From Verrucomicrobiota bacterium (GTDB lineage Bacteria > Verrucomicrobiota > Verrucomicrobiia > Limisphaerales > AAA164-E04): DNA of 64,000 bases. Shown here in pieces: positions 1 through 64,000 of the stretch; positions within the stretch are counted from its first letter, which is position 1; the number at the start of each line of letters is the position of its first letter. The notes below the pieces were generated by a model. It was given only the letters and a program-made list of their open reading frames with translations, had not been told where the DNA came from and did no database searches. The position numbers and the translations under genes were made by a program. The stretch is taken from assembly GCA_047947115.1 (NCBI GenBank), contig CP170459.1, positions 2,656,001 through 2,720,000 of the forward strand, read 5' to 3'.

Positions 1-557
1 AGATCGTTGACGAAATACCAGTGAAGGTTGACGTATTCGAAAGCATCTGTCCGGATTGCATCCAGAATGATATCGGGGGTCGCGTGAGTGGAGAATCCGA
101 TATGTCTGGCGCGGCCTTGCTTCTTGAGTTCGTAAGCTGCCTCCAGGCAACCGTTTTTTTGGATCGTCCAATCGAGCAATTGCTGGTTGTTGATACCGTG
201 TATGGACAGGAGATCCACATGGTCCAGACCCAGGTAATTCATCGATGTCTCAAAGGTCTCATAGAACTCCTTTTGTGTCGCAAACGGAGCCACTTTCGTT
301 TGAATCATCATGTCGTCCCGCTTCAGCTTTGGAAGGACCCAGCCCAATTGCATTTCCGATGTCCCGTAGCCACGTGCGGTTTCGATGTGATTGATTCCCA
401 ATTCGAGTGCACGATGGATCGTGGCTTCCAGGTTTTCCTGGTTTTTCTTGGGGATGTCTTCGGGGGCGGTGTCTTGCCATTGGTGCTGATAACGCATGCC
501 TCCGCAGGTAAACACGGGCATTTGCAACTCGGTCTTGCCAAATCGGCGATAATACAT
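1..557 (-). CDS. Aldo/keto reductase family oxidoreductase, 3' end runs off the window
   Basis: Not in the ORF track. Manual translation from ATG at 557 gives MYYRRFGKTELQMPVFTCGGMRY...ALELGINHIETARGYGTSE...IQTKV...LGLDHVDLLSIHGIN...RHIGFSTH, the typical AKR motifs. Confidence 0.88.
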   Translation of the reverse strand, partial: MYYRRFGKTELQMPVFTCGGMRYQHQWQDTAPEDIPKKNQENLEATIHRALELGINHIETARGYGTSEMQLGWVLPKLKRDDMMIQTKVAPFATQKEFYETFETSMNYLGLDHVDLLSIHGINNQQLLDWTIQKNGCLEAAYELKKQGRARHIGFSTHATPDIILDAIRTDAFEYVNLHWYFVND

Positions 558-657
558 AAGGGGTGTTATGCCAGTTGGGGCCATGCTTTGTCAAAAAAAT
601 GAAATACTTTGGTGGATTGGGTTTTCCTTTGGGGCTGACGAGACTATGTTAGGTGGA

Positions 658-1344
658 ATGAAATCTCCATGGACATTTGTTTTTTTATCTCCAACCGCCT
701 TTTTTTCGGTGCTTTTAATGTGCTCCATCGGCTTGGGTGTGGCGGCTCAGAATGGGCCGGCGACTTTCAGTGACCCATTTCAAAAGGAGCTTAAGGATGG
801 TTGGTCCTGGATTCGGGAACATTCCGGGGCTTGGCGCATGACGCCGCGGGCGCTTGAGATCAAGGTCGAACCTGGCAACATGTGGGGAGGCGCCAACGAC
901 GCAAAAAATGTTCTAATGCGTGACCTGCCAGATGCTGCCGGGGACAAATGGACCGTTTCGGCAACTTTTTACAATCAGCCTACCGAGCAATATGAACAGG
1001 TGGATCTGGTATGGTATTATAATGATAGTTATCAGGTGAAAATCGGGCAGGAATTGGTCGATGGTCAACTGAGCATCGTCATGGGACGTGAAGAAAACGA
1101 TCGCACCAAGACCATCGCCATCATACCCTTGGACTCGTTCGAGGTGTCTGTGAAATTCGAGGTAGACGGCGATGTTATTCGAGGATCTTTCAGGAAAAAA
1201 GGGAGCAAGGATTGGATCGTGGCAGGGGAGACCGATTTGCCGGTCCATGGAAAACCGCATATCACAATACAATGTTATCAAGGTCCTTCCGATCAAGAAC
1301 GTTGGGCGCGGATTAGGGATTTTGAACTTCGATCGATTCCCTGA
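658..1344 (+). CDS. Secreted concanavalin-like beta-sandwich protein (DUF1349 / beta-xylosidase C-terminal-like)
   Basis: Signal peptide, then FSDPFQKELKDGWSWIRE...W...ALEIK...GNMWG, NQPTEQYEQVDLVWY. Start uncertain (568, 646 or 658). Confidence 0.6.
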   Translation: MKSPWTFVFLSPTAFFSVLLMCSIGLGVAAQNGPATFSDPFQKELKDGWSWIREHSGAWRMTPRALEIKVEPGNMWGGANDAKNVLMRDLPDAAGDKWTVSATFYNQPTEQYEQVDLVWYYNDSYQVKIGQELVDGQLSIVMGREENDRTKTIAIIPLDSFEVSVKFEVDGDVIRGSFRKKGSKDWIVAGETDLPVHGKPHITIQCYQGPSDQERWARIRDFELRSIP

Positions 1345-1424
1345 ATCTCATGCTTGATAGAAAAAAACAAAATAAAATCACATTAGGACAGTAAATGTCC
1401 CAGGGTGCTGGATAAAGTGGCGGC

Positions 1425-1646
1425 ATGGTTATGAATGCAATCGACATACATCAAGAACGCAGTGTCCGTTTATCGGATAAAGCGAGTGTCAACCGCCGGT
1501 GGACGGAGTTATTCCGGCGTATTGAAGACCTCCCCGAGGGAAAAAGCAACCTGAGCGATGAGGAAAACCCGATCATCGACTATGTTTTTGGACACCGGGA
1601 ACTCGATCTCTACCTGAATCAATTGAGGAAACAGAAGCCTCATTGA
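1425..1646 (+). CDS. Small hypothetical protein
   Basis: 73-aa ORF filling an AT-rich intergenic gap, codirectional with its neighbours; no recognisable motif. Confidence 0.45.
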   Translation: MVMNAIDIHQERSVRLSDKASVNRRWTELFRRIEDLPEGKSNLSDEENPIIDYVFGHRELDLYLNQLRKQKPH

Positions 1647-1717
1647 CTGCTTGGGAATCAAAATATTTCCGGATCGACACTTGAAACCGGATCAAATGAG
1701 CTGTAAAAAGTCTGCCC

Positions 1718-1906
1718 ATGAAAAAATTTTGGTTGCCGACATTTTTGTTTCTGATCACGAGTGCTATATTCTGCTACACCGTGTTCCTGACGGCACGGTC
1801 TGAAGAGGCGGGTGGTCGTCTTATCTGGCCGGTTGTGACATTTTTCTTTGCCTATCTGGGCGCATTCGTCTTCTGGGGATGCCGGGTTGAGGAAGAGCAT
1901 CATTGA
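1718..1906 (+). CDS. Small two-TM membrane protein
   Basis: 62 aa with an MKK start and two hydrophobic helices separated by a short charged loop. Confidence 0.6.
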   Translation: MKKFWLPTFLFLITSAIFCYTVFLTARSEEAGGRLIWPVVTFFFAYLGAFVFWGCRVEEEHH

Positions 1907-2016
1907 TATTTGGCGGATCGTCAACGTAGCCGATGGGCTGCGAGATGCGCCCAGTGTGTCCTGCTTTCGCCGATTTCCTGCTGGATTCCTGTCTTGAGTT
2001 AGGGCAGCATCCTGAC

Positions 2017-3402
2017 ATGAATCCGTATCGTTTCATCCAGCATACCTTGTTGCTTTGCCTGTTGACTGCGTGGAGCGGAGCTTTCCCATTGTCCGCCGCT
2101 CAAACACGTTCTACGACCTATGAATCCGCCGGTGCGATCATGGAAGGGTTTGTCGCTCTTCCTGAGCTGCAGGAGGGCGAATACCGTCCCGGCATCCTTT
2201 TGATTCACGACTGGACCGGTCTACAGGATTACGCCAAGGATCGGGCCCGGCAAATTGCCAACGAACTGGGCTATGTCTGTTTTGCAGCCGATGTTTATGG
2301 CAAGGGGGTTCGCCCGGAGAATCCTCAGGAATGCGGGGTTCAGGCCGGTATCTATCGGGGCGATCGAACTTTGTTTCGCCAACGACTGAACGATGCGCTG
2401 GCTGAGCTCAGAAAGCTCCCAGGCTGCCACCCTGATCACATCGCCGCCATAGGTTATTGCTTTGGCGGCACCGGCGTGATCGAACTTGCCCGAAGCGGTG
2501 CTCCAGTGCTGGGGGTTGTCTCCTTTCATGGCGGGTTGGATTCACCTAAACCAGAGGATGGGCAGCACATCCAAGGTAAAGTCCTGGTGTTGCACGGCGC
2601 AGATGACCCATTCGTTTCCAAGGAAAATCTCACTGCGTTTGTCGCTGAAATGAACCGGTGGAACGTTGATTGGCAGATGGTCAGTTACGGGGGAGCGGTG
2701 CATTCTTTTACCAAGAAAGAGGCAGGTGACAACAAGGAGTCAGGGGCTGCTTACAATGCCGATGCCGACCGCCGGAGTTGGCGTCACATGAAACAATTCT
2801 TCACCGAAATTTTCCCGCATGCCCAGAAGGGTTGGTCTTCGCTTTTTGATGGACGGAGTTTGACCGGTTGGGTTCAGAAAAATGGAACCGCAACGTATGA
2901 GGTACAAGACGGCGTTATCCTTGGAACCACTTCTGAAGGAAGTCCGAATTCCTTCCTTTGTACCACGCGTGATTACCGGGATTTTGAACTGTTGTTCGAA
3001 GTGAACGTCGATGACAGTCTTAATTCGGGGGTGCAGATTCGATCCAGAAGCTTGGGCACCTTCAACGACGGGCGTGTGCACGGTCCCCAGGTGGAGATTG
3101 CCACCAATGGTGATGCTGGATGGGTGTATGGAGAAGCACTTGGGACAGGATGGCTGAGCGCCGATCGGAGCGACGAGAACGCGAGAGCCGCGTTCAAAAA
3201 GGGGGAATGGAACAAATATCGCGTGCGGGCGGTGGGGAATCACATCAGGACCTGGATCAATGGCATCCCGGTGGCCGATCTTCAAGGCGATGAAAACAGT
3301 TTCAAAGAAGGATTCATAGGGCTTCAGGTGCATGGTATTCAAAAAGGCACCGGCCCCTATGAAGTTCGGTGGCGCAATATCTACCTCAAATCCCTGGAGT
3401 GA
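2017..3402 (+). CDS. Secreted dienelactone hydrolase fused to a DUF1080 (3-keto-disaccharide hydrolase-like) domain
   Basis: DLH motifs IHDWTG, AIGYCFGG, VLHGADDP, GAVHSFT; C-terminal DUF1080 motifs SLFDGRSLTGW, NSGVQIRS, GEWNKYRV, GFIGLQVHG, VRWRNIYLK. Confidence 0.88.
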   Translation: MNPYRFIQHTLLLCLLTAWSGAFPLSAAQTRSTTYESAGAIMEGFVALPELQEGEYRPGILLIHDWTGLQDYAKDRARQIANELGYVCFAADVYGKGVRPENPQECGVQAGIYRGDRTLFRQRLNDALAELRKLPGCHPDHIAAIGYCFGGTGVIELARSGAPVLGVVSFHGGLDSPKPEDGQHIQGKVLVLHGADDPFVSKENLTAFVAEMNRWNVDWQMVSYGGAVHSFTKKEAGDNKESGAAYNADADRRSWRHMKQFFTEIFPHAQKGWSSLFDGRSLTGWVQKNGTATYEVQDGVILGTTSEGSPNSFLCTTRDYRDFELLFEVNVDDSLNSGVQIRSRSLGTFNDGRVHGPQVEIATNGDAGWVYGEALGTGWLSADRSDENARAAFKKGEWNKYRVRAVGNHIRTWINGIPVADLQGDENSFKEGFIGLQVHGIQKGTGPYEVRWRNIYLKSLE

Positions 3403-3508
3403 TCTTTTCCGTAACTTCGGGGGGGATCATGGTTGTCACATTGCATGACAAGCAATATCCAAAGGTAAACTTTTATTGTTTGGACCGAAGCAACATCAAC
3501 TCATCAAT

Positions 3509-4093
3509 ATGAACAAGAAAAACCTGCCCTGGATGGGCGCATTGTTTGGGCTCCTGCTTTCCGTATCCGGATTGCAGGCCGATCATCACGAAGCAGCCGA
3601 CTTGAATGTGGGGGACAAAGCTCCTGAATTCACCGCCATCGATCAGGATGGTCACCTTTGGAAAACTTCCTCATTGAAAGGGGAAAAAAACCTGGTGGTT
3701 TACTTTTACCCGGCAGCCATGACCGGTGGATGTACCAAACAGGCCTGCGCCTTTCGTGATGACGCTTCCAAATTGAAAGATCTGGACACAGTTGTCGTGG
3801 GCGTCAGTGGCGATGCCCCTGCCGGCTTGAAAGTGTTTCAGCAGACCCATGATTTGAACTTTGACTTGTTGGCCGACTACAACGGGGCCATTGCCAAAGC
3901 CTTTGGTGTACCGCTGCGCGATGGAGGGACGATCGAGCGCCAATTCCTTGGCAAAGCTGTTTCCCTCGAGCGCGGTGTGACCGCCAGCCGATGGACCTTC
4001 GTCATCAATAAGGAAGGCAAAGTGATCTACAAGAACACCAAGGTGGAAGCCGCCCAGGACAGCGCCAATGTGATTGCCGTCCTGAGCAAATAA
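3509..4093 (+). CDS. bcp: Exported peroxiredoxin, BCP/PrxQ family
   Basis: VGDKAPEF, VVYFYPAAMTGGCTKQAC (PxxxTxxC), RWTFVI; N-terminal signal peptide. Confidence 0.88.
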   Translation: MNKKNLPWMGALFGLLLSVSGLQADHHEAADLNVGDKAPEFTAIDQDGHLWKTSSLKGEKNLVVYFYPAAMTGGCTKQACAFRDDASKLKDLDTVVVGVSGDAPAGLKVFQQTHDLNFDLLADYNGAIAKAFGVPLRDGGTIERQFLGKAVSLERGVTASRWTFVINKEGKVIYKNTKVEAAQDSANVIAVLSK

Positions 4094-4134
4094 AACGGTT
4101 GCCGATTGGTAACATTTCCGTCACCATTTTGGTG

Positions 4135-4179
4135 AGCCCGAAAGGTAGAGTGAATCTAACCTTTCGGGCTGTTTTTTTT
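4135..4179 (+). terminator. Rho-independent terminator
   Basis: AGCCCGAAAGGTAGA-gtgaa-TCTAACCTTTCGGGCT followed by a T-tract, just downstream of the peroxiredoxin gene. Confidence 0.8.
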
Positions 4180-4209
4180 GTATAAACGCATTGAACAGGA
4201 AAATGAATC

Positions 4210-6300
4210 ATGATCATTGAACGGTTCCAACATGATGGTGACTGCCGCATCAGATTTTTTGCGGTTTTGATGTGGATTGTTTTGTCTTTGAGTGCTGCAT
4301 CCGCCTCGGAGGTGATGTCCATTGGTCAATTGCGCTCCGGTCGTCCGGTGGCCGGGGCTCCTTTTGATATTCGTCCGCGGCATGAAGGCACAACAGTGCG
4401 AGTGCAGGGAGTGATTCATCAGAAACTCCTCTGGCCGGGCAGTCAATCGGATCGTCCGAATCATGCGTTCTTGATTCAAAACCTTCCGGACCATGCTGAC
4501 GGCAATGACAGCACCTCCGATGGGCTGCTCGTTTACACTGGCAAACCGGTTCTTCCACGCGAAGGGCGGGACGCCGATTACCTGCCACGCGTGGGGGATT
4601 GGGTTGTGTTGGAAGGACGGCTGCAACATCGATATGGCCAGACTGAACTCAGTCGTCCTCGTCTCATTCAAGTGGTAAAGACAGAGTTGGACCTGTCATC
4701 CGCATTGCCATTCATTGAGTTGAAACCCTTTCCAGATCGGGCCAAAACGCTTTCCTACCTGGAACGTTTGGAAGGGATGAGAGTGACACTTCCCGCTGAT
4801 GCTTTGGTGGTATCCGGGAGAAAAGTGATTGGAAGTGGGATCGAATCCTACGCCTGGCTGATACCGGCATCCGCCCCAGTCGCTCTCAGATCGCAACCCT
4901 ATTACAATCGGGTTTTTCGTGATGCGCATCCATTGGATGATATTCCTAATACTTTATTCGATAACGATAACGGTTTCAGGATTCTCTTGGGAAGTCATGG
5001 AATCAAAGGGTTGACCGGGCGGGCCGATGCATTACTGCCCGCTTTGCGCGTGGGAGATCGTTTGACACAGGCTTGTGTAGGCGGGGTGATTTACTCTTAT
5101 CAGCAGTACAAAATCATGCCAATGCAAGTTCCTGATTTTGAGCGAGGACTGGACCCGGCTGAGAATATCATTCCTGAAGTGTTCGAGCGAGATTCAACTG
5201 CAGCAGGGGTGCGGCTTGCCACCTTTAATGTGGAAAATCTCTATGATCATCGGGACGATCCATCTGATCCTTGTGATGCCTTCGATGACCCTGGTAACCA
5301 AACTATCCAACCGCCATTCAACTATTTACCGGCAAACGAGACCCTTTACCGGAATCGGCTGGCAGGTTTGGCTAAACAGGTTGTTTTTGATATGAAGGAG
5401 CCAGAATTGATTCTGGTGCAAGAATTTGAAGATCAAGATATCTTGAGTTTTGGAGAAGCCGGTAAAACCTTTCCCAAGCCTGGATCTGATGGATTACCTG
5501 ATGTGCTTCAGGAATGGTCACGCGTGATTCGATCCATGGGAGGTCCTTACTATGGGGTCGCCCAACACCGAAAAGGGGCCGATGCCAGGGGGATCAGTTG
5601 TGGATTCCTTTTCCGTACCGATAGAGTGAAGCTTAAGCCATTGGGACAGAAAGGTTCCTGGCTAAGCAAAGTGAGGCAAACCTTCCCCGCGGCTCAAATG
5701 TTAGGCGATGCTTCTAAAGCTGTGCCTCTGGCCATTCAATCCGTTCGCCCCAAACCGGATCAGGATGGATCGATCGTTTATGCCCGGCCACCTCAAATAG
5801 CTCGATTTCAGTTTGAGGCCGAAGGGCAGTATGTTGGAATGGAGTTGGTTGTGATCAATGCGCACTTTGCCAGCCGACCCAATGAACGTGTTGCTCTCCG
5901 TCGTGATCAGTCATCATTAGTGGCTGAGTTTGGCAAAGCATGGGTAGAGGCGAATCCCGGGGTGGGGGTGGTTATCGGAGGAGATTTGAACGTGTTTCCG
6001 CGTCCCGATGATCCATTCAGCCAGACTCAATCCGACCAATTGGGAGCCTTATACGGATCTGGCGCACTTTCGGTCTACGATTGGATTGTGAAGCGTAAGC
6101 CGGAGAATGCGTATTCCTATGTGTATGATGGACAATCGCAAACATTGGATCACCTCTTCATGGTCGGAGAAGTCAAAGACAGGTTCCACAGCGCGACATT
6201 CCTGCACATCAACTGTGATTGGCCTGATCGAGTCGATGATTCAGGCAACTCACCGCGCGGGATCAGTGATCATGATCCGCTCATTGTATCTTTTCGGTAA
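4210..6300 (+). CDS. Extracellular nuclease, ExeM/NucH-like (OB-fold plus EEP domain)
   Basis: OB-fold VQGVI...FLIQ...DGNDSTSDGLLVY, LERLEGMRV; EEP motifs ATFNVENL, LVQE, NAHFAS, GGDLN, YSYVYDGQSQTLDH, SDHDP. Confidence 0.85.
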   Translation: MIIERFQHDGDCRIRFFAVLMWIVLSLSAASASEVMSIGQLRSGRPVAGAPFDIRPRHEGTTVRVQGVIHQKLLWPGSQSDRPNHAFLIQNLPDHADGNDSTSDGLLVYTGKPVLPREGRDADYLPRVGDWVVLEGRLQHRYGQTELSRPRLIQVVKTELDLSSALPFIELKPFPDRAKTLSYLERLEGMRVTLPADALVVSGRKVIGSGIESYAWLIPASAPVALRSQPYYNRVFRDAHPLDDIPNTLFDNDNGFRILLGSHGIKGLTGRADALLPALRVGDRLTQACVGGVIYSYQQYKIMPMQVPDFERGLDPAENIIPEVFERDSTAAGVRLATFNVENLYDHRDDPSDPCDAFDDPGNQTIQPPFNYLPANETLYRNRLAGLAKQVVFDMKEPELILVQEFEDQDILSFGEAGKTFPKPGSDGLPDVLQEWSRVIRSMGGPYYGVAQHRKGADARGISCGFLFRTDRVKLKPLGQKGSWLSKVRQTFPAAQMLGDASKAVPLAIQSVRPKPDQDGSIVYARPPQIARFQFEAEGQYVGMELVVINAHFASRPNERVALRRDQSSLVAEFGKAWVEANPGVGVVIGGDLNVFPRPDDPFSQTQSDQLGALYGSGALSVYDWIVKRKPENAYSYVYDGQSQTLDHLFMVGEVKDRFHSATFLHINCDWPDRVDDSGNSPRGISDHDPLIVSFR

Positions 6301-6361
6301 TGATTGCTGTATTTGTATCCATCATGCAGGCAACATATTGTGAATTAAGGTTGCGCTTTTT

Positions 6362-6530
6362 GGAGTGCAGTGGGCAAGACACCACTCTGGATACAGTACG
6401 AATTCCAAAACCTGCTCAAATGCAAAAATCATGACTGACACCTCACAGATGCCGCTCCCGGGGGGGGGGGTAAGGGCATCTTTTCCCTGGGGTATCCAGA
6501 GCAAGAGCAGTGTCAGGACCACCGTACTCC
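6362..6530. repeat. Imperfect inverted repeat pair (REP/REPIN-like, GGAGTG type) enclosing a G11 tract
   Basis: Left arm GGAGTGCAGTGGGCAAGACACCACTCTGGATAC (6362-6394) versus the reverse complement of 6492-6530, GGAGTACGGTGGTCCTGACACTGCTCTTGCTCTGGATAC. Confidence 0.65.
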
Positions 6531-6609
6531 GGAATGGATCTTGGTTTCAGCTGGTCTTACTGATTGTGTATTGGTTATGGCAGTTTTGTGACGTTTTCAT
6601 TCTTCTGCG

Positions 6610-6639
6610 TTGACGTTTTTGTGGCTCCTTGTATAGGCT
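6610..6639 (+). promoter_or_regulatory. Candidate sigma70 promoter of the LamG gene
   Basis: TTGACG, a 16-18 nt spacer, then TATAGG/TAGGCT, about 50 nt upstream of the ATG at 6691. Confidence 0.35.
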
Positions 6640-6690
6640 GGCTTCTTCCCAGAGCTATTTTAGCTAACAACCAAACAACACACTTGAAGT

Positions 6691-9308
6691 ATGATGAACA
6701 AATATAAACCAAGAACCAGTGCCGGACTCGGCTTGTTGGGGGGCTTGCTCCTCGCCGCGAGTGGTCAGGTGCAGGGACAAATCAGCAATGGCCTTGTTTC
6801 CTATTGGCCATTGGACGCATTGAACGGAACCAAGACGCCGGACACGGTCAGCTTCTATGACATGGATGCAGCAAACCTCACGGCGGACGATGTCGTACCT
6901 GGAAAATTTGGAAATGCATTTTCCTTTTCCAACGAACGTCAGACCCTTCTGTCCCGTGTGCACCAAGCGGACGATAATCTGCCTGCCAACAAGCATGCGG
7001 CTCACACGATTTCCATGTGGGTGAATGTTGCCGGTGCGGGGCAAAACGACCTGCGAGTATTCTCGGAAGGGAACACCACTGACAGTAACCCGTTGTTTAA
7101 CATTGGAACACACAACGGTGGCGCGGATGGCAGTGTGGATCTTTACATCCGTCAGAATGGTTGGGCTACATTTGGTCACGCTTACACCACGCAGCAACCC
7201 TTTATTGCTGATGAATGGCATCACATCGCTTGGGTTCAGGAAGCTGATGGAAGTCGTACCATGTATGTCGACGGCAATGCCGATGAACTTGATATTACAC
7301 CTAAAGAAGAAGGCGATTGGCTTGTCAACAATACCTCTATCGGTGGTATCTTGCGTGCTTCCGCTTCACACTGGGCGACCTCATTGGCGGTGGTGAAGCT
7401 GATCCCGGCGCCGAAGGCCTGGTGGCCCACTGGCCCCTGGACCAGATCCAAGGAACCAAAACTCCCGATATCGTTAATGGATATGACATGGATATCACCA
7501 ATCTAACCGATGCGGATGTGGTTCCTGGTAAGAACGGAAACGCATTTTCTTTCGAAAACGCTCGTCAGACGCTTCTTTCACGTGTGCATGAGGCAGACGA
7601 TCAATTGCCAGCCAACAAGCATGCGGCTCACACGATTTCCATGTGGGTGAATGTTGCCGGTGCGGGGCAAAACGACCTGCGAGTTTTCTCCGAAGGGAAC
7701 ACCACTGACAGTAACCCTTTGTTTAACATAGGAACACACAGCGGCGGTGCGGATGGCAGTGTGGATCTTTATATCCGCCAGAATGGGTGGGATACTTTCG
7801 GCCACGCTTACACGACTCAGCAACCATTCATCGCTGATGAATGGCATCACATTGCTTGGGTACAGCAAGCTGATGGATCACGCACCATGTGGGTTGACGG
7901 TAATGCGGATGAATTGGAAATTCCTGCAAAACCAGAAGGCGATTGGCTTGTCAACAATACCTCCATCGGTGGTATCTTGCGTGCTTCCGCCTCACACTGG
8001 GTGACCGGTTTGATCGATGATGTTGCGATCTGGAGCCGCGCATTGAGCGGTGACGAAATCCAAAGCGTCATTGACAACGGCGTGCCAAGCGCTGGTGGCG
8101 GCAACAAGCGTCCGCTGGCGATCAACAGTTTTGCTGCTGAATACACTTCCGCAGCCAAAGGCGGTAACGTTGTGCTGTCTTGGGACGCTTCTGCTGATGC
8201 GAAATTGTATATCAGCCATGGAGTGGGAGAGGTAACTGCAAACTCCGAGTTTGGCGTTGGCAGTGTCTCTGTCCCCGTGGAAGGAACTTCCAATTTTAAA
8301 CTGACCGCCGTCCGCGATGGTCAGAGTGTCACAGCAAATGCTCTGGTGACAGCTTACGAAGGTGTCAATGAAGGTTGGAGTCTGATTGAAAACTTCGAAA
8401 CTCTCGAAGCGGACGCTAGCGTCAACCAGCAGGGTCGCTGGAAGAACCCTGAAGGAACAACCGCTGTGGTGAACACAGACTCACCATCCGGCAATGCTCT
8501 TACCGTGAATGGAACTGCATTGAGCGCCATCTTGCTGGGCTCCAAAACAATCAAGGAAGGTGAAAAAGCAACCTTGTTCTTCCGTGTTTACACCGAAGAG
8601 GGAGATGCTCCCGCCATTCAGGTCAACGTTGGTTTGAGTGAAAAACCGATTCGCTTCATTGGTGACTTCGCCAATGCAGTCGGTCCTTTTGTGCAGTTCA
8701 GCGATCTGGAAGGTTTCGGCATCGACATGTATGCCATCGACGGATTCCAGGGCACTTTGGACTGGACCGGTTCTACTGTGGATTATGAAACCATCTATGA
8801 TGTCTGGCTGGATGTAGAAAACAACAATCTGGAAGATGGCGACAAATTCACCATGTATTTCCGTGAAGCAGGTGATGATGGCGACCGCACGGAAGCCTTT
8901 GCAGGTTATACTTCCGATCGTAATCCTGCCGGTAGCACGGACCTCGGATTGCCCGGACCTGATCTCGATACGCTGTTTATCAGTTCGCACAGTGGTGCCG
9001 TTGTGGCGGGGCAAATCCTGGTGGATGACTTCTACATCAGCAGCGGTGGATATAATGACAGTGTACCTGCCGCTCTCGGTGGCTTGACTGTGACCGATGA
9101 AATCATTGATGACACTCCTGTGGTTGACCCTGAGCCAGGCGCCATCACTGGTATTGCCATTTCCGGTAATGAAGTGACCATCGAGTACACCGGAACTTTG
9201 AAATCCTCCAACAGCGTGACCGGTCCTTATGAAGCCGTTGCCGGAGCATCCGGTCCTTCCTATACCGTGAATGCCGACCAAGCTCAGCAGTTCTACATTG
9301 CTGACTGA
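6691..9308 (+). pseudogene. Secreted tandem LamG (concanavalin-like) surface protein, frameshifted by an internal deletion near 7375 (ORFs 6691-7506 and 7317-9308)
   Basis: Signal peptide; two near-identical LamG repeats (GLVSYWPLD / GLVAHWPLD...EWHHIAWV...GLIDDVAIWSRALS) offset by 626 nt, which is not a multiple of 3. Repeat 1 lacks the closing GLIDDVAIW strand. Acidic C-terminal region. Confidence 0.8.
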
Positions 9309-9344
9309 TTTACGGAACGGATCAAATTCAATCTGAAAGCACAT

Positions 9345-9372
9345 GCCTCCCACTTCGGTGGGAGGCTTTTTT
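9345..9372 (+). terminator. Rho-independent terminator
   Basis: GCCTCCCAC-TTCG-GTGGGAGGC followed by TTTTTT. Confidence 0.9.
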
Positions 9373-9378
9373 GTTGGG

Positions 9379-10080
9379 GTAGTAAGTGCCGTCCCCGGCG
9401 CGCTTCCTTGTGGCTTGTCAAGGCAAACCAGCCAGGTAGATCTGATCGTCCCGATCCGAACCTTGTGTCATCCCTACTCAAGAATGCCATCCAAAGGAAA
9501 GCCCTGACGTATTTGAACGCCAACATTCCCGCGTGTGTTCGAATCGAATACAGGCTACTGAAAACCGCAGGCCTCCCGAAACGGACGATGCTTGCATTTC
9601 GAACAACCCAAGGGACGCGCCGGGGACGGCACGAACTACCTGAGGTAGGTTGCAGGTAGATCTGATCGTCCCGATCCGAACCTTGTGTCATCCCTACTCA
9701 AAAATGCCATCCAAAGGAAAATCCTGACGTATTTGAACGCCAACATTCCCGCGTGTGTCCGAATCGAAACAGGCTACTGAAAACCGCAGGCTACCCGAAA
9801 CGGACGATGCTTGCATTTCGAACAACCCAAGGGACGCGCCGGGGACGGCACGAACTACCTGAGGTAGGTTGCAGGTAGATCTGATCGTCCCGATCCGAAC
9901 CTTGTGTCATTCCTGCTCAAAAATGCCACCCAAAGGAAAGCCCTGACGTATTTGAACGCCAACATTCCCGCGTGTGTCCGAATCGAAACAGGCTGCTGAA
10001 AACCGCAGGCTTCCCGAAACGGACGATGCCAGCATTTCGAACATCCCAAGGCACGCGCCGGGGACGGCACGAACTACCTG
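9379..10080. repeat. Tandem array of three ~219-bp REPIN/BIME-like units built from GTAG-family REPs, plus a solo REP at 9379
   Basis: Units start at 9433, 9653 and 9872. Each begins CAGGTAGATCTGATCGTCCCGATC and ends CGCGCCGGGGACGGCACGAACTACCTG (inverted GTAG + hairpin); the copies differ at only a few positions. Confidence 0.92.
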
Positions 10081-10133
10081 GGGGGCAATCTTTGAGTTTG
10101 TCAGGGTTCCACAAATCGCCTATCAACGAATGC

Positions 10134-10991
10134 ATGAAATGCCGATGCTTGGTTGGATTCTTGTTGGTGATGGTTCTGGCACTGTCTGTTGGCGCTGGTG
10201 AAACGGTTTCGTTGTGGAAAGACGGCGCTCCCGGCGCATTGGGGAATCAGGATCACGACAACCCCACACTCACTCTTTATCTCCCTTCAAAAGACAAGGC
10301 AACTGGTGCCGCCATTGTTGTGTTTCCGGGAGGCGGGTATGGTGGTTTGGCGCCTCATGAAGGCAAAGGTTATGCCGAGTGGCTGGCCGAACAGGGGATT
10401 GCCGGATTGGTGTTGAAATACCGGTTGGGTTCCAAAGGCTACCGCCACCCCATCATGCTGGACGATGCTGCGCGTGCGGTTCGACTGACCAAATACCACG
10501 CTGCCGAATGGGGCATTGATCCCGAACGTGTGGGTATCATGGGGTCTTCTGCCGGAGGTCATTTGGCTTCCACACTCGTGACGCACTTTGAAGCTGGCGA
10601 CAAGGACTCCAGAGATCCTGTGGATCGTTTGTCTTCCCGACCAGCTCTTGGGATTCTTTGTTATCCGGTGGTATCGATGGGAGCCTTCACGCATCAGGGA
10701 TCCAAACGGAATTTGTTGGGTGACGAACCTTCTTCAGAACTGGTCTGGTTGCTTTCCAATGAACTTCAAGTCAAAGCCGATACGCCTCCTTGTTTCGTTT
10801 GGCATACTTGGGAAGACCAAGCCGTTCCTGTGGAGAATAGTCTTCAGTTTGCGGATGCACTTCGCAAGGCCGGTGTGCCCTTCGATCTCCACATCTACCA
10901 AAAAGGACGCCATGGCATCGGTCTGGCCAACGGCCATCCCTGGACCAAGGACTGTCTGTTTTGGTTGAAAGAGCAGAAGTTTCTGCGTTGA
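10134..10991 (+). CDS. Secreted alpha/beta hydrolase (BD-FAE / acetylxylan esterase-like)
   Basis: PGGGY, GIMGSSAGGHL (GxSxG), EDQAVP, GRHGIG. The ORF-track start at 9972 lies inside the repeat, so ATG 10134 is used. Confidence 0.88.
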   Translation: MKCRCLVGFLLVMVLALSVGAGETVSLWKDGAPGALGNQDHDNPTLTLYLPSKDKATGAAIVVFPGGGYGGLAPHEGKGYAEWLAEQGIAGLVLKYRLGSKGYRHPIMLDDAARAVRLTKYHAAEWGIDPERVGIMGSSAGGHLASTLVTHFEAGDKDSRDPVDRLSSRPALGILCYPVVSMGAFTHQGSKRNLLGDEPSSELVWLLSNELQVKADTPPCFVWHTWEDQAVPVENSLQFADALRKAGVPFDLHIYQKGRHGIGLANGHPWTKDCLFWLKEQKFLR

Positions 10992-10999
10992 TTTTTTTT

Positions 11000-11196
11000 T
11001 GACAGGATTTACAGGTTGCAACGGATGTTTTTTGGAGGGGGCGGGATGCTGGTGATGAATGAGGAAGCTTAAGAGGTGATGCTCCGTATCCAGAGTGGTA
11101 ACAAGTCCCTGTAACGTTAAAACGTCGATTTATCTATTAACAATATGCCCTCACAGGCCGAATAAAAACATCCTGTTCATCTCGTAGATCCCGCGA
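11000..11196. repeat. Degenerate inverted repeat of the ACAGGAT type
   Basis: GACAGGATTTACAGGTTGCAACGGATGTTTTT roughly mirrors AAAAACATCCTGTTCATCTCGTAGATCCCG. Confidence 0.4.
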
Positions 11197-11216
11197 CTGC
11201 GGTGACTGCCTAAAAA

Positions 11217-11915
11217 ATGAATCCTATCGTTGAAATCCGAAATCTGAGCAAAGTTTACTCGCAGGGTGAGATCCAGGTTACTGCTCTGGATGATATCCAT
11301 CTCGACATACATCCTTCGGATTTCCTGACGCTGATGGGGCCCTCCGGTTCTGGGAAATCGACTTTGCTGCATATAATCGCCGGAATTGATCGCCAGAGTT
11401 CCGGTATCTGCAAAGTGCAGGGCATTGATCTGCGAGGGCTCAATGAATCAGCTCTGGCGGATTGGCGTAATCAGAACGTGGGATTCATCTTTCAGAGTTT
11501 CAATCTCATTCCGGTGTTGAGTGCTTTTGAGAATGTGGAACTTCCTCTGTTATTGACCCGGCTTGGACGTCCGGAACGCCGGAAGCTGGTGCAGACCGCC
11601 CTGGAACTGGTTGGGCTTGAAGATCGAGCCGGGCATTTGCCGAAGCAACTCAGTGGAGGGCAGGAGCAACGTGTTGCCATTGCCCGGGCCTTGGTGACGG
11701 ATCCCGCTTTGGTGGTGGCCGATGAGCCGACGGGGAATCTGGATTCGGAATCCGCCCAGCAGGTGCTTGAGATCCTTCAATCTCTGAGTCGCGATGCCGG
11801 AAAAACCGTGATCATGGTGACCCACGATCCGCGTGCCGCCGCTTTTGGCAATCGAACGATTCATCTCGAGAAAGGGCGTTTCGCCGAACCTTCTACATCC
11901 GAAGCGAAGGCCTGA
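11217..11915 (+). CDS. ABC transporter ATP-binding protein (LolD/MacB type)
   Basis: Walker [10 protein letters not shown], signature [27 protein letters not shown]. Confidence 0.95.
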
Positions 11916-11956
11916 GCATGTAATTACTCATGCTGCCTTGAACCAAGAACTTTCCG

Positions 11957-13102
11957 ATGACCACGACGACATTCATTATCCGAAATGCTCTTCGCAACAA
12001 GCGTCGGGCATTCTTGTCAGCCATGAGTGTGGCGGTCAGTTTGTTTTTGTTCGTGACCTTGCAGGTAGCCTTGAGGGAACTGACCATTCCGCCGGAAGAC
12101 ATCGGAGCATCCCTGCGCATCGCTGTCCGTAATAAGGTGTCGCTGGCTCAACCACTGCCTGTGCGCCAATTGCAGGTGATCGAAAAAATTCCGGGTGTGG
12201 CGGCGGTGACTCCATTCTCTTATTTTGGGGGGTTATTTCGCAATGAATCGTTCACAACCTTCGCTCAATTTGCGGTGAATCCAAACCGCTTCACCAATGT
12301 CTTTGTGGAAGCCAAAGCTTCATCTGAACACTTGCAAGCCTGGATCAAGGATCGCGGCAGTTGTCTGGTAGGGCTTGATACCATGGAGCGGTATGATCTG
12401 AAAGTTGGAGATCGCATGTTGCTCACCGGTACCTTATACCCGGCCGATCTGGATATGAAAATCGTGGGAACGTACCAGGGAACGCTGGATGATCGCTCGG
12501 TGTTTTTTCATCACACCTATCTGGATGAACTGACGGACGACCCCGGAACAGTGGGAACATGGTGGGTACGCGCCGCTTCCGCGGAAGTTGCCCCGCAGGT
12601 TATTCAATCCATCAATTCTGCCTTTGAAAACACCTCCTCTGAAGTGCGGGCCGAGAGTGAACGCGCTTTTCAAATGGGTTTTGTGTCCATGTGGGGGAAC
12701 ATCAAGATGCTGATCGATTCCATTTGTTCGGCGATTGTGTTCACTCTGCTGCTTGTTTCGGTCAGCACCATGAGCATGGCGATTCGTGAACGGTTCCGGG
12801 AACTGGCCATTCTCAAGGCGATTGGTTTTCGCCGTAATGAATTGCTCTCGTTTATCCTTGCGGAAAGTTTGTTGCTTTCCCTGTTGGGCGCGGTCATGGG
12901 AGCAGGGGGAGCTGCCTGGATCTTTCATTATATCGACATACAAGCCTTGTCGGGCGGGATGTTTGTCTATTTTGAAGTGACCGAACGGATGCTGGGAAGC
13001 GCCTTTCTCATCGCGATGGTTTTGGGGGTCTTATCGGGAGTCGTGCCCGGCTTGTCCGTGTGTCGCATGAGTGTTGTCGATGGACTGAAAACTTTGGATT
13101 GA
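11957..13102 (+). CDS. ABC permease, MacB/FtsX family
   Basis: N-terminal TM, periplasmic domain, three C-terminal TMs, ERFRELAILKAIGF. Confidence 0.92.
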   Translation: MTTTTFIIRNALRNKRRAFLSAMSVAVSLFLFVTLQVALRELTIPPEDIGASLRIAVRNKVSLAQPLPVRQLQVIEKIPGVAAVTPFSYFGGLFRNESFTTFAQFAVNPNRFTNVFVEAKASSEHLQAWIKDRGSCLVGLDTMERYDLKVGDRMLLTGTLYPADLDMKIVGTYQGTLDDRSVFFHHTYLDELTDDPGTVGTWWVRAASAEVAPQVIQSINSAFENTSSEVRAESERAFQMGFVSMWGNIKMLIDSICSAIVFTLLLVSVSTMSMAIRERFRELAILKAIGFRRNELLSFILAESLLLSLLGAVMGAGGAAWIFHYIDIQALSGGMFVYFEVTERMLGSAFLIAMVLGVLSGVVPGLSVCRMSVVDGLKTLD

Positions 13103-13108
13103 TCCGAT

Positions 13109-14269
13109 ATGTTGCCGATCAAATACAATGCCAAAAACGTCTTGCTTCGTTGGCGCAGCACACTCGCCACCATCTTGGGGATTGCCATGGTGGTGGCGGT
13201 TTATGTCATGGTGCAGGCTCTGGCGGTAGGATTGGAGAAAAGCAGCGCCAATACAGGCGATCCGCGCAACCTCATGATCGTTCGCAAAGGTTCTCAATCG
13301 GAATCCAGCAGCATCGTCACGCTCGAGCAATATCGGTCGCTGCTTTATTCAGAATGGATCGAACATGATGCGAATGACCGCCCTCTTGTTACGGCTGACG
13401 TGCTCACCTTGGTCAATTTGCCAAGACGTGAGCAAAACGGCGAAGCCAATACGACTCTGAGAGGCATTGGGCCGATGGGGAAGGTGTTGCGCCCTCAAGT
13501 GAAATTGGTGGAAGGCAGATGGTTCGAACCCGGTAAAAGAGAGGTGGTCGTCAGTAAACGTCTGGCGGCCCGGTTTGCCAATTTCGGTATCGGTGATCGT
13601 TTCAAAACCGGACCGGATTGGCTGACGGTTGTGGGTTGGTTTGATGCAGGAAACTGTGCCTTTGATTCGGAAATCTGGGCGGATTCGGACGAAGTCAGGG
13701 CCTTGTTTGATCGAGATTCCTATTCCTGCCTGTTGGTGCGTCCGGTCAATGCGGAAGGACTTACGGTTTTGACCAAACTGGTGGAGGAAGATAAACGTCT
13801 TCAGTTGCTAGCCAAGAATGAAGTGGCATACTATCGGGAGCAGACAATGACGGCCACACCGATCAAATGGCTGGGTAACTTCCTGGCAACCGCCATGTCC
13901 ATCGGCGCGATCCTCGCGGCCATGAACACCATGTATGCAACCGTCGGCGCCCGCACGCGGGAAATTGGCACGCTGCGTGTGCTTGGTTTTCGACGTCGAA
14001 CCATTGTACTCGGCTTGTTGATCGAGGGGATGCTGCTGTGCTCTATCGGAGGTGTGTTCGGATGTTTGCTTGCTCTGCCCATCAATGGTTATGCAACGGG
14101 AACCATCGGTTTTGAATCGTTCAGTGAGACTGTTTTTGAATTCACCATCACTCCTGCCTTGGCTTCGCAAGGAATCGTTTTTTCTGCTTTGATCGGATTA
14201 TTTGGAACCCTTATTCCAGCCATCAAAGCGTCGCGGACACCTGTCATCGATGCCCTGAAATCGCTATGA
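13109..14269 (+). CDS. ABC permease, MacB/FtsX family
   Basis: ARTREIGTLRVLGF; GRWFEPGKREVVV; four-TM topology. Confidence 0.92.
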   Translation: MLPIKYNAKNVLLRWRSTLATILGIAMVVAVYVMVQALAVGLEKSSANTGDPRNLMIVRKGSQSESSSIVTLEQYRSLLYSEWIEHDANDRPLVTADVLTLVNLPRREQNGEANTTLRGIGPMGKVLRPQVKLVEGRWFEPGKREVVVSKRLAARFANFGIGDRFKTGPDWLTVVGWFDAGNCAFDSEIWADSDEVRALFDRDSYSCLLVRPVNAEGLTVLTKLVEEDKRLQLLAKNEVAYYREQTMTATPIKWLGNFLATAMSIGAILAAMNTMYATVGARTREIGTLRVLGFRRRTIVLGLLIEGMLLCSIGGVFGCLLALPINGYATGTIGFESFSETVFEFTITPALASQGIVFSALIGLFGTLIPAIKASRTPVIDALKSL

Positions 14270-15291
14270 AAAAAGACCACATACAACAGCTCAAGATTCC
14301 TGCAAGTGCCAAGAAACGACCCAAATCCACCGTGACAATGATCTATGGCGGGATTGTTCTGCTGCTTGCCATTGCTGTGTGGTTTGCCTGGCCGAGGGAG
14401 GGAGATGATCAAAGGATTCTTGATACAACTTATCCAGGTGACACAGCGACCACCGGAGCGGTTTCTACATCTTCCTCAAATGTCCACTCTCCAGAATTCA
14501 CGTCTGCCCGAACGGGCGAATTTCCATCTGTCAAAGCGTCTGGTCATTCACTGTTGACCGTCAGCGGATACATCGTCAACAGGGAACGCATTGAGCTGAG
14601 TCCGCGGTTCATGGGAGTGGTGCGAGATATTCGGGTCAAAAAAGGAGACTCTGTGACCAAGGATCAGGTGGTTGCTGTTTTGGATGATGTTGAGTATCTA
14701 GCGCAACTCAAGCAGGCAAAGGGGGCGCTTGAAGTGGCTCAGGTGCAGGTCAAACAGGCGCAGCTTGACGTGGATCGCGCCCGTCGTCTGGTTGCAGAGC
14801 GAGTGGAGATGAAAGCAACTTTGGAAGATGCGGAGCTGCGACTTGCCGCCGGCCAAGCTGACGTCAAACGTCTGGAGGGGCAGGTGGAATTGGTCCAAAC
14901 CTATCTGGACTGGACGATCATTCGATCTCCCATCAACGGTGTGGTCCTCGAAAAACTGGTCGATCCTAACGAACTGGTGACACCCCAGTCATTCGGTGGA
15001 ACGCGCGGGCCCAGCACGGCATTGATTTCACTGGGTGATCCCGAAGATCTGCAGGTTGAAATCGAATTGAACGAATCGGATCTATCCAAAATCTATCTGA
15101 ACCAAGCCTGTCGGATTTCACCCGAAGCGTATCTGGATCGTGTGTATCAGGGTTATGTCGTCGAAATCGCACCCGAAGCCAATCGTCAAAAAGGCACCTT
15201 GCAAATCAAAGTCCAGATTGAAAATCCCGACAAATATCTCACCCCCGAACTCAGCGCGAAAGTCGATTTCATGCCGGGAAACACGGAGTAG
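14266..15291 (+). CDS. Efflux periplasmic adaptor (membrane fusion protein, HlyD/MacA family)
   Basis: N-terminal TM, VKKGDSV lipoyl half, coiled coil, IRSPINGVV; ATGA overlap with the permease. Confidence 0.9.
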   Translation: MKKDHIQQLKIPASAKKRPKSTVTMIYGGIVLLLAIAVWFAWPREGDDQRILDTTYPGDTATTGAVSTSSSNVHSPEFTSARTGEFPSVKASGHSLLTVSGYIVNRERIELSPRFMGVVRDIRVKKGDSVTKDQVVAVLDDVEYLAQLKQAKGALEVAQVQVKQAQLDVDRARRLVAERVEMKATLEDAELRLAAGQADVKRLEGQVELVQTYLDWTIIRSPINGVVLEKLVDPNELVTPQSFGGTRGPSTALISLGDPEDLQVEIELNESDLSKIYLNQACRISPEAYLDRVYQGYVVEIAPEANRQKGTLQIKVQIENPDKYLTPELSAKVDFMPGNTE

Positions 15292-15328
15292 TTTTTGGAC
15301 AGCCACCTCAGTCGCTGTCCAAAAAAAA
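15292..15328. terminator. Bidirectional terminator between convergent genes
   Basis: TTTTTGGACAGC-loop-GCTGTCCAAAAAAAA. Confidence 0.75.
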
Positions 15329-15332
15329 CAGG

Positions 15333-16850
15333 CTATCGGTTATCGGTAACTTTCCCGTTCAACCTCGGACGTTTATTGGGGCCGAAAGCTACGTTGGATT
15401 GGGATTCGATGGTGACTTGATCGTCTTTGAAGGTGAATTCAAAGTTCAGGTGAAAGGGCGTTTCCACGGCACAAACTTTCAATGTCAATGTGGATTCATC
15501 CGTCCAGGCATAGGAGCCAGCTACAGGTTCGTCTTCGAAATCCGAAAGGCGTCCGACAGGGAAAGGAGAGCGTCCGGTTTTCCAGTTGCCATGTCCGGCT
15601 CGAAATTGGAGTGGACGTTCTGAACCATCCATGATGAAAGTCAACTGATCCGAACTCGGGTCCTGCATGATCGTCAGGTACCGGTTGCCCGTTTCGTTTT
15701 CTTCCAGATGATATGTACGTTTCAACGTCTTGGAAGCCAGTGCGGAACTGCTGTCGCCCTCGACCGGTGGAATAACCAGCGACTCCAACTTGGATTTCAA
15801 TTGTTCGGAAGATGCTTTGTCGGGCCTCAATGTGTCCGGATGGCAGGCCGGGATAAAACGTGACCATACAACATCCAGCACAGCTTGCATGCTTGAGACA
15901 CCGCTGGTGATGGCGATCACCGCATCCAGCTTGGGCATGACAATGCAGTATTGTCCGAAGGCGCCATCTCCGCGATACGCATCGTGACGGCATCGCCAGA
16001 ACTGAAAACCATATCCCTGATTCCAATCGCTGACCGGATTGCTGCCGTTGGACACCTGTTTGGAAGTGGCCTGTTCCACCCAGATGGAAGGGATGAGTTG
16101 TTGTCCATTCCAGTGCCCTTTTTGCAAGTAAAGTTGACCGAACTTGGCGATGTCCTCAGTGCGCACGCGCAGGCCATATCCTCCAAGGGAGATGCCTTGG
16201 GAATTCGTGTCCCAGACCGGCTGTGTGATGCCTAATGGTTCAAATAAACGTGGCTTCAAGTACTCCAATACAGTCTGTCCGGTTACTTTTTGAACGATAG
16301 CGGACTGCATGAATGTGGCGGCGGTGTTGTATTTGAAATGGGTGCCGGGTTGATGCGGGACTTCTTGTGCAAGGAAGGATTCGGGCGACACCACGTCCGG
16401 AGAGGCGGAGGGTTCATCCTGATGACCGGTGGTCATCGTCAACAGATCCCGGACCCGCATGGATTTGAGATGGTTGGAAGGATTCTCCGGCATGGCATCA
16501 GGAAAGAAATTGCCGACATTATGATCAATACTGAGTTTGCCTTCCGCCACCGCCAGTCCGACGGCGGTCGATGTGAAGCTTTTGCTCAGTGAATAGAGGA
16601 CATGGTTGTTCTCGGCTGCATAAGGAGCCCACCACCCTTCCGCGACGACGTGCCCGTGACGAACAACCATGATGCTGTGCATCCCATCGATTTTCGAATC
16701 CAACGCCTCAATGAACAAGCAGAGTGCGTCCGATGAAATTCCCTGCGCTTCGGGCTTGCTGCGGGGTAAGGAGGTCGTTTCCTGTCCTCTAAGCAGGGGG
16801 CAGAAAGTCAACAAAACAACCAAGCGGATGACGGCTTTTGGTTTAGTCAT
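15333..16850 (-). CDS. Serine hydrolase, beta-lactamase (class C-like) family
   Basis: YSLSKSFT (SxxK), FKYNT (YxN), LLTMTTG, YGFQFW, GDGAFGQ; signal peptide. Confidence 0.9.
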   Translation of the reverse strand: MTKPKAVIRLVVLLTFCPLLRGQETTSLPRSKPEAQGISSDALCLFIEALDSKIDGMHSIMVVRHGHVVAEGWWAPYAAENNHVLYSLSKSFTSTAVGLAVAEGKLSIDHNVGNFFPDAMPENPSNHLKSMRVRDLLTMTTGHQDEPSASPDVVSPESFLAQEVPHQPGTHFKYNTAATFMQSAIVQKVTGQTVLEYLKPRLFEPLGITQPVWDTNSQGISLGGYGLRVRTEDIAKFGQLYLQKGHWNGQQLIPSIWVEQATSKQVSNGSNPVSDWNQGYGFQFWRCRHDAYRGDGAFGQYCIVMPKLDAVIAITSGVSSMQAVLDVVWSRFIPACHPDTLRPDKASSEQLKSKLESLVIPPVEGDSSSALASKTLKRTYHLEENETGNRYLTIMQDPSSDQLTFIMDGSERPLQFRAGHGNWKTGRSPFPVGRLSDFEDEPVAGSYAWTDESTLTLKVCAVETPFHLNFEFTFKDDQVTIESQSNVAFGPNKRPRLNGKVTDNR

Positions 16851-16883
16851 GCATACTCAATATTTTGGTTTTCAACGAGATGA

Positions 16884-17084
16884 TCAATCCTCTGAATTCT
16901 CAGAAAGGATCATTGCTGGCGAGGTGTGTTCTGACATTTCACCAGAGTGACTCAGTAAAATATGCTTCAGAGATGTGATCCGTTTCTTAATGTACTGCTT
17001 TTCCTGATGCCATGACATGCCTTCAAGGTCATCTGACATCGTCTTTCGAATGTTTCTCATCAACTCTACAGATTTAATCTTCAT
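16884..17084 (-). CDS. Small protein coupled to the PIN gene (putative antitoxin partner)
   Basis: Overlaps the PIN gene end by 11 nt; KSVELMRNIR motif resembles small partners found downstream of PIN genes; AT-rich. Confidence 0.5.
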   Translation of the reverse strand: MKIKSVELMRNIRKTMSDDLEGMSWHQEKQYIKKRITSLKHILLSHSGEMSEHTSPAMILSENSED

Positions 17085-17541
17085 AATCTAAAACTTCGGT
17101 TGGCGATCGTATCTCTATTAAAGGATAGCCCAGTCTGAGATTGACAGAATTGTAGCCCCGTATTCTATTCAGATTAACTATATGTCTGAAATTCCAACTG
17201 ACAAGCACATCCACATGATTCTCTGTGGCTGTCGCGATGTGTTGAGCATCAAGGCGACACTTCTGGGGGATAACACCCTCTCGCAAGTATGTCTCGCCTA
17301 ATTCACCTGCTTTTTCCGAAAACTCAACTAGCTCCAAGTGCTCGGCGGGAACTGAATTTTAAACATCCCGCACTGCAGGTGGGGCAAGCTCAAGCTCCGC
17401 CAAAGTGATGTCCGAAACAACCATGACGATTGATCCCGTCTGGAAGCTGTTAAACAATGACTTGGAGTCTTTTTCGAATTCGACATCAAGACATCCCCCA
17501 ATGACCGAAGTGTCAGTGTATACTCGTTTTTTGATTATCAT
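17074..17541 (-). pseudogene. PIN-domain (VapC-like) protein with an in-frame TAA at 17359-17361
   Basis: ORFs 17359-17541 and 17074-17337 share a frame: VYTDTSVIGG...SDITLAEL...DV*NSVP...DAQHIATAT...LVSWNFRHIVN. Confidence 0.85.
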
Positions 17542-17597
17542 TCAGAATTAGAATACCTGTTCGGAATGTTACTATGGTTGGCTACCCTGTGAAAGTT

Positions 17598-18731
17598 TTA
17601 CTGAAACAACTGTGGCGCGAATGTGTTCAGATACTGCCGCCAGACAATCCAAGTGTGTGCGCCTTCGCCTTCTTCGTAGACGACGTCGAACTTGTGTTTT
17701 TTGAACATCTCCACAGTGGCGCGTGAGGTTTCCACCAGGAAGTCATCTTTGCCGGTGGCGAACCAGAATAGTTTTAGGCCGTTTTTAAGTTCCTTGTTGT
17801 CGAGGATTGACTTGTGACGTTCTTCAAATGAGGGCCCCTGTTGCGGGCGGTTGGGATTGGGGATGATTCCGAAGACGCCCGAACTGTAAACTCCAAGATA
17901 GGCAAACTTTTCAAGGTGCGGGATGCCGACATTCAATGTTTGTGCTCCTCCCATGGATAATCCTGCAATGGCGCGACTGTTTCGGTTTGTTTTTACGCGT
18001 TAGTTTTTCTCAATGTAGGGCATGACGTCGTTGACGAAATCCTGGGAAAATTCATCCGGTCCGCCGAACATGCGGGCGCCTTTGTGACCGGCGGGCATGA
18101 CGATGATCATGGGTTTGGCCTTTCCAGCGGCGATCAGGTTGTCGACGATGAAACCGGCGCGACCGACGGTAGACCAGGAATTGTCACAGTCACCAGCTCC
18201 ATGCAGCAAGTAGAAAACCGGGAATGTGCCTTCACCTTTCTGGTAACCCGGAGGAGTGTAAACATGCATGCGCCGAAACCGCTTGAGGGACGACGAGTGA
18301 TAGGTGATCTCTGCCACAGCTCCACGAGGCACATCCTGCGTGTCCATCCATTCAGATCCTTCAACCCCCACCAGACTCCAGGTGTTGTTGTTGGATTCAC
18401 TGGTTGACGGGTTGCGCGGGTTGATGACCGAAACACCGTCGACGTTGAAATTGTATCGATAGTAGCCCGGGGCGACGTCCAGAGTGGTCTCCCAGATGCC
18501 TTCATCATTTTTAGTCATGTCCGCTCCCCGACCTACGCCTGGAATGTCGCCCGCGGAAAGGCTGACTTCCTTTGCGTTGGGAGCCAGAATGCGGAAAGTG
18601 ACCTTGCCGTCATTGACTTCAGGGGAGGTGACTTGCGGTCCACGGCCAAAGCCTTGGGCTTCAATTTGAGTGTATGGTTGGAATGCTGCCAGCAGCGCGG
18701 CGGTCGCAATCATTGAGAAGATTCGTTTCAT
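17598..18731 (-). pseudogene. CBM48-like plus CE1-type esterase with an in-frame TAA at 18000-18002
   Basis: VTFRILAPNAKEV, RRMHVYTPPGY, YLLHGAG, then IEKN*RVKTNRNSRAIAGLSMGG (GxSxG) and GAHTW in the same frame. Confidence 0.85.
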
Positions 18732-18919
18732 TCTTGTTTTTTGAGTTGGATGGTTGTTTGTTGATGGAAAATTGATTTGGATGGATCTTAAGCCTGCTGC
18801 CATTAAATCTTGTACCACAAGACCAGTGAGGAGAAGAGCAACGGCCTGTAAATTACTATTGAATCAACGGAGTTTTGCAAAATTATACTCGCCCTGGTTG
18901 AAGGGCAAGGAGAATCATA

Positions 18920-18990
18920 CCATTGCAGCTTGAAAGGGATTCCAAAGCATTGAGGTTTGAAGTGGGGGTAAGTCGGAGCTTACCCCTCCG
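18920..18990 (-). repeat. Dispersed 71-bp intergenic repeat, copy 1
   Basis: Reverse complement CGGAGGGGTAAGCTCCGACTTACCCCCACTTCAAACCTCA...GCTGCAATGG aligns without gaps to 49857-49927. Confidence 0.8.
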
Positions 18991-19086
18991 GTTAAGGATT
19001 TCTAATTTTTGGACTGCGCCCTCTCCGCTGCAGAAAGAGAAATGTGGTTTGCAAGAACGGATCAAATTTTCTATTACTTATACTCA

Positions 19087-19593
19087 ATGAGTAGGTTGCA
19101 GTTGGTTTTGATTCTGGTGCTGTGGATGATTGGTTCACTGACGGGCTATGCTCAGGGGAGAATTCAGCTCAGCAACATTGGCAAGGCGCTTATCACTGTA
19201 GATGGAACTCCTGCTCCAGGTGGAACTCTGGTGCAATTAGCCACCGAGTCAGGTGATTTTGTCGGTCGGCAGGTAAAGGTATTAGAGGTAGGTTTTTTTG
19301 CTGCTGGAACCACAACACTTGAAGGTGTCGGTGGGCTTACTACATTGTTGCTGGCAGCCTCAGCTGATGAGGGGCATACCTGGTTTTATTCCGATCCCTT
19401 TGACGTGTTGTTGAACACTGGTCCGGTCCTTGGAGCTCCGGATGCAAGCATCCCAAGCACCTTTTCAGGCGTGAACATTGTCACCATTCCTGAACCCTCT
19501 TCGTTTGCGCTGCTTGGGGTAGGTGGGCTGACTGTCTTACTCTTTCGAAGAAAGTGTGTCGCTTTCCCATCCACCGCCAAGAGCTTTGATTAA
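19087..19593 (+). CDS. PEP-CTERM sorting-domain protein
   Basis: Signal peptide (…TGYAQG); C-terminal IPEPSSFALLGVGGLTVLLFRRK. Confidence 0.9.
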   Translation: MSRLQLVLILVLWMIGSLTGYAQGRIQLSNIGKALITVDGTPAPGGTLVQLATESGDFVGRQVKVLEVGFFAAGTTTLEGVGGLTTLLLAASADEGHTWFYSDPFDVLLNTGPVLGAPDASIPSTFSGVNIVTIPEPSSFALLGVGGLTVLLFRRKCVAFPSTAKSFD

Positions 19594-20994
19594 TCCGATG
19601 TTGGCGATGTGATGTTGGGCCTGTGCCTGGGCTTGTCGTGTATCGGTTTGATGGCGGCCCGATTGTGCCTGGAGCCATTCCAGCTTGCTGATGGCACCGG
19701 CTTGGAACAGCTGTTGAGCTTTGGCTGCGGTGGCTTCGGCGGCATTTTTTGCTTCCCTGGCCTGCTGAGATTGGTCGGCTCGATATCGGATGTTGGAGAG
19801 GGAGGTTTCCACGTCTCGGATGCCGTTCAACACCGCCAGGCGATAGGTGGCGACCGCTTCTTCGCGTGCTGCGCGGACTTGTCTGGCTTTCTTTGAAATC
19901 AGGCCGATGCCGGTTAACGGCAGGCTGACACTCGGGCCGATGGACCAGGTGGAACTATCCGAGGAGAAAAGGCTGTTCATGTCCCGGCTCAGTTGTCCGC
20001 CCTGGCCTGTCAGGGTGACGCTTGGATAGTAGGCGGCCACAACCACTCCAAGTTCGGCATTGCGCGCTGCGACCAATCGTTCGGCTGCGGCTATGTCGGG
20101 GCGTCGCTCCAATAAATCCGCCGGTAATCCGGCAGGGATGACCGGGGGATGGGTTGTTGGTTGGGGCGTGTCGAATTGAAAAGAGTCTATACCTGCGGGT
20201 TCTCCGAGCAGCAGCGCGAGTGCGTGGGTGAGTTCTGCTCGTTGACGTTTGACTTCCGCGCGTGCTGCTTGTTGGGTGGTCAGGTTGATCTTGCTTTCGG
20301 ATAGCATTGCTTCCGAAATGGTCCCTGCTTCGAATCGTTGCTGATTCAGTTGGTGAGCGGTTTCCTGGTCGGCAACGATTTGTTCGAGGTTCGATTGTTG
20401 TGTGTCCAATGCTCGAAGCAGAAAATATTGGCTGGCAACGTCGGCTGTCAAGGTCAGGAGCACTTGTTGATAGTCCGCCGCACTTGCCTGAGTGGCGGCT
20501 TCGGCTGATTCCACCATGCGCCGAATTCTTCCCCATACGTCGATTTCATAAGTCATGTCCAGTCCGAGGTCGAATCGATGGATCCGGGTCGAGGGAATAT
20601 CAACAGGGACAGGCGTGGGCAGGTTGCCGGAGGTGCGTTGCCGATCATAGGCAGGATTCAACCTAATGTCCGGGAAAAGTGACGCCCAGGTTAATTGAGT
20701 CATGGCACGCGCCTGGTCCACTCGTGCGACGGCAGCTTGAAGTGTTGGATTTGCCTTCAAGGCGCGTTCTTCCAGTTCATTCAGGTTCGGATCGTTGAAG
20801 CATTGCCACCAATCGCCTTTCGGGAGATGGTCGCTAGGCTTGGCTTCCTGCCAGCTCCATTGTGCGGGGACCAGATCGCCCACATCCGGTTTGTGGTAAT
20901 CAGGTCCAACGGGTCTTATACATGCGGTCAGAAGAGTTGCGCACAGGATGAAAATGCTGCGGGTTGATTTCTGGATGATTGAAGGTTTGGACAT
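19537..20994 (-). CDS. RND efflux outer-membrane lipoprotein (NodT/OprM family)
   Basis: Lipobox LLTAC, VGPDY, WWQCFNDP, YEIDVWGR, LLERRPDIAAAE, LIKALGGGW. Confidence 0.93.
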   Translation of the reverse strand: MSKPSIIQKSTRSIFILCATLLTACIRPVGPDYHKPDVGDLVPAQWSWQEAKPSDHLPKGDWWQCFNDPNLNELEERALKANPTLQAAVARVDQARAMTQLTWASLFPDIRLNPAYDRQRTSGNLPTPVPVDIPSTRIHRFDLGLDMTYEIDVWGRIRRMVESAEAATQASAADYQQVLLTLTADVASQYFLLRALDTQQSNLEQIVADQETAHQLNQQRFEAGTISEAMLSESKINLTTQQAARAEVKRQRAELTHALALLLGEPAGIDSFQFDTPQPTTHPPVIPAGLPADLLERRPDIAAAERLVAARNAELGVVVAAYYPSVTLTGQGGQLSRDMNSLFSSDSSTWSIGPSVSLPLTGIGLISKKARQVRAAREEAVATYRLAVLNGIRDVETSLSNIRYRADQSQQAREAKNAAEATAAKAQQLFQAGAISKLEWLQAQSGRHQTDTRQAQAQAQHHIANIGLIKALGGGWESDTLSSKE

Positions 20995-21006
20995 GGCGGC
21001 GTCGAG

Positions 21007-24000
21007 TTAGCGTTGCTGGATCTTCGAACCGGTTTCTTTGCGACGCCATTGAATCATGTCATCAAACAGCGTGTAGAAAACCGGAATCGCCAGCAAGGTG
21101 AGAAGGAGTGAAAGCATCTGACCGCCGACGATGACGCCTGCGGTGGCATTGTTGAATGCCGCTCCGACACCTTTGGCCAGCATCATGGGAATCATGCCCG
21201 CAACAAATGCCAGGGTGGTCATCAGGATAGGGCGGAGTCGCTCGCGATTGGCTCGCATGACCGCATCGTGTCGCGGTAGTCCCTCTTGACGAAGTTGGTT
21301 GGTGTGGCTGATTTGCAGTACACCGTTTTTCTTGACCATGCCGAAAAGGACGAGGATGCCGAGCATGGAGAAGATGTTGATCGATTGCCCAAACACGATC
21401 AGTGACAGGATGGCGAAGGGAAGAGTGAGCGGCAGTGAGAGCAGGATGGTAAATGGGTGCAGCCAGCTTTCAAACACGGCGGCCAGGATCAGATACATAA
21501 ACACCAAGGCCAGCACGAACGCGGTCATGAAGGCTTTGCCCGCTTTCTTCATTTCCTTCGTTCGACCAGTGATGCCGGTTGTGAAGCCTTTGGGGAGTCC
21601 CGCTGTTTCCACTGCCTGTTCGATGCCCTCAAGGATTTGCGTTTCACCATAGCCCGGCGCGTTGTTGGCGGTGATGGTGACTTGACGGCGTCGGTTGAGG
21701 CGATTGATTTGAGAGGGACCTTCCGCTTCCTCAAGCTCGACGATGTTCGGGAGCGCCACCGGGGGGCCAGCCATGGATGGAACGGAGAGTTTGGAGAGTA
21801 CTTCCTGATTGGAACGATCCGCTTTCAATGCGCGAACATGAATGTCGTACTGCTCTCCGCCTTCACTAAAAGAGGAAGCGGTGACCCCGCCGACCAAGAG
21901 TCGAAGCGTGGTGGAAAGATCAGCGACGTTGACGCCCAATAGTCCCGCCCGGCTGCGATCGATCCTGGCGAGGATTTCAGGTTTGCCGGATATCAAGGTG
22001 CTATCCAGGTCCCGGACACCAGGGATTTGTTTGGCTTCCTCCATGACGGCTTCCGTGGTGCGGGTGAGTTGATCCAGGTCCGGGCTGGCGATGTAGTACT
22101 GCACATTGGCTTCCGACATGCCCGAATTGAAAGGGGGCACTGAAAATACCGTGATACGCCATTCCTCCGGGTACTTGGGGACGATTTGCTGACGGACACG
22201 ATCCATGAGAATTTGCTGTGAGGCATCTCGCTCGTCAGGAGGTGTCAGGCGAACAAAGATGCCGGCTGCATTGACGGTTTGCTGAAGGTTGTCACCGATG
22301 GTGGTCAGGGTGGATAATACGCCGGGGAGTTTGCGAATATCCCGGGCAACGCGTTCGGCGAGCAGATCGGTTGCCTCCAGCGTGGATCCCTCCGGCGCAC
22401 GCAGGTTGATCACAAACTCAGCTTCCTCAACCGGGGGGAGAAAATCCTTTTTAACCCGCTGCATCAAGAAGGGCAGAGATCCGAGCAATGTCAGGCAAAC
22501 CGCCACGACCACCCAACGATGGTTCAGGGAGAATCCAAGCAGCTTCATGTACACTTGCTCAATGGGGCGGTAGACAAGATTGACCCCGTGTTCCAGGGCG
22601 CGATCCCAGGGGCCTGGTTTTTCGTGTCGATGAAACAGCTTTGCGGCGAGCGCCGGAGCCATGGTGAAACTGACCAGCATGGAAACGCCGATGGCAAACG
22701 CCATCGTCATCCCGAAGCTCCTGATAAACATTCCGACAATGCCTCCCAGAAATGCAATGGGAACAAACACGGCCAGAAGCGAAAGCGTGGTCCCCACCAC
22801 GGCCATTCCAATTTCCCGGGTGCCTTCAATGGCTGCCTGAAAGGCAGATTCGCCTTTTTCTTCCATGCGACGGAAGATGTTTTCCACGACGATAATGGCG
22901 TCGTCGATGACGATGCCGACCGCCAGAGCAAGGGCGATGAGGCTGATTTGATTGATCGTCAAGTTTTGCACCCACATCACCCCGAAGGCCGCAATGATGG
23001 AAGTGGGAATGGACAAGGAAGAGATGATGGTGGCGCGTGAATTGCCCAGAAACAACAACACGACCAACGAAGCGAAGATGGCTCCCAGAATCAAATGTTC
23101 TTTGACGGCATGGACACTGGTCCGGATCACACGGGAATAGTCTCGAACGACAGTTGTTTCATAGCCGTCAGGCAACAGGTCCTTGATTTCTTCCAGACGT
23201 TGCACCACGGCGTCGACGACCGCAATCGTGTTGGCTCCCGATTGCTTTCGGATGGAAAGTATGACGGATGGGATTCCATTTTGAGAGGCTGCTGTTCTTG
23301 GTTCCTCCTCGCCATCCACGACCTCGGCCACGTCTTCCAGTCGGATTAACCTTCCGGCTTGAGGACGGATTACAAGTTGTCTGAGTGCCTCGATGGATTC
23401 CACTTTTCCGACGACTCTCAATCCGGCTTCCATGGCCTGATCTTTGACGTTGCCCGCGGGGATCTGGATGTTTTGCGCTTTGATCGCCCGCATCGCATCG
23501 ATGGCGGTCAATCCGAACGACTGCAATCGCATGGGATCCAGTTGAACATTGATCTGGCGTTTGCGTCCCCCGACGATGCGGACCTGACCGACGCCAGACA
23601 CATTTTCCAATTGTCGCCTGAGAGTCTTGTCTGCGAACTCGGTGATCTCTTTGACGCTTGCATCGGCGGATATGGAAATATTGATGATGGGGGCGGCATC
23701 GGGGTCGAGTTTTTCAACGATGGGAGCGTCCACATCCTCCGGCAGATCGGGAATGATCCGGGTGATTTTTTCACGGACTTCCTGTGCGGCCACATCAATG
23801 TCCTTCTCCAGTAAAAACGTGACCAATACAAGGGATATGCTTTCACTGGATGTGGAGCGGATTTCGTCGATGTCACTGATGGTGTTGATGGCCTCTTCGA
23901 TCCTGTCGGTCACTTCCGTTTCAATTTCATTAGGTGTGGCCCCGATGAGGCTTGTGGTGATGGCGACGGTTGGGAAGTCGATTTTGGGGAACCGATCCAC

Positions 24001-24102
24001 CTGGAGTTGGGTGTAACCAAAGATGCCGACCACCACAAACACCAGCACTATCACACTGGCCAGCACGGGGCGACGCACGGAAATTTCGGATAACCACTGC
24101 AT
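21007..24102 (-). CDS. RND efflux permease (AcrB/MdtBC family)
   Basis: 1031 aa; SVRRPV, GIVIDDAIIVVENI, VKKNGVL, RLRPILMTT. Confidence 0.95.
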   Translation of the reverse strand: MQWLSEISVRRPVLASVIVLVFVVVGIFGYTQLQVDRFPKIDFPTVAITTSLIGATPNEIETEVTDRIEEAINTISDIDEIRSTSSESISLVLVTFLLEKDIDVAAQEVREKITRIIPDLPEDVDAPIVEKLDPDAAPIINISISADASVKEITEFADKTLRRQLENVSGVGQVRIVGGRKRQINVQLDPMRLQSFGLTAIDAMRAIKAQNIQIPAGNVKDQAMEAGLRVVGKVESIEALRQLVIRPQAGRLIRLEDVAEVVDGEEEPRTAASQNGIPSVILSIRKQSGANTIAVVDAVVQRLEEIKDLLPDGYETTVVRDYSRVIRTSVHAVKEHLILGAIFASLVVLLFLGNSRATIISSLSIPTSIIAAFGVMWVQNLTINQISLIALALAVGIVIDDAIIVVENIFRRMEEKGESAFQAAIEGTREIGMAVVGTTLSLLAVFVPIAFLGGIVGMFIRSFGMTMAFAIGVSMLVSFTMAPALAAKLFHRHEKPGPWDRALEHGVNLVYRPIEQVYMKLLGFSLNHRWVVVAVCLTLLGSLPFLMQRVKKDFLPPVEEAEFVINLRAPEGSTLEATDLLAERVARDIRKLPGVLSTLTTIGDNLQQTVNAAGIFVRLTPPDERDASQQILMDRVRQQIVPKYPEEWRITVFSVPPFNSGMSEANVQYYIASPDLDQLTRTTEAVMEEAKQIPGVRDLDSTLISGKPEILARIDRSRAGLLGVNVADLSTTLRLLVGGVTASSFSEGGEQYDIHVRALKADRSNQEVLSKLSVPSMAGPPVALPNIVELEEAEGPSQINRLNRRRQVTITANNAPGYGETQILEGIEQAVETAGLPKGFTTGITGRTKEMKKAGKAFMTAFVLALVFMYLILAAVFESWLHPFTILLSLPLTLPFAILSLIVFGQSINIFSMLGILVLFGMVKKNGVLQISHTNQLRQEGLPRHDAVMRANRERLRPILMTTLAFVAGMIPMMLAKGVGAAFNNATAGVIVGGQMLSLLLTLLAIPVFYTLFDDMIQWRRKETGSKIQQR

Positions 24103-24113
24103 GCTCGAATCAA

Positions 24114-25340
24114 TCAGGGTTGAGCGAGGCTGGCCTTCATGCCGTCCTTGGGTGGTAGATCGGATGTGATGATCACGGATTCACCCTCTTGAACCCCTTT
24201 GCGGATTTCGACCCATCCATCTGCCGCTACTCCCTTGTCAATCAGTCGTTCCTCTACTTCTCCATTCTTTAAAACAAATGCCGATGTGTTGGAACCATTT
24301 TTACGCAGAGCTTCGGTTGTTATGCACAATACATTCTGGTGGGGAAGCTGGATGTCTGCTTCGGCGAAATAGCCGGGTTTGAGGCGTTGATCGTCATTGT
24401 CAACAAGTGCTTCGACCACCAGATCCCGCGCAGTTGCTCTGAGAGCACCGCTAATGTAGGCGATGACTCCCGAAAATGTTTCGTCTTCAAAAAGGGCTGT
24501 TTTGAAATAAACCTTCTGTCCGGTGGTGATGAGTGAAGCGGCTGTTTCGGGAACGTTCAGGACGAGGCGCAACTTGGAAACTTCCACCAGATGAACCACC
24601 GGAGCAGGGGGCATCACAAACTCACCCGGTTGCACGAACCGTTCCACTACTTGACCCGAAAATGGCGCGCGAATCACTGAATCGTCGACCGCCTTGCGTG
24701 CCAGGTTTCGTTGTGCCACGGCTGAATCAAGTGCGGCTTGTCGGGCTACGCGTTCCGCCTTGAGTTTCTGAAATTCCGAATCCGATATGGCTTTGGATTT
24801 TGCAAGCGGCTCGAAACGCTCCAACTCGGTGGTGGCCAGAGCCAGCTGTGCTTCGGTGACGGCCACCATGGCCTCCGCCTCCCGGAGTGTGAGTGCCGCG
24901 TTGGTAACATCGACTTCCGCCAGGGGATCTCCTTGATCCACCTTGGAACCTCGTTCCACGTGCAGGGCCGAAATCTTTCCGCTTGTGTTGGCCGCTACTC
25001 TCGCTTCCAGGTTTCCTTGTAGTTGTCCGGTGACATGGAGGAAGCGTGGCATGGATTGGATGGATGACGGCATGACCGTTACTCTGAGAATACTCATGGA
25101 AACATCCTTTGACGGCGCTCCAGTTGCTTCCAAGTCCTCCTTGTTTCCTCCGCATCCGGTTCCGTTCAGCATCATCAACACCAACAACAACAGCCAAAAC
25201 AGCTCCAAGGCAAAGCACGTTTTGCGTCCGTTGTCGGTCGGATACGAGCTTGGTTGTGGTTGATCAGATGGTCGGTTCATGAGTGGGGCGAGCCTGTCAT
25301 CAAGGTCCATTGTTGTAACGTTGCTCCCCATTAGTGGCAT
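24114..25340 (-). CDS. RND periplasmic adaptor subunit
   Basis: VERGSKVDQGD, IRAPFSGQV, LKPGYFA; start uncertain. Confidence 0.9.
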   Translation of the reverse strand: MPLMGSNVTTMDLDDRLAPLMNRPSDQPQPSSYPTDNGRKTCFALELFWLLLLVLMMLNGTGCGGNKEDLEATGAPSKDVSMSILRVTVMPSSIQSMPRFLHVTGQLQGNLEARVAANTSGKISALHVERGSKVDQGDPLAEVDVTNAALTLREAEAMVAVTEAQLALATTELERFEPLAKSKAISDSEFQKLKAERVARQAALDSAVAQRNLARKAVDDSVIRAPFSGQVVERFVQPGEFVMPPAPVVHLVEVSKLRLVLNVPETAASLITTGQKVYFKTALFEDETFSGVIAYISGALRATARDLVVEALVDNDDQRLKPGYFAEADIQLPHQNVLCITTEALRKNGSNTSAFVLKNGEVEERLIDKGVAADGWVEIRKGVQEGESVIITSDLPPKDGMKASLAQP

Positions 25341-25448
25341 GAGCTCTTGCTGGGTGGAAGTGAAAAATGCCTTAAGGAGGCTCTATTTAGATTAATTTTT
25401 TTTAATGTTTAATTTAGCCAAAGTTTAAGGTTGATGTGCGATAGTTGA

Positions 25449-26993
25449 ATGGTGACGGGAAACAATCGATCTCAATCAAGACCTTCAATGACCGGTGCGG
25501 CCGCCAATCCTGCTGTATCCGAACCTGCGGTTACTCGCTTGATAACACGGCGCGTGTTGTTTTTGAATGGCAATGAAACACAGCGGCCTTATCGGGTGGC
25601 ACCTCTGGGGATGGCTTTTGTTGCTTCCAGTGTGCGGGATTCTGGGAGAGAGGTTCGTTTCATGGATCAGTTGCAGGGTTTCATGGCTCTGCGACGGCTG
25701 GTTCGGGTCCTGCGTCGCTGGCGTCCGCAGGTGATCGGCCTGGGGATCAGGAACCTGGACAACTCCGATTATCACGCCTTTCATTCGTACCTGAGCCTGC
25801 CAGCCAGATTGGTTGCTCTCATTCGCCGGGAACTCCCTGAGGCAACGATCGTCCTGGGTGGTTCAGCCGGTACGGTGGATCCGGAACGTGTCTTGGATGC
25901 GGTTCCGGCGGATCACCTGATTCTCGGGGAAGGGGAAGAAGCCATGGTTCGCTTGCTGAAAGCCAAAGAACGAGGTGAAAAAGTGTCAAACGTGGTGGGG
26001 GATCCTGTCCTTGGCGGTCCGCATCGTGTTGTGGAAACGGAAAAACTGACCCCTCCCGGATTATATCAATGGACGCCTATGGCTTCCTATCTGAAAGGGG
26101 ATGCGGGTTACCCGGTGCAGACCAAGCGTGGGTGTCCGTTGAAGTGCTCCTATTGTACTTACGGTCGCATCGAAGGAAAACGTTACCGAAAATTGCACCC
26201 CGAAAGGGTCGCCGATGAAATCCAGGGAGCGATGGAACATGGCATTCGTGATTTTGAATTCGTGGACAGCACTTTCAATCTGCCTGTCAAACATGCGGTG
26301 GATGTGGTTGAAACTCTGCTCCGCCGGGGATTGACTGCTAATTATCACGGAACAGGCATCAATCCGTCCAAATTGCCGGACGAACTTCTGGAGGGAATGC
26401 GTCGGGCCGGGTTTCGTCAGGTCATCCTGACTGCCGAATCCGCGTCCAGCAGCATGTTGAAATCTTACGGCAAGAACTATACACTACCCGCACTCGTCAA
26501 CGCGGCGGATCAGTTGAGACGACATCGTCTTGGCGCACTGTGGGTGTTTCTTTTGGCTGGACCGGGTGAAACCGAAACCACCGTTGAGGAATCGCTATCC
26601 TTCATTGCCGAACACGTGCGTGCTCCCGATGCCGTCTATATCACTTCCGGTATTCGGATATACAAGGGCAGCCCCATGGCGGATGCATGGGAAGAAGGGC
26701 GTTTGGCTGCGGCAAGTTTAAGGACTTCAGCTGACAAGCATGCGACCTTCTATTATTCGGAACACACACAGCCTGATTGGTTGGAAGCCAGATTGAAAGC
26801 GTTTCAGCGTCAACATCCGCACGTCATGCTGTCCTGTGAAGGACATGGCTGGATGACGCAACTCGCTCTCAACATGCTTCCCTGGACCGGGCTCAAAAAA
26901 CCTTACTGGCAATACCTTGGCTGGCTGAATCGGTTGCGACGTCCCACTTCGTTTCTGCCTCCTTTCAGGCCCGCTTCTCAACCTGTCGGATGA
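25449..26993 (+). CDS. B12-binding domain radical SAM protein (class B-like)
   Basis: N-terminal PLGMAFVAS...VIGLGIRNLDN...VLGG...GEGEE; QTKRGCPLKCSYC (CxxxCxxC); FVDSTFN; GPGET. Confidence 0.9.
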   Translation: MVTGNNRSQSRPSMTGAAANPAVSEPAVTRLITRRVLFLNGNETQRPYRVAPLGMAFVASSVRDSGREVRFMDQLQGFMALRRLVRVLRRWRPQVIGLGIRNLDNSDYHAFHSYLSLPARLVALIRRELPEATIVLGGSAGTVDPERVLDAVPADHLILGEGEEAMVRLLKAKERGEKVSNVVGDPVLGGPHRVVETEKLTPPGLYQWTPMASYLKGDAGYPVQTKRGCPLKCSYCTYGRIEGKRYRKLHPERVADEIQGAMEHGIRDFEFVDSTFNLPVKHAVDVVETLLRRGLTANYHGTGINPSKLPDELLEGMRRAGFRQVILTAESASSSMLKSYGKNYTLPALVNAADQLRRHRLGALWVFLLAGPGETETTVEESLSFIAEHVRAPDAVYITSGIRIYKGSPMADAWEEGRLAAASLRTSADKHATFYYSEHTQPDWLEARLKAFQRQHPHVMLSCEGHGWMTQLALNMLPWTGLKKPYWQYLGWLNRLRRPTSFLPPFRPASQPVG

Positions 26994-27015
26994 ATTTCAC
27001 TCCATTTAAACAACC

Positions 27016-27642
27016 ATGAAAAAAACTTTAGAAGTATCCTTATCCAAAAGACCGATTCTTGCTCTTGCCTTCATGCTGATTTTTACCGGCTGGAATGCCG
27101 TGAATCTCCGCGCAGAGGGTTCCATTGCATACAGGGGAGAATTGAAAGTGCGTTTTTTCGCGACCTCCACCTTGCATGATTTTGAAGGTGAAATCCCAAC
27201 GATCAAGCTGGAAGCCAGTCGCTTGGTCATGGATGCGCCGTCACCTGATGATCGATGGGAGGTGATCTCCAAGGTAGGGGTTAAGACTTTGACCACGCAC
27301 CATGAAAAGCGCGACGTCAAGATGCTGGAGATGTTCAAAGAAGATCGGTTTCCGGTTTTTCAGCTCCAGGTCAACGATCCCATCCAACCGTCAACGGATG
27401 ATGCCCCTGCCAGTATGCCTGTGATGGTGACGATACTGGGTAAGTCGGTGAAGGTGGAAGGACACATCAAAAATTGGTCCGATGCGGAAGGCAAGGTTTC
27501 ATTTCGATTGGAAACGGAACTGTCGCTAGGGGCATTCGGTCTGGAAAGGCCTGGAACGGCTTTTGGTTTGATTCGGGTCGGGGACAAAGTGCGTGTGGAA
27601 GCTGACGTTCATGTTGTCAGAAAGGAGGAGAGTCATGACTGA
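27016..27642 (+). CDS. Periplasmic YceI-family lipid/polyisoprenoid-binding protein
   Basis: Signal peptide; FFATSTLHDFEG, LTTHHEKRD..M, RFP, FGLERP...IRVGDKVRV. Confidence 0.75.
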   Translation: MKKTLEVSLSKRPILALAFMLIFTGWNAVNLRAEGSIAYRGELKVRFFATSTLHDFEGEIPTIKLEASRLVMDAPSPDDRWEVISKVGVKTLTTHHEKRDVKMLEMFKEDRFPVFQLQVNDPIQPSTDDAPASMPVMVTILGKSVKVEGHIKNWSDAEGKVSFRLETELSLGAFGLERPGTAFGLIRVGDKVRVEADVHVVRKEESHD

Positions 27643-28822
27643 TTTTGACGTGGTGATCGTCGGAGCCGGACCGGCCGGATTGTTGTGCGGTCGTATGTTG
27701 GCTGAGGCCGACTACCGTGTGTTGATCCTGGAAGCGCGGTCAAAAGTGGAACACAAGCTCTGCGGTGCCTATCTTTGCCCTTCGGGAGTGCGACTGCTTG
27801 AAGAGGCGGGGCTTTTGCCCGCGATGGAGCAGCGATTTCACCCCGTGCATGGAATGATTCTGCACAGTCCAAACGGGCAGTCGGTGACATCCTATTTTCC
27901 CGAACCACCCAGGAAAAGCCCGAGCCGGCTGCACCATGGCCTGTCACTGGATCGCAAGGCATTCGACACCTTTCTGGCAAAAGAATACTTCGGCGCCGGA
28001 GGGCATCTGGAAATGGGGCAACGCTTGAAGAACATGCATCTCCATGAAAATGGGTGGGAACTGGAAACCGATCAACATCGTCGGATTCGCACCCGTCTGT
28101 TGATCGGCGCAGATGGACGACGCTCCTTTGTGGCCAAACGACTTGGGTTGTCCAAACGATCCAAATCCAAGCGAATGGCAGTGCATGCGTTTATGCCCTC
28201 CATGCAGATGAATCCACGCATGGGGGAAATGCATTTGTTTGATGCCGGAGATTACATCGGATTGAATCCGCTGGACCAGCACATGGTCAACGTGTCCTGG
28301 GTGTGTGATCCGGCGACATTGGAAGGCCGTTCTGCTGAGGAAGCATTGAAGCGGAGAATGAGTGAATCCAAGGCATTGTTGAGCCGTTTTGACCTGTCAC
28401 AGGAACTGGAACTCATGACGACCTCTCCGTTGACACACCGGGTGAACCGGTGTTACGGACCTCGCAGTGCCTTGGTCGGCGATGCCTCCGGGTTCGTGGA
28501 TCCGTTGACAGGTGAGGGGATTTTTGTAGCTCTTGCGACAGCCCGCATGATTGCCTCCCGACTGGTCGCTCAACCCGATTGGGTGATGGGGGATCATATT
28601 GTTCCCATCCTGCAGTCCTACCACCGCGAGCGTAAAAAGGCATTTGCTTCCAAGAAAAGAGTGTCCATGGCCTTTCAGCGGATCATACGATCTCCCCGTG
28701 TCTGCAATGCCATTCAACGATATCTTGCCGCTCGTCAGCAGCGTGCGGACTCATTTATCGGATTGGTTGGCAACGTTTACCAACCACTGAACGGTTTGTG
28801 GCACATGGTCACAGCTTCCTGA
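27635..28822 (+). CDS. FAD-dependent oxidoreductase/monooxygenase (geranylgeranyl reductase-like fold)
   Basis: DVVIVGAGPAG, KLCG, LDRKAFD, IGADGRRS, LVGDASGFVDPLTGEGI; GGAG RBS overlapping the yceI end. Confidence 0.88.
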   Translation: MTDFDVVIVGAGPAGLLCGRMLAEADYRVLILEARSKVEHKLCGAYLCPSGVRLLEEAGLLPAMEQRFHPVHGMILHSPNGQSVTSYFPEPPRKSPSRLHHGLSLDRKAFDTFLAKEYFGAGGHLEMGQRLKNMHLHENGWELETDQHRRIRTRLLIGADGRRSFVAKRLGLSKRSKSKRMAVHAFMPSMQMNPRMGEMHLFDAGDYIGLNPLDQHMVNVSWVCDPATLEGRSAEEALKRRMSESKALLSRFDLSQELELMTTSPLTHRVNRCYGPRSALVGDASGFVDPLTGEGIFVALATARMIASRLVAQPDWVMGDHIVPILQSYHRERKKAFASKKRVSMAFQRIIRSPRVCNAIQRYLAARQQRADSFIGLVGNVYQPLNGLWHMVTAS

Positions 28823-28864
28823 GAAATCACATTCACAACATACATCACTTATCAAATTCCATTT

Positions 28865-29953
28865 ATGGTTCAATTGAACAACTTTCCCTCCCGCCCCATG
28901 CACGGTACTTACCTTAACCGTGTGGCAACTGCAGTGCCTGATTATGAATGTCATGAGACGTTTCTGAATGGACTCCCCACCATTCTTCCTCCTGAAAAGG
29001 TGAAAAGGCTGCAGCGAGTGGCTTCTCAGAGTCAGATTCAAAAGAGGTATTCGGTCCTCAACCCTCTCATTGGTGAAGCGGATCAGGATGCCTATTATCG
29101 ACCAGGGCGGTTTCCGTCCACCGGGGATCGCATGCAGACATATCGAAAAGAAGCACTGCCGCTTGCATCTCGCGCCATACGTGATCTGAATTTGTCAGAG
29201 GACGAACTGGAGGGTGTGACTCACCTGATCGTCACTTCCTGTACCGGTTTCTATGCTCCAGGGCTGGACATTGAGATCATACGGGAATGGAATCTGTCTC
29301 CGAGCGTGCGCCGGTTGTTGATCACTTACATGGGGTGTTACGCGGCCATCTCCGGATTGCGCGCCGCGCAGGATATCGTTCGGTCTCACCCGGAGGCAAG
29401 GGTGCTGATGGTGAATCTGGAATTGTGCAGTCTGCATCTTCAGGAATCGGCGCCCATGGATCGGTTGATCAGTTTTCTTTTGTTCGCCGATGGTTGTGCG
29501 GCCTCGCTGATCACTGCCGATGATGATGGATTTGAACTCATGGAGTTTCAATCCTCACTCGGTTTGAGTTCCCGAGATCGCATGCAATGGATGGTGGAAG
29601 ATCAGGGCTTTGCAATGACGCTGGATATCAGGGTGCCTTCCTTGATTCAGGAACTGCTGGATCGCGAAAAAGATGCCATTTTTAATCAGATGAGTCCGGA
29701 TCGGATCGGGATGTGGGCGGTGCACCCGGGGGGGCGGGCCATTCTGGATTCCATTCAATCATCATTTGATCTGAATCAATCTCTGATGGAGGCCTCCAGA
29801 GCGGTGCTCAGAGATTTTGGAAACATGTCATCAGCGACAGTCATGTTTGTGCTGGAATCGCTGCTGAAACAAAGGACAGGAACCAGGTCAGAGCCTGGAA
29901 TGGCCATGGCCTTTGGTCCGGGGTTGACCGTCGAATCCATGAGTTTTCGGTGA
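28865..29953 (+). CDS. Type III polyketide synthase (chalcone synthase-like)
   Basis: Catalytic triad in YMGCYAA, WAVHPGG and FGNMSS; VTSCTGFYAPG, ELCSLH, LFADG, AFGPGLTVE. Confidence 0.95.
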   Translation: MVQLNNFPSRPMHGTYLNRVATAVPDYECHETFLNGLPTILPPEKVKRLQRVASQSQIQKRYSVLNPLIGEADQDAYYRPGRFPSTGDRMQTYRKEALPLASRAIRDLNLSEDELEGVTHLIVTSCTGFYAPGLDIEIIREWNLSPSVRRLLITYMGCYAAISGLRAAQDIVRSHPEARVLMVNLELCSLHLQESAPMDRLISFLLFADGCAASLITADDDGFELMEFQSSLGLSSRDRMQWMVEDQGFAMTLDIRVPSLIQELLDREKDAIFNQMSPDRIGMWAVHPGGRAILDSIQSSFDLNQSLMEASRAVLRDFGNMSSATVMFVLESLLKQRTGTRSEPGMAMAFGPGLTVESMSFR

Positions 29954-30007
29954 TTCGATGCGCTTGACTTGTTGCATCCTGATTTCAAGTTCCTTTAAGA
30001 TACTCCC

Positions 30008-30703
30008 GTGAGAATTCTGCTGGCTGAAGACGAGTCCAAACTTGCCGCCTTTATTGAACGAGGTTTGAGTGAGGCCTCTTATGCCGTTGACAAGGCCGAG
30101 GATGGGGACGAGGCGCTGTGGTTTGCGGGTAACCATACCTACGATCTGGTCATCATGGATGTCATGATGCCGGGCAAGGACGGTTTTACGGTGGTCCGGC
30201 ATATGCGTCGGCAAGGGTTGGATGTGCCTGTTTTGTTTCTGACAGCTCGGGCTGAAGTCGAAAACCGTGTGCGCGGCCTGGATTCCGGGGGTGACGATTA
30301 TTTGACCAAACCTTTTTCCATGGAAGAGCTGTTGGCTCGTGTGCGCGCCTTGTTGCGTCGGCAGCGCAACCAGCAGGTCAACTTTCTCAAGGTGTCCGGA
30401 TTGGAAATGGACCTGGTGGCGCATGGGGTTCGAATCAATGGGAAAGCGGTCGAGCTGACCAATAAGGAATACGCGTTACTCGAACTGCTCGTTTCCCAGT
30501 CTCCGACACCTGTAACTAAAACTGCCATCGTCGAGAGGGTCTGGAACCAACATTTCGACTCAGGGACGAACCTGATCAATGTTTACATGAATCGGCTCCG
30601 GGGCAAAATTGCCGAAAATGGAGGCGGGCCTTTCATTCAAACCGTGCGTGGAGTGGGGTTCGCGCTGCTCCCTGAAGCCCCAGTGAACGCCCATGACGCT
30701 TAA
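30008..30703 (+). CDS. OmpR-family response regulator (CusR/CzcR-like)
   Basis: ILLAEDE, MDVMMPG, GDDYLTKPF, winged-helix ending TVRGVGF. Confidence 0.95.
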   Translation: MRILLAEDESKLAAFIERGLSEASYAVDKAEDGDEALWFAGNHTYDLVIMDVMMPGKDGFTVVRHMRRQGLDVPVLFLTARAEVENRVRGLDSGGDDYLTKPFSMEELLARVRALLRRQRNQQVNFLKVSGLEMDLVAHGVRINGKAVELTNKEYALLELLVSQSPTPVTKTAIVERVWNQHFDSGTNLINVYMNRLRGKIAENGGGPFIQTVRGVGFALLPEAPVNAHDA

Positions 30704-32054
30704 GACTCGTTTAGCCCTGTGGTACGGTGCGACTTTGTCGCTGTTATTCCTTCTGTTGCTGGCTGCTTTCAACTATGTGATTCATTGGCATTCGGTATCC
30801 GGAATGGACAGTCATCTGGACAAAACTTCCGAAAAGGTCAAAGAGATTGCCCAATTGACCCCCACCTTTGAACTACAAGAGCATGTTGAAAGCGAACTGA
30901 ATCAATACTGTGATACAGACGTGCGTGATGTGATGGTGCAGATGCACACGGAAGAAGGCGGCATGCTGTTTACCTCGCACAGTCTGAACAATCAGTTCCT
31001 GCCCGACCTTTCCGGAGCGGTCGAAGAGGGAGGGGATATCAAACGCCTCACCGTCGGGCATTTGCGGGTTTGCGAATATTACTTTTCCGATCTGCATCTG
31101 CAACTGGCGGTGGATGTGGCTTCCTGGGTGGCTCCGGCCCGTCATGTTCATCGCATTTCTGCACTTGCCGTGCCGGTCATTCTTTTCACCTGCTTGATTC
31201 TCGGCTATCTGGTCAGTTCACTCACGTTGCGTCCCTTGACACGCATTCAGAAAGCCGCAGCTTCCATCGATCTGGATTCACTCAATCAACGACTTGAAGA
31301 ACCAAGCGGCCGGGGCGAATTGAGCGATCTGTCCCGACTCTTTAATCAAATGCTTGAACGATTGGAACAGTCCTTCAAGCAAGTCCAACGTTTCACCGCC
31401 GATGCGGCGCATGAAATCAGAACGCCACTGACCGTCATGCGTCTGCAGGTAGAAAAATTGGGGCAACAGCAGCAAATCGATGATTCCACACGGGTGGCCC
31501 TGCAGGATCTCACCGAAGAAATCCTGCGATTGGACGAGGTGTTGGAACATCTGTTGGTATTGGCCAAAGCCGAGGCGGGGGTGCTGCCGTTGACGCGGAA
31601 GGAGATTGAAGTGGCACCTTTCATGGACAGCTTCGCAGAGGACGCCCAGGTGCTTTGCGAGCAGGAACAGCGAACGTTTGTGCTCAAAACAAACGCTTAC
31701 GGCAAGTGTGTCTTCGATGAATCGTGGATTCGTCAGGTTCTGTTCAATCTGCTTTCCAATGCCTTGAAATACAGCCCCCCCAATACCACCATCAGCATGG
31801 ACTCCACTTTGAAAGATCAACGTTGGATGGTTGAAATACGCGATCAGGGGCCCGGTGTTCCGGAGGATCGCCTTTCAAGTATCTTTGAACGATTTGTTCG
31901 GGCTCGACCAGAAGACATGCTCCGGTCCGGATCAGGTCTTGGGCTTGCCATTAGCAAGGGGATTGTCCACATGCATGGTGGAAAATTGATTTGCCACAAC
32001 ATTCCTTTACCTGATACCGGTTTCTGTGTTCAAATGGAACTACCACTCTGTTAG
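30693..32054 (+). CDS. Sensor histidine kinase with HAMP domain
   Basis: Two TMs, HAMP, FTADAAHEIRTPL, NLLSNALKY, DQGPG, GSGLGL. Confidence 0.95.
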   Translation: MTLKTRLALWYGATLSLLFLLLLAAFNYVIHWHSVSGMDSHLDKTSEKVKEIAQLTPTFELQEHVESELNQYCDTDVRDVMVQMHTEEGGMLFTSHSLNNQFLPDLSGAVEEGGDIKRLTVGHLRVCEYYFSDLHLQLAVDVASWVAPARHVHRISALAVPVILFTCLILGYLVSSLTLRPLTRIQKAAASIDLDSLNQRLEEPSGRGELSDLSRLFNQMLERLEQSFKQVQRFTADAAHEIRTPLTVMRLQVEKLGQQQQIDDSTRVALQDLTEEILRLDEVLEHLLVLAKAEAGVLPLTRKEIEVAPFMDSFAEDAQVLCEQEQRTFVLKTNAYGKCVFDESWIRQVLFNLLSNALKYSPPNTTISMDSTLKDQRWMVEIRDQGPGVPEDRLSSIFERFVRARPEDMLRSGSGLGLAISKGIVHMHGGKLICHNIPLPDTGFCVQMELPLC

Positions 32055-32247
32055 GTGAGCTTTTATGAAGATGTTGCGGATCTTGTTGCTTGTCAGTAGG
32101 ATGCAGGCGGTGGATTGGGGGTTGTGCGCTTGAATGCATCCTACTCGAAGTCACCGATCATGGATTGCACGGCTTGGCGAAACAGGGGCGTGTGATTTTG
32201 GATGCAAGACTGTGAATGACAAAATAAGAATCGTGAGTGACGAACCA

Positions 32248-33540
32248 ATGAGTTTAAGAGCCCTTTCATCGGGGTGGTTGGGATTTTTTCTGACTTTTTT
32301 TGGAGTTAACTTCTGGACCTGCAGTTTGCACGCGGATTCCGAAGCACGGTATCGGGTGGTTGTTTCCACTGATATTGGAGGGACGGATCCGGATGATATT
32401 CAGTCCATGGTGCATTTGTTGCTGTATGCCGATCGGTTAGATCTGGAGGGAATTGTTTCGTCCCCTTATGGGCCAGGACGTCGGGAACATATTCTGAAGG
32501 TGATTGATGCTTACGAGCTGGATCATCCTCGTTTGCTAACCCATTCCGAACGTTTTCCTTCGCCCGATACCCTGCGAGGTATCACGCGACAAGGTGCGAT
32601 CCATACACCCGGCCAGTCGGGCATTGCCGAGACGACGGAGGGTTCGGATTGGATTGTTCAGCGCGCGCGGCATCCGGATCCTCGACCCTTACATCTGCTT
32701 GTGTGGGGCGGTATTGAAGACCTGGCTCAGGCCTTGCATGATGCGCCCGATATTTTGCCAAAACTGCGTGTTTACTGGATCGGTGGGCCGAACAAGAAGT
32801 GGAGTGTCGACGCCTACAACTATATCGAACAACATCACCCCACACTGCGCATCATTGAAGCCAACGCGACCTATCGAGGTTGGTTTGTGGGGGGGAATCA
32901 AAGGTCACCGTGGGACAATGAGAGTTTTGTTCGGTTACATGTCGCCGGGCATGGAGCCTTGGGAGATCATTTTGTAAGGGCCAAGGATTCCCTGAAGATG
33001 GGCGATTCTCCATCGGTGGGCTGGTTGTTGCACGGGGATCCTGGCGATCCTTCCCAGCCAGGATGGGGCGGTCGCTTTGTGCGTATCTGGGATGACCGGA
33101 AATCAGTCTTTTATCAGCCGACCACCGAAGCGGATGTGGTGGAAGCCTTCGGTGTGACCGAATTCGTTTTACCCAAGCCGGAGGGTTACACTTCCGAACA
33201 CCGAGCCATCATGGTTTTCGATAACGGTCGACCTCCATCCGTCGGTGTGGACGAAGGCAAGGCCTTGCGATTTCGTTTTTCACCCAGAGACGCCAAGGTC
33301 TGGACTTATGTGATTGAAAGTGATTTTCCAGCGTTGGATGGAATGTCCGCAAAATTGGATGCTCAACCTGCTTCCATTGAAAAAACCAGCCGCGCTTCGA
33401 AACGCCATCCCAACTGGTGGATTGATGATCCGGATCCGGATCAGGCGGAAGGCGTACATCCCGGAGCCAGAAGTGTCAATCGATGGCGCGAAGATTTCCT
33501 GTCCGATTTTGCCAAACGCCTGGATTGGTGTTTACAGTGA
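32248..33540 (+). CDS. DUF1593 (nucleoside hydrolase-like) secreted protein
   Basis: RVVVSTDIGGTDPDDIQSMVHLLLY, VWGG, MGDSPS, GWGGRF, DFAKRLDW. Confidence 0.85.
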   Translation: MSLRALSSGWLGFFLTFFGVNFWTCSLHADSEARYRVVVSTDIGGTDPDDIQSMVHLLLYADRLDLEGIVSSPYGPGRREHILKVIDAYELDHPRLLTHSERFPSPDTLRGITRQGAIHTPGQSGIAETTEGSDWIVQRARHPDPRPLHLLVWGGIEDLAQALHDAPDILPKLRVYWIGGPNKKWSVDAYNYIEQHHPTLRIIEANATYRGWFVGGNQRSPWDNESFVRLHVAGHGALGDHFVRAKDSLKMGDSPSVGWLLHGDPGDPSQPGWGGRFVRIWDDRKSVFYQPTTEADVVEAFGVTEFVLPKPEGYTSEHRAIMVFDNGRPPSVGVDEGKALRFRFSPRDAKVWTYVIESDFPALDGMSAKLDAQPASIEKTSRASKRHPNWWIDDPDPDQAEGVHPGARSVNRWREDFLSDFAKRLDWCLQ

Positions 33541-33706
33541 TTGCAAAGGTTAACAGTAATCCTCCTTATAGATGTGAATAGAAGCGTATGTCGTCTTTTA
33601 CTGTTTTTACAAATGAAGGACGTCATTGAACGATTTTTAGCTCAATTTCTTGTCTGCGTGTCATTCGTTGATAAGATGATGTTCACACCCTGTAATTGAC
33701 GATTAA

Positions 33707-35134
33707 GTGATGAAATGGATTTCTCAACTCACGCTGGTGGCAGTGTTGTTTGCTTTTGGTAGTGGTTCCGTTGTTGCAAAAGAGCGCTTGTTTGTTCTGA
33801 CGGATATTGAGAACGAACCGGACGATGCGCAGTCCATGGTTCGGTTGCTGACCTATGCCAATCACTTTGATATCGAAGGTCTGGTGGCCACCACTTCTAT
33901 CCATCAGCGTGATCAGACTGCGGCCTGGCGTATTCGGGAAATTGTGGATGCTTACCGGAAGGTGCAGGCGAATCTCAGTCTGCACGAACCGGGTTATCCC
34001 ACCGCCGATGCTCTGCTTTCGGTTTTGCGCGAAGGGCGGCCTGATTACGGCATGAACGCCGTTGGGGAGGGGATGGATTCCTCCGGTTCGGATTGGCTGA
34101 TCGAGGTGGCAGACCGGGATGAGGATCGTCCTTTGTGGGTCACGGTCTGGGGTGGTCCCAATGTGTTGGCGCAGGCGCTCTGGAAAGTGCGCGCCACGCG
34201 TTCAGTTGAAGAACTTGCGAAGTTTGTGGCCAGGTTGAGGGTGTACACCATTTCCGATCAGGACAACACTGGACCCTGGATTCGCAAGACCTTTCCCGAT
34301 CTCTTTTACATCGCCAGTCCGGGCATGCATACAGGTGGTGCATATCATCATGCCACTTGGAGCGGCATCAGTGGGGACAAATTTCATGCGCGATTTACCG
34401 GAGCGGATTTCAGTTTGGTGAACAACTATTGGGTGGATCACAACATTCGCCGTCATAAAGGTCCACTCGGAGCGGAGTATCCGCGTATCGAATTTCTCAT
34501 GGAAGGCGATACCCCCAGTTTTCTGGGCTTGGTCGAGAATGGATTGAACACACCCGGCAAACCACATTGGGGAAGTTGGGGAGGGCGTTATGAGTTCTAC
34601 ACTCCACGTTATCAGCGATGGCATCAGGAGCCGGAGACTCGTCCCTTCTGGACCAATGCGGAAGATGAGGTCATGGGAGTGGATGGTAACTGGCACCAGA
34701 CGAATCATGCCACCATCTGGCGATGGCGTTCCGCATATCAGAATGATTTTGCAGCGCGGATGAACTGGGGGACGCAATCTTACGAAGAAGCAAATCATCC
34801 TCCGGTGGTGAAGTTGGGTCATTCAAACGAACTCAAGGCATCCAAAGGTGATAGCGTTCGACTTAGCGCCGAGGGCTCTACGGATCCTGATGGAGATGCA
34901 CTCTCTTACAACTGGTTTTACTATCCGGAAGTCGGTACGTTCACCACATCCAGCGGAACCAGTGGGCAACCCGTTAAGATCAAGAACTTCGATCAAAGAG
35001 ACGCTTCGTTCGTTGTTCCGAGCGGACGTGTGATGCCACCTGGAACAGGGACGATGCACATCATCCTGGAAGTCACGGATCATGGCTCGCCACGGTTGAC
35101 GCGATATGGACGAGTGATTGTGAATGTAGAATAG
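33707..35134 (+). CDS. DUF1593 protein with C-terminal Ig-like domain
   Basis: [58 protein letters not shown]. Confidence 0.88.
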
Positions 35135-35272
35135 GAAGTTTTCAATGGTGGTCACGCAGTCAGGATCTTACCGATATTTCCGCTAGTGTCAGCTATGCGG
35201 TTGTTGGGATGGCGGATGCGGTAAGGATTTCCCTCGTGAGGTGAGATGCAGGGTAGGGATATCCTAAGGTTT

Positions 35273-35299
35273 GCGCGCCGAGACGCCACGCTCTACCTG
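35273..35299 (-). repeat. Degenerate solo GTAG-REP related to the 9.4-10.1 kb array
   Basis: CGCGCCGAGACGCCACGCTCTACCTG versus the array end CGCGCCGGGGACGGCACGAACTACCTG. Confidence 0.55.
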
Positions 35300-35341
35300 C
35301 TAGGACCATTCATTCACTATTCACTATTTTAAATTCACCAT

Positions 35342-36826
35342 TTAAACCTCTTCCCATCCTCGTGATCGGCTGAGTGCTTTTTGCCAACCTGCGGTGAGGG
35401 ATTTGACTTGTTTGGTGTTCATGCCGGGATTGAATTGTGCGTCCACCTGCCATTGCTTTGAAATATCCGCCTTATCTTTCCAATAGCCGACCGCGAGTCC
35501 GGCCAGATAGGCTGCGCCAAGCGCCGTGGTTTCGGACACTTTGGGGCGTAACACGGGAACTCCGAGCAGATCTGATTGGAACTGCATGAGCAGGTTGTTC
35601 ATGGAGGCTCCACCATCGACACGAAGTTCGGTAAGGTTTAATCCTGCATCCTTTTCCATGGCTTTGACGACGTCACCCACTTGATAGGCTATGCCTTCCA
35701 ATGCGGCGCGTGCTATGTGTCCGGCGTTGCTGCCACGGGTGAGTCCGACGATGGCACCACGCGCATACTGGTCCCAGTGCGGCGCTCCGAGTCCGGCAAA
35801 TGCAGGCACCAGATAAACACCGCCGTTGTCCTTGACTGATTTTGCGAGCGTTTCGATGTCGGCGGATTTCCGGATCAAACCAAGCTCGTCGCGCAGCCAT
35901 TGTGTGACGGCTCCTGCAATGAAAATGCTGCCTTCCAGAGCATATTCGGTTTCCTTTCCGATTTTCCAGGCTACCGTCGAGAGCAGATTGTTCTTTGAAA
36001 TCTTGGGGCGGTTGCCGGTATGCATGAGCATGAAACAACCGGTGCCGTACGTGTTTTTTACCATGCCAGGAGAGGAACAGGCCTGACCAAACAGAGCCGC
36101 CTGTTGATCCCCTGCGATACCTGCCACCGGAATGCTGCCTCCCAGAACGCTGGTTTCGAAATACACTTCGCTGGAAGAACGGACCTCGGGCAGCATGGAC
36201 CGCGGCACTTCAAAGAGTTCCAGCAGGGAGTCATCCCAGTCACCTTTTTTCAAATTGAACAGGAGCGTGCGGCTTGCGTTGGTGGCGTCTGTAAAATGAT
36301 GCTGACCGTTTGAGAGCTTCCATAACAGCCAGGTGTCCACCGTGCCAAAGGCGAGGCGACCGTTATTGGCAAGTTTCCTGGCACCTTTGACGTTCTCGAG
36401 GATCCACCGGACTTTTGTGCCCGAAAAATATGCATCTAATACGAGACCGGTATTTTTTTGAATCATGCCTGAAAGCCCCGAGTCACGCAGTTCGTCGCAG
36501 AATTTTGAAGTTCGCCGGTCCTGCCAGACAATGGCATTGTGGATGGGTTCGCCGGTTTCACGATCCCAGACGATGGTGGTTTCTCGCTGATTGGTGATGC
36601 CGATGCCTGCGATGTCTTTGGGGCTCAGTCCGGCTTGTCGTAAGGCTCGTTTGGCGACCTGCAACTGGCTGCTCCAGATTTCCTGCGGATCATGTTCGAC
36701 CCAGCCGGGTTTTGGGTATATCTGTTCGAATTCCTTTTGTGCGACAGCCTTGATGCTTCCTTTTTTATCAAAGACGATGGCGCGGGAACTGGTTGTTCCC
36801 TGGTCAAATGCGAGAATGTATTTCAT
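35342..36826 (-). CDS. glpK: Glycerol kinase
   Basis: [50 protein letters not shown]. Confidence 0.97.
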
Positions 36827-36851
36827 GCGATAATGATGCGTTGAGTTGATT

Positions 36852-37592
36852 TCAGGCTGTGACCCAAAGGAGTTTGTAAACAACTGCGCCTATGATGCCG
36901 CCGATAATCGGTCCCACCACTGGAATCCAGGCATATGACCAGTCGTTGTCACCTTTCCCTGGAATGGGAAGGATGGCGTGGGCAATTCTTGGCCCCAGGT
37001 CCCTGGCCGGGTTGATGGCATAGCCTGTCGGACCGCCGAGCGAAAGCCCGATCGAAAACACCAGTAATCCAACCAAAAGCGGGCCCATTCCAGAGTCAAA
37101 ACCTGAACCGGCAACGAGGTTGTCCGGACGCAATATCGTGAGGACACCAAGCACCAGAACGAAAGTGCCGATGATTTCACAGATCAGATTGCTGATTGTG
37201 TTGCGAATGGCAGGTGCGGTGCAGAAGGTGGCGCGTTTTGCATCCTGGTCGGGGGTTTCCTTCCAGTGTGGAAGATAGGTCATCCATACCAGTACCGAAC
37301 CCATCACCGCACCGATTATCTGGGCGAGGATGTAGCCCGGAACCTGCCCCCAGGAAAAGTCTCCCTGGCTGATGGTTGCCATGGCGATCGTTACCGCCGG
37401 GTTCAAATGGGCGCCGCTGATGGCTCCTACCATGTAAACCGCCACCGCCACCGCAAGGCCCCATCCGGCGGTTATGACGATCCAGCCGCCCTGGTGGCTT
37501 TTGGACTTTTGTAGAACAACTCCAGCGACGACACCATTGCCCAGGAGGACAAGGATCATCGTACCGATGATTTCAGCCATGAACAGATTCAT
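36852..37592 (-). CDS. glpF: Glycerol uptake facilitator (MIP family)
   Basis: [10 protein letters not shown] and GYAINPARD (two NPA motifs, aquaglyceroporin D); directly upstream of glpK. Confidence 0.95.
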
Positions 37593-37697
37593 AAGGGATG
37601 GGGGCAGCGTATGGGATGGGTCATAGCCGGGCAAGCGCAATCATTGGCAAGTTTCCAGCATTGATCCCTCCAGGGCTTTTGTTTCATACTGACCCGA

Positions 37698-39347
37698 ATG
37701 GACTCGACCATCACACCTGAACAAGTGCGGATATTCACCATCCTGGTGCGTATCGGATTCTTCTGTGGTGTGGCCTGGGTGTTGTGGATGTTGATTGTCA
37801 AGAATGCCGACGTCCGCAAAAGCAACAAGGCGGTCAAGACCCCAAAACTTCAGCGTGTCAGGTTGGTGAGTTGGGTTTTGGTCTTCGCGTTCATGGGGAT
37901 TCTGGTTTACCAGGCAACCTGGCAGCTGGGCGGATTTCTGCGGCCTCGATTTCTGGCTTTCATGCAAAAACATGACCGTCGAAAGTTTAACCCTGCCCTT
38001 CAGGTACAGCGGGGCATCCTCTTTGACCGAAATGGCGCCCCGTTGGTCGAGAATCAAAAAAAGGACGGCATGGTAGAACGTCGGTATCCTTTGGGGCCGG
38101 CGGCGGCTCATCTCGTGGGGTATTTTGATCGGGTGTTTGGAGTGAATGGACTGGAGGCCATCGCCGATCCCGTGCTTTCCGGTCTCCAGGATATCTCAAC
38201 GGATGACTGGGAATCAGTCAGCAAAAAACTGCTGACTCGAAAGAAAATTCCCCAGGGCAAAAACCTCAAACTCACGCTGGATGCCAGATTGCAGCAAAGT
38301 ATTTACGCACAGCTGGCAGCGGGCCGATATGGCAACTCGGCCAAGCCGGCGGCCGGACAGCCATATCGTGGGGCCGTGGTGGTGTTGGATGTCCGTGATG
38401 GATCTGTTCTTGCGGCATGCAGTGCCCCTTCTTTTGATCCCAACAAGCTGTCTCGAACCACTTTTTCAAACCCGCAATCCGGGTCGCCTTTGTTCAATCG
38501 GGCGTTGCGCGGGCTTTATCCTCCCGGCTCCGTTTTTAAAGTCGCCATCGGTTCGTATTATCTGGAAAAGACACTTTTGGGGGCGGGGTATCCTCTGACC
38601 ATTGACTGCGGTTCTGAATATCGCACCCCGGACGGGCAAGGAATTATCCGTGATCTCAGTTATTACAGCTATCAGGCCCGAGGCAAGGAATGGCCGGGCT
38701 TTGGGGTGATCGATTTGGGGACGGCCATCGAACAATCCTGTAATGTTTATTTTGCACAGGTAGGGGTGACGATCGGCAAGGATGGATTCGACTGGTTGCG
38801 GCGTCTGATGCGATTTGATCAATCATTGAATTTGTATGAAGGACCTCTGGACCGTTTGGAGTCGGCCGTTTCACGGTTTCCGGAATTGTCTCTCAACGAT
38901 TCCTTCAGCATGGCGTTGATGGGGATTGGGCAGGGTGAGTTGATGGTGACTCCCATACACATGGCCATGGTGGCTGCTGCGGTTGCCAACAATGGGTTGT
39001 TGATGGAACCCCGTCTGACTTTTCAGCAACCGCTGAAAGAGTTGGGGCGTGCGATGAGCGAACGAACGGCGATTCATATGCGTGAGATGATGGCACGCGT
39101 TGTGACTGACGGAACCGCCGAAAAAGCGTTTGAAGGATTCTACATGACAGCCGGAGGCAAAACCGGCTCCGCGCAAAATCCGTTGGGTGATTCACACGCA
39201 TGGTTCATAGGTTACGCACCAGTCGAACGTCCGCAAATCGCTGTGAGTGTTGTCGTGGAGAACGGAGGATACGGAGGCAGTACCGCAGCGCCTATTGCCC
39301 GTCATGCCATGGATCAGGCTGTGCGGTTGAATTTGGTTCGGCCGTGA
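37698..39347 (+). CDS. Penicillin-binding protein, class B transpeptidase (PbpA-like)
   Basis: RGILFDRNG, RRYP, PGSVFK (SxxK), SCN (SxN), GKTGSAQ, HAWF. Confidence 0.9.
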   Translation: MDSTITPEQVRIFTILVRIGFFCGVAWVLWMLIVKNADVRKSNKAVKTPKLQRVRLVSWVLVFAFMGILVYQATWQLGGFLRPRFLAFMQKHDRRKFNPALQVQRGILFDRNGAPLVENQKKDGMVERRYPLGPAAAHLVGYFDRVFGVNGLEAIADPVLSGLQDISTDDWESVSKKLLTRKKIPQGKNLKLTLDARLQQSIYAQLAAGRYGNSAKPAAGQPYRGAVVVLDVRDGSVLAACSAPSFDPNKLSRTTFSNPQSGSPLFNRALRGLYPPGSVFKVAIGSYYLEKTLLGAGYPLTIDCGSEYRTPDGQGIIRDLSYYSYQARGKEWPGFGVIDLGTAIEQSCNVYFAQVGVTIGKDGFDWLRRLMRFDQSLNLYEGPLDRLESAVSRFPELSLNDSFSMALMGIGQGELMVTPIHMAMVAAAVANNGLLMEPRLTFQQPLKELGRAMSERTAIHMREMMARVVTDGTAEKAFEGFYMTAGGKTGSAQNPLGDSHAWFIGYAPVERPQIAVSVVVENGGYGGSTAAPIARHAMDQAVRLNLVRP

Positions 39348-39450
39348 ATGGATGCATGGTGAAGTAGCATCACGACTTGAGGGCAGGTAAGTCCCCGATA
39401 TCATTGGGATCCCGAACTGCCCGCTGCGGTTGTCGGGGGTGATACGCCTG

Positions 39451-40173
39451 TTATCTTCCCAAAGGAAGTCGTTCTGCCAGGCGTTCCGGGAGTCCGGCCT
39501 CGCGGATTTTGCGCATGGTGGTTTCCATGTCGTAATCCAGACGGCGGAGTTCGATGGTGCTTTCTTTGAGATCGAAGATCACGTAGGTGGCTTTAGGGAC
39601 ACCGTCACGTGACTGGCCGACGCTGCCGACGTTGACAAAATATTTTTTGCCCGGTTCCACCTTGAATTTGGAATAAGTGCCACCACGGATGGTGGTGTCC
39701 CGGACGAAAGCGACGGGCACATGGGTGTGGCCGAAGAAACACACTTTGGTGTTTTGGTAGGTGAAACTGGATGCGGCTTCGAGTTTGTTGAATACGTAAC
39801 CCCAACGTTCTGGAGCGTCTAAAGTGGCATGGACAATGGAAAAATTGGCCACCAGTCTGAAATACTTCAGTTCGCGTAACCAGGTGCGATCGTCCTCCGT
39901 GAGTTTGTCCTGGGTCCACTCGATGGCAGCTTTGGCGTGGGGGTTGAATCCCTCCAGATCCCCCTCCATGGAGCAATATTCATCATGGTTGCCTTTCACA
40001 CAGGGCATGCCCATTTCTCGGACGATGTCCAGGCATTCCTTGGGATTTGCGTTATAGCCAACAACGTCGCCTAAGCAGGCGTAATGTGTACATTCATTCG
40101 CTTCGGCATCTTTCAATACCGTTTGGAACGCTTCCAAATTCCCGTGGATGTCTGCGATGATCGCGTATTTCAT
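39451..40173 (-). CDS. Metallophosphoesterase (calcineurin-like)
   Basis: ADIHGN, LGDVVGY, GNHD, FGHTH, NVGSVGQ. Confidence 0.93.
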   Translation of the reverse strand: MKYAIIADIHGNLEAFQTVLKDAEANECTHYACLGDVVGYNANPKECLDIVREMGMPCVKGNHDEYCSMEGDLEGFNPHAKAAIEWTQDKLTEDDRTWLRELKYFRLVANFSIVHATLDAPERWGYVFNKLEAASSFTYQNTKVCFFGHTHVPVAFVRDTTIRGGTYSKFKVEPGKKYFVNVGSVGQSRDGVPKATYVIFDLKESTIELRRLDYDMETTMRKIREAGLPERLAERLPLGR

Positions 40174-40200
40174 TACCTGTTTTGTCCCAATAAAATCAAA

Positions 40201-40491
40201 TTATCGTGTGATCTCAAACCCTCTGAGTTCACCGGTCGCCTCTGACCAATGGCATGATTCGTCCCGAATCATGGGGCCGAGCCCCGAATCCCTCACTGCC
40301 TGCATGAACGCTTCCAGTTCTTCCTTTTCACCTTCCATGACCAGTTCAACCTGACCATTGGTCAAATTCCGGACTGTTCCAGTGGCGTCAAACCCCGGAG
40401 CCAGGGATTTTACCGAATATCGGAAACCGACTCCCTGGACGCGTCCGGTATACAGAACTGTTGCCCTGCAAGCATTTGGATCCGTCATCAT
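40201..40491 (-). CDS. acyP: Acylphosphatase
   Basis: GRVQGVGFRY and GTVRNLTNGQVE. Confidence 0.92.
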   Translation of the reverse strand: MMTDPNACRATVLYTGRVQGVGFRYSVKSLAPGFDATGTVRNLTNGQVELVMEGEKEELEAFMQAVRDSGLGPMIRDESCHWSEATGELRGFEITR

Positions 40492-40659
40492 CTTGCCATA
40501 TATTCAGATGGCCATCATCTTACAAAGCTTAACAGCTTCGCCAATTGACCGCAGGAATCAAGCCATATTTACGCCTAATGAGGCAATGATTTTCTTTGAG
40601 AAGTCCAAAATTCCATCTGGAGCAGGTTTTTGTCTCGTTTTCAGCTCAGTCAGCAGGGG

Positions 40660-43569
40660 TTATGATTTCGGCTTTTTGATGTTCTTTCGCTTGGCCGCCA
40701 ACAGACGACTGGCCATGGATCCATCTCCTTCACCGCTTTCACCTGCACCAGCGGGTTGATCGGGTTCCGACTTTGCATCGGTACCCTTTCTGGGTGAATC
40801 TTGCGTATTCGGCTGAAAGAATATGTCCGGCGCCATTGATTCATCTGTTTCAGGCGCAAAAAGATCGCTGCGAGGCGTTGGGGCTGTTTGATTGGATTGC
40901 TTCGAACGGATCGCTTCCTTCCTTTTCAACAGGGCTTCCATGGCTTCGTCATGCTTTGTCTGCTGATGTTTGGAACGCATGAAGAAAATATTCTGACGTA
41001 TCCACATCCATGCCCGTTGCAGTTCTTCCCGTTCAAGCTGGATTCGGCGAATGCCAACATCCAATGGAAAGAGCAGGATGGCCGCCATCAATAAATAGGG
41101 CCATAAGTCTCTGGCTTGGAAGGTCCGCTTGCGGTCACGTGAATATGGATTATCCAGGGGATCCGCTGGATCAACCATCACTCCCTGGGCTTCATCGGCC
41201 ATCCGGGCGAGAAGATGTGTATTCGCCTCGCTGCTCAGATATTCGGGAGAGAAGTTGACGCTGGCTCCCACGACTTGCATGCCTTTGATGTCTCCTGATT
41301 CGTATTCGCTGAGGTTGACCGTGTAGGCCCCGATTTCTCTTGCAGGGAACTTGGCTTCGTATCGACCGGGCGAGGTTTGTTCCAGCCGAACATCCTGGGA
41401 TTCGCCTGTTGGACTGACAACTTTGGCGCGCAAATCGAGGAAATTGCGAAATTGTCCTTCCGCATCAATGGCTTCCACGCTGATCGATCCCACGCCTTTG
41501 TCCACCGCGACTTCAGTGGTGAAATCACTGTTTTCCACCCGTCTCAGGCTCCAGCGTGCGATTTGGGTCCAGAATTGTCGGTATTGACTCCATCCCATCC
41601 ACTCATTGGCCCATTTCGGTCGGGCATCGGAAGTGAAGGCGGCGGCGCGACCCAGTCCATACTGCCAGTGAGCAAAAATGGGATCTCCCTGATCGCTGAC
41701 CAGGGGGACTTCGGCGCGGGGTTTGGCCGAACTGCCCACGTAGCCCAGCAGTTGGGGAATGGCATCTCCGGAAATGCCGCGGATGGGTTCGGTTGAGGCG
41801 GTTAATTCCGGTTTGAAGGGATGTTCGATGATGGCGCTTTTAAGGATAACCGAGGATTCCTTCATGAAGATTTGGGGAAGGTTGCCCGGGTTCTGCACTT
41901 CGTAGAAACGTCCATTGCCGTTCTGGGCGATCCATTTCATGGTGTCCGGTCCTGCATGACCGGCAATGAGGATTGTGCTGACCGTGATCTTGTCCGCAAC
42001 CATGTTCTGCATCAGTGCCTGACTGGGCGCTCCTGGATCGCCATCGCTGAAAATGATCATGTGCTTGATATGGGCGCTGGATTTTTTTAAGGCATCGTAG
42101 CCTTGCTCCACGACGCCCTGAAAGCTCGGCAAATCTCCCTGATTCATGCCCATGATCTGTCGACCCATTTCCATTTTGTCACGGACTGGTGTCAGAGGAA
42201 ATAACCATTTTTCAGAGCCATCCCAGAGAATAATGCCCAGTTCGTCCTGTAGAGCCATGGTATTCATGACACCTACCGCGACCTGCCGTGCGATCTTATT
42301 TCCGCCAGGGAATTCCATGCCGTGCATGACCATGACCAGGGCTCCGTTGGGGAGGACCTTTTTACTGCTGAGTTCCATGTCCAGCGGCAAGGTGGTTTCC
42401 AATGGCGTACCTCGATAACCTCCGGCGGCCAGGGATTGATCGCCCCCGATGCAGACCAGTCCCACTCCGAAATCACGCACCGCACTCTGAAGCAGGCGCA
42501 TCTGGTCCATGCTGAAATCTCCCGCAGCGACATTGCTCAGGAAAATGGCATCGTAGCTTTGCAGTTCGGGAAGTGTTTGGGGTAATCCTGTAGGTGGACG
42601 GGTGATGACTTGAATTTGTGAGCTTTCCAGAGCGGCGATGAGGTTCGAGTCGGCAGCCATGTTTTCGGAGATAAGAAGAAGTCTGGGATCTCCCTGAACG
42701 GTGGTGAATCCAATGGCCCGGTTGTTCTGGGCCACGGAATCTCCTTCTGAAATCAATTGGACATCGTAAGTATAGAATCCGGGTTCTGTCAGCATCTGCG
42801 GTACCGCGAACAGGTTCTTACCGGCTTCGAGCCTGACGGGTTCTTCACCGATCAGCTGGTCATTGATGAACAACCTGAGCGTGGCGTCTTCGGGTTGGTC
42901 GGCCGTGGCGAAAATCTTGGCATCAAACGCGGTTCCTTCTTTCAACAAAGTTGGAACGCCGATGCGTTGAACCGAGACATCCTGACCTCGCTGGGTGCCC
43001 ATGGGGTAGACATCCAGACTGACATCCAGGGGAAGCGAGCTTCTTAATGCAGGGAGGGCGTCTCCAAGGTTTTCGTTGCCATCGGTCAGCAGCACAATGC
43101 GTTTCTGTCCAGTCTCCGGAAAAGCTGCGGTTGCCAGTCGAATGGCGGCTCCGATGTCGGTTCTGGATTCGTCGATGACCGATTGCACGGCGGGAAGTTC
43201 GTTACGTTCCAATACCGGTAGTTCCAATGCTGCTTCCCCCCCAAACACCACCACGCCCGCCTTGTCGACCGACTCTTTCATCTCCAGCGTGCGTTGGACG
43301 TATTGAACGGCGTTTTCTTTTTGTGTGGCAGGTATGCTTTCGGAACGATCCAGCAGGTAGATCACGTTCATCCCTTCCAACGGTCGCAACCACTGCAGCC
43401 CCGCCAATGCGAGTAGGACGCTCAGGGTGATGATCAGGCGAATGAACAGTACGGACCAACGGCGCCAGGGACCGATCTGCACATCCGAGTGACGTGCCCA
43501 GTACACCACCCAGGGCAACGCCACAAGGGCGCATGCCAGGAACCACGGATGTGTGAACTGAAAACTCAT
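40660..43569 (-). CDS. Membrane protein with two VWA domains and a glutamine amidotransferase-like domain
   Basis: BatA-like N-terminus, LLDRSES (MIDAS), LLTDGNEN, IGGDQSLAAGGY, IFSDG, WQYGLGRAAAFTSD, C-terminal TM. Confidence 0.85.
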   Translation of the reverse strand: MSFQFTHPWFLACALVALPWVVYWARHSDVQIGPWRRWSVLFIRLIITLSVLLALAGLQWLRPLEGMNVIYLLDRSESIPATQKENAVQYVQRTLEMKESVDKAGVVVFGGEAALELPVLERNELPAVQSVIDESRTDIGAAIRLATAAFPETGQKRIVLLTDGNENLGDALPALRSSLPLDVSLDVYPMGTQRGQDVSVQRIGVPTLLKEGTAFDAKIFATADQPEDATLRLFINDQLIGEEPVRLEAGKNLFAVPQMLTEPGFYTYDVQLISEGDSVAQNNRAIGFTTVQGDPRLLLISENMAADSNLIAALESSQIQVITRPPTGLPQTLPELQSYDAIFLSNVAAGDFSMDQMRLLQSAVRDFGVGLVCIGGDQSLAAGGYRGTPLETTLPLDMELSSKKVLPNGALVMVMHGMEFPGGNKIARQVAVGVMNTMALQDELGIILWDGSEKWLFPLTPVRDKMEMGRQIMGMNQGDLPSFQGVVEQGYDALKKSSAHIKHMIIFSDGDPGAPSQALMQNMVADKITVSTILIAGHAGPDTMKWIAQNGNGRFYEVQNPGNLPQIFMKESSVILKSAIIEHPFKPELTASTEPIRGISGDAIPQLLGYVGSSAKPRAEVPLVSDQGDPIFAHWQYGLGRAAAFTSDARPKWANEWMGWSQYRQFWTQIARWSLRRVENSDFTTEVAVDKGVGSISVEAIDAEGQFRNFLDLRAKVVSPTGESQDVRLEQTSPGRYEAKFPAREIGAYTVNLSEYESGDIKGMQVVGASVNFSPEYLSSEANTHLLARMADEAQGVMVDPADPLDNPYSRDRKRTFQARDLWPYLLMAAILLFPLDVGIRRIQLEREELQRAWMWIRQNIFFMRSKHQQTKHDEAMEALLKRKEAIRSKQSNQTAPTPRSDLFAPETDESMAPDIFFQPNTQDSPRKGTDAKSEPDQPAGAGESGEGDGSMASRLLAAKRKNIKKPKS

Positions 43570-45929
43570 TTGCCTGTTGCCTTGTTAAAAGTCAGATCGC
43601 GACGGCGCACCCACTTTTGAACCCGATGATTGGCGGCATCCGCGATGTACAGATTGCCCTTCGAGTCCAGCGCAATGGACCACGGGTTGTTCAATTGCCC
43701 CGGAGCGTCCCCGGGGCCACCCAGTATTTCGATGCTTTCGTCCTGATGATTGAATACCTGTAACCTGCTGTTGCCGAATTCGCAAACAAAGAGATTGCCT
43801 GCGTCATCGATCGCCAGATCATAGGGATAACTCAGTTCTCCCCGTTCCCGGCCTGCCTGACCTAACGAGCGTTTCCAGTTTCCTGCCGGGTCCAGAACTT
43901 GAATACGGTGATTGCAGGAATCCGCGACGAAAATGTCGTCAGCTGGATTGCAAGCCAGACCTTCCGGACGGTTGAACTGGCCGGGTTGGTTGCCGATGGT
44001 TCCAGTCGAACCCAGGCAAATGGAACCGTCCGCAGTGAACCGCTGGACACGTTCGGCGGCCTGGTATTCGCTGATCACCAGCGTGCCATCGGATTGGAGC
44101 GCGGCTGAACGCGGGAAAGTCAGCAAACCTTCATCCTTTCCATATGCCCCCCATTGACGGATCAACTTGCCTTCGGATGTGAAATGGTTGACGCGCGAGT
44201 AATGAGGTTCCACCACGACAATGTTGCCCTCCGCATCCAGGCACATGCCTTTGGGTTTGCCACGCTCCAGTTCGGGCATTTGCCATTGGAGAACGTAGTT
44301 GCCATCCTGATCAAATTTTTGCACGCGTCCGGTCATGTCGACCACATACAGATAATCCTCTCGATCGACGGTCAGGGACCTCGGCTTGATGAAGAATCCC
44401 GGGCTGCGTCCCTGAGTGCCGATGATGATCGCCTTTTCAAATATGCGTGAATCCAGCAAGGCCTCATTCGGAGTTTTGGTTTCAATGTGATTCGAACACC
44501 CCGCCACGCAACTCGTCAGAATGACTGCCATGGCATGATTCCAGAATTTGGGGACGGATTTGGCAAGGTGGCAGCCCTTCGTTATGGCCCACGGCAGGAT
44601 GGCGATCATCAGCAGGAGCAGTGTCATGGCATGCACCTGGCTGTTATGGCCGTAATGAAGAAGGTTAAAAATGCGCAGCGCCAGGGTATCAGCACCTGGA
44701 GGCGTTACGAAAAGCAGCGTGTCCGCATCCCACAAAGAAAAGAGAAACACCAGGTACCATGCCGCTCCCAGCAACCATCCTATTTGTGGCAGGTAAAGAA
44801 TGCGCGCTCTTTGAATGACTGAGGGTGCATCCAGTCCGCCGGCGTCCACCAGGCTCCGATCCAGCATTTGCCTGGCCAAATGCACTCCCAGCCATCCCAA
44901 AGCAGCATACCGCAGCGTCAAAGCGAGGATGGTCATGGACAGGTGGGGACGATGCAAGGGAAACCAGTTTTGCTGGGTCAGACTCAGAAAGATCACACCC
45001 CAGACGCAACCGGGTAATAGAAACAGAAGCCATAGTATCTTTGCTCCTTTCCACCGATGGAGGGCTCCACCAAGGATCAAAGAGAATGTGGCGGTCAAGG
45101 TGCTGAAGATCAGGCTGTTGTTGAAGGCGGATTGTCCCGCCGCAAGGGCTGGTCGCAGATCCGCCCAGGTTTGCTTTGAAAACAGGAGTCCTAGGCAGGG
45201 AAGGACGGTGGCTGTTATGAACCATAATCCCGCTGCTCCCTTGAGCCCCCAGACCCAGTGGGAATCAAAATGCCTTGAGGCTGATAGCTGCGGTTGATCG
45301 TGCCTTCCAAAGGGCCAGCGGATGGAATCGGTTTTCAAGCATAACAAGACCACGGAAGAACTACCGATGAGCCACAGGATGCTGGATTGGATTTCTCGCC
45401 ATTCCAAGGTGGCGCTGAAGGTGACGAACAGGTCGGCTGTCCAGGTTTTGATCTGCAGGAGGGATGGTACGTTGAATTGATTCAAGGTCAGAGCGACCAC
45501 CACCAACATTCCGCCGATCAGCGCCGGACGTGCTGCCGGCCACAGGAGGTGCCTGCAAAGATTGAAGTTGCGCAATTCTGGCTCGACTTCCAACAGGTGT
45601 GGGTGCATCCGTTCGAGCGTGCCAAGAGCGCATAAAAAGGGAATGGGCCAGTAGAGAAAAGAGCACATCCACACGGCACCGCTCATGCTGTAGAGATTCC
45701 AATCCAGCCAGGGACGCAGCGATCCTGCTTCACCAAATAATCCCATCCAATAAGTCAGAAACATGAACTGGGGCAGGACCAGATTGAGAATGGCTCCCGC
45801 GACGATGACATTGCGAAAAGGTTTTGATGTCAGCCACGCCCCCAGTGCGGTCACACATCCCACGACCAAACTGACCGCACAGACGGCGGTGATCAGGATC
45901 AGTGTTTGTGTGACTAATTGTAGAGACAT
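43566..45929 (-). CDS. FbpB-like ABC permease fused to a C-terminal NHL-repeat beta-propeller
   Basis: About 12 TM segments, PPGADTLALRIFNLLHYG, then about six NHL repeats (GFFIKPRSL, GQFNRPEGL, GELSYPYDL, GQLNNPWSI...YIADAANHRVQ) in one open frame. Confidence 0.85.
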   Translation of the reverse strand: MSLQLVTQTLILITAVCAVSLVVGCVTALGAWLTSKPFRNVIVAGAILNLVLPQFMFLTYWMGLFGEAGSLRPWLDWNLYSMSGAVWMCSFLYWPIPFLCALGTLERMHPHLLEVEPELRNFNLCRHLLWPAARPALIGGMLVVVALTLNQFNVPSLLQIKTWTADLFVTFSATLEWREIQSSILWLIGSSSVVLLCLKTDSIRWPFGRHDQPQLSASRHFDSHWVWGLKGAAGLWFITATVLPCLGLLFSKQTWADLRPALAAGQSAFNNSLIFSTLTATFSLILGGALHRWKGAKILWLLFLLPGCVWGVIFLSLTQQNWFPLHRPHLSMTILALTLRYAALGWLGVHLARQMLDRSLVDAGGLDAPSVIQRARILYLPQIGWLLGAAWYLVFLFSLWDADTLLFVTPPGADTLALRIFNLLHYGHNSQVHAMTLLLLMIAILPWAITKGCHLAKSVPKFWNHAMAVILTSCVAGCSNHIETKTPNEALLDSRIFEKAIIIGTQGRSPGFFIKPRSLTVDREDYLYVVDMTGRVQKFDQDGNYVLQWQMPELERGKPKGMCLDAEGNIVVVEPHYSRVNHFTSEGKLIRQWGAYGKDEGLLTFPRSAALQSDGTLVISEYQAAERVQRFTADGSICLGSTGTIGNQPGQFNRPEGLACNPADDIFVADSCNHRIQVLDPAGNWKRSLGQAGRERGELSYPYDLAIDDAGNLFVCEFGNSRLQVFNHQDESIEILGGPGDAPGQLNNPWSIALDSKGNLYIADAANHRVQKWVRRRDLTFNKATGK

Positions 45930-45930
45930 A

Positions 45931-46908
45931 TCAGCGAATGAACGTTTCCCGCATCCAATGAAAGGTTTCCTTTTCCTCCGCCATGATTTCCGCCCAGTAG
46001 ATGTGAAGGAACTGATCGTCATGGGGTGGTGGCTCCGCGCTGACCAATGCCGAGGCATTGACCATGTCGGACAACACATTGTTGGCCTTGATGAATGTTA
46101 GAAATGCCATGGCCTCCGTAGGGTTGGGCGCGCCGGTTACCATGCCCACCGTGTTCGGGATGGCGCACAGCTCGTTTTTCAGGGGGATGGATGTCAGTGG
46201 CAGTCCTTTTGAAAGTCCCACTGCCAGATCATCCGAATCCGTCAACCCGACGGCGGCCTCACCGGCTCCGACGAGTCGAACCACCATGGAATTACCGTCC
46301 ACAATCTTGACTTCATTCTCGATCATTCTTCGGCACCATGGCTCCCAGACATCGGCTCCCCATTCTTCGCGCAGAGCCAGCATGTGGGTGGCCGTTGTGC
46401 CATACAAGGGGTAGGCCATGACCGCTTTTCCATTCCATTTTGGGAGTGTCAGATCCTTCAGCGAAGCGGGGGCGTTCTCTGACGAAACGAGATTGGTGTT
46501 GAGGATCAGGACGCGCATGCGATAACCGAGTTCCTCGAATCCCTGCACAGCGCCTGCTTCGGCAAGTTTACGAACCGCCAGTGATTCGTTGCTCCAGAAC
46601 AGATCGCAGACCGGATGGGTTTGTTCCGCCAGGATGCGCTTGGCGAGTCCCATGGTCTTTGCGGACTCGCTGTCGAACTGGGCCTTGATTTCGATGCCGG
46701 TGGCCTTGGTGAACTGATTGAAAATCGGTTCCGCATAGACACGATCCTGGGAAGTGTAAACCACCAGACTGCGCGTTGTCTCCTCTGGCTGCGAGGATCC
46801 GCATCCGGTGGCAAAGAGCAGCAGAGCCATCGGCAGAAAGCGGCATGCCAACCAGGGGTCGAGCGGCCAGTAATGGTTTGCTATTTGTCTGTGGAACAGG
46901 AGATTCAC
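45931..46908 (-). CDS. ABC solute-binding lipoprotein (Fe3+/FbpA-FutA-like superfamily)
   Basis: Lipobox FATGC, LVVYTSQD...FTKATGI, DLFWSNE, APASLKDL..PKWNG; start uncertain. Confidence 0.8.
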   Translation of the reverse strand: MNLLFHRQIANHYWPLDPWLACRFLPMALLLFATGCGSSQPEETTRSLVVYTSQDRVYAEPIFNQFTKATGIEIKAQFDSESAKTMGLAKRILAEQTHPVCDLFWSNESLAVRKLAEAGAVQGFEELGYRMRVLILNTNLVSSENAPASLKDLTLPKWNGKAVMAYPLYGTTATHMLALREEWGADVWEPWCRRMIENEVKIVDGNSMVVRLVGAGEAAVGLTDSDDLAVGLSKGLPLTSIPLKNELCAIPNTVGMVTGAPNPTEAMAFLTFIKANNVLSDMVNASALVSAEPPPHDDQFLHIYWAEIMAEEKETFHWMRETFIR

Positions 46909-46909
46909 A

Positions 46910-48751
46910 TCAAGCGGTTCGTTTGTGGTAATACCACCACTCAAACATCAATACGCAAAAAGCGGCGAACAGCAGCCAGCGCCACATCTCAAGGTTGGCC
47001 CTTTGTTGTCCCTCAAGGGCTTTCTGGTTGAAACCACCCAGGTTGAGTTCTGTTCTCGGGCCGTTGTCGCTTTCCGAGGGATCGATCAGATTGGAGGCGA
47101 ACCACACTTCATTGGTTCCGTTCAGCAAGCGATAGATCCCTTGTTTGGAGGTGTCGGCGAAAACGACCTGACTCGAATCCGGCACGGTTTCCAGATGGGT
47201 CGTTTCCCCATTAGGGAGTTTCATCTGCAATACCCCGTTGTCTGCCCCGTCGTCTATCGTTGCCACGAGCGCATCGCCGGTGCGCACATTGACCATGGCC
47301 GCCTGGGTGGTGGATGGATTCAGCCAGTTGACGGCATTGGCGATAAAGATGGGGAAGGAAACGCGCAGAGGCCAGGTGGACTGGAGGGCGTCAAAACCAA
47401 CCCACACCGCACGGATTCCATCGGGTTCGCCTGCAAGAATCAGCGGGGTGGTTGTGGATTCCACCACCGACATCGCCCAGTCCGGTGTCTTCACCCCGAG
47501 TGTTTCGGCGATCTGTACGTCGTCCAATTGAACAAACCTCATCAGGGGATGGGCTGCCTTCCAGTCAACAATGACAGGGGATTCCACTGCGTTGACTTCC
47601 GGAAACCAGTTGGTGGATGTCACATGGATGGCAAGGACGTTGCCTTTTGGCCAGTTCAACGGAATGACATCGTCCAGCACCACCAGATCGGCCTCAGGGG
47701 AGTTTTCGGTGTATTGATCAGCCACGGCGAGTTCAATGTTGCGTGTCGCATTGAGGGCCTTTTCCAGAAAACGATTGCCGCGTGTCACCAGGAGTGTACG
47801 AACGGGCTTGGGTAACAGACTGACTACTGAAGCCTTGTTGTCGATACTCAGATCATCTTCGGCATTGAGTTCCAGCGTGAAGATGCCGTTTTCTTCTTGC
47901 GGAGCGATGAATGCCTGGGAGTCCGTCGCCCCGGGTTCCAGCGCCAAAGGACGCGCCTCAATCACTTGATCTTTCCATCTAAGCTCCACGATGACGTCTT
48001 GTCGATTGGTGGAATAATTCACAATGCCAGCGAAAATGGCACGTGTGGAGGCGTCGTCCGGGTTGGGGCGCACATCCATCGACACTATCCCGACATTGTG
48101 CCCCCGGGATCCGATGGGGTGATAGTGGACATTCAAGTCTTCCGGTTCAAATTCGTTCAGGTCCGATGCCGCCCCGTCACTGAACAGATGCACTTCCGCA
48201 TATTCCTGGTTTTTGGTCAGGGTTTGGGCGAGCTTGAAGGCATCCAGCAGGTAGGTGCTGGTGTCCGAAACCTGAATGGTGTCGATGGCTCGCTTCAGTG
48301 CGTTTTTTTCAGAAGTGGCCGATTGGAGAACCTGGGTTTGACGACCCGCAGCCAGTATCATCATTTGATCGGTGTTTCCCAGAGTGTCGATCAGAGCCTT
48401 GGCACTTTGTTTGGCCACCTCCATGCGGGTGGGGGAAACATCCACCGATTGCATGGATGCCGATGTATCCATGATGACAACGAGCAAACCGCCTTTGGAA
48501 ACTTCACCGGCAAAGAAAGGTCGGCCCAAAGCGATGACCGCCAGGGCCAGCATGAGGAGTTGGAAAATGAGCAGCCAATGATGACGCAATCGTTGAAAAG
48601 GTGCGCTTGCCTGCGTTTCCGCCAGAAATTTCCGCCACAGCATTGAGCTGGCCACGACCTGGACCTTGCGTTTGCGTTTGAGTAGGTAAAACACCACCAC
48701 CACCGGAAGGGTGAGGGCAAACCAGAAGGCGCTAGTGTTGAGGAAATTCAT
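46910..48751 (-). CDS. BatA N-terminal plus VWA domain membrane protein
   Basis: N-terminal FYLLKRKR...SSMLW...LGRP; IMDTSASM (MIDAS), LFSDG; C-terminal TM EWWYYHKR. Confidence 0.88.
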   Translation of the reverse strand: MNFLNTSAFWFALTLPVVVVFYLLKRKRKVQVVASSMLWRKFLAETQASAPFQRLRHHWLLIFQLLMLALAVIALGRPFFAGEVSKGGLLVVIMDTSASMQSVDVSPTRMEVAKQSAKALIDTLGNTDQMMILAAGRQTQVLQSATSEKNALKRAIDTIQVSDTSTYLLDAFKLAQTLTKNQEYAEVHLFSDGAASDLNEFEPEDLNVHYHPIGSRGHNVGIVSMDVRPNPDDASTRAIFAGIVNYSTNRQDVIVELRWKDQVIEARPLALEPGATDSQAFIAPQEENGIFTLELNAEDDLSIDNKASVVSLLPKPVRTLLVTRGNRFLEKALNATRNIELAVADQYTENSPEADLVVLDDVIPLNWPKGNVLAIHVTSTNWFPEVNAVESPVIVDWKAAHPLMRFVQLDDVQIAETLGVKTPDWAMSVVESTTTPLILAGEPDGIRAVWVGFDALQSTWPLRVSFPIFIANAVNWLNPSTTQAAMVNVRTGDALVATIDDGADNGVLQMKLPNGETTHLETVPDSSQVVFADTSKQGIYRLLNGTNEVWFASNLIDPSESDNGPRTELNLGGFNQKALEGQQRANLEMWRWLLFAAFCVLMFEWWYYHKRTA

Positions 48752-48763
48752 ATCGGTCGTGTG

Positions 48764-49660
48764 TTATTTCCAGAGCATGGCCTTTCTCAGGTCGGTCAAC
48801 AACAGTTGGTCCAGGTCGCTGTCGCTGGGTGTCAGGTTGAATCCAATACCTCGCATGCGGCAGAAATTCTTGAATTGTTCGAGGTAGGCGTTGACGGTTT
48901 TCTGATAGGCCTTGAGGCGGTATTTGCCGAAGGTCACCTCCTGGGTGGAACCATTTTCGGAGTCCACCACTTTCAAATCTCCGTAAACATTGGGTTCGAG
49001 TTCTTCGCGAGCAAGGACCATCAGGACCTGGACCTGGAATCCGCGCCCCAGCAAGGCTCTCAATCCTTCTTCATAACCCTCCGGATCCATGAAGTCACTG
49101 ATCACGATGGCCACACCGCTTTGGCTGGCCTGGAGCGCGCCTTTTTTGAGGGCCTCGTTAAGACGGCAGTCTCCACCCGCATTGAGTTGTCCCAGATTCC
49201 GGAAGAATTGCAGCGCCGATTTTTTGCCGCGAACACGTCGCAGTGATTGGCGAATGGCGGTTTCCCCGGTGTTCTCGGGAAACACATCTACTGTTACACG
49301 GTCAAAACCACAAAGGGCGACATAGCCCATGGCGGCGGCCACCTGACGGGCGAAGTCAAACTTGACCGGTTTGCCAAAAGTCATGGATTCGCTGGCGTCC
49401 AGGAAGATGGAGAGGGGCAGTTCCCGCTCTTCCTCGTAAAGCTTCAGGAACAGACGATCCAGGCGTCCAAAAAGGTTCCAGTCGAGATAACGCAGGTCGT
49501 CACCGGCGACATAGTTGCGGTGATCGGCGAATTCCACCGACTGGCCGCGCGCTTTGCTGCGACGTTCGCCTTTGAGTGAACTGCGAACACGCCGACGGGC
49601 GAGCAGTTCCAACTGCTCCAACCGTCTCAGCAAATCGTTCTGAATCAAAGGGCCAGCCAT
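48764..49660 (-). CDS. DUF58 domain protein (MoxR-associated VWA-like)
   Basis: GERRSKARGQSVEFADHRNYVAGDDLRYLDWN, FLDASESM, ISDF. Confidence 0.92.
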   Translation of the reverse strand: MAGPLIQNDLLRRLEQLELLARRRVRSSLKGERRSKARGQSVEFADHRNYVAGDDLRYLDWNLFGRLDRLFLKLYEEERELPLSIFLDASESMTFGKPVKFDFARQVAAAMGYVALCGFDRVTVDVFPENTGETAIRQSLRRVRGKKSALQFFRNLGQLNAGGDCRLNEALKKGALQASQSGVAIVISDFMDPEGYEEGLRALLGRGFQVQVLMVLAREELEPNVYGDLKVVDSENGSTQEVTFGKYRLKAYQKTVNAYLEQFKNFCRMRGIGFNLTPSDSDLDQLLLTDLRKAMLWK

Positions 49661-49856
49661 AAGCGACATCATTCCAATCCGAACCGACCGCAGATGCAAT
49701 CTTTCTTTTGGCGATCCGAAAAGGGAATACCAGGATATACACGAGGGTTCGATCGTTTGTTTCGACCGACTTACAACGAAATATGATCAAAAGAAATCAG
49801 AGAAATCAAAAGTGTCCCCGCTGTGGGGCGCAGATCAAAAAACAGAAGCCCACGAT

Positions 49857-49927
49857 CGGAGGGGTAAGCTCCGCCTTACGCCCACTTCAAACCTCACAGC
49901 ATTGGAACTATTTTCACGCTGCAATGG
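49857..49927 (+). repeat. Dispersed 71-bp intergenic repeat, copy 2
   Basis: CGGAGGGGTAAGCTCCGCCTTACGCCCACTTCAAACCTCA...GCTGCAATGG matches 18920-18990 on the minus strand. Confidence 0.8.
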
Positions 49928-50091
49928 AAACGCACTGTCATTCGACAGATCTCAGTCGCCCCACGTTCCATATGAGGTGTTCAGGACCGCTTTTGAGGGG
50001 GAAGTTTGGGAACTCATCCCTCCTTTGTCTAAATATTGAACTGTGTCCCCCGCTGTGGGGCGCGATTATTTCCACGGGCTAAACCTATCAA

Positions 50092-50178
50092 AACCACAGA
50101 GGGCACAGAGCTCACAGAGAGTTGCAATAAGTTAGTGTAAAAAGTGTCACCTCTGTGCTCTCTGTGTCCTCCGTGGTT
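50092..50178. repeat. Inverted repeat built of 9-bp-period CACAGAG units
   Basis: AACCACAGAGGGCACAGAGCTCACAGAG ... CTCTGTGCTCTCTGTGTCCTCCGTGGTT. Confidence 0.8.
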
Positions 50179-50277
50179 AACAAAAAATCCATTCACCCCG
50201 CACATTTAATCGCACCCCCCGCTGTGTGACTCCTCCTTTGGAACCGGATGTCGGCCACAGACCTGTCCTGGTGCTTC

Positions 50278-51129
50278 TTATTCTACAAATTCCAGTTCCT
50301 GACGATGCGGGATCAAACCCATCTCAAACGCCCGGCCCAGGAACCTTCGGATGGTTTCACGGCCTTTTTCGCCGTAATCCAGGGTCCAATCGTTCACGTA
50401 CATACCGACGAACTGATCCGCCAGATCCATCCCCATATCCCTGGCATACTGCAAAGCGTGAGCCACAGCCTCCGGCCGATGGTCCAGACTGAACTGAATG
50501 CTGCGGGTCAAAAGATCGGAAATTGATTTGCGGTCCTCGGGTGCAAAACGTTTGTGGATGACATTGCCACCAAGAGGGAGGGGTAAACCATCATTTTCGC
50601 GTCCCCACCAAACGCCCAGGTCTTCGCACAACTTCAATCCCTGGTCCTGATAGGTCAGTTGCCCCTCATGAATGATCAATCCCACATCCGCATCGCCACG
50701 ATTGACGGTGTCAAAAATCTGATCAAACGGGACCACCTTGTATGAGAACCCCGAAGCCGGTTTCCCGAGCCACAGTTGCAATGCGAGAAAGGCACTGGTC
50801 ATTTCACCTGGAACGGCGATGGTGCTCTTGGCAATTTCTTCTTTGGTAAAGCTTTGCTTTGCAACGAGCATGGGACCATATCCGTCTCCCATGCTGGCCC
50901 CACTCGGTAGCAGTGCATATTTGTCGCTGACATAAGCATACGCATGAATGCTGATGGCGCTGACGTCCAGTTCGCCGCGTGTTGCGCGTTCATTCAGCGT
51001 TTGGATGTCCTGCAGAATATGTTCGAAAGCAAGCCCGCCAGTCGGAATCAAATCCTTAGCCAGGGCATAAAACATAAAGGCATCGTCCGGATCAGGCGAA
51101 TGCCCCAGAGTAATCGTGCGATTGGTCAT
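50278..51129 (-). CDS. mqnD: 1,4-dihydroxy-6-naphthoate synthase (futalosine menaquinone pathway)
   Basis: GHSPDPDDAFMFYAL, DIQTLN, GDGYGP, IIHEGQLTY, LPLPLGGN, FVGMYVN. Confidence 0.9.
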   Translation of the reverse strand: MTNRTITLGHSPDPDDAFMFYALAKDLIPTGGLAFEHILQDIQTLNERATRGELDVSAISIHAYAYVSDKYALLPSGASMGDGYGPMLVAKQSFTKEEIAKSTIAVPGEMTSAFLALQLWLGKPASGFSYKVVPFDQIFDTVNRGDADVGLIIHEGQLTYQDQGLKLCEDLGVWWGRENDGLPLPLGGNVIHKRFAPEDRKSISDLLTRSIQFSLDHRPEAVAHALQYARDMGMDLADQFVGMYVNDWTLDYGEKGRETIRRFLGRAFEMGLIPHRQELEFVE

Positions 51130-51241
51130 GATGAATCAAATATAAAAATCTAACTAAGTCAGTCTTGATGACGTGCCGTTCCCGCATCAAAGACACACAT
51201 GCACTCTGTCCCAACACCCCCCACTCGGTCAAGGCTCGCAG

Positions 51242-51294
51242 GGGATCAGTCACAACTATTGGCGCAAAAAGTGCCAATAGTTGTGACTGATCCC
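51242..51294. repeat. Long palindrome (24-bp stem, 5-nt loop)
   Basis: GGGATCAGTCACAACTATTGGCGC-AAAAA-GTGCCAATAGTTGTGACTGATCCC; 23 of 24 positions complementary. Confidence 0.9.
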
Positions 51295-51432
51295 AAGGGA
51301 AAACCCTTGAAATCTTCGGGAAAGGTCCTGAAAAAGATCGTATGCGGATATCTAACGTTTGTGCTCGTTTTCAACTGCGATGAGTGGGTTGTGATGGATT
51401 ATTTCGAGGATGCATTGTCATTTGGTAATCGA

Positions 51433-53946
51433 ATGCCAGGAAATTCCCTTCCTTTGAGGAAGGTTATTACTCGGCTTTTAGTGTTCTTTACCGTTTTTCT
51501 GATTTCTCCGTGTTTGGTTGGGGAGGTTAATGAAAGACTCCTGATTGCTCCGTCTGCGTTCACTGCCGATTACTGGAGTGTCGAGGAGGGGCTTCCTCGT
51601 CATTCCATCACCGCCTTAACACAATCCACAGATGGTTACCTCTGGATTGGTATGTTTGATGGAATCGCCCGGTTTGATGGGACTTCTTTCCTATTTTTGA
51701 TCAACATTCCGTAGATGTATTAAAGAGTCATTCGATTCGCAGTATCCATGCCGATCACCGGGGGAAGGTTTGGTTTGGAACCGCTGGCGGAGGGATCAGT
51801 TGCTATTCCAATGGGCGTTTTGTCACTTATCATACCGAGGATTTTGATATCGCCTCCAATTATATTGGCGCCGTCATGGTGAATACCGAGGGCCACGTCT
51901 TCATGGGGAGTTCCGGGAATGGCATATCTCAGTTTCAGGATGGGCAAGTGATCGCCCGGAATGCCAGTGGAAAGTTTCCCGAACTCAAGGCCGTGTCGAC
52001 CTTGTTTCAAGATCGATTTGGACGTGTCTGGGCTGGAACGGATGGTGGTCTTTTGCGATGGATGGATGATCCGGATTGGGCCAGAAATGAAGGAATGCCA
52101 TGGATCACCGTGACGACTCAGATCCCAACCACCAAAGTTTGGAAACGTCAGGCCGTTTCAACTGGGATGCCATGCACAAGGTTTGGGCCAGCACCAGCGC
52201 TGGAGGGGTTTTGGTGATAGAGGAGAACACAATCAAGCATTACCCGCAGACGGAATCCATTCAGGACGCGATGATCACCTGCATGCTTGAGCGCTCTCCT
52301 GCGGAAACATGGATTGGAACCTATGGCCAGGGATTGTTTGAGATTTCGGAAGAAGGCATTCACCGACCATCTGGCATTGATTTGCCTGCTACCCTCAACG
52401 GGGATGGGATGGTTTATTCTATGATATTGGATGGGGCGGGAGGATTGTATGTCGGCACTTGGGGGCAGCATGTCTATCATCTTCCGAAAGAGGGGGCACC
52501 CTATCGGTTGGCAGAAGAGGTGGAAAATCGCACCGTGTTGACGCGTGTGCTGGCGATCGATCAAGAGGGAACATTATGGTCCGGCATCATTTACTGAGCG
52601 ATGGCCATCCGGAATGGTCCTATTATGGTAAGTCAGACGGATTGGGAACGTATGAAATGTCAGGGGGACACTTGGGGACGGTTATGAAAACTTCAGATGG
52701 TCGCTTGTGGTTTGGGACAACTTACGGTCTGGCGGTTGTGGATCCCGCAAATCTGGTAAATGAATCCGTGCCGCCAAAACCCGTCATTGAAAAGTTGGTG
52801 GTTGACGGCGTTCTGATGAACGGTATGGCGCAGGAGATCCGAGGTGCTCAGTGGAGGGGCTTGGAACAGCATGCGCCGGATACCACGAAGATATGGGATG
52901 ATGACGTTTCCGTGGAGGGACTCGGTTTGGCTCCCGTGATGTGTCGTTCTTCGAATCATCGTTATGAGTTCCATATAGGCGCGCTGCAATTTTCCCACCC
53001 ACAATCCGTATCTTTTCGCTATCGTATTCTGGGTTTTGATGAAGCGTGGCATGAGATTGGAAAACAACGAGTCATCCACATCTACGATCTGCCACCCGGG
53101 GATTACGATTTTGAACTGCAGGCTCGGTCTGTTTTACCTTTGTGGACTGAGGATACGGCTTTGATTGCCCTGATGGTGACTCCGCAAATATGGGAAACGA
53201 CATCGTTCCAATGGACATTCTTCTGTTTGACCGCTGGCGGGGTGATGTGGTTGGGGCGTTACCTGTCTCAACGTCGATTGCGAGTGCAACTGGAGAAAAC
53301 ATCGGAACAAAAGCGGTTGTTCGAAGATCCATCCCGCATACCCGAAACCTTGCATGACGATTTGGGGGCGAACCTGACGCAGATGGCTCTTCTCTCTGAT
53401 GCATCGCGTCGCGAAAAGGCATTGCCTGAAACAACACAGGCACACATCCGTCGCGTTGCATCACTGGCGCGTGAGAGCATCCGGCGGCTGGATGAAATCG
53501 TTTGGGCGATCAATCCCGCGAATGACCACTTGCAGCAATTATTGGATTATCTTTGCTCCTACGCGGATGAGTTTTTTGAACATTCTGACACGAAAGTGCG
53601 GTTCGAACTGCCAGATCAATTGGATGCTTTCCGTTGGCCGTCCAGGAGTCGGCTCGAGATTTTTTTGGCATTCAAAGAGTGCCTGAATAATGTGGCCAAG
53701 AGCGCCGAGGCAACTTTGGTGACCATTCAGCTTGAGCAAAGCAACAAGGGGTGGTTGCTGCGGATCCGAGACAACGGTAAAGGAATAGTTTCCGATAATG
53801 AGTCTCGGGGGCACGGATTGAAGAATATGAGAAAGCGTTTGGAACGCATCGGCGGAGGATGCCAGGTGAAAAGCGCACTGGGGAAGGGAACAACGGTGAC
53901 GTTTGCTTTGCCTGAACCCGGCGGCATTGGGGAGGTGAAATCATGA
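51433..53946 (+). pseudogene. Multiply frameshifted sensor histidine kinase (Reg_prop propeller, Y_Y_Y, HisKA_3, HATPase)
   Basis: Fragments in different frames: WSVEEGLP...QSTDGYLWIG...RFDG; VWFGTAGGG; QDRFGRVWAGT; WIGTYGQGL; DGRLWFGT; FRYRILG...LPPGDY; LHDDLGANLT; KECLNNVAK; DNGKG; GHGLKNM. Confidence 0.85.
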
Positions 53947-54584
53947 TGATTAGTGTTGCCATTGTTGAAGACGCAGCAGGTGTTCGGGAAAGCCTGGCCA
54001 TGTTGGTGGACGGGACGGACGATTGCCGATGTGTCGGTCATTACGAATCAGTTGAACTTTTTCTTTCAATGTTGAAGGACATCGAGCCGGATGTGGTGCT
54101 GATGGATATCAATCTACCGGGTGGTTTGTCGGGTATTGAAGGGGTGAGGCGTCTTAAAATTACTCATCCCAAGACTCAAGTGATCATGCTGACGGTATAT
54201 GAAGAGACCGAGAAAATTTTTGACGCGTTGAAGGCCGGTGCTTCCGGTTACTTGCTTAAGAGGGCGACTACGGAGGAAATCCTTGCAGCGATCCATGAAG
54301 TCAAGGGAGGGGGATCGCCCATGACACCTCATATCGCGAGGAAAGTGGTGCGGTCTTTTCAAGAGGTGAAGCCATCAACCCAAGTGCAGGAAACCTTGGC
54401 CAAACGTGAGAGAGAGGTCCTTCAGTCGCTGGCAGTGGGTTTCACTTACAAAGAAATTGCCGATACCTTGGGAATCAGTATTGAAACAGTCCGAACTTAC
54501 TTGCGTCGGATCTATAAGAAACTTCAGGTCAACACGCGGACTGAGGCGGTGGGCAAATATGTTTCAAATGACGGAACGGTTTAA
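53943..54584 (+). CDS. NarL/LuxR-family response regulator
   Basis: VAIVED, LMDINLPG, GASGYLLK, HTH REREVL...YKEIA...TVRTYLRRIYKKL; ATGA overlap with the kinase. Confidence 0.95.
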   Translation: MMISVAIVEDAAGVRESLAMLVDGTDDCRCVGHYESVELFLSMLKDIEPDVVLMDINLPGGLSGIEGVRRLKITHPKTQVIMLTVYEETEKIFDALKAGASGYLLKRATTEEILAAIHEVKGGGSPMTPHIARKVVRSFQEVKPSTQVQETLAKREREVLQSLAVGFTYKEIADTLGISIETVRTYLRRIYKKLQVNTRTEAVGKYVSNDGTV

Positions 54585-54679
54585 TGCTTCTATGGGCCAT
54601 CCGTTCCTTGTCCCCGAACCATGTGATGGCAGGTTTGGTGTGGTGCGATAGTATACCTTCTTTTTAACCTGAAACACCC

Positions 54680-57600
54680 ATGAGAATTTTGAATAAACGC
54701 CGTGATTGGTTCCCTTTCCAGTGTCGCTTTACCTGTGATTCATGGTTGTTGCCTATCAGCCTTTTAGCCAGCCTGTCGCTTGCGTTCGCTCAGGAGACCA
54801 TCAACGTGGATATCCAAGTCGACGGCAATGACTCTTACAGTGGGCCGAATGCTGCCGGCCAGTCCAATCCTATTTGGAATTATGCTGGAAGTGACCAAAC
54901 CAACTCGCTGGTGAACTCAAGTGGTTCCCCAACGGCGGTCGGTTTGACGTTGCAACACGCGAATGGTCGTTGGAAGACCGATTGGAGCACGCATGATTTG
55001 TTGGAAGATTTCATGTAGCGGGACGCCAATGCCGAAGGGCAGGTCATACTGAATGGATTGAATACGACGAAGCGTTATCATTTGCATGTCTATACCGGTG
55101 TCGAAGGAGGACAGTATCGGGTGGGAAGCCAAGTGCTGCACAGCGTGTATTCGGGTGCCAATGCTGGTGGAGATCCGGCGTATGCCGTCGGCACTTCTTT
55201 TGTTCAGGGAAAAAACGTTGTCACTTTTAAGGATCTTATTCCGGATGATCATGGCACAATGGTTCTTTACTACAGGGATTCACCATTGACCACAGCGCCA
55301 CATGGAAACAAGGCTGGTTTCACCCTTGAAGAAATACCCGACCTTTCAATTCCCATCCATGTGGATATCCAGGCAGGGAGTAGTGCTGGGTATGCCGGCA
55401 GTTCGGCATTCGACAGTGGTACGCCGATCTGGAACCACGTTTCACCGGATGCCGTATCAGGTTTGGTCAATGCCCGCGGCGAGAAAACCGCCATTGGTTT
55501 GGACATGTACGGAGCCAATGGGCGTGAGGTGACTTCCTGGACGACGCATGCATTACTGGGTGACTACCTCTACCGGGATCGCCACGGAACCGGAAATGCG
55601 GTGCTGACCGGATTTCCTCCCAACATGTCACTGGACCTGGTCCTCTACTCTGGTCTAGAGGGAGGCAAATGGGCGGCCAGTGGTAGAACAGCGCGCAATG
55701 CCTTCTCCGGCACAGGTGTCGGAGGGGATCCGGCTTATGCTCCCGGTGCCGCATGGGTGGAAGGGAAGAATTTTGTGGTCTTGCGAGGTGTGACTGCCGA
55801 TGGGAATGGCAACCTGCATTTGACCTACGGCGACAATCCTGATGACTCTGGAGATTACGGATTATTTGCGGGATTTTCGGTGGGGAAAGCCGGCACGTAT
55901 AGTGGGCCGTCCTCTTCTCCTGTTGCTCCTCCTCCGGCCACAAGTGGGACGCAGGTTGTATCCACCATTGCCGGGTTGGCCACGCTTTCACCCGGAACAG
56001 GCAGCACCGTGGTCATCAGTGGCCTGCCGGGTGGAACCAGCCTTACCTTGCGGGATGTTCAACCCGGACCGCCGTTGACCGCATCCCGGGGAGATTTGTA
56101 TTGGCTGGGATTTCCGATGCCAATCGCCAGTGTCGAGTGGGTTCCTGCGCGATCTGTCATTCGATTTAATGCAGACTTTGGATTGCCGTTTCCACTCTTT
56201 ACCGATGATTTCAATAATCCCATTCGACAGTCTGTCACACTGGAAGTCGACGCCGCCGGAAAGATTTCAATCATCGGAGGAAACATCTTCATCAAGGAAC
56301 TCAAAGTAGGGAAAACACTTCAGCTGGCCAATCTGGCCCTGCAGTTCGACAGCGCGACCAACACGGTGGGAGGCAGTGTTGAGGTGGCGATTGGTAATGG
56401 GAAGCCGGACCCTTGTTCTCCGGGGGAAAAAACCTATCCCTTCGTCGGTGGATTTATCAAGTTCCGCAATGGACAGCTGGATACGCTCACTGTCGGAGGA
56501 AGCAATCTCCGACAGCCAGTGGGCGCTGCCTATCTGGATCTGATCCAGGCAACTATTCGCAACTTGACCGATCCGAATGGGAATTGGGAAATCGAAGGGC
56601 GGATGCTCCTGAACGGTGGCTGCCCGATATCCATTCCCGGTGCAGACGTGTTTCCAGTGACCATTGATACCCAGGGGAAATATAGCAACGATCGAACCTT
56701 TTCTCTGAATGGGCAAGGGAAGATCTTCAACATTCAAGTTGCTGAGGCCGGTTTGACCGTGACACCGAGTGTGGTGGCAATGAATACCAAAATTGATTTT
56801 GCGGGGGCTTTCAACACCGACACCCGAATGACCATCGATTCGAATGGTGTCGCCGGTCGCTCGACCGGCACCCTGCGAGTGCCGGACAGTGTTGGTTGGG
56901 GATTAGGGGGGATGACGTTTGCCAATACAACTGCCACCTTGGACGGGAATGGGATCACTGGCAGTGTTTCCGTTCTGGTATCCCAGGGTTCCGCGGGATA
57001 TTGGACGGGGGGCTACAATAAGCGGGTGGGTTACAAAGGTCGCGCCTGTACACCCATTTTTGGAACTCCCTGCTGGGATGTTGATTTGTGTTGTGTCGAT
57101 CTCTGGATCCCTAAAGTGTGGGTACCCGCTATTCCGGAAGTCCGGTCAAATTTTGGCTTCTCCTATTCATGGTCTAACAACAGTTTGAATTTTCTGCCGC
57201 GATCAGAAGCCGTGCGGGATCCCTGGGATGATGGTTTTCGTCCGAGGATTCAGGTTCCGGAAAGTGGCGGATACCTGACACTTATGACCAATTGGGAACG
57301 TCTGGATCGTTCCTCTTCAGGATTTGGTGGGCGTGGATTTGAGATAGGATCCAGTGGTCAGCCGGAATCTGTCACTGACATTCCGGAGGGGACACCCAGC
57401 GCAATTTTCCGTCTGAACTACACGGCGGAGGATGTTGAAGAACCTTCATTTCAACTCACTCTCCCAAGTGGAACCATCCTGACATCAAAGTTGGGGGGAT
57501 TGCCGTTTGGTTACGAAAATGCCGCCGGATACAGTCGCTCCAATCCAAAAGCCAGCGAAGTGGTGATCCTGCTTTATAATCCCGCACCAGGACCATACAA

Positions 57601-59185
57601 AGTGGTGGTCGATCAGTCAGCATCCTTGGGCGATTTCAGTGTGGATGTGTTGGGTGAAACCACACCTCCATTTGGTGAAATAGTGCAAATGGAAGGTCCG
57701 GATGAATTTGGCTTGATCGAAGTTCTTTGGTTTTTGGAAGACATTGAAAATCCCGCGGAAGTTTCCTTCTACTTGCAACCCGATTCCGAATCGACTTCCG
57801 GTGGCATTCTCCTTGAGTCCGACATACGTAACGAATCAACTTCAGAAGATGATATAGAATATACCGTTTTCAATCTGGATGAAGTCGATGCTCCACCTGG
57901 ATTATATTACATCATGCTCAAGGTGAATGATGGGAATAACGAACCTTATTTTTCGTATTCAGATTACCAGATTGAATTTGATAACCCCGAGGCTCCGGAT
58001 CCCATCTGGGCCATATCCAGCGTGGCGGGTGACCGAAGCTTTACCCTCGAATGGGAAGCAAGCGACGCTGAAGATTTGGATCATTATGCCATTTTGTATT
58101 CAGAAGAACTGGACTCAGGAGAATTTGAGCACAGCATTCCAGTCGGAAAAGATGTGACTCGATATACATTGGATGGCTTGGAAAACGGAAAACCATACCT
58201 TGTGATAGTTGTGGCCCGTGATGTGGATGGTTGGCAATCTTGCGAATTGGATGTCCATCGTATCATCCCATCACGTGGCACCGGTCTGACACCGCCTGTT
58301 ATCGTGTCCACGCCGGACACCGATGCGACAGCAGAACATCAATACGCCTATTTTCTGCTTGGGTTCGATGGAGATGAAGCGATTGAAGCTGTGGATCTGC
58401 CTGATGATTGGGAACAAGCGGCTTTGGATCCCGACAGCTCGGAGCCAGCCTTAAGTTGGACCCTGGTGGCCGGACCCGATGGGATGACACTGGATCCCAG
58501 TGGCCTGTTGCTTTGGACCCCTCGGTCAGATGAGGTTGGGGAACATGACGTGATTGTTCAACTGAGTAAACCGTATCCGTCATTGACTGCAGATTCCTCC
58601 AAACCTCCATTGACGACTGAGCAGCATTTCAAGATCCAGGTGCTTGATGCATTTAATCTCAACGGACTTGAGGAGAATCCCTACACATTTATCAGCACAT
58701 CGCCCATCTACACCGAGGAAGGGGAGATCTACACTTACAAACCTCAAGTGCTGGGGCCGGATGAGGACACCCAAATCATCGTGGTCTTTGGTCCGGACGA
58801 CATGAATGTCAACGATGATAACGAGGTCGTTTGGGATGTGCCGACAGATGCACCCGGCTCTTTTGTGTGGTTACGGGGATTTACATCCGATGGATTTGTC
58901 GTGGAGCAGTTTTATTTCCTGCACGTACATTTATCCTGGAACCGTTTGCCGCAGGAACTGCGGATCACACAGATCGACCTTCTTGAAGAGGATGTGATGG
59001 TAAACTGGATAGGAAGTGCTCCCCAGGTGGTGGTTCAACGAGCGGACTCTTTGGAAAGCCCCCAATGGAAAACCATTTCCGATCCCATCGACCGGCACAC
59101 CATCAATCTGTTTACCGATCGAGACAACACCTTGGGTGCAGGTTATTACAGAGTGGTCGAAACACAGTCGGGAGCTGATCAATAG
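54680..59185 (+). pseudogene. Giant secreted/surface protein (two N-terminal repeats, beta-rich core, FN3, Ig/cadherin-like) with an in-frame TAG at 55016-55018
   Basis: ORFs 54680-55018 and 55058-59185 share a frame. Signal peptide. Repeat 1 HDLLEDFM*RD aligns with repeat 2 HALLGDYLYRD. FN3 (LEWEAS...YTLDGLENGKPYLVIVVARD); Ig (PPVIVSTP...GPDGMTLDPSGLLLWTP). Confidence 0.8.
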
Positions 59186-59382
59186 TATTTCAAGCTCGGA
59201 CCAACAAGTTCCCGTGCACAGGTAGATGGGGTTATTTTGTGCCGTGCGGTTGCGTGGCTCTTGAACCGCCCCGTTTTGTCAGCGATACGTGTGCAGGTTG
59301 GAGCCTGCATCGGGGTGTTTCCTTGGTGAGGTGAAAAGCAGCGGAAGGAGGCCGCAAGGGTTGCGCGTGGATGCGATCATCT

Positions 59383-59988
59383 CTACCTGGCATTCTCTTC
59401 GAAGAATTCCTGTTCGACGACTTCGCCGTGATCAAGCGTAACCTTAGCCTTGATGGATCCATTTTCATGCCATGAATGGGCCTCGCCGTGGGCGACACCG
59501 TTGGTCATTTGCATTTCTTCAGCCAATTGACCATTTGGATGCCATTTGCGAAAAGTGCCTTCGAACTGGCCGTTCTGAATGGTTCCCTCCGATTCCCTGG
59601 ATCCATCTTGACGCCATTTTTGGCGAAGTCCGTGTGCTACGCCTTTCTCGAATGATTCCTTTACCTGAAGTTGCCCGTTTTCGTGCCAACCTTCCGATAT
59701 ACCCTGCAATATGCCTTCGGATACCGCTGTCTGCGATTTGAGGGTGCCATCTTTGTAATAATCGACCACCACTCCCGTGAAGGGGGTGGTTTCATCAGGT
59801 GCGTAAATGAGGTCGTTTTCTTTACGGATATCCGATAATTTCAGGACGATTGGCTCGGGTGGTTTCACTTCCACATCGCGTGTCAGACCGATGTAAAATG
59901 CCGCAATCATCAGAACCAGCGCCGCCAACAGTGGCAGTGCGATTTTGGTTCCGATATACTTTTCCGAAGATTTTGATTCTGATTCCAT
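59383..59988 (-). CDS. Membrane-anchored MORN-variant repeat protein (YwqK-like)
   Basis: N-terminal TM, PFTG, repeats of the form WHENGQL / WHPNGQL / WHENGSI. Confidence 0.85.
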   Translation of the reverse strand: MESESKSSEKYIGTKIALPLLAALVLMIAAFYIGLTRDVEVKPPEPIVLKLSDIRKENDLIYAPDETTPFTGVVVDYYKDGTLKSQTAVSEGILQGISEGWHENGQLQVKESFEKGVAHGLRQKWRQDGSRESEGTIQNGQFEGTFRKWHPNGQLAEEMQMTNGVAHGEAHSWHENGSIKAKVTLDHGEVVEQEFFEENAR

Positions 59989-60283
59989 GAATGTGCGCTG
60001 ATGCGTTCAGGCAGCCTAAGGATGGCTTTTGAAGAAAGCAAACGAGAGAAGAATATTTTTCAGTTCACTCAAATATCACCGATCAAGGGCATGTTTGCCC
60101 TTGGGGTTTATTAACCGGATTCTGAAACACGGAACCATAGTACGGCCCGATTTCAGTAATCAGTTTTTCTGAGTGTTGCTCATGCTGGAATCCAACTGAT
60201 ACCGACGTAAGACTGAAACGGTTTTGAGAAATGTTGATTGGTGTTGGAAATCGAGTTTGTTTTCCCTCGCCAATGCCCAAGCA

Positions 60284-60553
60284 TCATTGTGTATCTTCGA
60301 TGGCTCTTTGCAATAAATTGGAGACGTCGTGTTGCTGAGCCCAAGATTTGAGGTAATCAAAGTGAAGGTCCCTGATCATGACTTTGATAATTCCGATGAC
60401 ATCCAACCATTGCTGTTCACACACTTCATTGCCGAGACGATCCCATTCCAGCTTTGAAAAATTAACGTGCTCTGGACTGGAAAAAGGAATTGTCGTATCT
60501 GAATCTGAGTGGGGGTTTTTCCAGACTATTCGACTTAACTGATTCCGGTCCAA
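60284..60553 (-). pseudogene. 5'-truncated remnant of a nucleotidyltransferase-like (toxin-antitoxin-associated) gene
   Basis: SSPEHVNFSKLEWDRLGNEVCEQQWLDVIGIIKV...FDYLKSWA resembles the C-terminus SPEDxILxKLxW...RQWxDV...DYLxxWA; in-frame stop just upstream; AT-rich, next to the tRNA 3' end. Confidence 0.55.
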
Positions 60554-60941
60554 ATCCTTCTTTTAGCTAAGTCGGTAATTCATTCGCCAACGAGCGGAAA
60601 TGTCTGGTAAACCAAACCACCCTCATGTCGACGGAATTCAACTGCGATTCCGGGAAATGGTAAAGATCAAACAAAAAACTGGGTCTGACCATGAATCCAC
60701 GAAAAACAAACGCTTCATCAGTCCAAGCGAAATGTGGCTTTTGACTTTCGCTGAAAACAGGAATCAGTTTCAACCGATTTATGGGTGTAGGCATACGAAC
60801 CTAAGATCCAGACCCTGTGCAAACACATTTGGGATAGAAAGGTGGCTGAAATGAAAATGAGATAGCAGAAATTTGAACAACATCTGAGACAAACTGAAAA
60901 TTGAAAGCATGTTCCCCCGCAATCCTCTATGGGGAGGTGTG

Positions 60942-61027
60942 TGGTACGCGAGAGAGGACTTGAACCTCCACGCCCTAAGGGCACCAGAACCTAAATCTGG
61001 CGCGTCTGCCAATTTCGCCACTCGCGC
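60942..61027 (-). tRNA. tRNA-Leu(TAG)
   Basis: GCGCGAGTGGCGAAATTGGCAGACGCG-CCAGA-TTTAGGT-TCTGG, long variable arm, GGAGGTTCAAGTCCTC, CTCGCGTACCA; 86 nt with encoded CCA. Confidence 0.97.
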
Positions 61028-61430
61028 ATCAATCGGTGAAACTCTAACGTGCTGTTCTGTGGTTTGGCAAGTCTCACCTTCGTTTCGTTTGAATCTATCT
61101 ATCATGGGGGGAGTGATGCACAGCGGTGGAATGCCTGTTTCACTTATCAAGAGATTTTTTAATCACAGTGTTCCGAACTGCGCTTCAGGGGTTTCGATCA
61201 GCATGACGCGCTCATGGACCTGCGGCAGCGGTTCCCTACCTGTTCCATGGTTCCGCTCTATGGGTTGGGTAGGCGTTTTTTGCTGCTTTTTTTCATAGTT
61301 TTGGCCATTCTGTCCCTTATTGCGGGTGTGAGTGGTGAATGGGCCTTTCTGAATAATTCACTATTCACGCATAAGGGATCGACCCGATCTACCCGCGACA
61401 GGGACGTCACGTTCTACCTTAGAGGATTGA

Positions 61431-62759
61431 ATGAAGAAGTGGATTGAGAACAGGTTTAAGTTGAGGCAGCTGGGTAGTGATTTTCGGACGGAAATCATCG
61501 CCGGGTTGACGACTTTTTCAGCGATGTCCTATATCCTGGCGGTGCATCCAGCCACCATGGCGGCGGCTGGCATGGAGCAGGCAGCGTTGGTGACGGTGAC
61601 GGCTTTGGCTTCGGCTTTCGGGTGTTTGTTGATGGGGGGGCTTGCGAATTCGCCGGTTGCTTTAGCTCCAGGGATGGGGATAAATGCCTTTTTCGCCTAC
61701 ACAGTTTGTGGGACGATGGGAATTCCCTGGCAGGCGGCTCTTGGTTGCGTTTTCTGGAATGGGATTCTTTTTTTTCTGCTGACTCTGACGGGGATGCGCA
61801 GGCGTTTGTTTGACTGCGTGCCACCGTGCCTCAAGATCGGTGTGCAGTGTGGTATCGGGCTGTTCATTGCTTTTATCGGGCTTTCTCAGTCCGGTTTGAT
61901 TGTGGATCATCCGGTTACATTGGTGACCATGGGGGAGATGCCATCTGCTCCGGGCTTGATGGTGTTGGGGGGAGTCGTTCTGATTGTTGGCCTTCAGAAC
62001 AGGGGCATTCCTGGTGCCATTTTGATTGGAATAATTGTGGTGGCTTTGCTTGGATTGTGGATTCGAGGTGAGGACGGCGAAGGTTTCACCAGGTTGCCCG
62101 AGCAGTTTTTTTCCAAACCAGTCTCCATGGCGCCTACGTTGTTGCAGGTGGATTTCCTGTTTCCGTTGCGTCAGCCAGCGGTGGCGTTGCCGATTGTCTT
62201 CAGCTTTTTGTTTGTTGACCTGTTTGACACGCTTGGAACTTTGGTGGGAGTGACCCGCAGCGCCAAGTTGTTGGATGATAAGGGTAATTACCCACAGATT
62301 CAGCATGCCCTGGCTGCTGATTCGCTTGCCACTGTCGGGGGGGCCTTGATGGGGACTTCCACGGTCACTTCCTATATTGAATCCACCGCCGGGGTGCGTG
62401 CGGGGGGGCGGACGGGCCTGACTTCCTGGGTCGTGGCGGGGTGTTTTGTGCTCTCCTTGTTTTTGACTCCTTTGATTTTGTCCATTCCGGTGGTGGCCAC
62501 TGCTCCTGCTTTGATTGTGATTGGATTAATGATGATGGACGGGATGCGGGATCTGAAATGGGGGGCTTGGGAGGACGTCTTTCCTGCGTTGATGGTATTG
62601 ATTGTCATGCCTTTGGCTTATTCCATCAGTGAGGGGATTGCTGTGGGATTCATTGTGTATGTCCTCTTGAGAGTCCTTTCCGGTCGATTCAAGGAAATCG
62701 ACTGGGTGACCGGGGGGCTGGCGGTACTTTTTCTCCTAAGGTTTCTTTGGCCTGATTGA
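61431..62759 (+). CDS. NCS2/AzgA-family purine permease
   Basis: TEIIAGLTTF, LAPGMGINAFF, GIGLFIAFIGL, DLFDTLGT, GTSTVTSYIES, GGRTGLT. Confidence 0.93.
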   Translation: MKKWIENRFKLRQLGSDFRTEIIAGLTTFSAMSYILAVHPATMAAAGMEQAALVTVTALASAFGCLLMGGLANSPVALAPGMGINAFFAYTVCGTMGIPWQAALGCVFWNGILFFLLTLTGMRRRLFDCVPPCLKIGVQCGIGLFIAFIGLSQSGLIVDHPVTLVTMGEMPSAPGLMVLGGVVLIVGLQNRGIPGAILIGIIVVALLGLWIRGEDGEGFTRLPEQFFSKPVSMAPTLLQVDFLFPLRQPAVALPIVFSFLFVDLFDTLGTLVGVTRSAKLLDDKGNYPQIQHALAADSLATVGGALMGTSTVTSYIESTAGVRAGGRTGLTSWVVAGCFVLSLFLTPLILSIPVVATAPALIVIGLMMMDGMRDLKWGAWEDVFPALMVLIVMPLAYSISEGIAVGFIVYVLLRVLSGRFKEIDWVTGGLAVLFLLRFLWPD

Positions 62760-62918
62760 TTTTTTTTAGTTTCAAACTATTTTCCATTTGAGAGAATTGG
62801 ATTTCATCCGATGTAGATGGCGGTGAAAGCCGACGACGCTGCAACTGGTGAGTGTGCGGGTGTCTGGAAAACTCTCGTACGGTGATCGGAACGAGTTTGA
62901 AGCTTCCCTCAAACGCAT

Positions 62919-63446
62919 ATGAAATGGAATATTCTGGTAGAACTTGAGCGACGCAAACATTCACGCGGGCAGGTCCGGAACACGGCGGCTCGTGGATTGG
63001 GTTTGGTCTCAGTGTTGTTGGTGTTTTACCTGGGGTTCGCTGAGTCGGTCGGTACATCCGAGCGATGGCAGCAGGTGGACAAAGTGATGCATTTTTCCCT
63101 TTTCGGTGTGTTTACTTTCATGTTTTTGCAATATGCGCGCTTCAAAGTGTTCCCCAAAATGGAGACTTGGTTCAGGGTATCCCTTATTTTCTCTGGATTG
63201 CTACTGTTAGGAGTCCTGGCTGAGTTTTCTCACTGGTTCATCCCCACTCGTACTTTTGAATGGTGGGATATGGCTGCCAATTGTGCCGGGATACTTGTTA
63301 TTGGGATTCCCGTGATTTGTATCATGCCTTTCCGTCAACGGCAGAATCAACTGGCGCATTTCGATCAGGCCAGGGCGTTTCGGGATGCGAATCATGCCGG
63401 ACTCAGATTGAGGCAGTATACGAGATCCAATGGGCGTCCAAACTAA
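62919..63446 (+). CDS. VanZ-family membrane protein
   Basis: DKVMHFSLFG, EFSHWFIPTRTFEWWDMAANCAG. Confidence 0.8.
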   Translation: MKWNILVELERRKHSRGQVRNTAARGLGLVSVLLVFYLGFAESVGTSERWQQVDKVMHFSLFGVFTFMFLQYARFKVFPKMETWFRVSLIFSGLLLLGVLAEFSHWFIPTRTFEWWDMAANCAGILVIGIPVICIMPFRQRQNQLAHFDQARAFRDANHAGLRLRQYTRSNGRPN

Positions 63447-63517
63447 TCTCTCCAGATTGTTGCTTGAGTTTTTTTGTCATCGGTCGATTTATTAAGTAAG
63501 ATGAAAGTTCGACTGTC

Positions 63518-64000
63518 ATGATCAATCTTTTTAATCGAAACCAGAAAGAAGAAATGCCTCCGCCGCCCAAGCCAAGCGGGGACATGCTGGATGTGCTCGT
63601 CGTGGAATCAGATCCGAAGTTTCTCAAAAAGCTGACCACGATGGTGCAAAGCGCCCGGGTGCCTGAGAACGCTTCCTACCTGAACTTGGATACCGCCGAT
63701 TGTTTGCGGAATGCCATAGACAAGATTGAACGGCATCGCTACGACATCATTCTCACTGATGTGAATCTGGCGGACGCTTCCGGATTTCTGGTGTTGGAGG
63801 AGTTGATCGAGTTTGGTAATCGAACGCCCATCATCGTCCTCAGTAATATCACCAATTGGTCGATGATCATCCAGTCGGCGCAGGCGGGGATCAGTGATTT
63901 TCTTTTGAAAAAATCTCTGGATGCCGATGTGCTGATGCGTTCTGTTTTTTATGCCATTGAGCGTAATCGACTGGAACTGAAAGTGACCAGGGCGGAGACA
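63518..64000 (+). CDS. Response-regulator receiver domain protein, runs off the window
   Basis: Manual translation: ...VLVVESDP...YDIILTDVNLADASG...PIIVLS...AGISDFLLK...LMRSVFYAIER. Confidence 0.85.
   Translation, partial: MINLFNRNQKEEMPPPPKPSGDMLDVLVVESDPKFLKKLTTMVQSARVPENASYLNLDTADCLRNAIDKIERHRYDIILTDVNLADASGFLVLEELIEFGNRTPIIVLSNITNWSMIIQSAQAGISDFLLKKSLDADVLMRSVFYAIERNRLELKVTRAET

Follow-up and report, generated by a model that had tools for sequence, protein, structure and literature searches.

What does a B12-dependent radical enzyme do beside a type III polyketide synthase (PKS)? The question is raised by a locus in a Verrucomicrobiota genome (contig CP170459.1), which we analysed within a stretch of 64,000 nucleotides, hereafter the window. 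A sequence-only reading had proposed that a radical SAM enzyme (rSAM) may act on the ring or acyl chain where an ordinary methyltransferase (MT) is absent, making a new phenolic lipid or quinone that a YceI protein carries and a divergent RND pump exports. The features of the locus are:

19537..25340, minus strand: complete MFP-RND-OMF efflux operon, which adjoins the cassette without being a conserved part of it
19537-20994, minus strand: OMF gene (ORF list; OEP Pfam above cut-off)
21007-24102, minus strand: RND gene (ORF list; ACR_tran Pfam above cut-off)
24114-25340, minus strand: MFP gene (ORF list; HlyD_D23 Pfam above cut-off)
25310..25465, no strand: AT-rich divergent intergenic region, candidate divergent promoter region (a weak hint)
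25449..26993, plus strand: B12-binding rSAM of a TsrM/TIGR04072-like clade, probable start 25488 (Pfam, profiles, tree)
27016..27642, plus strand: YceI-fold lipid-binding-type protein (orthologs, Atlas, fold match)
27635..28822, plus strand: FAD-dependent oxidoreductase, geranylgeranyl-reductase-like superfamily (FAD_binding_3 Pfam above cut-off; CGxYLxP and EMH motifs)
28865..29953, plus strand: type III PKS, triad C158/H287/N320 (Chal_sti_synt_N/C Pfam)
30008-30703, plus strand: OmpR-type response regulator (RR; Response_reg/Trans_reg_C)
30693-32054, plus strand: sensor kinase (HK; HisKA/HATPase_c)

The four closely spaced genes at 25449-29953 all lie where the earlier reading had placed them, and the complete tripartite RND operon and downstream OmpR/HK pair that it described were borne out by Pfam cut-offs passed by all five proteins. 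Gaps between the plus-strand genes from rSAM to HK are 22, -8, 42, 54 and -11 nt, the FAD gene start overlapping the YceI stop by 8 nt. The shared intergenic region of 108 bp is correct for the most upstream ATGs; the true gap is probably nearer 200 bp, a weak hint drawn from the rSAM start at 25488 chosen by gene callers (501 aa) and from RNA-library contigs, which stop at 25309 and resume at 25466-25470, leaving 25310..25465 uncovered in runs X5-X8. A scan of 18500-33000 for sigma-70 promoters and terminators was uninformative (12 and 14 sites, compared with 8.5 and 17.2 in shuffles) and placed no promoter-like site in the divergent gap. Rfam found no cobalamin riboswitch in the window, its sole match being a tRNA. 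RNA-library contigs from eight runs (seven studies) span the four genes and the pump, and libraries of estuarine and marine origin contain the cassette; because flanking DNA is covered as well, this coverage indicates presence and does not demonstrate transcription.

The rSAM, YceI, FAD and PKS genes form a rare, conserved, self-contained cassette. We examined 24 close-clade rSAM groups defined at 90% identity, the window included. Among groups with sufficient contig, the FAD gene adjoins rSAM in 19 of 19, the YceI gene in 20 of 21 and the PKS gene in 12 of 13; for the 13th, all 3 of 3 genomes have a PKS ortholog of 53-54% identity at another place. Two rearranged gene orders occur, at loci L047-L049 and L051. 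Pairwise distances of the four proteins covary across 13 cassettes (Spearman 0.85-0.94, 0 of 2000 permutations), and in one sample of 300 order-level genomes the sole close PKS ortholog and the sole close rSAM ortholog are both in one genome, G462, in an intact cassette. The four-gene unit is conserved elsewhere, with some orders rearranged. The two-component pair adjoins 8 of the 24 cassettes and so appears to be an optional regulator. Close relatives of the rSAM or FAD proteins were absent from a plasmid collection (all matches under 30%), PKS relatives were absent from viral contigs, and a search among proteins of 948-2705 aa gave no close-clade rSAM fusion at E 1e-50, which is weak evidence. 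In a metagenome scan by QTKRGCPL and EFVDSTFN, 80 of the 529 relatives listed were retained; this selection biases any motif count made on these loci, and the unbiased counts given below come from sets of 46 and 145 sequences.

This conservation bears on whether the PKS is a passenger, linked to an rSAM-YceI-FAD module that acts on a different substrate. In genomes G440-G442 the PKS ortholog is unlinked from rSAM-YceI-FAD, and distant rSAM-FAD pairs exist without any type III PKS. However, the PKS gene has kept its adjacency through both rearrangements and is retained where unlinked, and its distances and presence match those of its partners, so we consider a passenger PKS very unlikely. The four genes probably make up a single pathway, whose product would be a phenolic or pyrone lipid.

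The pump does not share this conservation. A divergent MFP/RND arrangement occurs in only 2 of the 20 groups with enough upstream DNA, cassette genomes G008 and G462 have no RND ortholog (best matches 28% and 41%), and the RND orthologs of 59-74% found in 5 of 400 phylum genomes are in genomes without the rSAM. On linkage and ortholog distribution we reject the RND operon as a conserved part of the cassette, and the proposal that the pump belongs to the pathway is not supported. As a separate question, a dedicated export role for this particular operon is quite improbable. In its favour, the pump is divergent from the cassette both here and in an 84% relative (L024), G440 and G441 hold cassette genes plus a 68-70% RND ortholog, an unrelated AcrB-family gene directly follows the PKS gene in two other cassettes (L037 and L044), and MFS genes occur in sister PKS clusters. 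In G441, though, a TetR/CecR regulator of its own precedes the ortholog, and no gene of the cassette occurs in 20 kb. The likeliest reading is that the divergent genes are an unrelated efflux operon.

The claim that no ordinary MT is present survives at the locus and at close cassette loci, where tblastn with seven MT queries gave 0 matches and a Pfam scan found no MT family among 52 ORFs flanking 15 loci; it does not extend to the genome, which holds a second, classical PKS-MT-FAD cluster. Among PKS relatives without the rSAM, an MT adjoins in 13 of 14 loci, and at the 14th the contig ends. The rSAM thus stands in the MT's place, which argues that it methylates the ring. These relatives are not independent, so the exchange of MT for rSAM was perhaps a single event. 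The rSAM is also not merely an MT substitute, since Gemmatimonadaceae cousins carry this rSAM family and an ordinary MT together in a cluster, a coexistence that counts against ring methylation.

By its domains and motif the rSAM is a predicted cobalamin-dependent radical SAM enzyme: an N-terminal B12-binding domain (PF02310, 53 bits, cut-off 32.1) precedes a Radical_SAM domain (PF04055, 66.4 bits, cut-off 29.5), and the CxxxCxxC motif noted earlier corresponds to C229, C233 and C236, invariant in 46/46 homologs. We scored it against a lipid-associated B12 radical SAM profile, as had been suggested, and TIGR04072 was indeed the best NCBIfam match, at 273.2 bits, short of the curated cut-off of 360. 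BzaD (TIGR04385) and TsrM (TIGR04428) gave 137.6 and 78.1 bits, compared with cut-offs of 450 and 500, so membership of all three families is ruled out. Close relatives score 250-261 bits with TIGR04072, and L017, L021 and L022 pass. In a quick-search tree from which L078 and L095 were excluded for frame problems, the rSAM falls in a separate 22-row clade, apart from TIGR04072. TsrM is nonetheless the nearest solved structure by sequence (22% identity), Foldseek and VIA-align, and the closest fold (Z 30.8, rmsd 3.2, 449 aligned).

In TsrM, Arg69 of a Gly-x-Thr-x-Arg motif lies under the cobalamin (PMC9204698), and Glu273 ligates the unique iron and blocks radical chemistry (PMC8992657). The first residue has a counterpart here, R101, placed by sequence in a loop of low pLDDT and invariant in 46/46 homologs; it is common to 132/145 homologs, TIGR04072 members included, and so is not diagnostic. 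At the Glu273 position the enzyme has T275 (D273-S274-T275 in place of Asp-Ser-Glu), and Glu is not among the six commonest residues there, which cover 143/145 homologs. The TsrM fold, BzaD as second profile and the kept arginine speak for ring methylation, the threonine and the fatty-acid-cluster profile TIGR04072 against it.

These last two features suit a different use of the same lipid class, in which the B12 enzyme carries out true radical chemistry on an unactivated acyl chain, be it methylation of a mid-chain carbon, cyclopropanation or closure of a C-C ring, on a starter acyl-ACP/CoA or on the finished alkylresorcinol. TIGR04072 is annotated as "lipid biosynthesis", and distant relatives of the rSAM are fused to (P0230, P0243) or adjoin (L074) the acyl-ACP-using N-acyl amino acid synthase FeeM. 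Another relative (L099) adjoins a multidomain type I PKS of 2688 aa. In L055 and L056, the nearest sister clade, rSAM, FAD and YceI genes stand with FabF and SDR, and we saw no ring-forming enzyme there, which again tells against the ring as target. The Gemmatimonadaceae cluster fits a chain target as well, and scarce B12 would be better spent on chemistry beyond the reach of an ordinary MT. On the other hand, FeeM products can include an aromatic ring, ACP, FabF and a second rSAM are all absent from the cassette and scanned flanks, and among PKS relatives the presence of the rSAM coincides exactly with the absence of an MT. Moreover, TsrM and BzaD, the two nearest families with an assigned function, both have sp2 ring carbons as their targets, and the hydrophilic arginine is kept under the cobalamin, a position that is hydrophobic in the radical methylases of characterised structure according to PMC12931638. 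We regard chain chemistry as possible, if on the unlikely side.

The other three proteins fit a lipid pathway. The PKS scores above both Pfam cut-offs (Chal_sti_synt N 89.1/27 and C 70.9/27 bits), retains the intact Cys-His-Asn triad reported for it (C158/H287/N320) and is a type III PKS; its closest solved structure is PKS18, which makes alkylpyrones. Our PKS tree was built without L037. The designation of a periplasmic YceI was partly upheld. PF04264 has no match in the window protein itself and passes in 4 of 5 close-clade orthologs scanned, Atlas assigns YceI with high confidence, and the structural model (pLDDT 79.9) supports a predicted YceI beta-barrel fold, with 1wub as best match (E 2.2e-9) and every listed match with E below 1e-4 being YceI-type; the N-terminus has a hydrophobic, signal-like stretch. 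The top NCBIfam profile of the FAD enzyme is GG-red-SF; its 132 bits fall short of the 158.8 cut-off but exceed the 92.6 of the ubiquinone hydroxylases. Its identity to enzymes of PKS-MT-FAD loci is only 23-26% in full-length matches, a point against ring methylation; the FAD tree is a FastTree tree with a long-branch warning.

The FAD profile raises a further alternative, a tailored PKS lipid for which the FAD enzyme is a geranylgeranyl-type chain reductase, the rSAM is not a methylase (acting, for example, in ring rearrangement, C-C coupling or oxidation), or both. The rSAM-FAD pairing is the oldest in the cassette and persists across a change of ketosynthase type. Non-methylating B12-rSAMs are inseparable from methylases by sequence, yet most characterised B12-rSAMs methylate, in the account of PMC12931638. 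The FAD motifs recur in the oxidoreductase from the PKS-MT-FAD cluster of the host genome (L104), which argues against a reductase, and O2-dependent hydroxylation is possible, since heme-copper oxidase subunit I is encoded in 5/5 cassette genomes tested. We judge this alternative unlikely; the rSAM is likely to be a methylase, and the ring comes a little short of an even chance as its target.

A phenolic lipid tailored by the B12 enzyme is the best reading, predicted from the conserved unit and the lack of an MT at its loci. In its specific form, which we hold tentatively and at slightly below even chance, the cassette would yield a C-methylated alkylresorcinol or alkylhydroquinone lipid by B12-dependent ring C-methylation. 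From its family and gene context, the PKS is predicted to elongate a long-chain fatty acyl starter with malonyl-CoA and then close it into an alkylresorcinol. The FAD enzyme may hydroxylate the ring towards a hydroquinone or quinone. The rSAM is predicted to pass the methyl group of methylcobalamin on to an electron-rich carbon of the ring, in the manner of TsrM and probably of BzaD, adding the methyl that ordinary MTs add in related clusters; ring methylation of resorcinols is possible without B12. Once exported, the YceI-fold protein would provide a periplasmic binding site for the hydrophobic product. CobS was not found in the genome, so the host would take up B12.

Several known systems share parts of this arrangement. 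In hidABC (hierridin B) and the planctomycete mtr-fdo-t3pks operon, an FAD oxidoreductase gene directly precedes a type III PKS gene, and the products are described as alkylresorcinols, C-methylated in G. maris and hydroxylated and O-methylated for hierridin (PMC10896814, PMC8086630). The planctomycete MT is there considered probably a ring C-methyltransferase, and the hydroxylation step is unproven for Fdo, for which the account shows no role (PMC10896814), a point in favour of a reductase. In contrast, here a B12-rSAM and a YceI precede the FAD gene and a class I MT is absent; the FAD enzyme, encoded next to the PKS and sharing motifs with that of L104, is a candidate for the HidB/Fdo type, its low identity to enzymes of PKS-MT-FAD loci notwithstanding. 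The srsABC cluster of Streptomyces griseus also combines a type III PKS, a flavoprotein and a methylation function to give phenolic lipids or quinones (PMC13730376, PMC10896814), but SrsB is an ICMT-type membrane O-methyltransferase, a Pfam family absent from the window genes and scanned flanks. The TIGR04072 enzymes of ladderane-associated clusters (PMC2649909, PMC13459092) give the rSAM its best profile match and share its RNxD and DSxFN motifs, whereas L021 and L022, relatives that pass the cut-off, have another rSAM and FabF as neighbours in place of a type III PKS. TsrM, a tryptophan 2-C-methyltransferase (PDB 6wte/6wtf), differs in having Glu273, and no thiopeptide or quinoline pathway genes lie nearby. 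BzaD, described as the likely Csp2 methylase of the benzimidazole pathway, sets a precedent for a B12-rSAM that methylates an oxygen-substituted aromatic ring (PMC12931638), but no bza or cobalamin genes are at the locus. We found no characterised cluster of the same composition in the main texts of the literature searched, in agreement with the earlier reading.

In the cassette a B12 enzyme occupies the slot of an ordinary MT in related PKS-FAD clusters, and the clade of that enzyme, a large one centred on TIGR04072, has TsrM as its sole solved relative. Members of this clade in lipid clusters have no assigned reaction in the account of PMC13459092, which describes the ladderane ring-building enzymes as unknown, and type III PKSs as a class work in ordinary hosts (PMC10896814). 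Here the type III PKS next to this clade member, within a cassette of 4.5 kb, makes the substrate of the enzyme predictable and its reaction directly testable, and the cassette offers compact, expressible access to an uncharacterised enzyme clade that has links to ladderane clusters. If ring methylation is true, this would be a B12-dependent variant of alkylresorcinol and polyketide-quinone pathways and a second TsrM-like methylase, one without Glu273. If the chain is modified instead, it would be new radical lipid chemistry: a possible but rather unlikely outcome is that the B12 enzyme is a radical chain catalyst, with rSAM-FAD a portable lipid-tailoring module for type III PKS, FabF and FeeM pathways and the cassette the first easily expressed model for ladderane-associated TIGR04072-like enzymes. 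The cassette would also link a membrane lipid to the supply of B12 in aerobes that scavenge the vitamin.

All nine open reading frames described by the sequence-only reading were found where it had placed them:

19537-25340, minus strand, divergent OMF-RND-MFP efflux pump operon
25449-26993, plus strand, B12-binding radical SAM enzyme (rSAM)
27016-27642, plus strand, YceI-type protein
27635-28822, plus strand, FAD oxidoreductase
28865-29953, plus strand, type III PKS
30008-32054, plus strand, two-component pair (response regulator and histidine kinase)

The plus-strand genes are closely packed, with gaps of 22, -8, 42, 54 and -11 nt, and the GC content of the four-gene cassette (0.53) equals that of its flanks. 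Pfam cut-offs are passed by the B12-binding, Radical_SAM, FAD_binding_3 and both chalcone synthase domains; all three proteins of the pump and both members of the two-component pair pass as well. The claimed CxxxCxxC motif of the rSAM is present (C229-C233-C236), as is the intact Cys-His-Asn triad of the PKS (C158-H287-N320). The 208-aa protein in the YceI position has no Pfam match of its own; four of five close-clade orthologs match YceI in a Pfam scan, the Atlas annotation is YceI (0.94), and its model (pLDDT 79.9) matches the fold of the polyisoprenoid-binding protein 1wub (E = 2.2e-9). It begins with a hydrophobic N-terminal stretch. Beyond the pump, a CBM48-esterase gene (17598-18818, minus strand) is broken by one in-frame stop near 18000; its two halves share a frame, and this may be a pseudogene or an error in the sequence. 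Directly 3' of the histidine kinase are two tandem Sde182 nucleoside-hydrolase-like (PF07632) genes (32134-35134, plus strand), not seen adjoining other cassettes.

We collected loci around rSAM relatives from genomes and metagenomes (for metagenomes, the best 80 of 529 relatives). Close homologs carry the label Verrucomicrobiota in their sources, which points to this phylum for the host. In a quick maximum likelihood tree the window rSAM belongs to a clade of 22 rows (SH-aLRT 100) whose members are 46-80% identical to it; with the clade collapsed at 90% identity and two partial loci included, there are 24 groups, the window among them. At one locus, L053:13-916, the rSAM match is spread over two frames (frameshift or assembly error). 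The FAD gene adjoins rSAM in 19/19 groups, YceI in 20 of 21 (the exception is L038), and the PKS in 12 of the 13 groups whose contig reaches it (11 of 12 when the window is left out). In the thirteenth group (L012-L014) a PKS ortholog with 53-54% identity lies elsewhere in all three genomes. The last of the readings that we weighed, that the PKS is a passenger, is in our view very unlikely. The four-gene unit is thus conserved elsewhere in gene content, with the order rearranged to rSAM-PKS-FAD-YceI in L047-L049 and to rSAM-YceI-PKS-FAD in L051. Across 13 cassettes the pairwise distances of the four proteins are correlated at 0.85-0.94, a level reached by none of 2000 permutations, which shows co-inheritance, not function. 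Few genomes have the cassette: it occurs in 1 of 40 relatives and in 0 of 400 genomes of the phylum. A sample of 300 order-level genomes held a single PKS and a single rSAM above 50% identity, both in G462, a genome that carries the cassette intact. Flanking genes are unrelated from locus to locus, and a two-component pair adjoins the cassette, in varying position, in 8 of 24 groups.

The question of the missing METHYLTRANSFERASE was addressed by looking for an ordinary methyltransferase (MT) around the close rSAM cassettes. Seven MT queries (PKS-associated and UbiE types) found no match in the close loci. Nor did Pfam reveal an MT family among 52 ORFs that flank 15 loci (taken from 71 picked, plus one added, once regulators, pumps, a duplicate locus and a number of long ORFs had been set aside). 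Among the nearest PKSs without this rSAM, by comparison, an MT adjoins in 13 of 14 loci: five of five plasmid loci (PKS identity 38-46%), six of seven order-level loci, mostly YceI-PKS-FAD-UbiE-type MT (the seventh contig ends), and a distant second PKS cluster in the host genome and in another genome, G008 (L109). Since the close loci yielded no MT and 13/14 rSAM-less loci have one, rSAM and MT look mutually exclusive among PKS relatives, and this may be one event. The order-level clusters (L120-L126) are of the type YceI-type III PKS-FAD monooxygenase of another subfamily-UbiE-type MT-MFS, are often divergent from a two-component pair, and have their PKS in 7 of 300 genomes. The earlier statement that there is no ordinary MT here holds for the cassette flanks; the host genome has a classical PKS-MT-FAD cluster (L104:8855-11668, at about 1.869-1.872 Mb of C1). 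Its PKS is 25% identical, and it lies beside two transposase-like ORFs. The MT of this second cluster could act in trans; genomes G440 and G441 have no match to it.

As a member of a named NCBIfam family the rSAM was rejected, because it misses the cut-offs for TIGR04072 lipid biosynthesis (273 against 360), BzaD (138 against 450) and, lower in the list, TsrM (78 against 500). The sequence-only reading had proposed scoring the enzyme against lipid-associated profiles, and TIGR04072 is the best match, at a score below its cut-off. TsrM is the closest solved structure both by sequence comparison and by Foldseek (E = 1.6e-23; rSAM model pLDDT 79.9), and VIA-align gives Z = 30.8 and rmsd 3.2 over 449 residues (next family 26.4). 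TsrM owes its polar mechanism to two residues, Arg69 beneath the cobalamin (PMC9204698) and Glu273 at the cluster (PMC8992657). Counted along the sequence alignment, these correspond to R101 and T275. Among 145 representative homologs, 132 have Arg at the first position, and the second is V in 63, T in 49, I in 20, A in 6, L in 3 and M in 2. With the Arg kept and Thr in place of Glu273, the rSAM carries half of the TsrM signature, a half common to TIGR04072 lipid enzymes; judged from its residues, it may still be capable of radical chemistry. One order-level relative (L023:8014-9219 in G024) has a TsrM-like rSAM in which the Arg is joined by an Asp-Ala-Glu motif (239 bits against TIGR04428, below cut-off). 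PMC12931638 describes BzaD as recalling TsrM and as a likely Csp2 methylase. We tentatively favour ring C-methylation by the B12 enzyme, as the leading candidate among several, because rSAM and MT replace each other, TsrM and BzaD offer precedents, and the Arg is retained.

The rSAM-FAD pair predates the PKS link. In a sister clade (L055, L056), whose 90% cluster members are labelled Planctomycetota, the order is FabF-rSAM-FAD-SDR-YceI; these loci (L055:1574-7632, L056:3075-8906) also have a small unknown protein, and no cyclase, MT or type III PKS. In a Gemmatimonadaceae clade the operon is DUF92-rSAM-FAD-flavin reductase-MT-START cyclase-FabF (L060, L065, L067, L069, L070, L079, L082, L092, L101), with the same rSAM and FAD families, and with FabF and the cyclase replacing the type III PKS. 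It holds both rSAM and MT, so the two coexist there. The window FAD enzyme is 31% identical to those of these two clades, versus 23-26% to those of PKS-MT-FAD loci (full-length matches); CGxY/FL and EMH motifs are common to FAD enzymes of these clades and the L104 enzyme. Non-methyl chemistry by the rSAM, or a reductase role for the FAD enzyme, is an unlikely third reading.

Of 18 distant rSAM homologs scanned, two are fused to FeeM and one to an MT. Further distant homologs have FeeM or a big type I PKS as a neighbour, and many others have no lipid genes in the scanned flanks. Fusions or neighbours of FeeM (N-acyl amino acid synthase), and one fusion to a class I methyltransferase, are among P0230, P0243, P0247 and L074:3268-7295. 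At L099:732-11464 a 2688-aa type I PKS (NMO-like, KS, AT and KR domains) lies upstream of a distant homolog, and five proteins (P0219, P0235, P0278, P0289, P0328; 1497-2331 aa) consist of radical SAM domains, three to five in tandem, with several B12-binding domains. The FeeM, type I PKS and FabF contexts indicate acyl substrates and make the main case for radical chemistry on the acyl chain, which we place second, as possible but somewhat doubtful, after ring C-methylation.

The RND pump, proposed earlier as part of the pathway, is not conserved alongside the cassette. Of the 20 groups whose upstream DNA extends for 900 bp or more, two have an MFP/RND gene in divergent orientation, namely the window and an 84% relative (L024). 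RND orthologs (59-74%) occur in 5 of 400 phylum genomes, none of which has the rSAM, and the best RND matches in cassette genomes G008 and G462 are 28% and 41%. An RND ortholog of 68-70% in G440 and G441 speaks for the pump as dedicated exporter, but the one in G441 comes after a TetR/CecR regulator and has none of the cassette genes within 20 kb, and we think this role very unlikely. In L037 and L044 the PKS is followed by an unrelated AcrB-family gene, and sister PKS clusters have an MFS gene; both speak for some export link.

Heme-copper oxidase subunit I is present in 5/5 cassette genomes examined. The host genome (96% complete) encodes four B12-binding proteins and has no match to CobS, so it probably salvages B12. 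Contigs from RNA libraries cover the four genes in eight estuarine or outdoor runs (seven studies). Positions 25310-25465 are uncovered in X5-X8; contigs stop at 25309 in X3, X7 and X8, and start at 25466-25470 in X5, X7 and X8. These ends are a weak hint, since the contigs have no DNA control, of divergent transcription with starts at 25488 (rSAM), in agreement with a 501-aa gene call, and about 25280 (MFP). Loose contig ends are also abundant at intergenic ~18920-18992 and 35257-35347, which suggests repeated elements.

The analysis shows which genes the cassette holds, how they are conserved, how their products fold and which motif residues these carry. In the pathway that we propose, an alkylresorcinol (or pyrone) made by the PKS would be hydroxylated by the FAD enzyme and methylated by the B12 enzyme, and the YceI protein would bind the product. 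In the available part of PMC10896814, a planctomycete MT-oxidoreductase-PKS operon accounts for 58 of 96 PKS genes, planctomycete PKSs made alkylresorcinols, and a ring carbon was the probable target of the G. maris MT, the oxidoreductase role being left open. By proposed function the cassette works like this operon, hidABC and srsABC, but it lacks the MT that defines all three. We found no paper on a cluster of such composition in a search that reached few subscription papers, no MIBiG and no supplements; the available text of PMC8086630 does not contain the word 'radical', nor that of PMC13459092 'alkylresorcinol', and in PMC12858407 the PKS and rSAM are unrelated. The chief value of the cassette is as a small system for assaying an uncharacterised, ladderane-linked enzyme clade.

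Follow-up and report, generated by a model that had tools for sequence, protein, structure and literature searches.

Binding-protein and permease genes within a split MoxR/VWA envelope operon of Verrucomicrobiota, with moxR and a candidate transporter ATPase encoded elsewhere

MoxR-DUF58-BatA systems are widespread, and to our knowledge most of them have no known client. The locus described here, within a 64,000-nt stretch of a Verrucomicrobiota genome (the window; source genome G000), raises the question of why genes for a solute-binding protein (SBP) and a permease lie in the middle of such a gene set, and which ATPases would serve it. Our ORF and Pfam check confirmed a five-gene minus-strand run encoding a DUF58 protein, a BatA-VWA protein, a binding protein, a permease-NHL fusion and a VWA-GATase protein (Pfam matches DUF58, BatA plus VWA_2, SBP_bac_11/8/1, NHL, and VWA plus GATase1_like). 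Successive genes are spaced by 12, 1 and 1 nt, and the last pair overlaps by ATGA; the 1-nt spacing between BatA-VWA and SBP presumes a GTG start at 46908, with ATG 46830 as the alternative SBP start. The same-strand order, this spacing and the placement of transport genes amid VWA genes, all claimed in an initial annotation of the window, were borne out by this check. The features, in window coordinates, are as follows.

48764..49669, minus strand: DUF58 protein, VWA-like, no TM segment, predicted cytoplasmic MoxR partner; start candidates ATG 49672/49669/49660; MIDAS motif DASES at 49385-49399
46910..48751, minus strand: BatA-type protein with two N-terminal TM helices, VWA domain, DUF7408-like region and hydrophobic C-terminal segment
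48455-48469, minus strand: MIDAS motif DTSAS of the BatA-type VWA domain
45931..46908, minus strand: solute-binding lipoprotein, signal LLLFATGC, FbpA/FutA fold
46228-46242, minus strand: TDSDD motif of the SBP, at the place of FbpA N193-x-Y195-Y196
43566..45929, minus strand: permease-NHL, whole ORF
44560..45929, minus strand: fused FbpB-type permease domain, residues ~1-456
45567-45590, minus strand: permease EAA loop 1, remodelled, EVEPELRN
44823-44846, minus strand: permease EAA loop 2, decayed in this permease family, DAGGLDAP
44490..44559, minus strand: internal lipoprotein-type signal with basic n-region, hydrophobic helix and lipobox VAGC
~44496-44498, minus strand: codon of the lipobox Cys478 of permease-NHL
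43566..44489, minus strand: six-bladed NHL beta-propeller, C-terminal in the permease ORF, predicted periplasmic
40660..43569, minus strand: VWA-GATase, large membrane-anchored protein with N-terminal TMs, VWA1, GATase1-like domain, VWA2, Ig-like region, TM and tail
43336-43350, minus strand: MIDAS motif DRSES of VWA1 in VWA-GATase
42310-42324, minus strand: non-canonical site H-G-M-E-F of VWA2 in VWA-GATase
40201..40491, minus strand: acylphosphatase, often a downstream companion in related loci
39451..40173, minus strand: calcineurin-like metallophosphoesterase, often a downstream companion, present too where the operon has no transport genes

The three MIDAS motifs of the initial annotation (DASES, DTSAS and DRSES) are present, and their DxSxS form is conserved in 62, 83 and 88 homologues, respectively. 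The BatA-type VWA domain is predicted to be periplasmic by the positive-inside rule, and the GATase1-like domain combines a Pfam GATase1_like match with a conserved C[VI]GG[DE]Q motif. Compared with PDB sequences, the DUF58 protein gave no match and the VWA proteins matched BatB/GATase fragments only. A further gene of the operon, beyond this five-gene run, encodes a coiled-coil membrane protein of 647 aa that gave no Pfam match. Scans of the locus for promoters (4 sites vs 7.6 in shuffles) and terminators (16 vs 14.3) showed no excess.

That both kinds of ATPase are missing is true of the locus, where the nearest above-cut-off ABC_tran match lies ~29 kb off (window 11286) and the closest AAA_3 match ~175 kb off, but not of the genome, which encodes both a moxR and a candidate ABC ATPase elsewhere. 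G000 carries seven moxR and seven DUF58 loci, which form six adjacent pairs and leave one orphan of each. The orphan moxR, with no DUF58 neighbour (G000:2008337-2009341), is an orthologue of the moxR that heads the operon in relatives; it is the best match of 27/27 full-length operon MoxRs at 70-77% identity, the other six moxR products reaching no more than 53%. A moxR is present in 30/48 related loci, an orthologue of the orphan lies directly upstream of DUF58 in 7/40 relatives, and the MoxR Walker motifs are conserved among homologues (GVPGLGKT in 29/30, DEINRA in 29/31). Judged from sequence, an operon of seven genes has been split in this genome, the five genes forming its larger fragment and the orphan being its moxR. 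The proposal of a conserved, uncharacterised envelope gene set with its ATPase supplied from elsewhere is supported to this extent, and the moxR has been located.

Related loci were found by an alignment-based scan of genome contigs, a single-protein scan having given none, and they show the gene string to be conserved in one order of Verrucomicrobiota. Where the flank suffices, the permease has BatA upstream in 70/70 loci and the VWA-GATase gene next to it downstream in 76/76, so the gene order is not due to chance. Rather than being unlinked from VWA genes in relatives, as the initial annotation had allowed, the permease occurs in 54 of the 91 genomes of the order and always together with the VWA gene (54/54). 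This dependence runs one way across the 91 genomes: transport genes are lost while the VWA gene stays, and the reverse was not seen. G352, G373 and G405 keep the VWA gene without SBP, permease and MalK-type ATPase. The SBP is absent from the locus in 13/75 loci and was found elsewhere in 5/5 such genomes checked; the idea that it is dispensable was dropped on that finding. We found no literature description of such ABC importer genes within a MoxR/VWA operon.

From these patterns a functional tie of the importer to the MoxR/VWA machine is probable, and the direction of the tie has to be weighed. The importer could itself be the client, with MoxR/VWA assembling, remodelling or recycling the SBP-permease-NHL unit, or it could retrieve a periplasmic product of the machine. 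The finding that 0/54 permease genomes lack the VWA gene fits a client in need of a chaperone, and MoxR/VWA pairs remodel membrane clients according to PMC9976466 and PMC13036017. Nevertheless, an intact MoxR/VWA operon without transport genes persists in G352, G383 and G419, which indicates that the operon has another client, and sister-family importers, with an ATPase beside the permease in 78/80 loci, work with VWA/MoxR genes nearby in 0/80. We consider this alternative quite unlikely and retain the reading of an importer accessory to the machine.

What the transport genes encode can be approached from both ends of the putative importer. Best matches of the SBP by phmmer and Foldseek are FbpA/HitA/FutA (HitA TM 0.81), and its matches in the atlas were Verrucomicrobiota SBP clusters only. 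An Asp of the SBP aligns with FbpA N193 and is followed by S-D-D at the Y195/Y196 positions, which were extrapolated from the alignment end; both Asp residues are invariant in 45 aligned homologues and occur in every motif variant listed among homologues, and the motif is common to plain three-gene sister importers. With the Tyr-Tyr pair that ligates Fe3+ replaced, the SBP and permease are not an ordinary iron importer; of that counter-possibility named in the initial annotation, the ABC ATPase most likely stands, in trans, and the iron type does not. That the ligand is a metal ion at all falls, on sequence grounds, slightly short of an even chance.

The permease gave no match to BPD_transp_1 and weak matches to the NCBIfam PhnU/PotC models, and its structure model resembles FbpB (9j4r; TM 0.75 by target). 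Relative to sister permeases the first TM is absent. EAA1 has a conserved non-canonical form, E-x-D/E-P-x-L-x-G, one residue shorter, with D/E at position 3 in 38/46 members vs A/G/S in 46/46 sister proteins; EAA2 is further decayed in the source genome's family. The internal lipobox pattern (basic n-region, hydrophobic helix, Cys) recurs in 35/37 permease-NHL fusions, and a lipobox Cys, internal and not N-terminal, is found in 111/114 ATPase-NHL fusions. Conservation of this Cys inside both fusion types suggests lipoproteins cut from polyproteins, and the NHL part would then be a lipoprotein released by the predicted lipidation and cleavage.

A candidate for the missing transporter ATPase is a stand-alone MalK-type protein (G000:1145943-1147052) with intact Walker A/B and H-loop and an OB/TOBE domain. 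Across the order it occurs in 47/54 permease genomes vs 2/37 others, counts that treat genomes as independent though kin are not and that use a profile of 23 sequences, 9 of them from the 91-genome set, with a score cut set after the scores were seen; leaving out those 9 sequences, a strict count gives 33/45 vs 2/37. In both permease-less genomes the ATPase sits in a sugar operon. MalG-type permeases occur in only 12/91 genomes, and in the 79 genomes without a sugar permease the MalK-type ATPase accompanies the permease in 37/44 and is found without it in 0/35. Permease and ATPase are lost together in three within-genus pairs (G350/G405, G413/G369 and G416/G373), and the single-contig genomes G011 and G015, whose PF00528 matches include no sugar permease, retain the ATPase. 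In five genomes whose PF00528 matches were listed, further orphan permeases may exist. Of the 7/54 permease genomes without the MalK-type ATPase, four (G028, G356, G365 and G398) carry a different import-type ATPase that stands alone, the drafts G036 and G408 showed none, and G347 was left out; G387, in which an assembly gap probably conceals the permease, would be an eighth. Several orthologues are without the TOBE domain (241-252 aa). FastTree trees on subsampled sister-family rows, weakly supported at deep nodes, placed the stand-alone ATPases in no clade apart from sugar-operon MalK and gave no descent from the sister-family ATPase. In G000 the same protein is also the sole candidate for two orphan sugar permeases. 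ModC, considered as a partner where the SBP adjoins modBC in G042 and G044, was set aside, as it has its own permease.

The alternative that the permease no longer transports, having lost its ATPase coupling and now serving in the membrane as a scaffold, or as a ligand sensor, with MoxR/DUF58 reading or resetting its state, draws on several of these features. No ABC ATPase lies inside the module in 80 loci (two ABC matches lie 5-7 kb beyond), the EAA1 remodelling is conserved, a stand-alone ATPase was not seen in some permease genomes, and no close orthologue of the sister-family ATPase was found in 41 genomes of the order (best 52% vs 73% between two sister operons). Set against this, the stand-alone ATPase with intact motifs is kept almost only alongside the permease, and EAA2 Gly7 is kept in 36/48 members. 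A distant paralogous operon bears on the same point. G421 and G675 have it as CC-SBP-permease-[ATPase-NHL]-DUF6789-VWA-MoxR-DUF58-BatA, and in G459 it is seen from the permease onward: at ~30-35% identity and with a differing gene order, it has an ABC ATPase within the operon, fused to NHL, and its permease is likewise without canonical EAA loops. EAA decay thus does not imply ATPase loss, since a permease with equally odd loops has its ATPase. We had entertained an ATPase-free permease on the EAA decay and the missing sister-ATPase orthologue, and dropped it after the co-occurrence and the paralogous operon came to light; we rate the scaffold or sensor as improbable, below the client alternative. 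The ATPase-NHL fusion gave no plasmid match at E 1e-40.

With a moxR and a likely transporter ATPase encoded elsewhere, the SBP and permease probably form a working importer, and we hold with fair confidence that they are an importer energised in trans. The link between permease and ATPase rests on co-occurrence, by which a MalK-type orphan appears to serve a non-sugar permease. Least probable of the alternatives is an ordinary small-solute importer inserted once into the operon and merely co-transcribed: one ancestral insertion would explain the gene order within the order, the SBP motif is common to plain importers and the operon is broken at several different points among relatives, but the same partnership recurs with another gene order in the second, paralogous system, and transport genes are lost without VWA loss, never the reverse.

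Beyond what is established here (gene content, moxR orthology, permease/ATPase co-occurrence, intact Walker A/B and H-loop, and one-way VWA dependence), we lean slightly towards the reading as a whole, namely a working type I ABC importer with a MalK-type ATPase in trans, accessory to a MoxR/DUF58/VWA envelope machine and encoded by a split operon. In this model the SBP lipoprotein would capture a carboxylate-bound cation or metal chelate rather than Fe3+ in the manner of FbpA, and the permease and trans ATPase would move the ligand inward. The NHL propeller would be lipidated at the internal lipobox, probably freed by signal peptidase II, and could dock on the periplasmic VWA-GATase, while cytoplasmic MoxR and DUF58 would drive the VWA proteins anchored in the membrane, which in turn would remodel a client in the envelope or load it with metal, a step modelled by analogy on MxaR/S/A/C/K/L and Ca2+ in methanol dehydrogenase. 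One point speaks against this arrangement: an importer carries its ligand inward, whereas prediction puts VWA domains of the BatA type in the periplasm.

Several known systems share parts of this architecture. The MoxR-proper/Bat operon (moxR-DUF58-batA-batB of Bacteroides and Leptospira) has in common the AAA_3 MoxR, DUF58 and BatA-anchored MIDAS VWA proteins; the present operon differs in its coiled-coil gene, two-VWA GATase1-like protein and embedded SBP, permease and NHL propeller. TPR/BatC and BatD/E genes were absent from the operon here and in mapped relatives, so it is not a Bat operon in the strict sense; a Bat-like locus lies elsewhere in G000, at ~3916672-3924348. Deletion of bat in Leptospira biflexa gave no oxidative-stress phenotype (PMC3557215). 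In the Mxa system (MxaR, S, A, C, K, L and MxaJ of PQQ methanol dehydrogenase), part of PMC12276312 describes a MoxR ATPase and three VWA proteins that a periplasmic enzyme requires to receive its Ca2+, along with a binding-protein-like partner as here. MxaJ is a chaperone without a permease, whereas the SBP here has a permease and a likely ATPase; the likeness considered is one of gene type, and the operon contains no mxaFI/PQQ dehydrogenase gene, either here or in mapped relatives. NorQ/NorD (PMC9976466, PMC13036017) inserts metal into a membrane protein by means of a MoxR hexamer and a VWA partner that has a MIDAS, but it consists of two soluble cytoplasmic proteins whose client is known, with no transporter or periplasmic VWA proteins. 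The type I ferric-iron importers FbpABC/FutABC are alike in SBP fold and fused permease fold and differ in having Tyr-Tyr for Asp-Asp, an unremodelled EAA1, no fused NHL lipoprotein and fbpC in the operon. The candidate ATPase resembles the orphan multitask ATPases MsmX/MsmK/MsiK, stand-alone MalK-type proteins with OB/TOBE; its putative partner is an FbpB-type permease, whereas shared ATPases energising permeases encoded elsewhere are, in the relevant part of PMC7658222, reported only for sugar importers. The MoxR-vWA ternary conflict systems (Kaur 2020), marked by a MoxR of their own type and a VMAP/iSTAND/propeller effector, do not match, the operon MoxR scoring 50.8 bits with bpMoxR vs 209.5 bits with AAA_3; the main text of PMC7159879 does not mention ABC, permease, solute, NHL or DUF58.

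A bolder proposal, which we regard as unlikely though worth stating, is a two-motor trans-envelope metal machine of PVC bacteria: an importer with a carboxylate-rich SBP would be physically joined to MoxR/DUF58/BatA-type VWA via an NHL lipoprotein, which signal peptidase II would cut from a permease fusion here and from an ATPase fusion in the paralogous system, with the original ATPase swapped in this lineage for a sugar-type orphan. If true, this would define the path of a ligand in Bat-type MoxR systems, and both the sharing of ATPases and the processing of lipoproteins would reach past their described range. Under the accessory-importer reading, a transporter depending on a MoxR system would offer a direct handle, and the ligand of one soluble SBP would make the pathway testable. 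The candidate MalK-type orphan for a non-sugar permease stands as a side result of its own, and the mid-protein lipobox in two independent fusion proteins suggests that a polyprotein is processed to release a lipoprotein. The locus also carries a warning that an absent nearby ATPase and decayed EAA loops do not prove a permease ATPase-free.

In RNA run X1, one 9,180-nt contig covers 40848-50027, a contig that alone shows no single transcript. Depth was present in all 30 bins of runs X1-X3, so DNA origin is possible, and the orphan ATPase was covered in three runs.

The operon was found as the initial annotation had described it, with intergenic spacings of 12, 1 and 1 nt plus an ATGA overlap, Pfam matches running from DUF58 through BatA and VWA, SBP and NHL to VWA with GATase1_like, and neither a moxR nor an ABC ATPase gene within or beside it in the window. 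Three features of the source genome (G000, in which the window spans C1:2656001-2720000) frame the analysis:

Window 49669 down to 40660, minus strand: five ORFs, the DUF58, BatA-VWA, binding-protein (SBP), permease-NHL and VWA-GATase genes
G000 2008337-2009341: orphan moxR, following the gene for a 647-aa membrane and coiled-coil protein
G000 1145943-1147052: orphan ATPase, the genome's one stand-alone MalK-type ABC ATPase, motifs intact

The permease half of the permease-NHL protein scores weakly with permease models, and structure comparison of its AlphaFold model (mean pLDDT 88.2) related this half to FbpB of 9j4r (TM 0.75) and the other to NHL propellers (TM about 0.9). The operon is covered by contigs from RNA runs, one of them, from run X1, measuring 9,180 nt, though such contigs do not prove a transcript. 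Across 80 GTDB loci with a permease-NHL gene (denominators being loci with enough flank or a match), DUF58 is present in 49/60, BatA in 70/70, SBP in 62/75, moxR in 30/48 and a coiled-coil membrane gene in 26/43, with ABC ATPase matches at two of the 80, in each case 5-7 kb beyond the module. The operon is thus real and conserved, a variant within the MoxR/Bat-type kind, in which the names MoxR-proper and BatC-E are current. No paper on it was found in the mostly open-access literature searched; loci of this kind may be listed in the gene-neighbourhood supplements to PMC7159879 or PMC3495828.

The initial annotation had proposed that the missing ATPase is supplied from elsewhere, and for MoxR the source was identified by pairing, synteny, identity and tree. 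In G000, moxR and DUF58 have seven loci each; six of each form adjacent pairs, leaving the operon DUF58 and the orphan moxR. Comparison of gene neighbourhoods, suggested there as the way to locate the cognate moxR, placed the orthologue upstream of the DUF58 orthologue, no more than 3 kb away, in 7 of 40 relatives, and intact seven-gene operons occur at the related loci L025, L027 and L036. The same four of the 40 (G027, G029, G032 and G037) lack a full-length permease, DUF58, SBP and MoxR orthologue. For each of the 27 full-length operon MoxRs from loci L041-L120 the orphan MoxR is the best match, at 70-77% identity versus at most 53% for the six G000 paralogues, and a tree groups them with it to the exclusion of those paralogues (support 0.88). 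The G000 operon is therefore split, with mqnD now upstream.

We lean, somewhat beyond even odds, towards a model in which SBP and permease would form a type I ABC importer powered by an ATPase encoded in trans. This importer would be joined to an envelope machine of MoxR, DUF58 and VWA proteins, which would remodel or metallate an envelope client. The machine's role is proposed by analogy with MxaR/S/A/C/K/L, a MoxR/VWA machine acting thus for Ca2+ (PMC12276312), and with NorQD, which does so for iron (PMC9976466, PMC13036017). That the importer is itself the client of the MoxR/VWA machine is an unlikely alternative to a separate one.

The importer's ABC ATPase is probably also encoded in trans, a pairing drawn from co-occurrence rather than binding. 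Relatives carry similar stand-alone ATPase genes amid housekeeping genes, and a profile of 23 stand-alone sequences at a strict cut (E <=1e-110, chosen after the scores were seen) matched 40 of 54 permease genomes versus 2 of 37 others among 91 genomes of the order, nine of which supplied profile sequences; without these nine the count is 33/45 versus 2/37. Fisher values for the co-occurrence overstate it because the genomes counted are kin. Short forms without TOBE in seven further permease genomes, five of them grouped with the orphans in trees and two (G372, G407) assigned from score and length alone, raise the total to 47/54. In the two ATPase-bearing genomes without the permease, G383 and G419, the ATPase lies within a sugar operon. 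Only 12 of the 91 genomes have MalG-type permeases, and when these are excluded (79 left) the orphan ATPase is found in 37/44 genomes with the permease versus 0/35 without. Permease and ATPase were lost together in three within-genus pairs, a fourth (genus g18) being uninformative. Surroundings were checked for 20 matches, 16 of them in permease genomes, and an importer gene adjoined none of these 16 as far as BLAST against G000 proteins could identify the neighbours; the G346 match, one of the 16, is the last gene on its contig and clusters with a MalK from a sugar operon.

Seven of the 54 permease genomes lack this ATPase type. The six checked comprise G028, G365 and G398, with a stand-alone PotA/FbpC-like ATPase instead, G356, with a divergent stand-alone one, and the drafts G036 and G408, in which no stand-alone ATPase was seen; the seventh is G347, whose congener G030 has a divergent stand-alone ATPase. 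G387, where SBP and NHL survive at the edge of a contig, is probably an eighth. In trees the orphan ATPases interleave with sugar-operon MalKs, apart from those of a sister family of three-gene importers (SBP, permease, ATPase), with weak deep support; the original transporter ATPase was therefore likely replaced. The orphan ATPase of G000 would be shared with two orphan sugar permeases, for which it is the sole candidate as well. The puzzle of the missing ATPase is in this way largely resolved, the ABC part of the supply from elsewhere being probably the orphan MalK-type enzyme.

A distant paralogous operon (about 30-35% identity) in G421 encodes, in order, a coiled coil, SBP, permease, ABC ATPase fused to an NHL propeller, DUF6789, VWA-GATase, moxR, DUF58 and BatA; it recurs in G675 and G459, one genus in all (3/401 genomes). 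The ABC ATPase-TOBE-lipobox-NHL fusion family (e.g. L354:8359-10161) has at least 114 full-length members that keep Walker A, Walker B and the H-loop and diverge at the Q-loop; they occur in Verrucomicrobiota, and some are labelled Brocadiia or Planctomycetota. These data bear on a reading of the permease as an ATPase-free scaffold or sensor, which we consider improbable. Under the EAA rule, it draws on position 3 of EAA1, D/E in 38/46 operon-type permeases versus A/G/S in 46/46 sister proteins, and on the sister-family ATPase, which has no close orthologue in 41 genomes. Against it, the G421 paralogue has an ATPase although its permease also lacks a canonical EAA loop, and the orphan ATPase tracks the permease; G352, G373 and G405 keep a VWA gene and lack SBP, permease and orphan-type ATPase together. 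Because of the co-occurrence, this joint absence and the paralogous ATPase, an ATPase-free permease was given up as the preferred reading.

The initial annotation's linkage of SBP and permease to VWA genes held across relatives. The permease is present in 54/91 order genomes (>=93% complete), and outside the order 3/300 genomes of the phylum match, all of sister type. VWA-GATase accompanies it in 54/54 genomes and 76/76 of the GTDB loci, and occurs in 8/37 genomes without it, two as distant paralogues; in G352, G383 and G419, BatA is followed directly by VWA-GATase. Sister-family permeases adjoin an ATPase in 78/80 metagenome loci, and VWA, DUF58 or moxR in 0/80. The transport genes are therefore an optional accessory, absent where the VWA machine is absent. 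Mere co-transcription of the transport genes with the VWA operon is the least probable reading.

Interest now centres on what the SBP binds, on the ATPase that would be shared and on the internal lipobox, a term absent from the papers listed by a literature search. By hydropathy and the positive-inside rule, MoxR and DUF58 would be cytoplasmic and the VWA domains of BatA and VWA-GATase periplasmic. The MIDAS DxSxS is conserved in DUF58, BatA and VWA1 of VWA-GATase; in VWA2 (window 42310-42324) a conserved H-x-x-E (H-G-M-E-F or H-A-T-E-F) replaces it, possibly a different metal site. The SBP model (pLDDT 93.7) has the FbpA fold, with invariant residues including D29, D53, E55, K58, E82, R104, R106, H149, D198, D200 and D201 (numbered from ATG 46830). 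An Asp-Asp, common to sister SBPs and the G421 SBP, replaces the FbpA iron tyrosines, which speaks against Fe3+ being bound in the manner of FbpA; a carboxylate-bound cation or chelate would fit. A lipobox-like Cys is kept in the variable linker of 35/37 permease-NHL fusions and in 111/114 ATPase-NHL fusions, and NHL is a separate gene in some genomes. Most simply, an NHL lipoprotein gene would have been fused twice, each time to the preceding gene, with lipidation and probably cleavage retained.

Several further observations were made. In two genomes the SBP gene is displaced to directly downstream of a modC-like ATPase gene (L135:8047-8973, L137:8111-9088). Sugar-type SBP and two permeases lie scattered at G000:195847-198147 and 3815626-3816459 with no ATPase of their own. 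Orphan ATPases of genus g3 (L259, L260, L265, L267, L316-L318) have the signature LSRGE, LSEGE, LSVGE or LSKGE and keep Walker A/B and the H-loop. Just downstream of the G000 orphan ATPase, a 1,540-bp insertion (L258:7057-8596; G000 about 1148056-1149595), probably an IS element, carries a 419-aa ORF with a near-identical copy elsewhere in the genome; contigs from three RNA runs join across it. In each of the three paralogous-operon genomes, a DUF6789-like membrane gene (L354:7715-8359) separates the VWA gene from the ATPase-NHL fusion. Among sister-family loci L178-L257, 45 have a gene for a ChrB C-terminal domain preceded by a signal-like N-terminus (e.g. L198:9000-9515), 23 encode an FlgD-Ig protein and 20 encode a PD40 propeller. 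Downstream of the operon, an acylphosphatase and a highly conserved metallophosphoesterase (window 39451-40491) recur in many relatives, the latter retained in operons without transport genes. The 580-nt spacer between mqnD and DUF58 (window 49700-50277) contains the only two copies of CCCCACAGCGGGG in the genome along with a CACAGAG-type repeat, and contigs of runs X1 and X2 skip window 50019-50231; in relatives only tens of bases separate the two genes (11 nt in L040).
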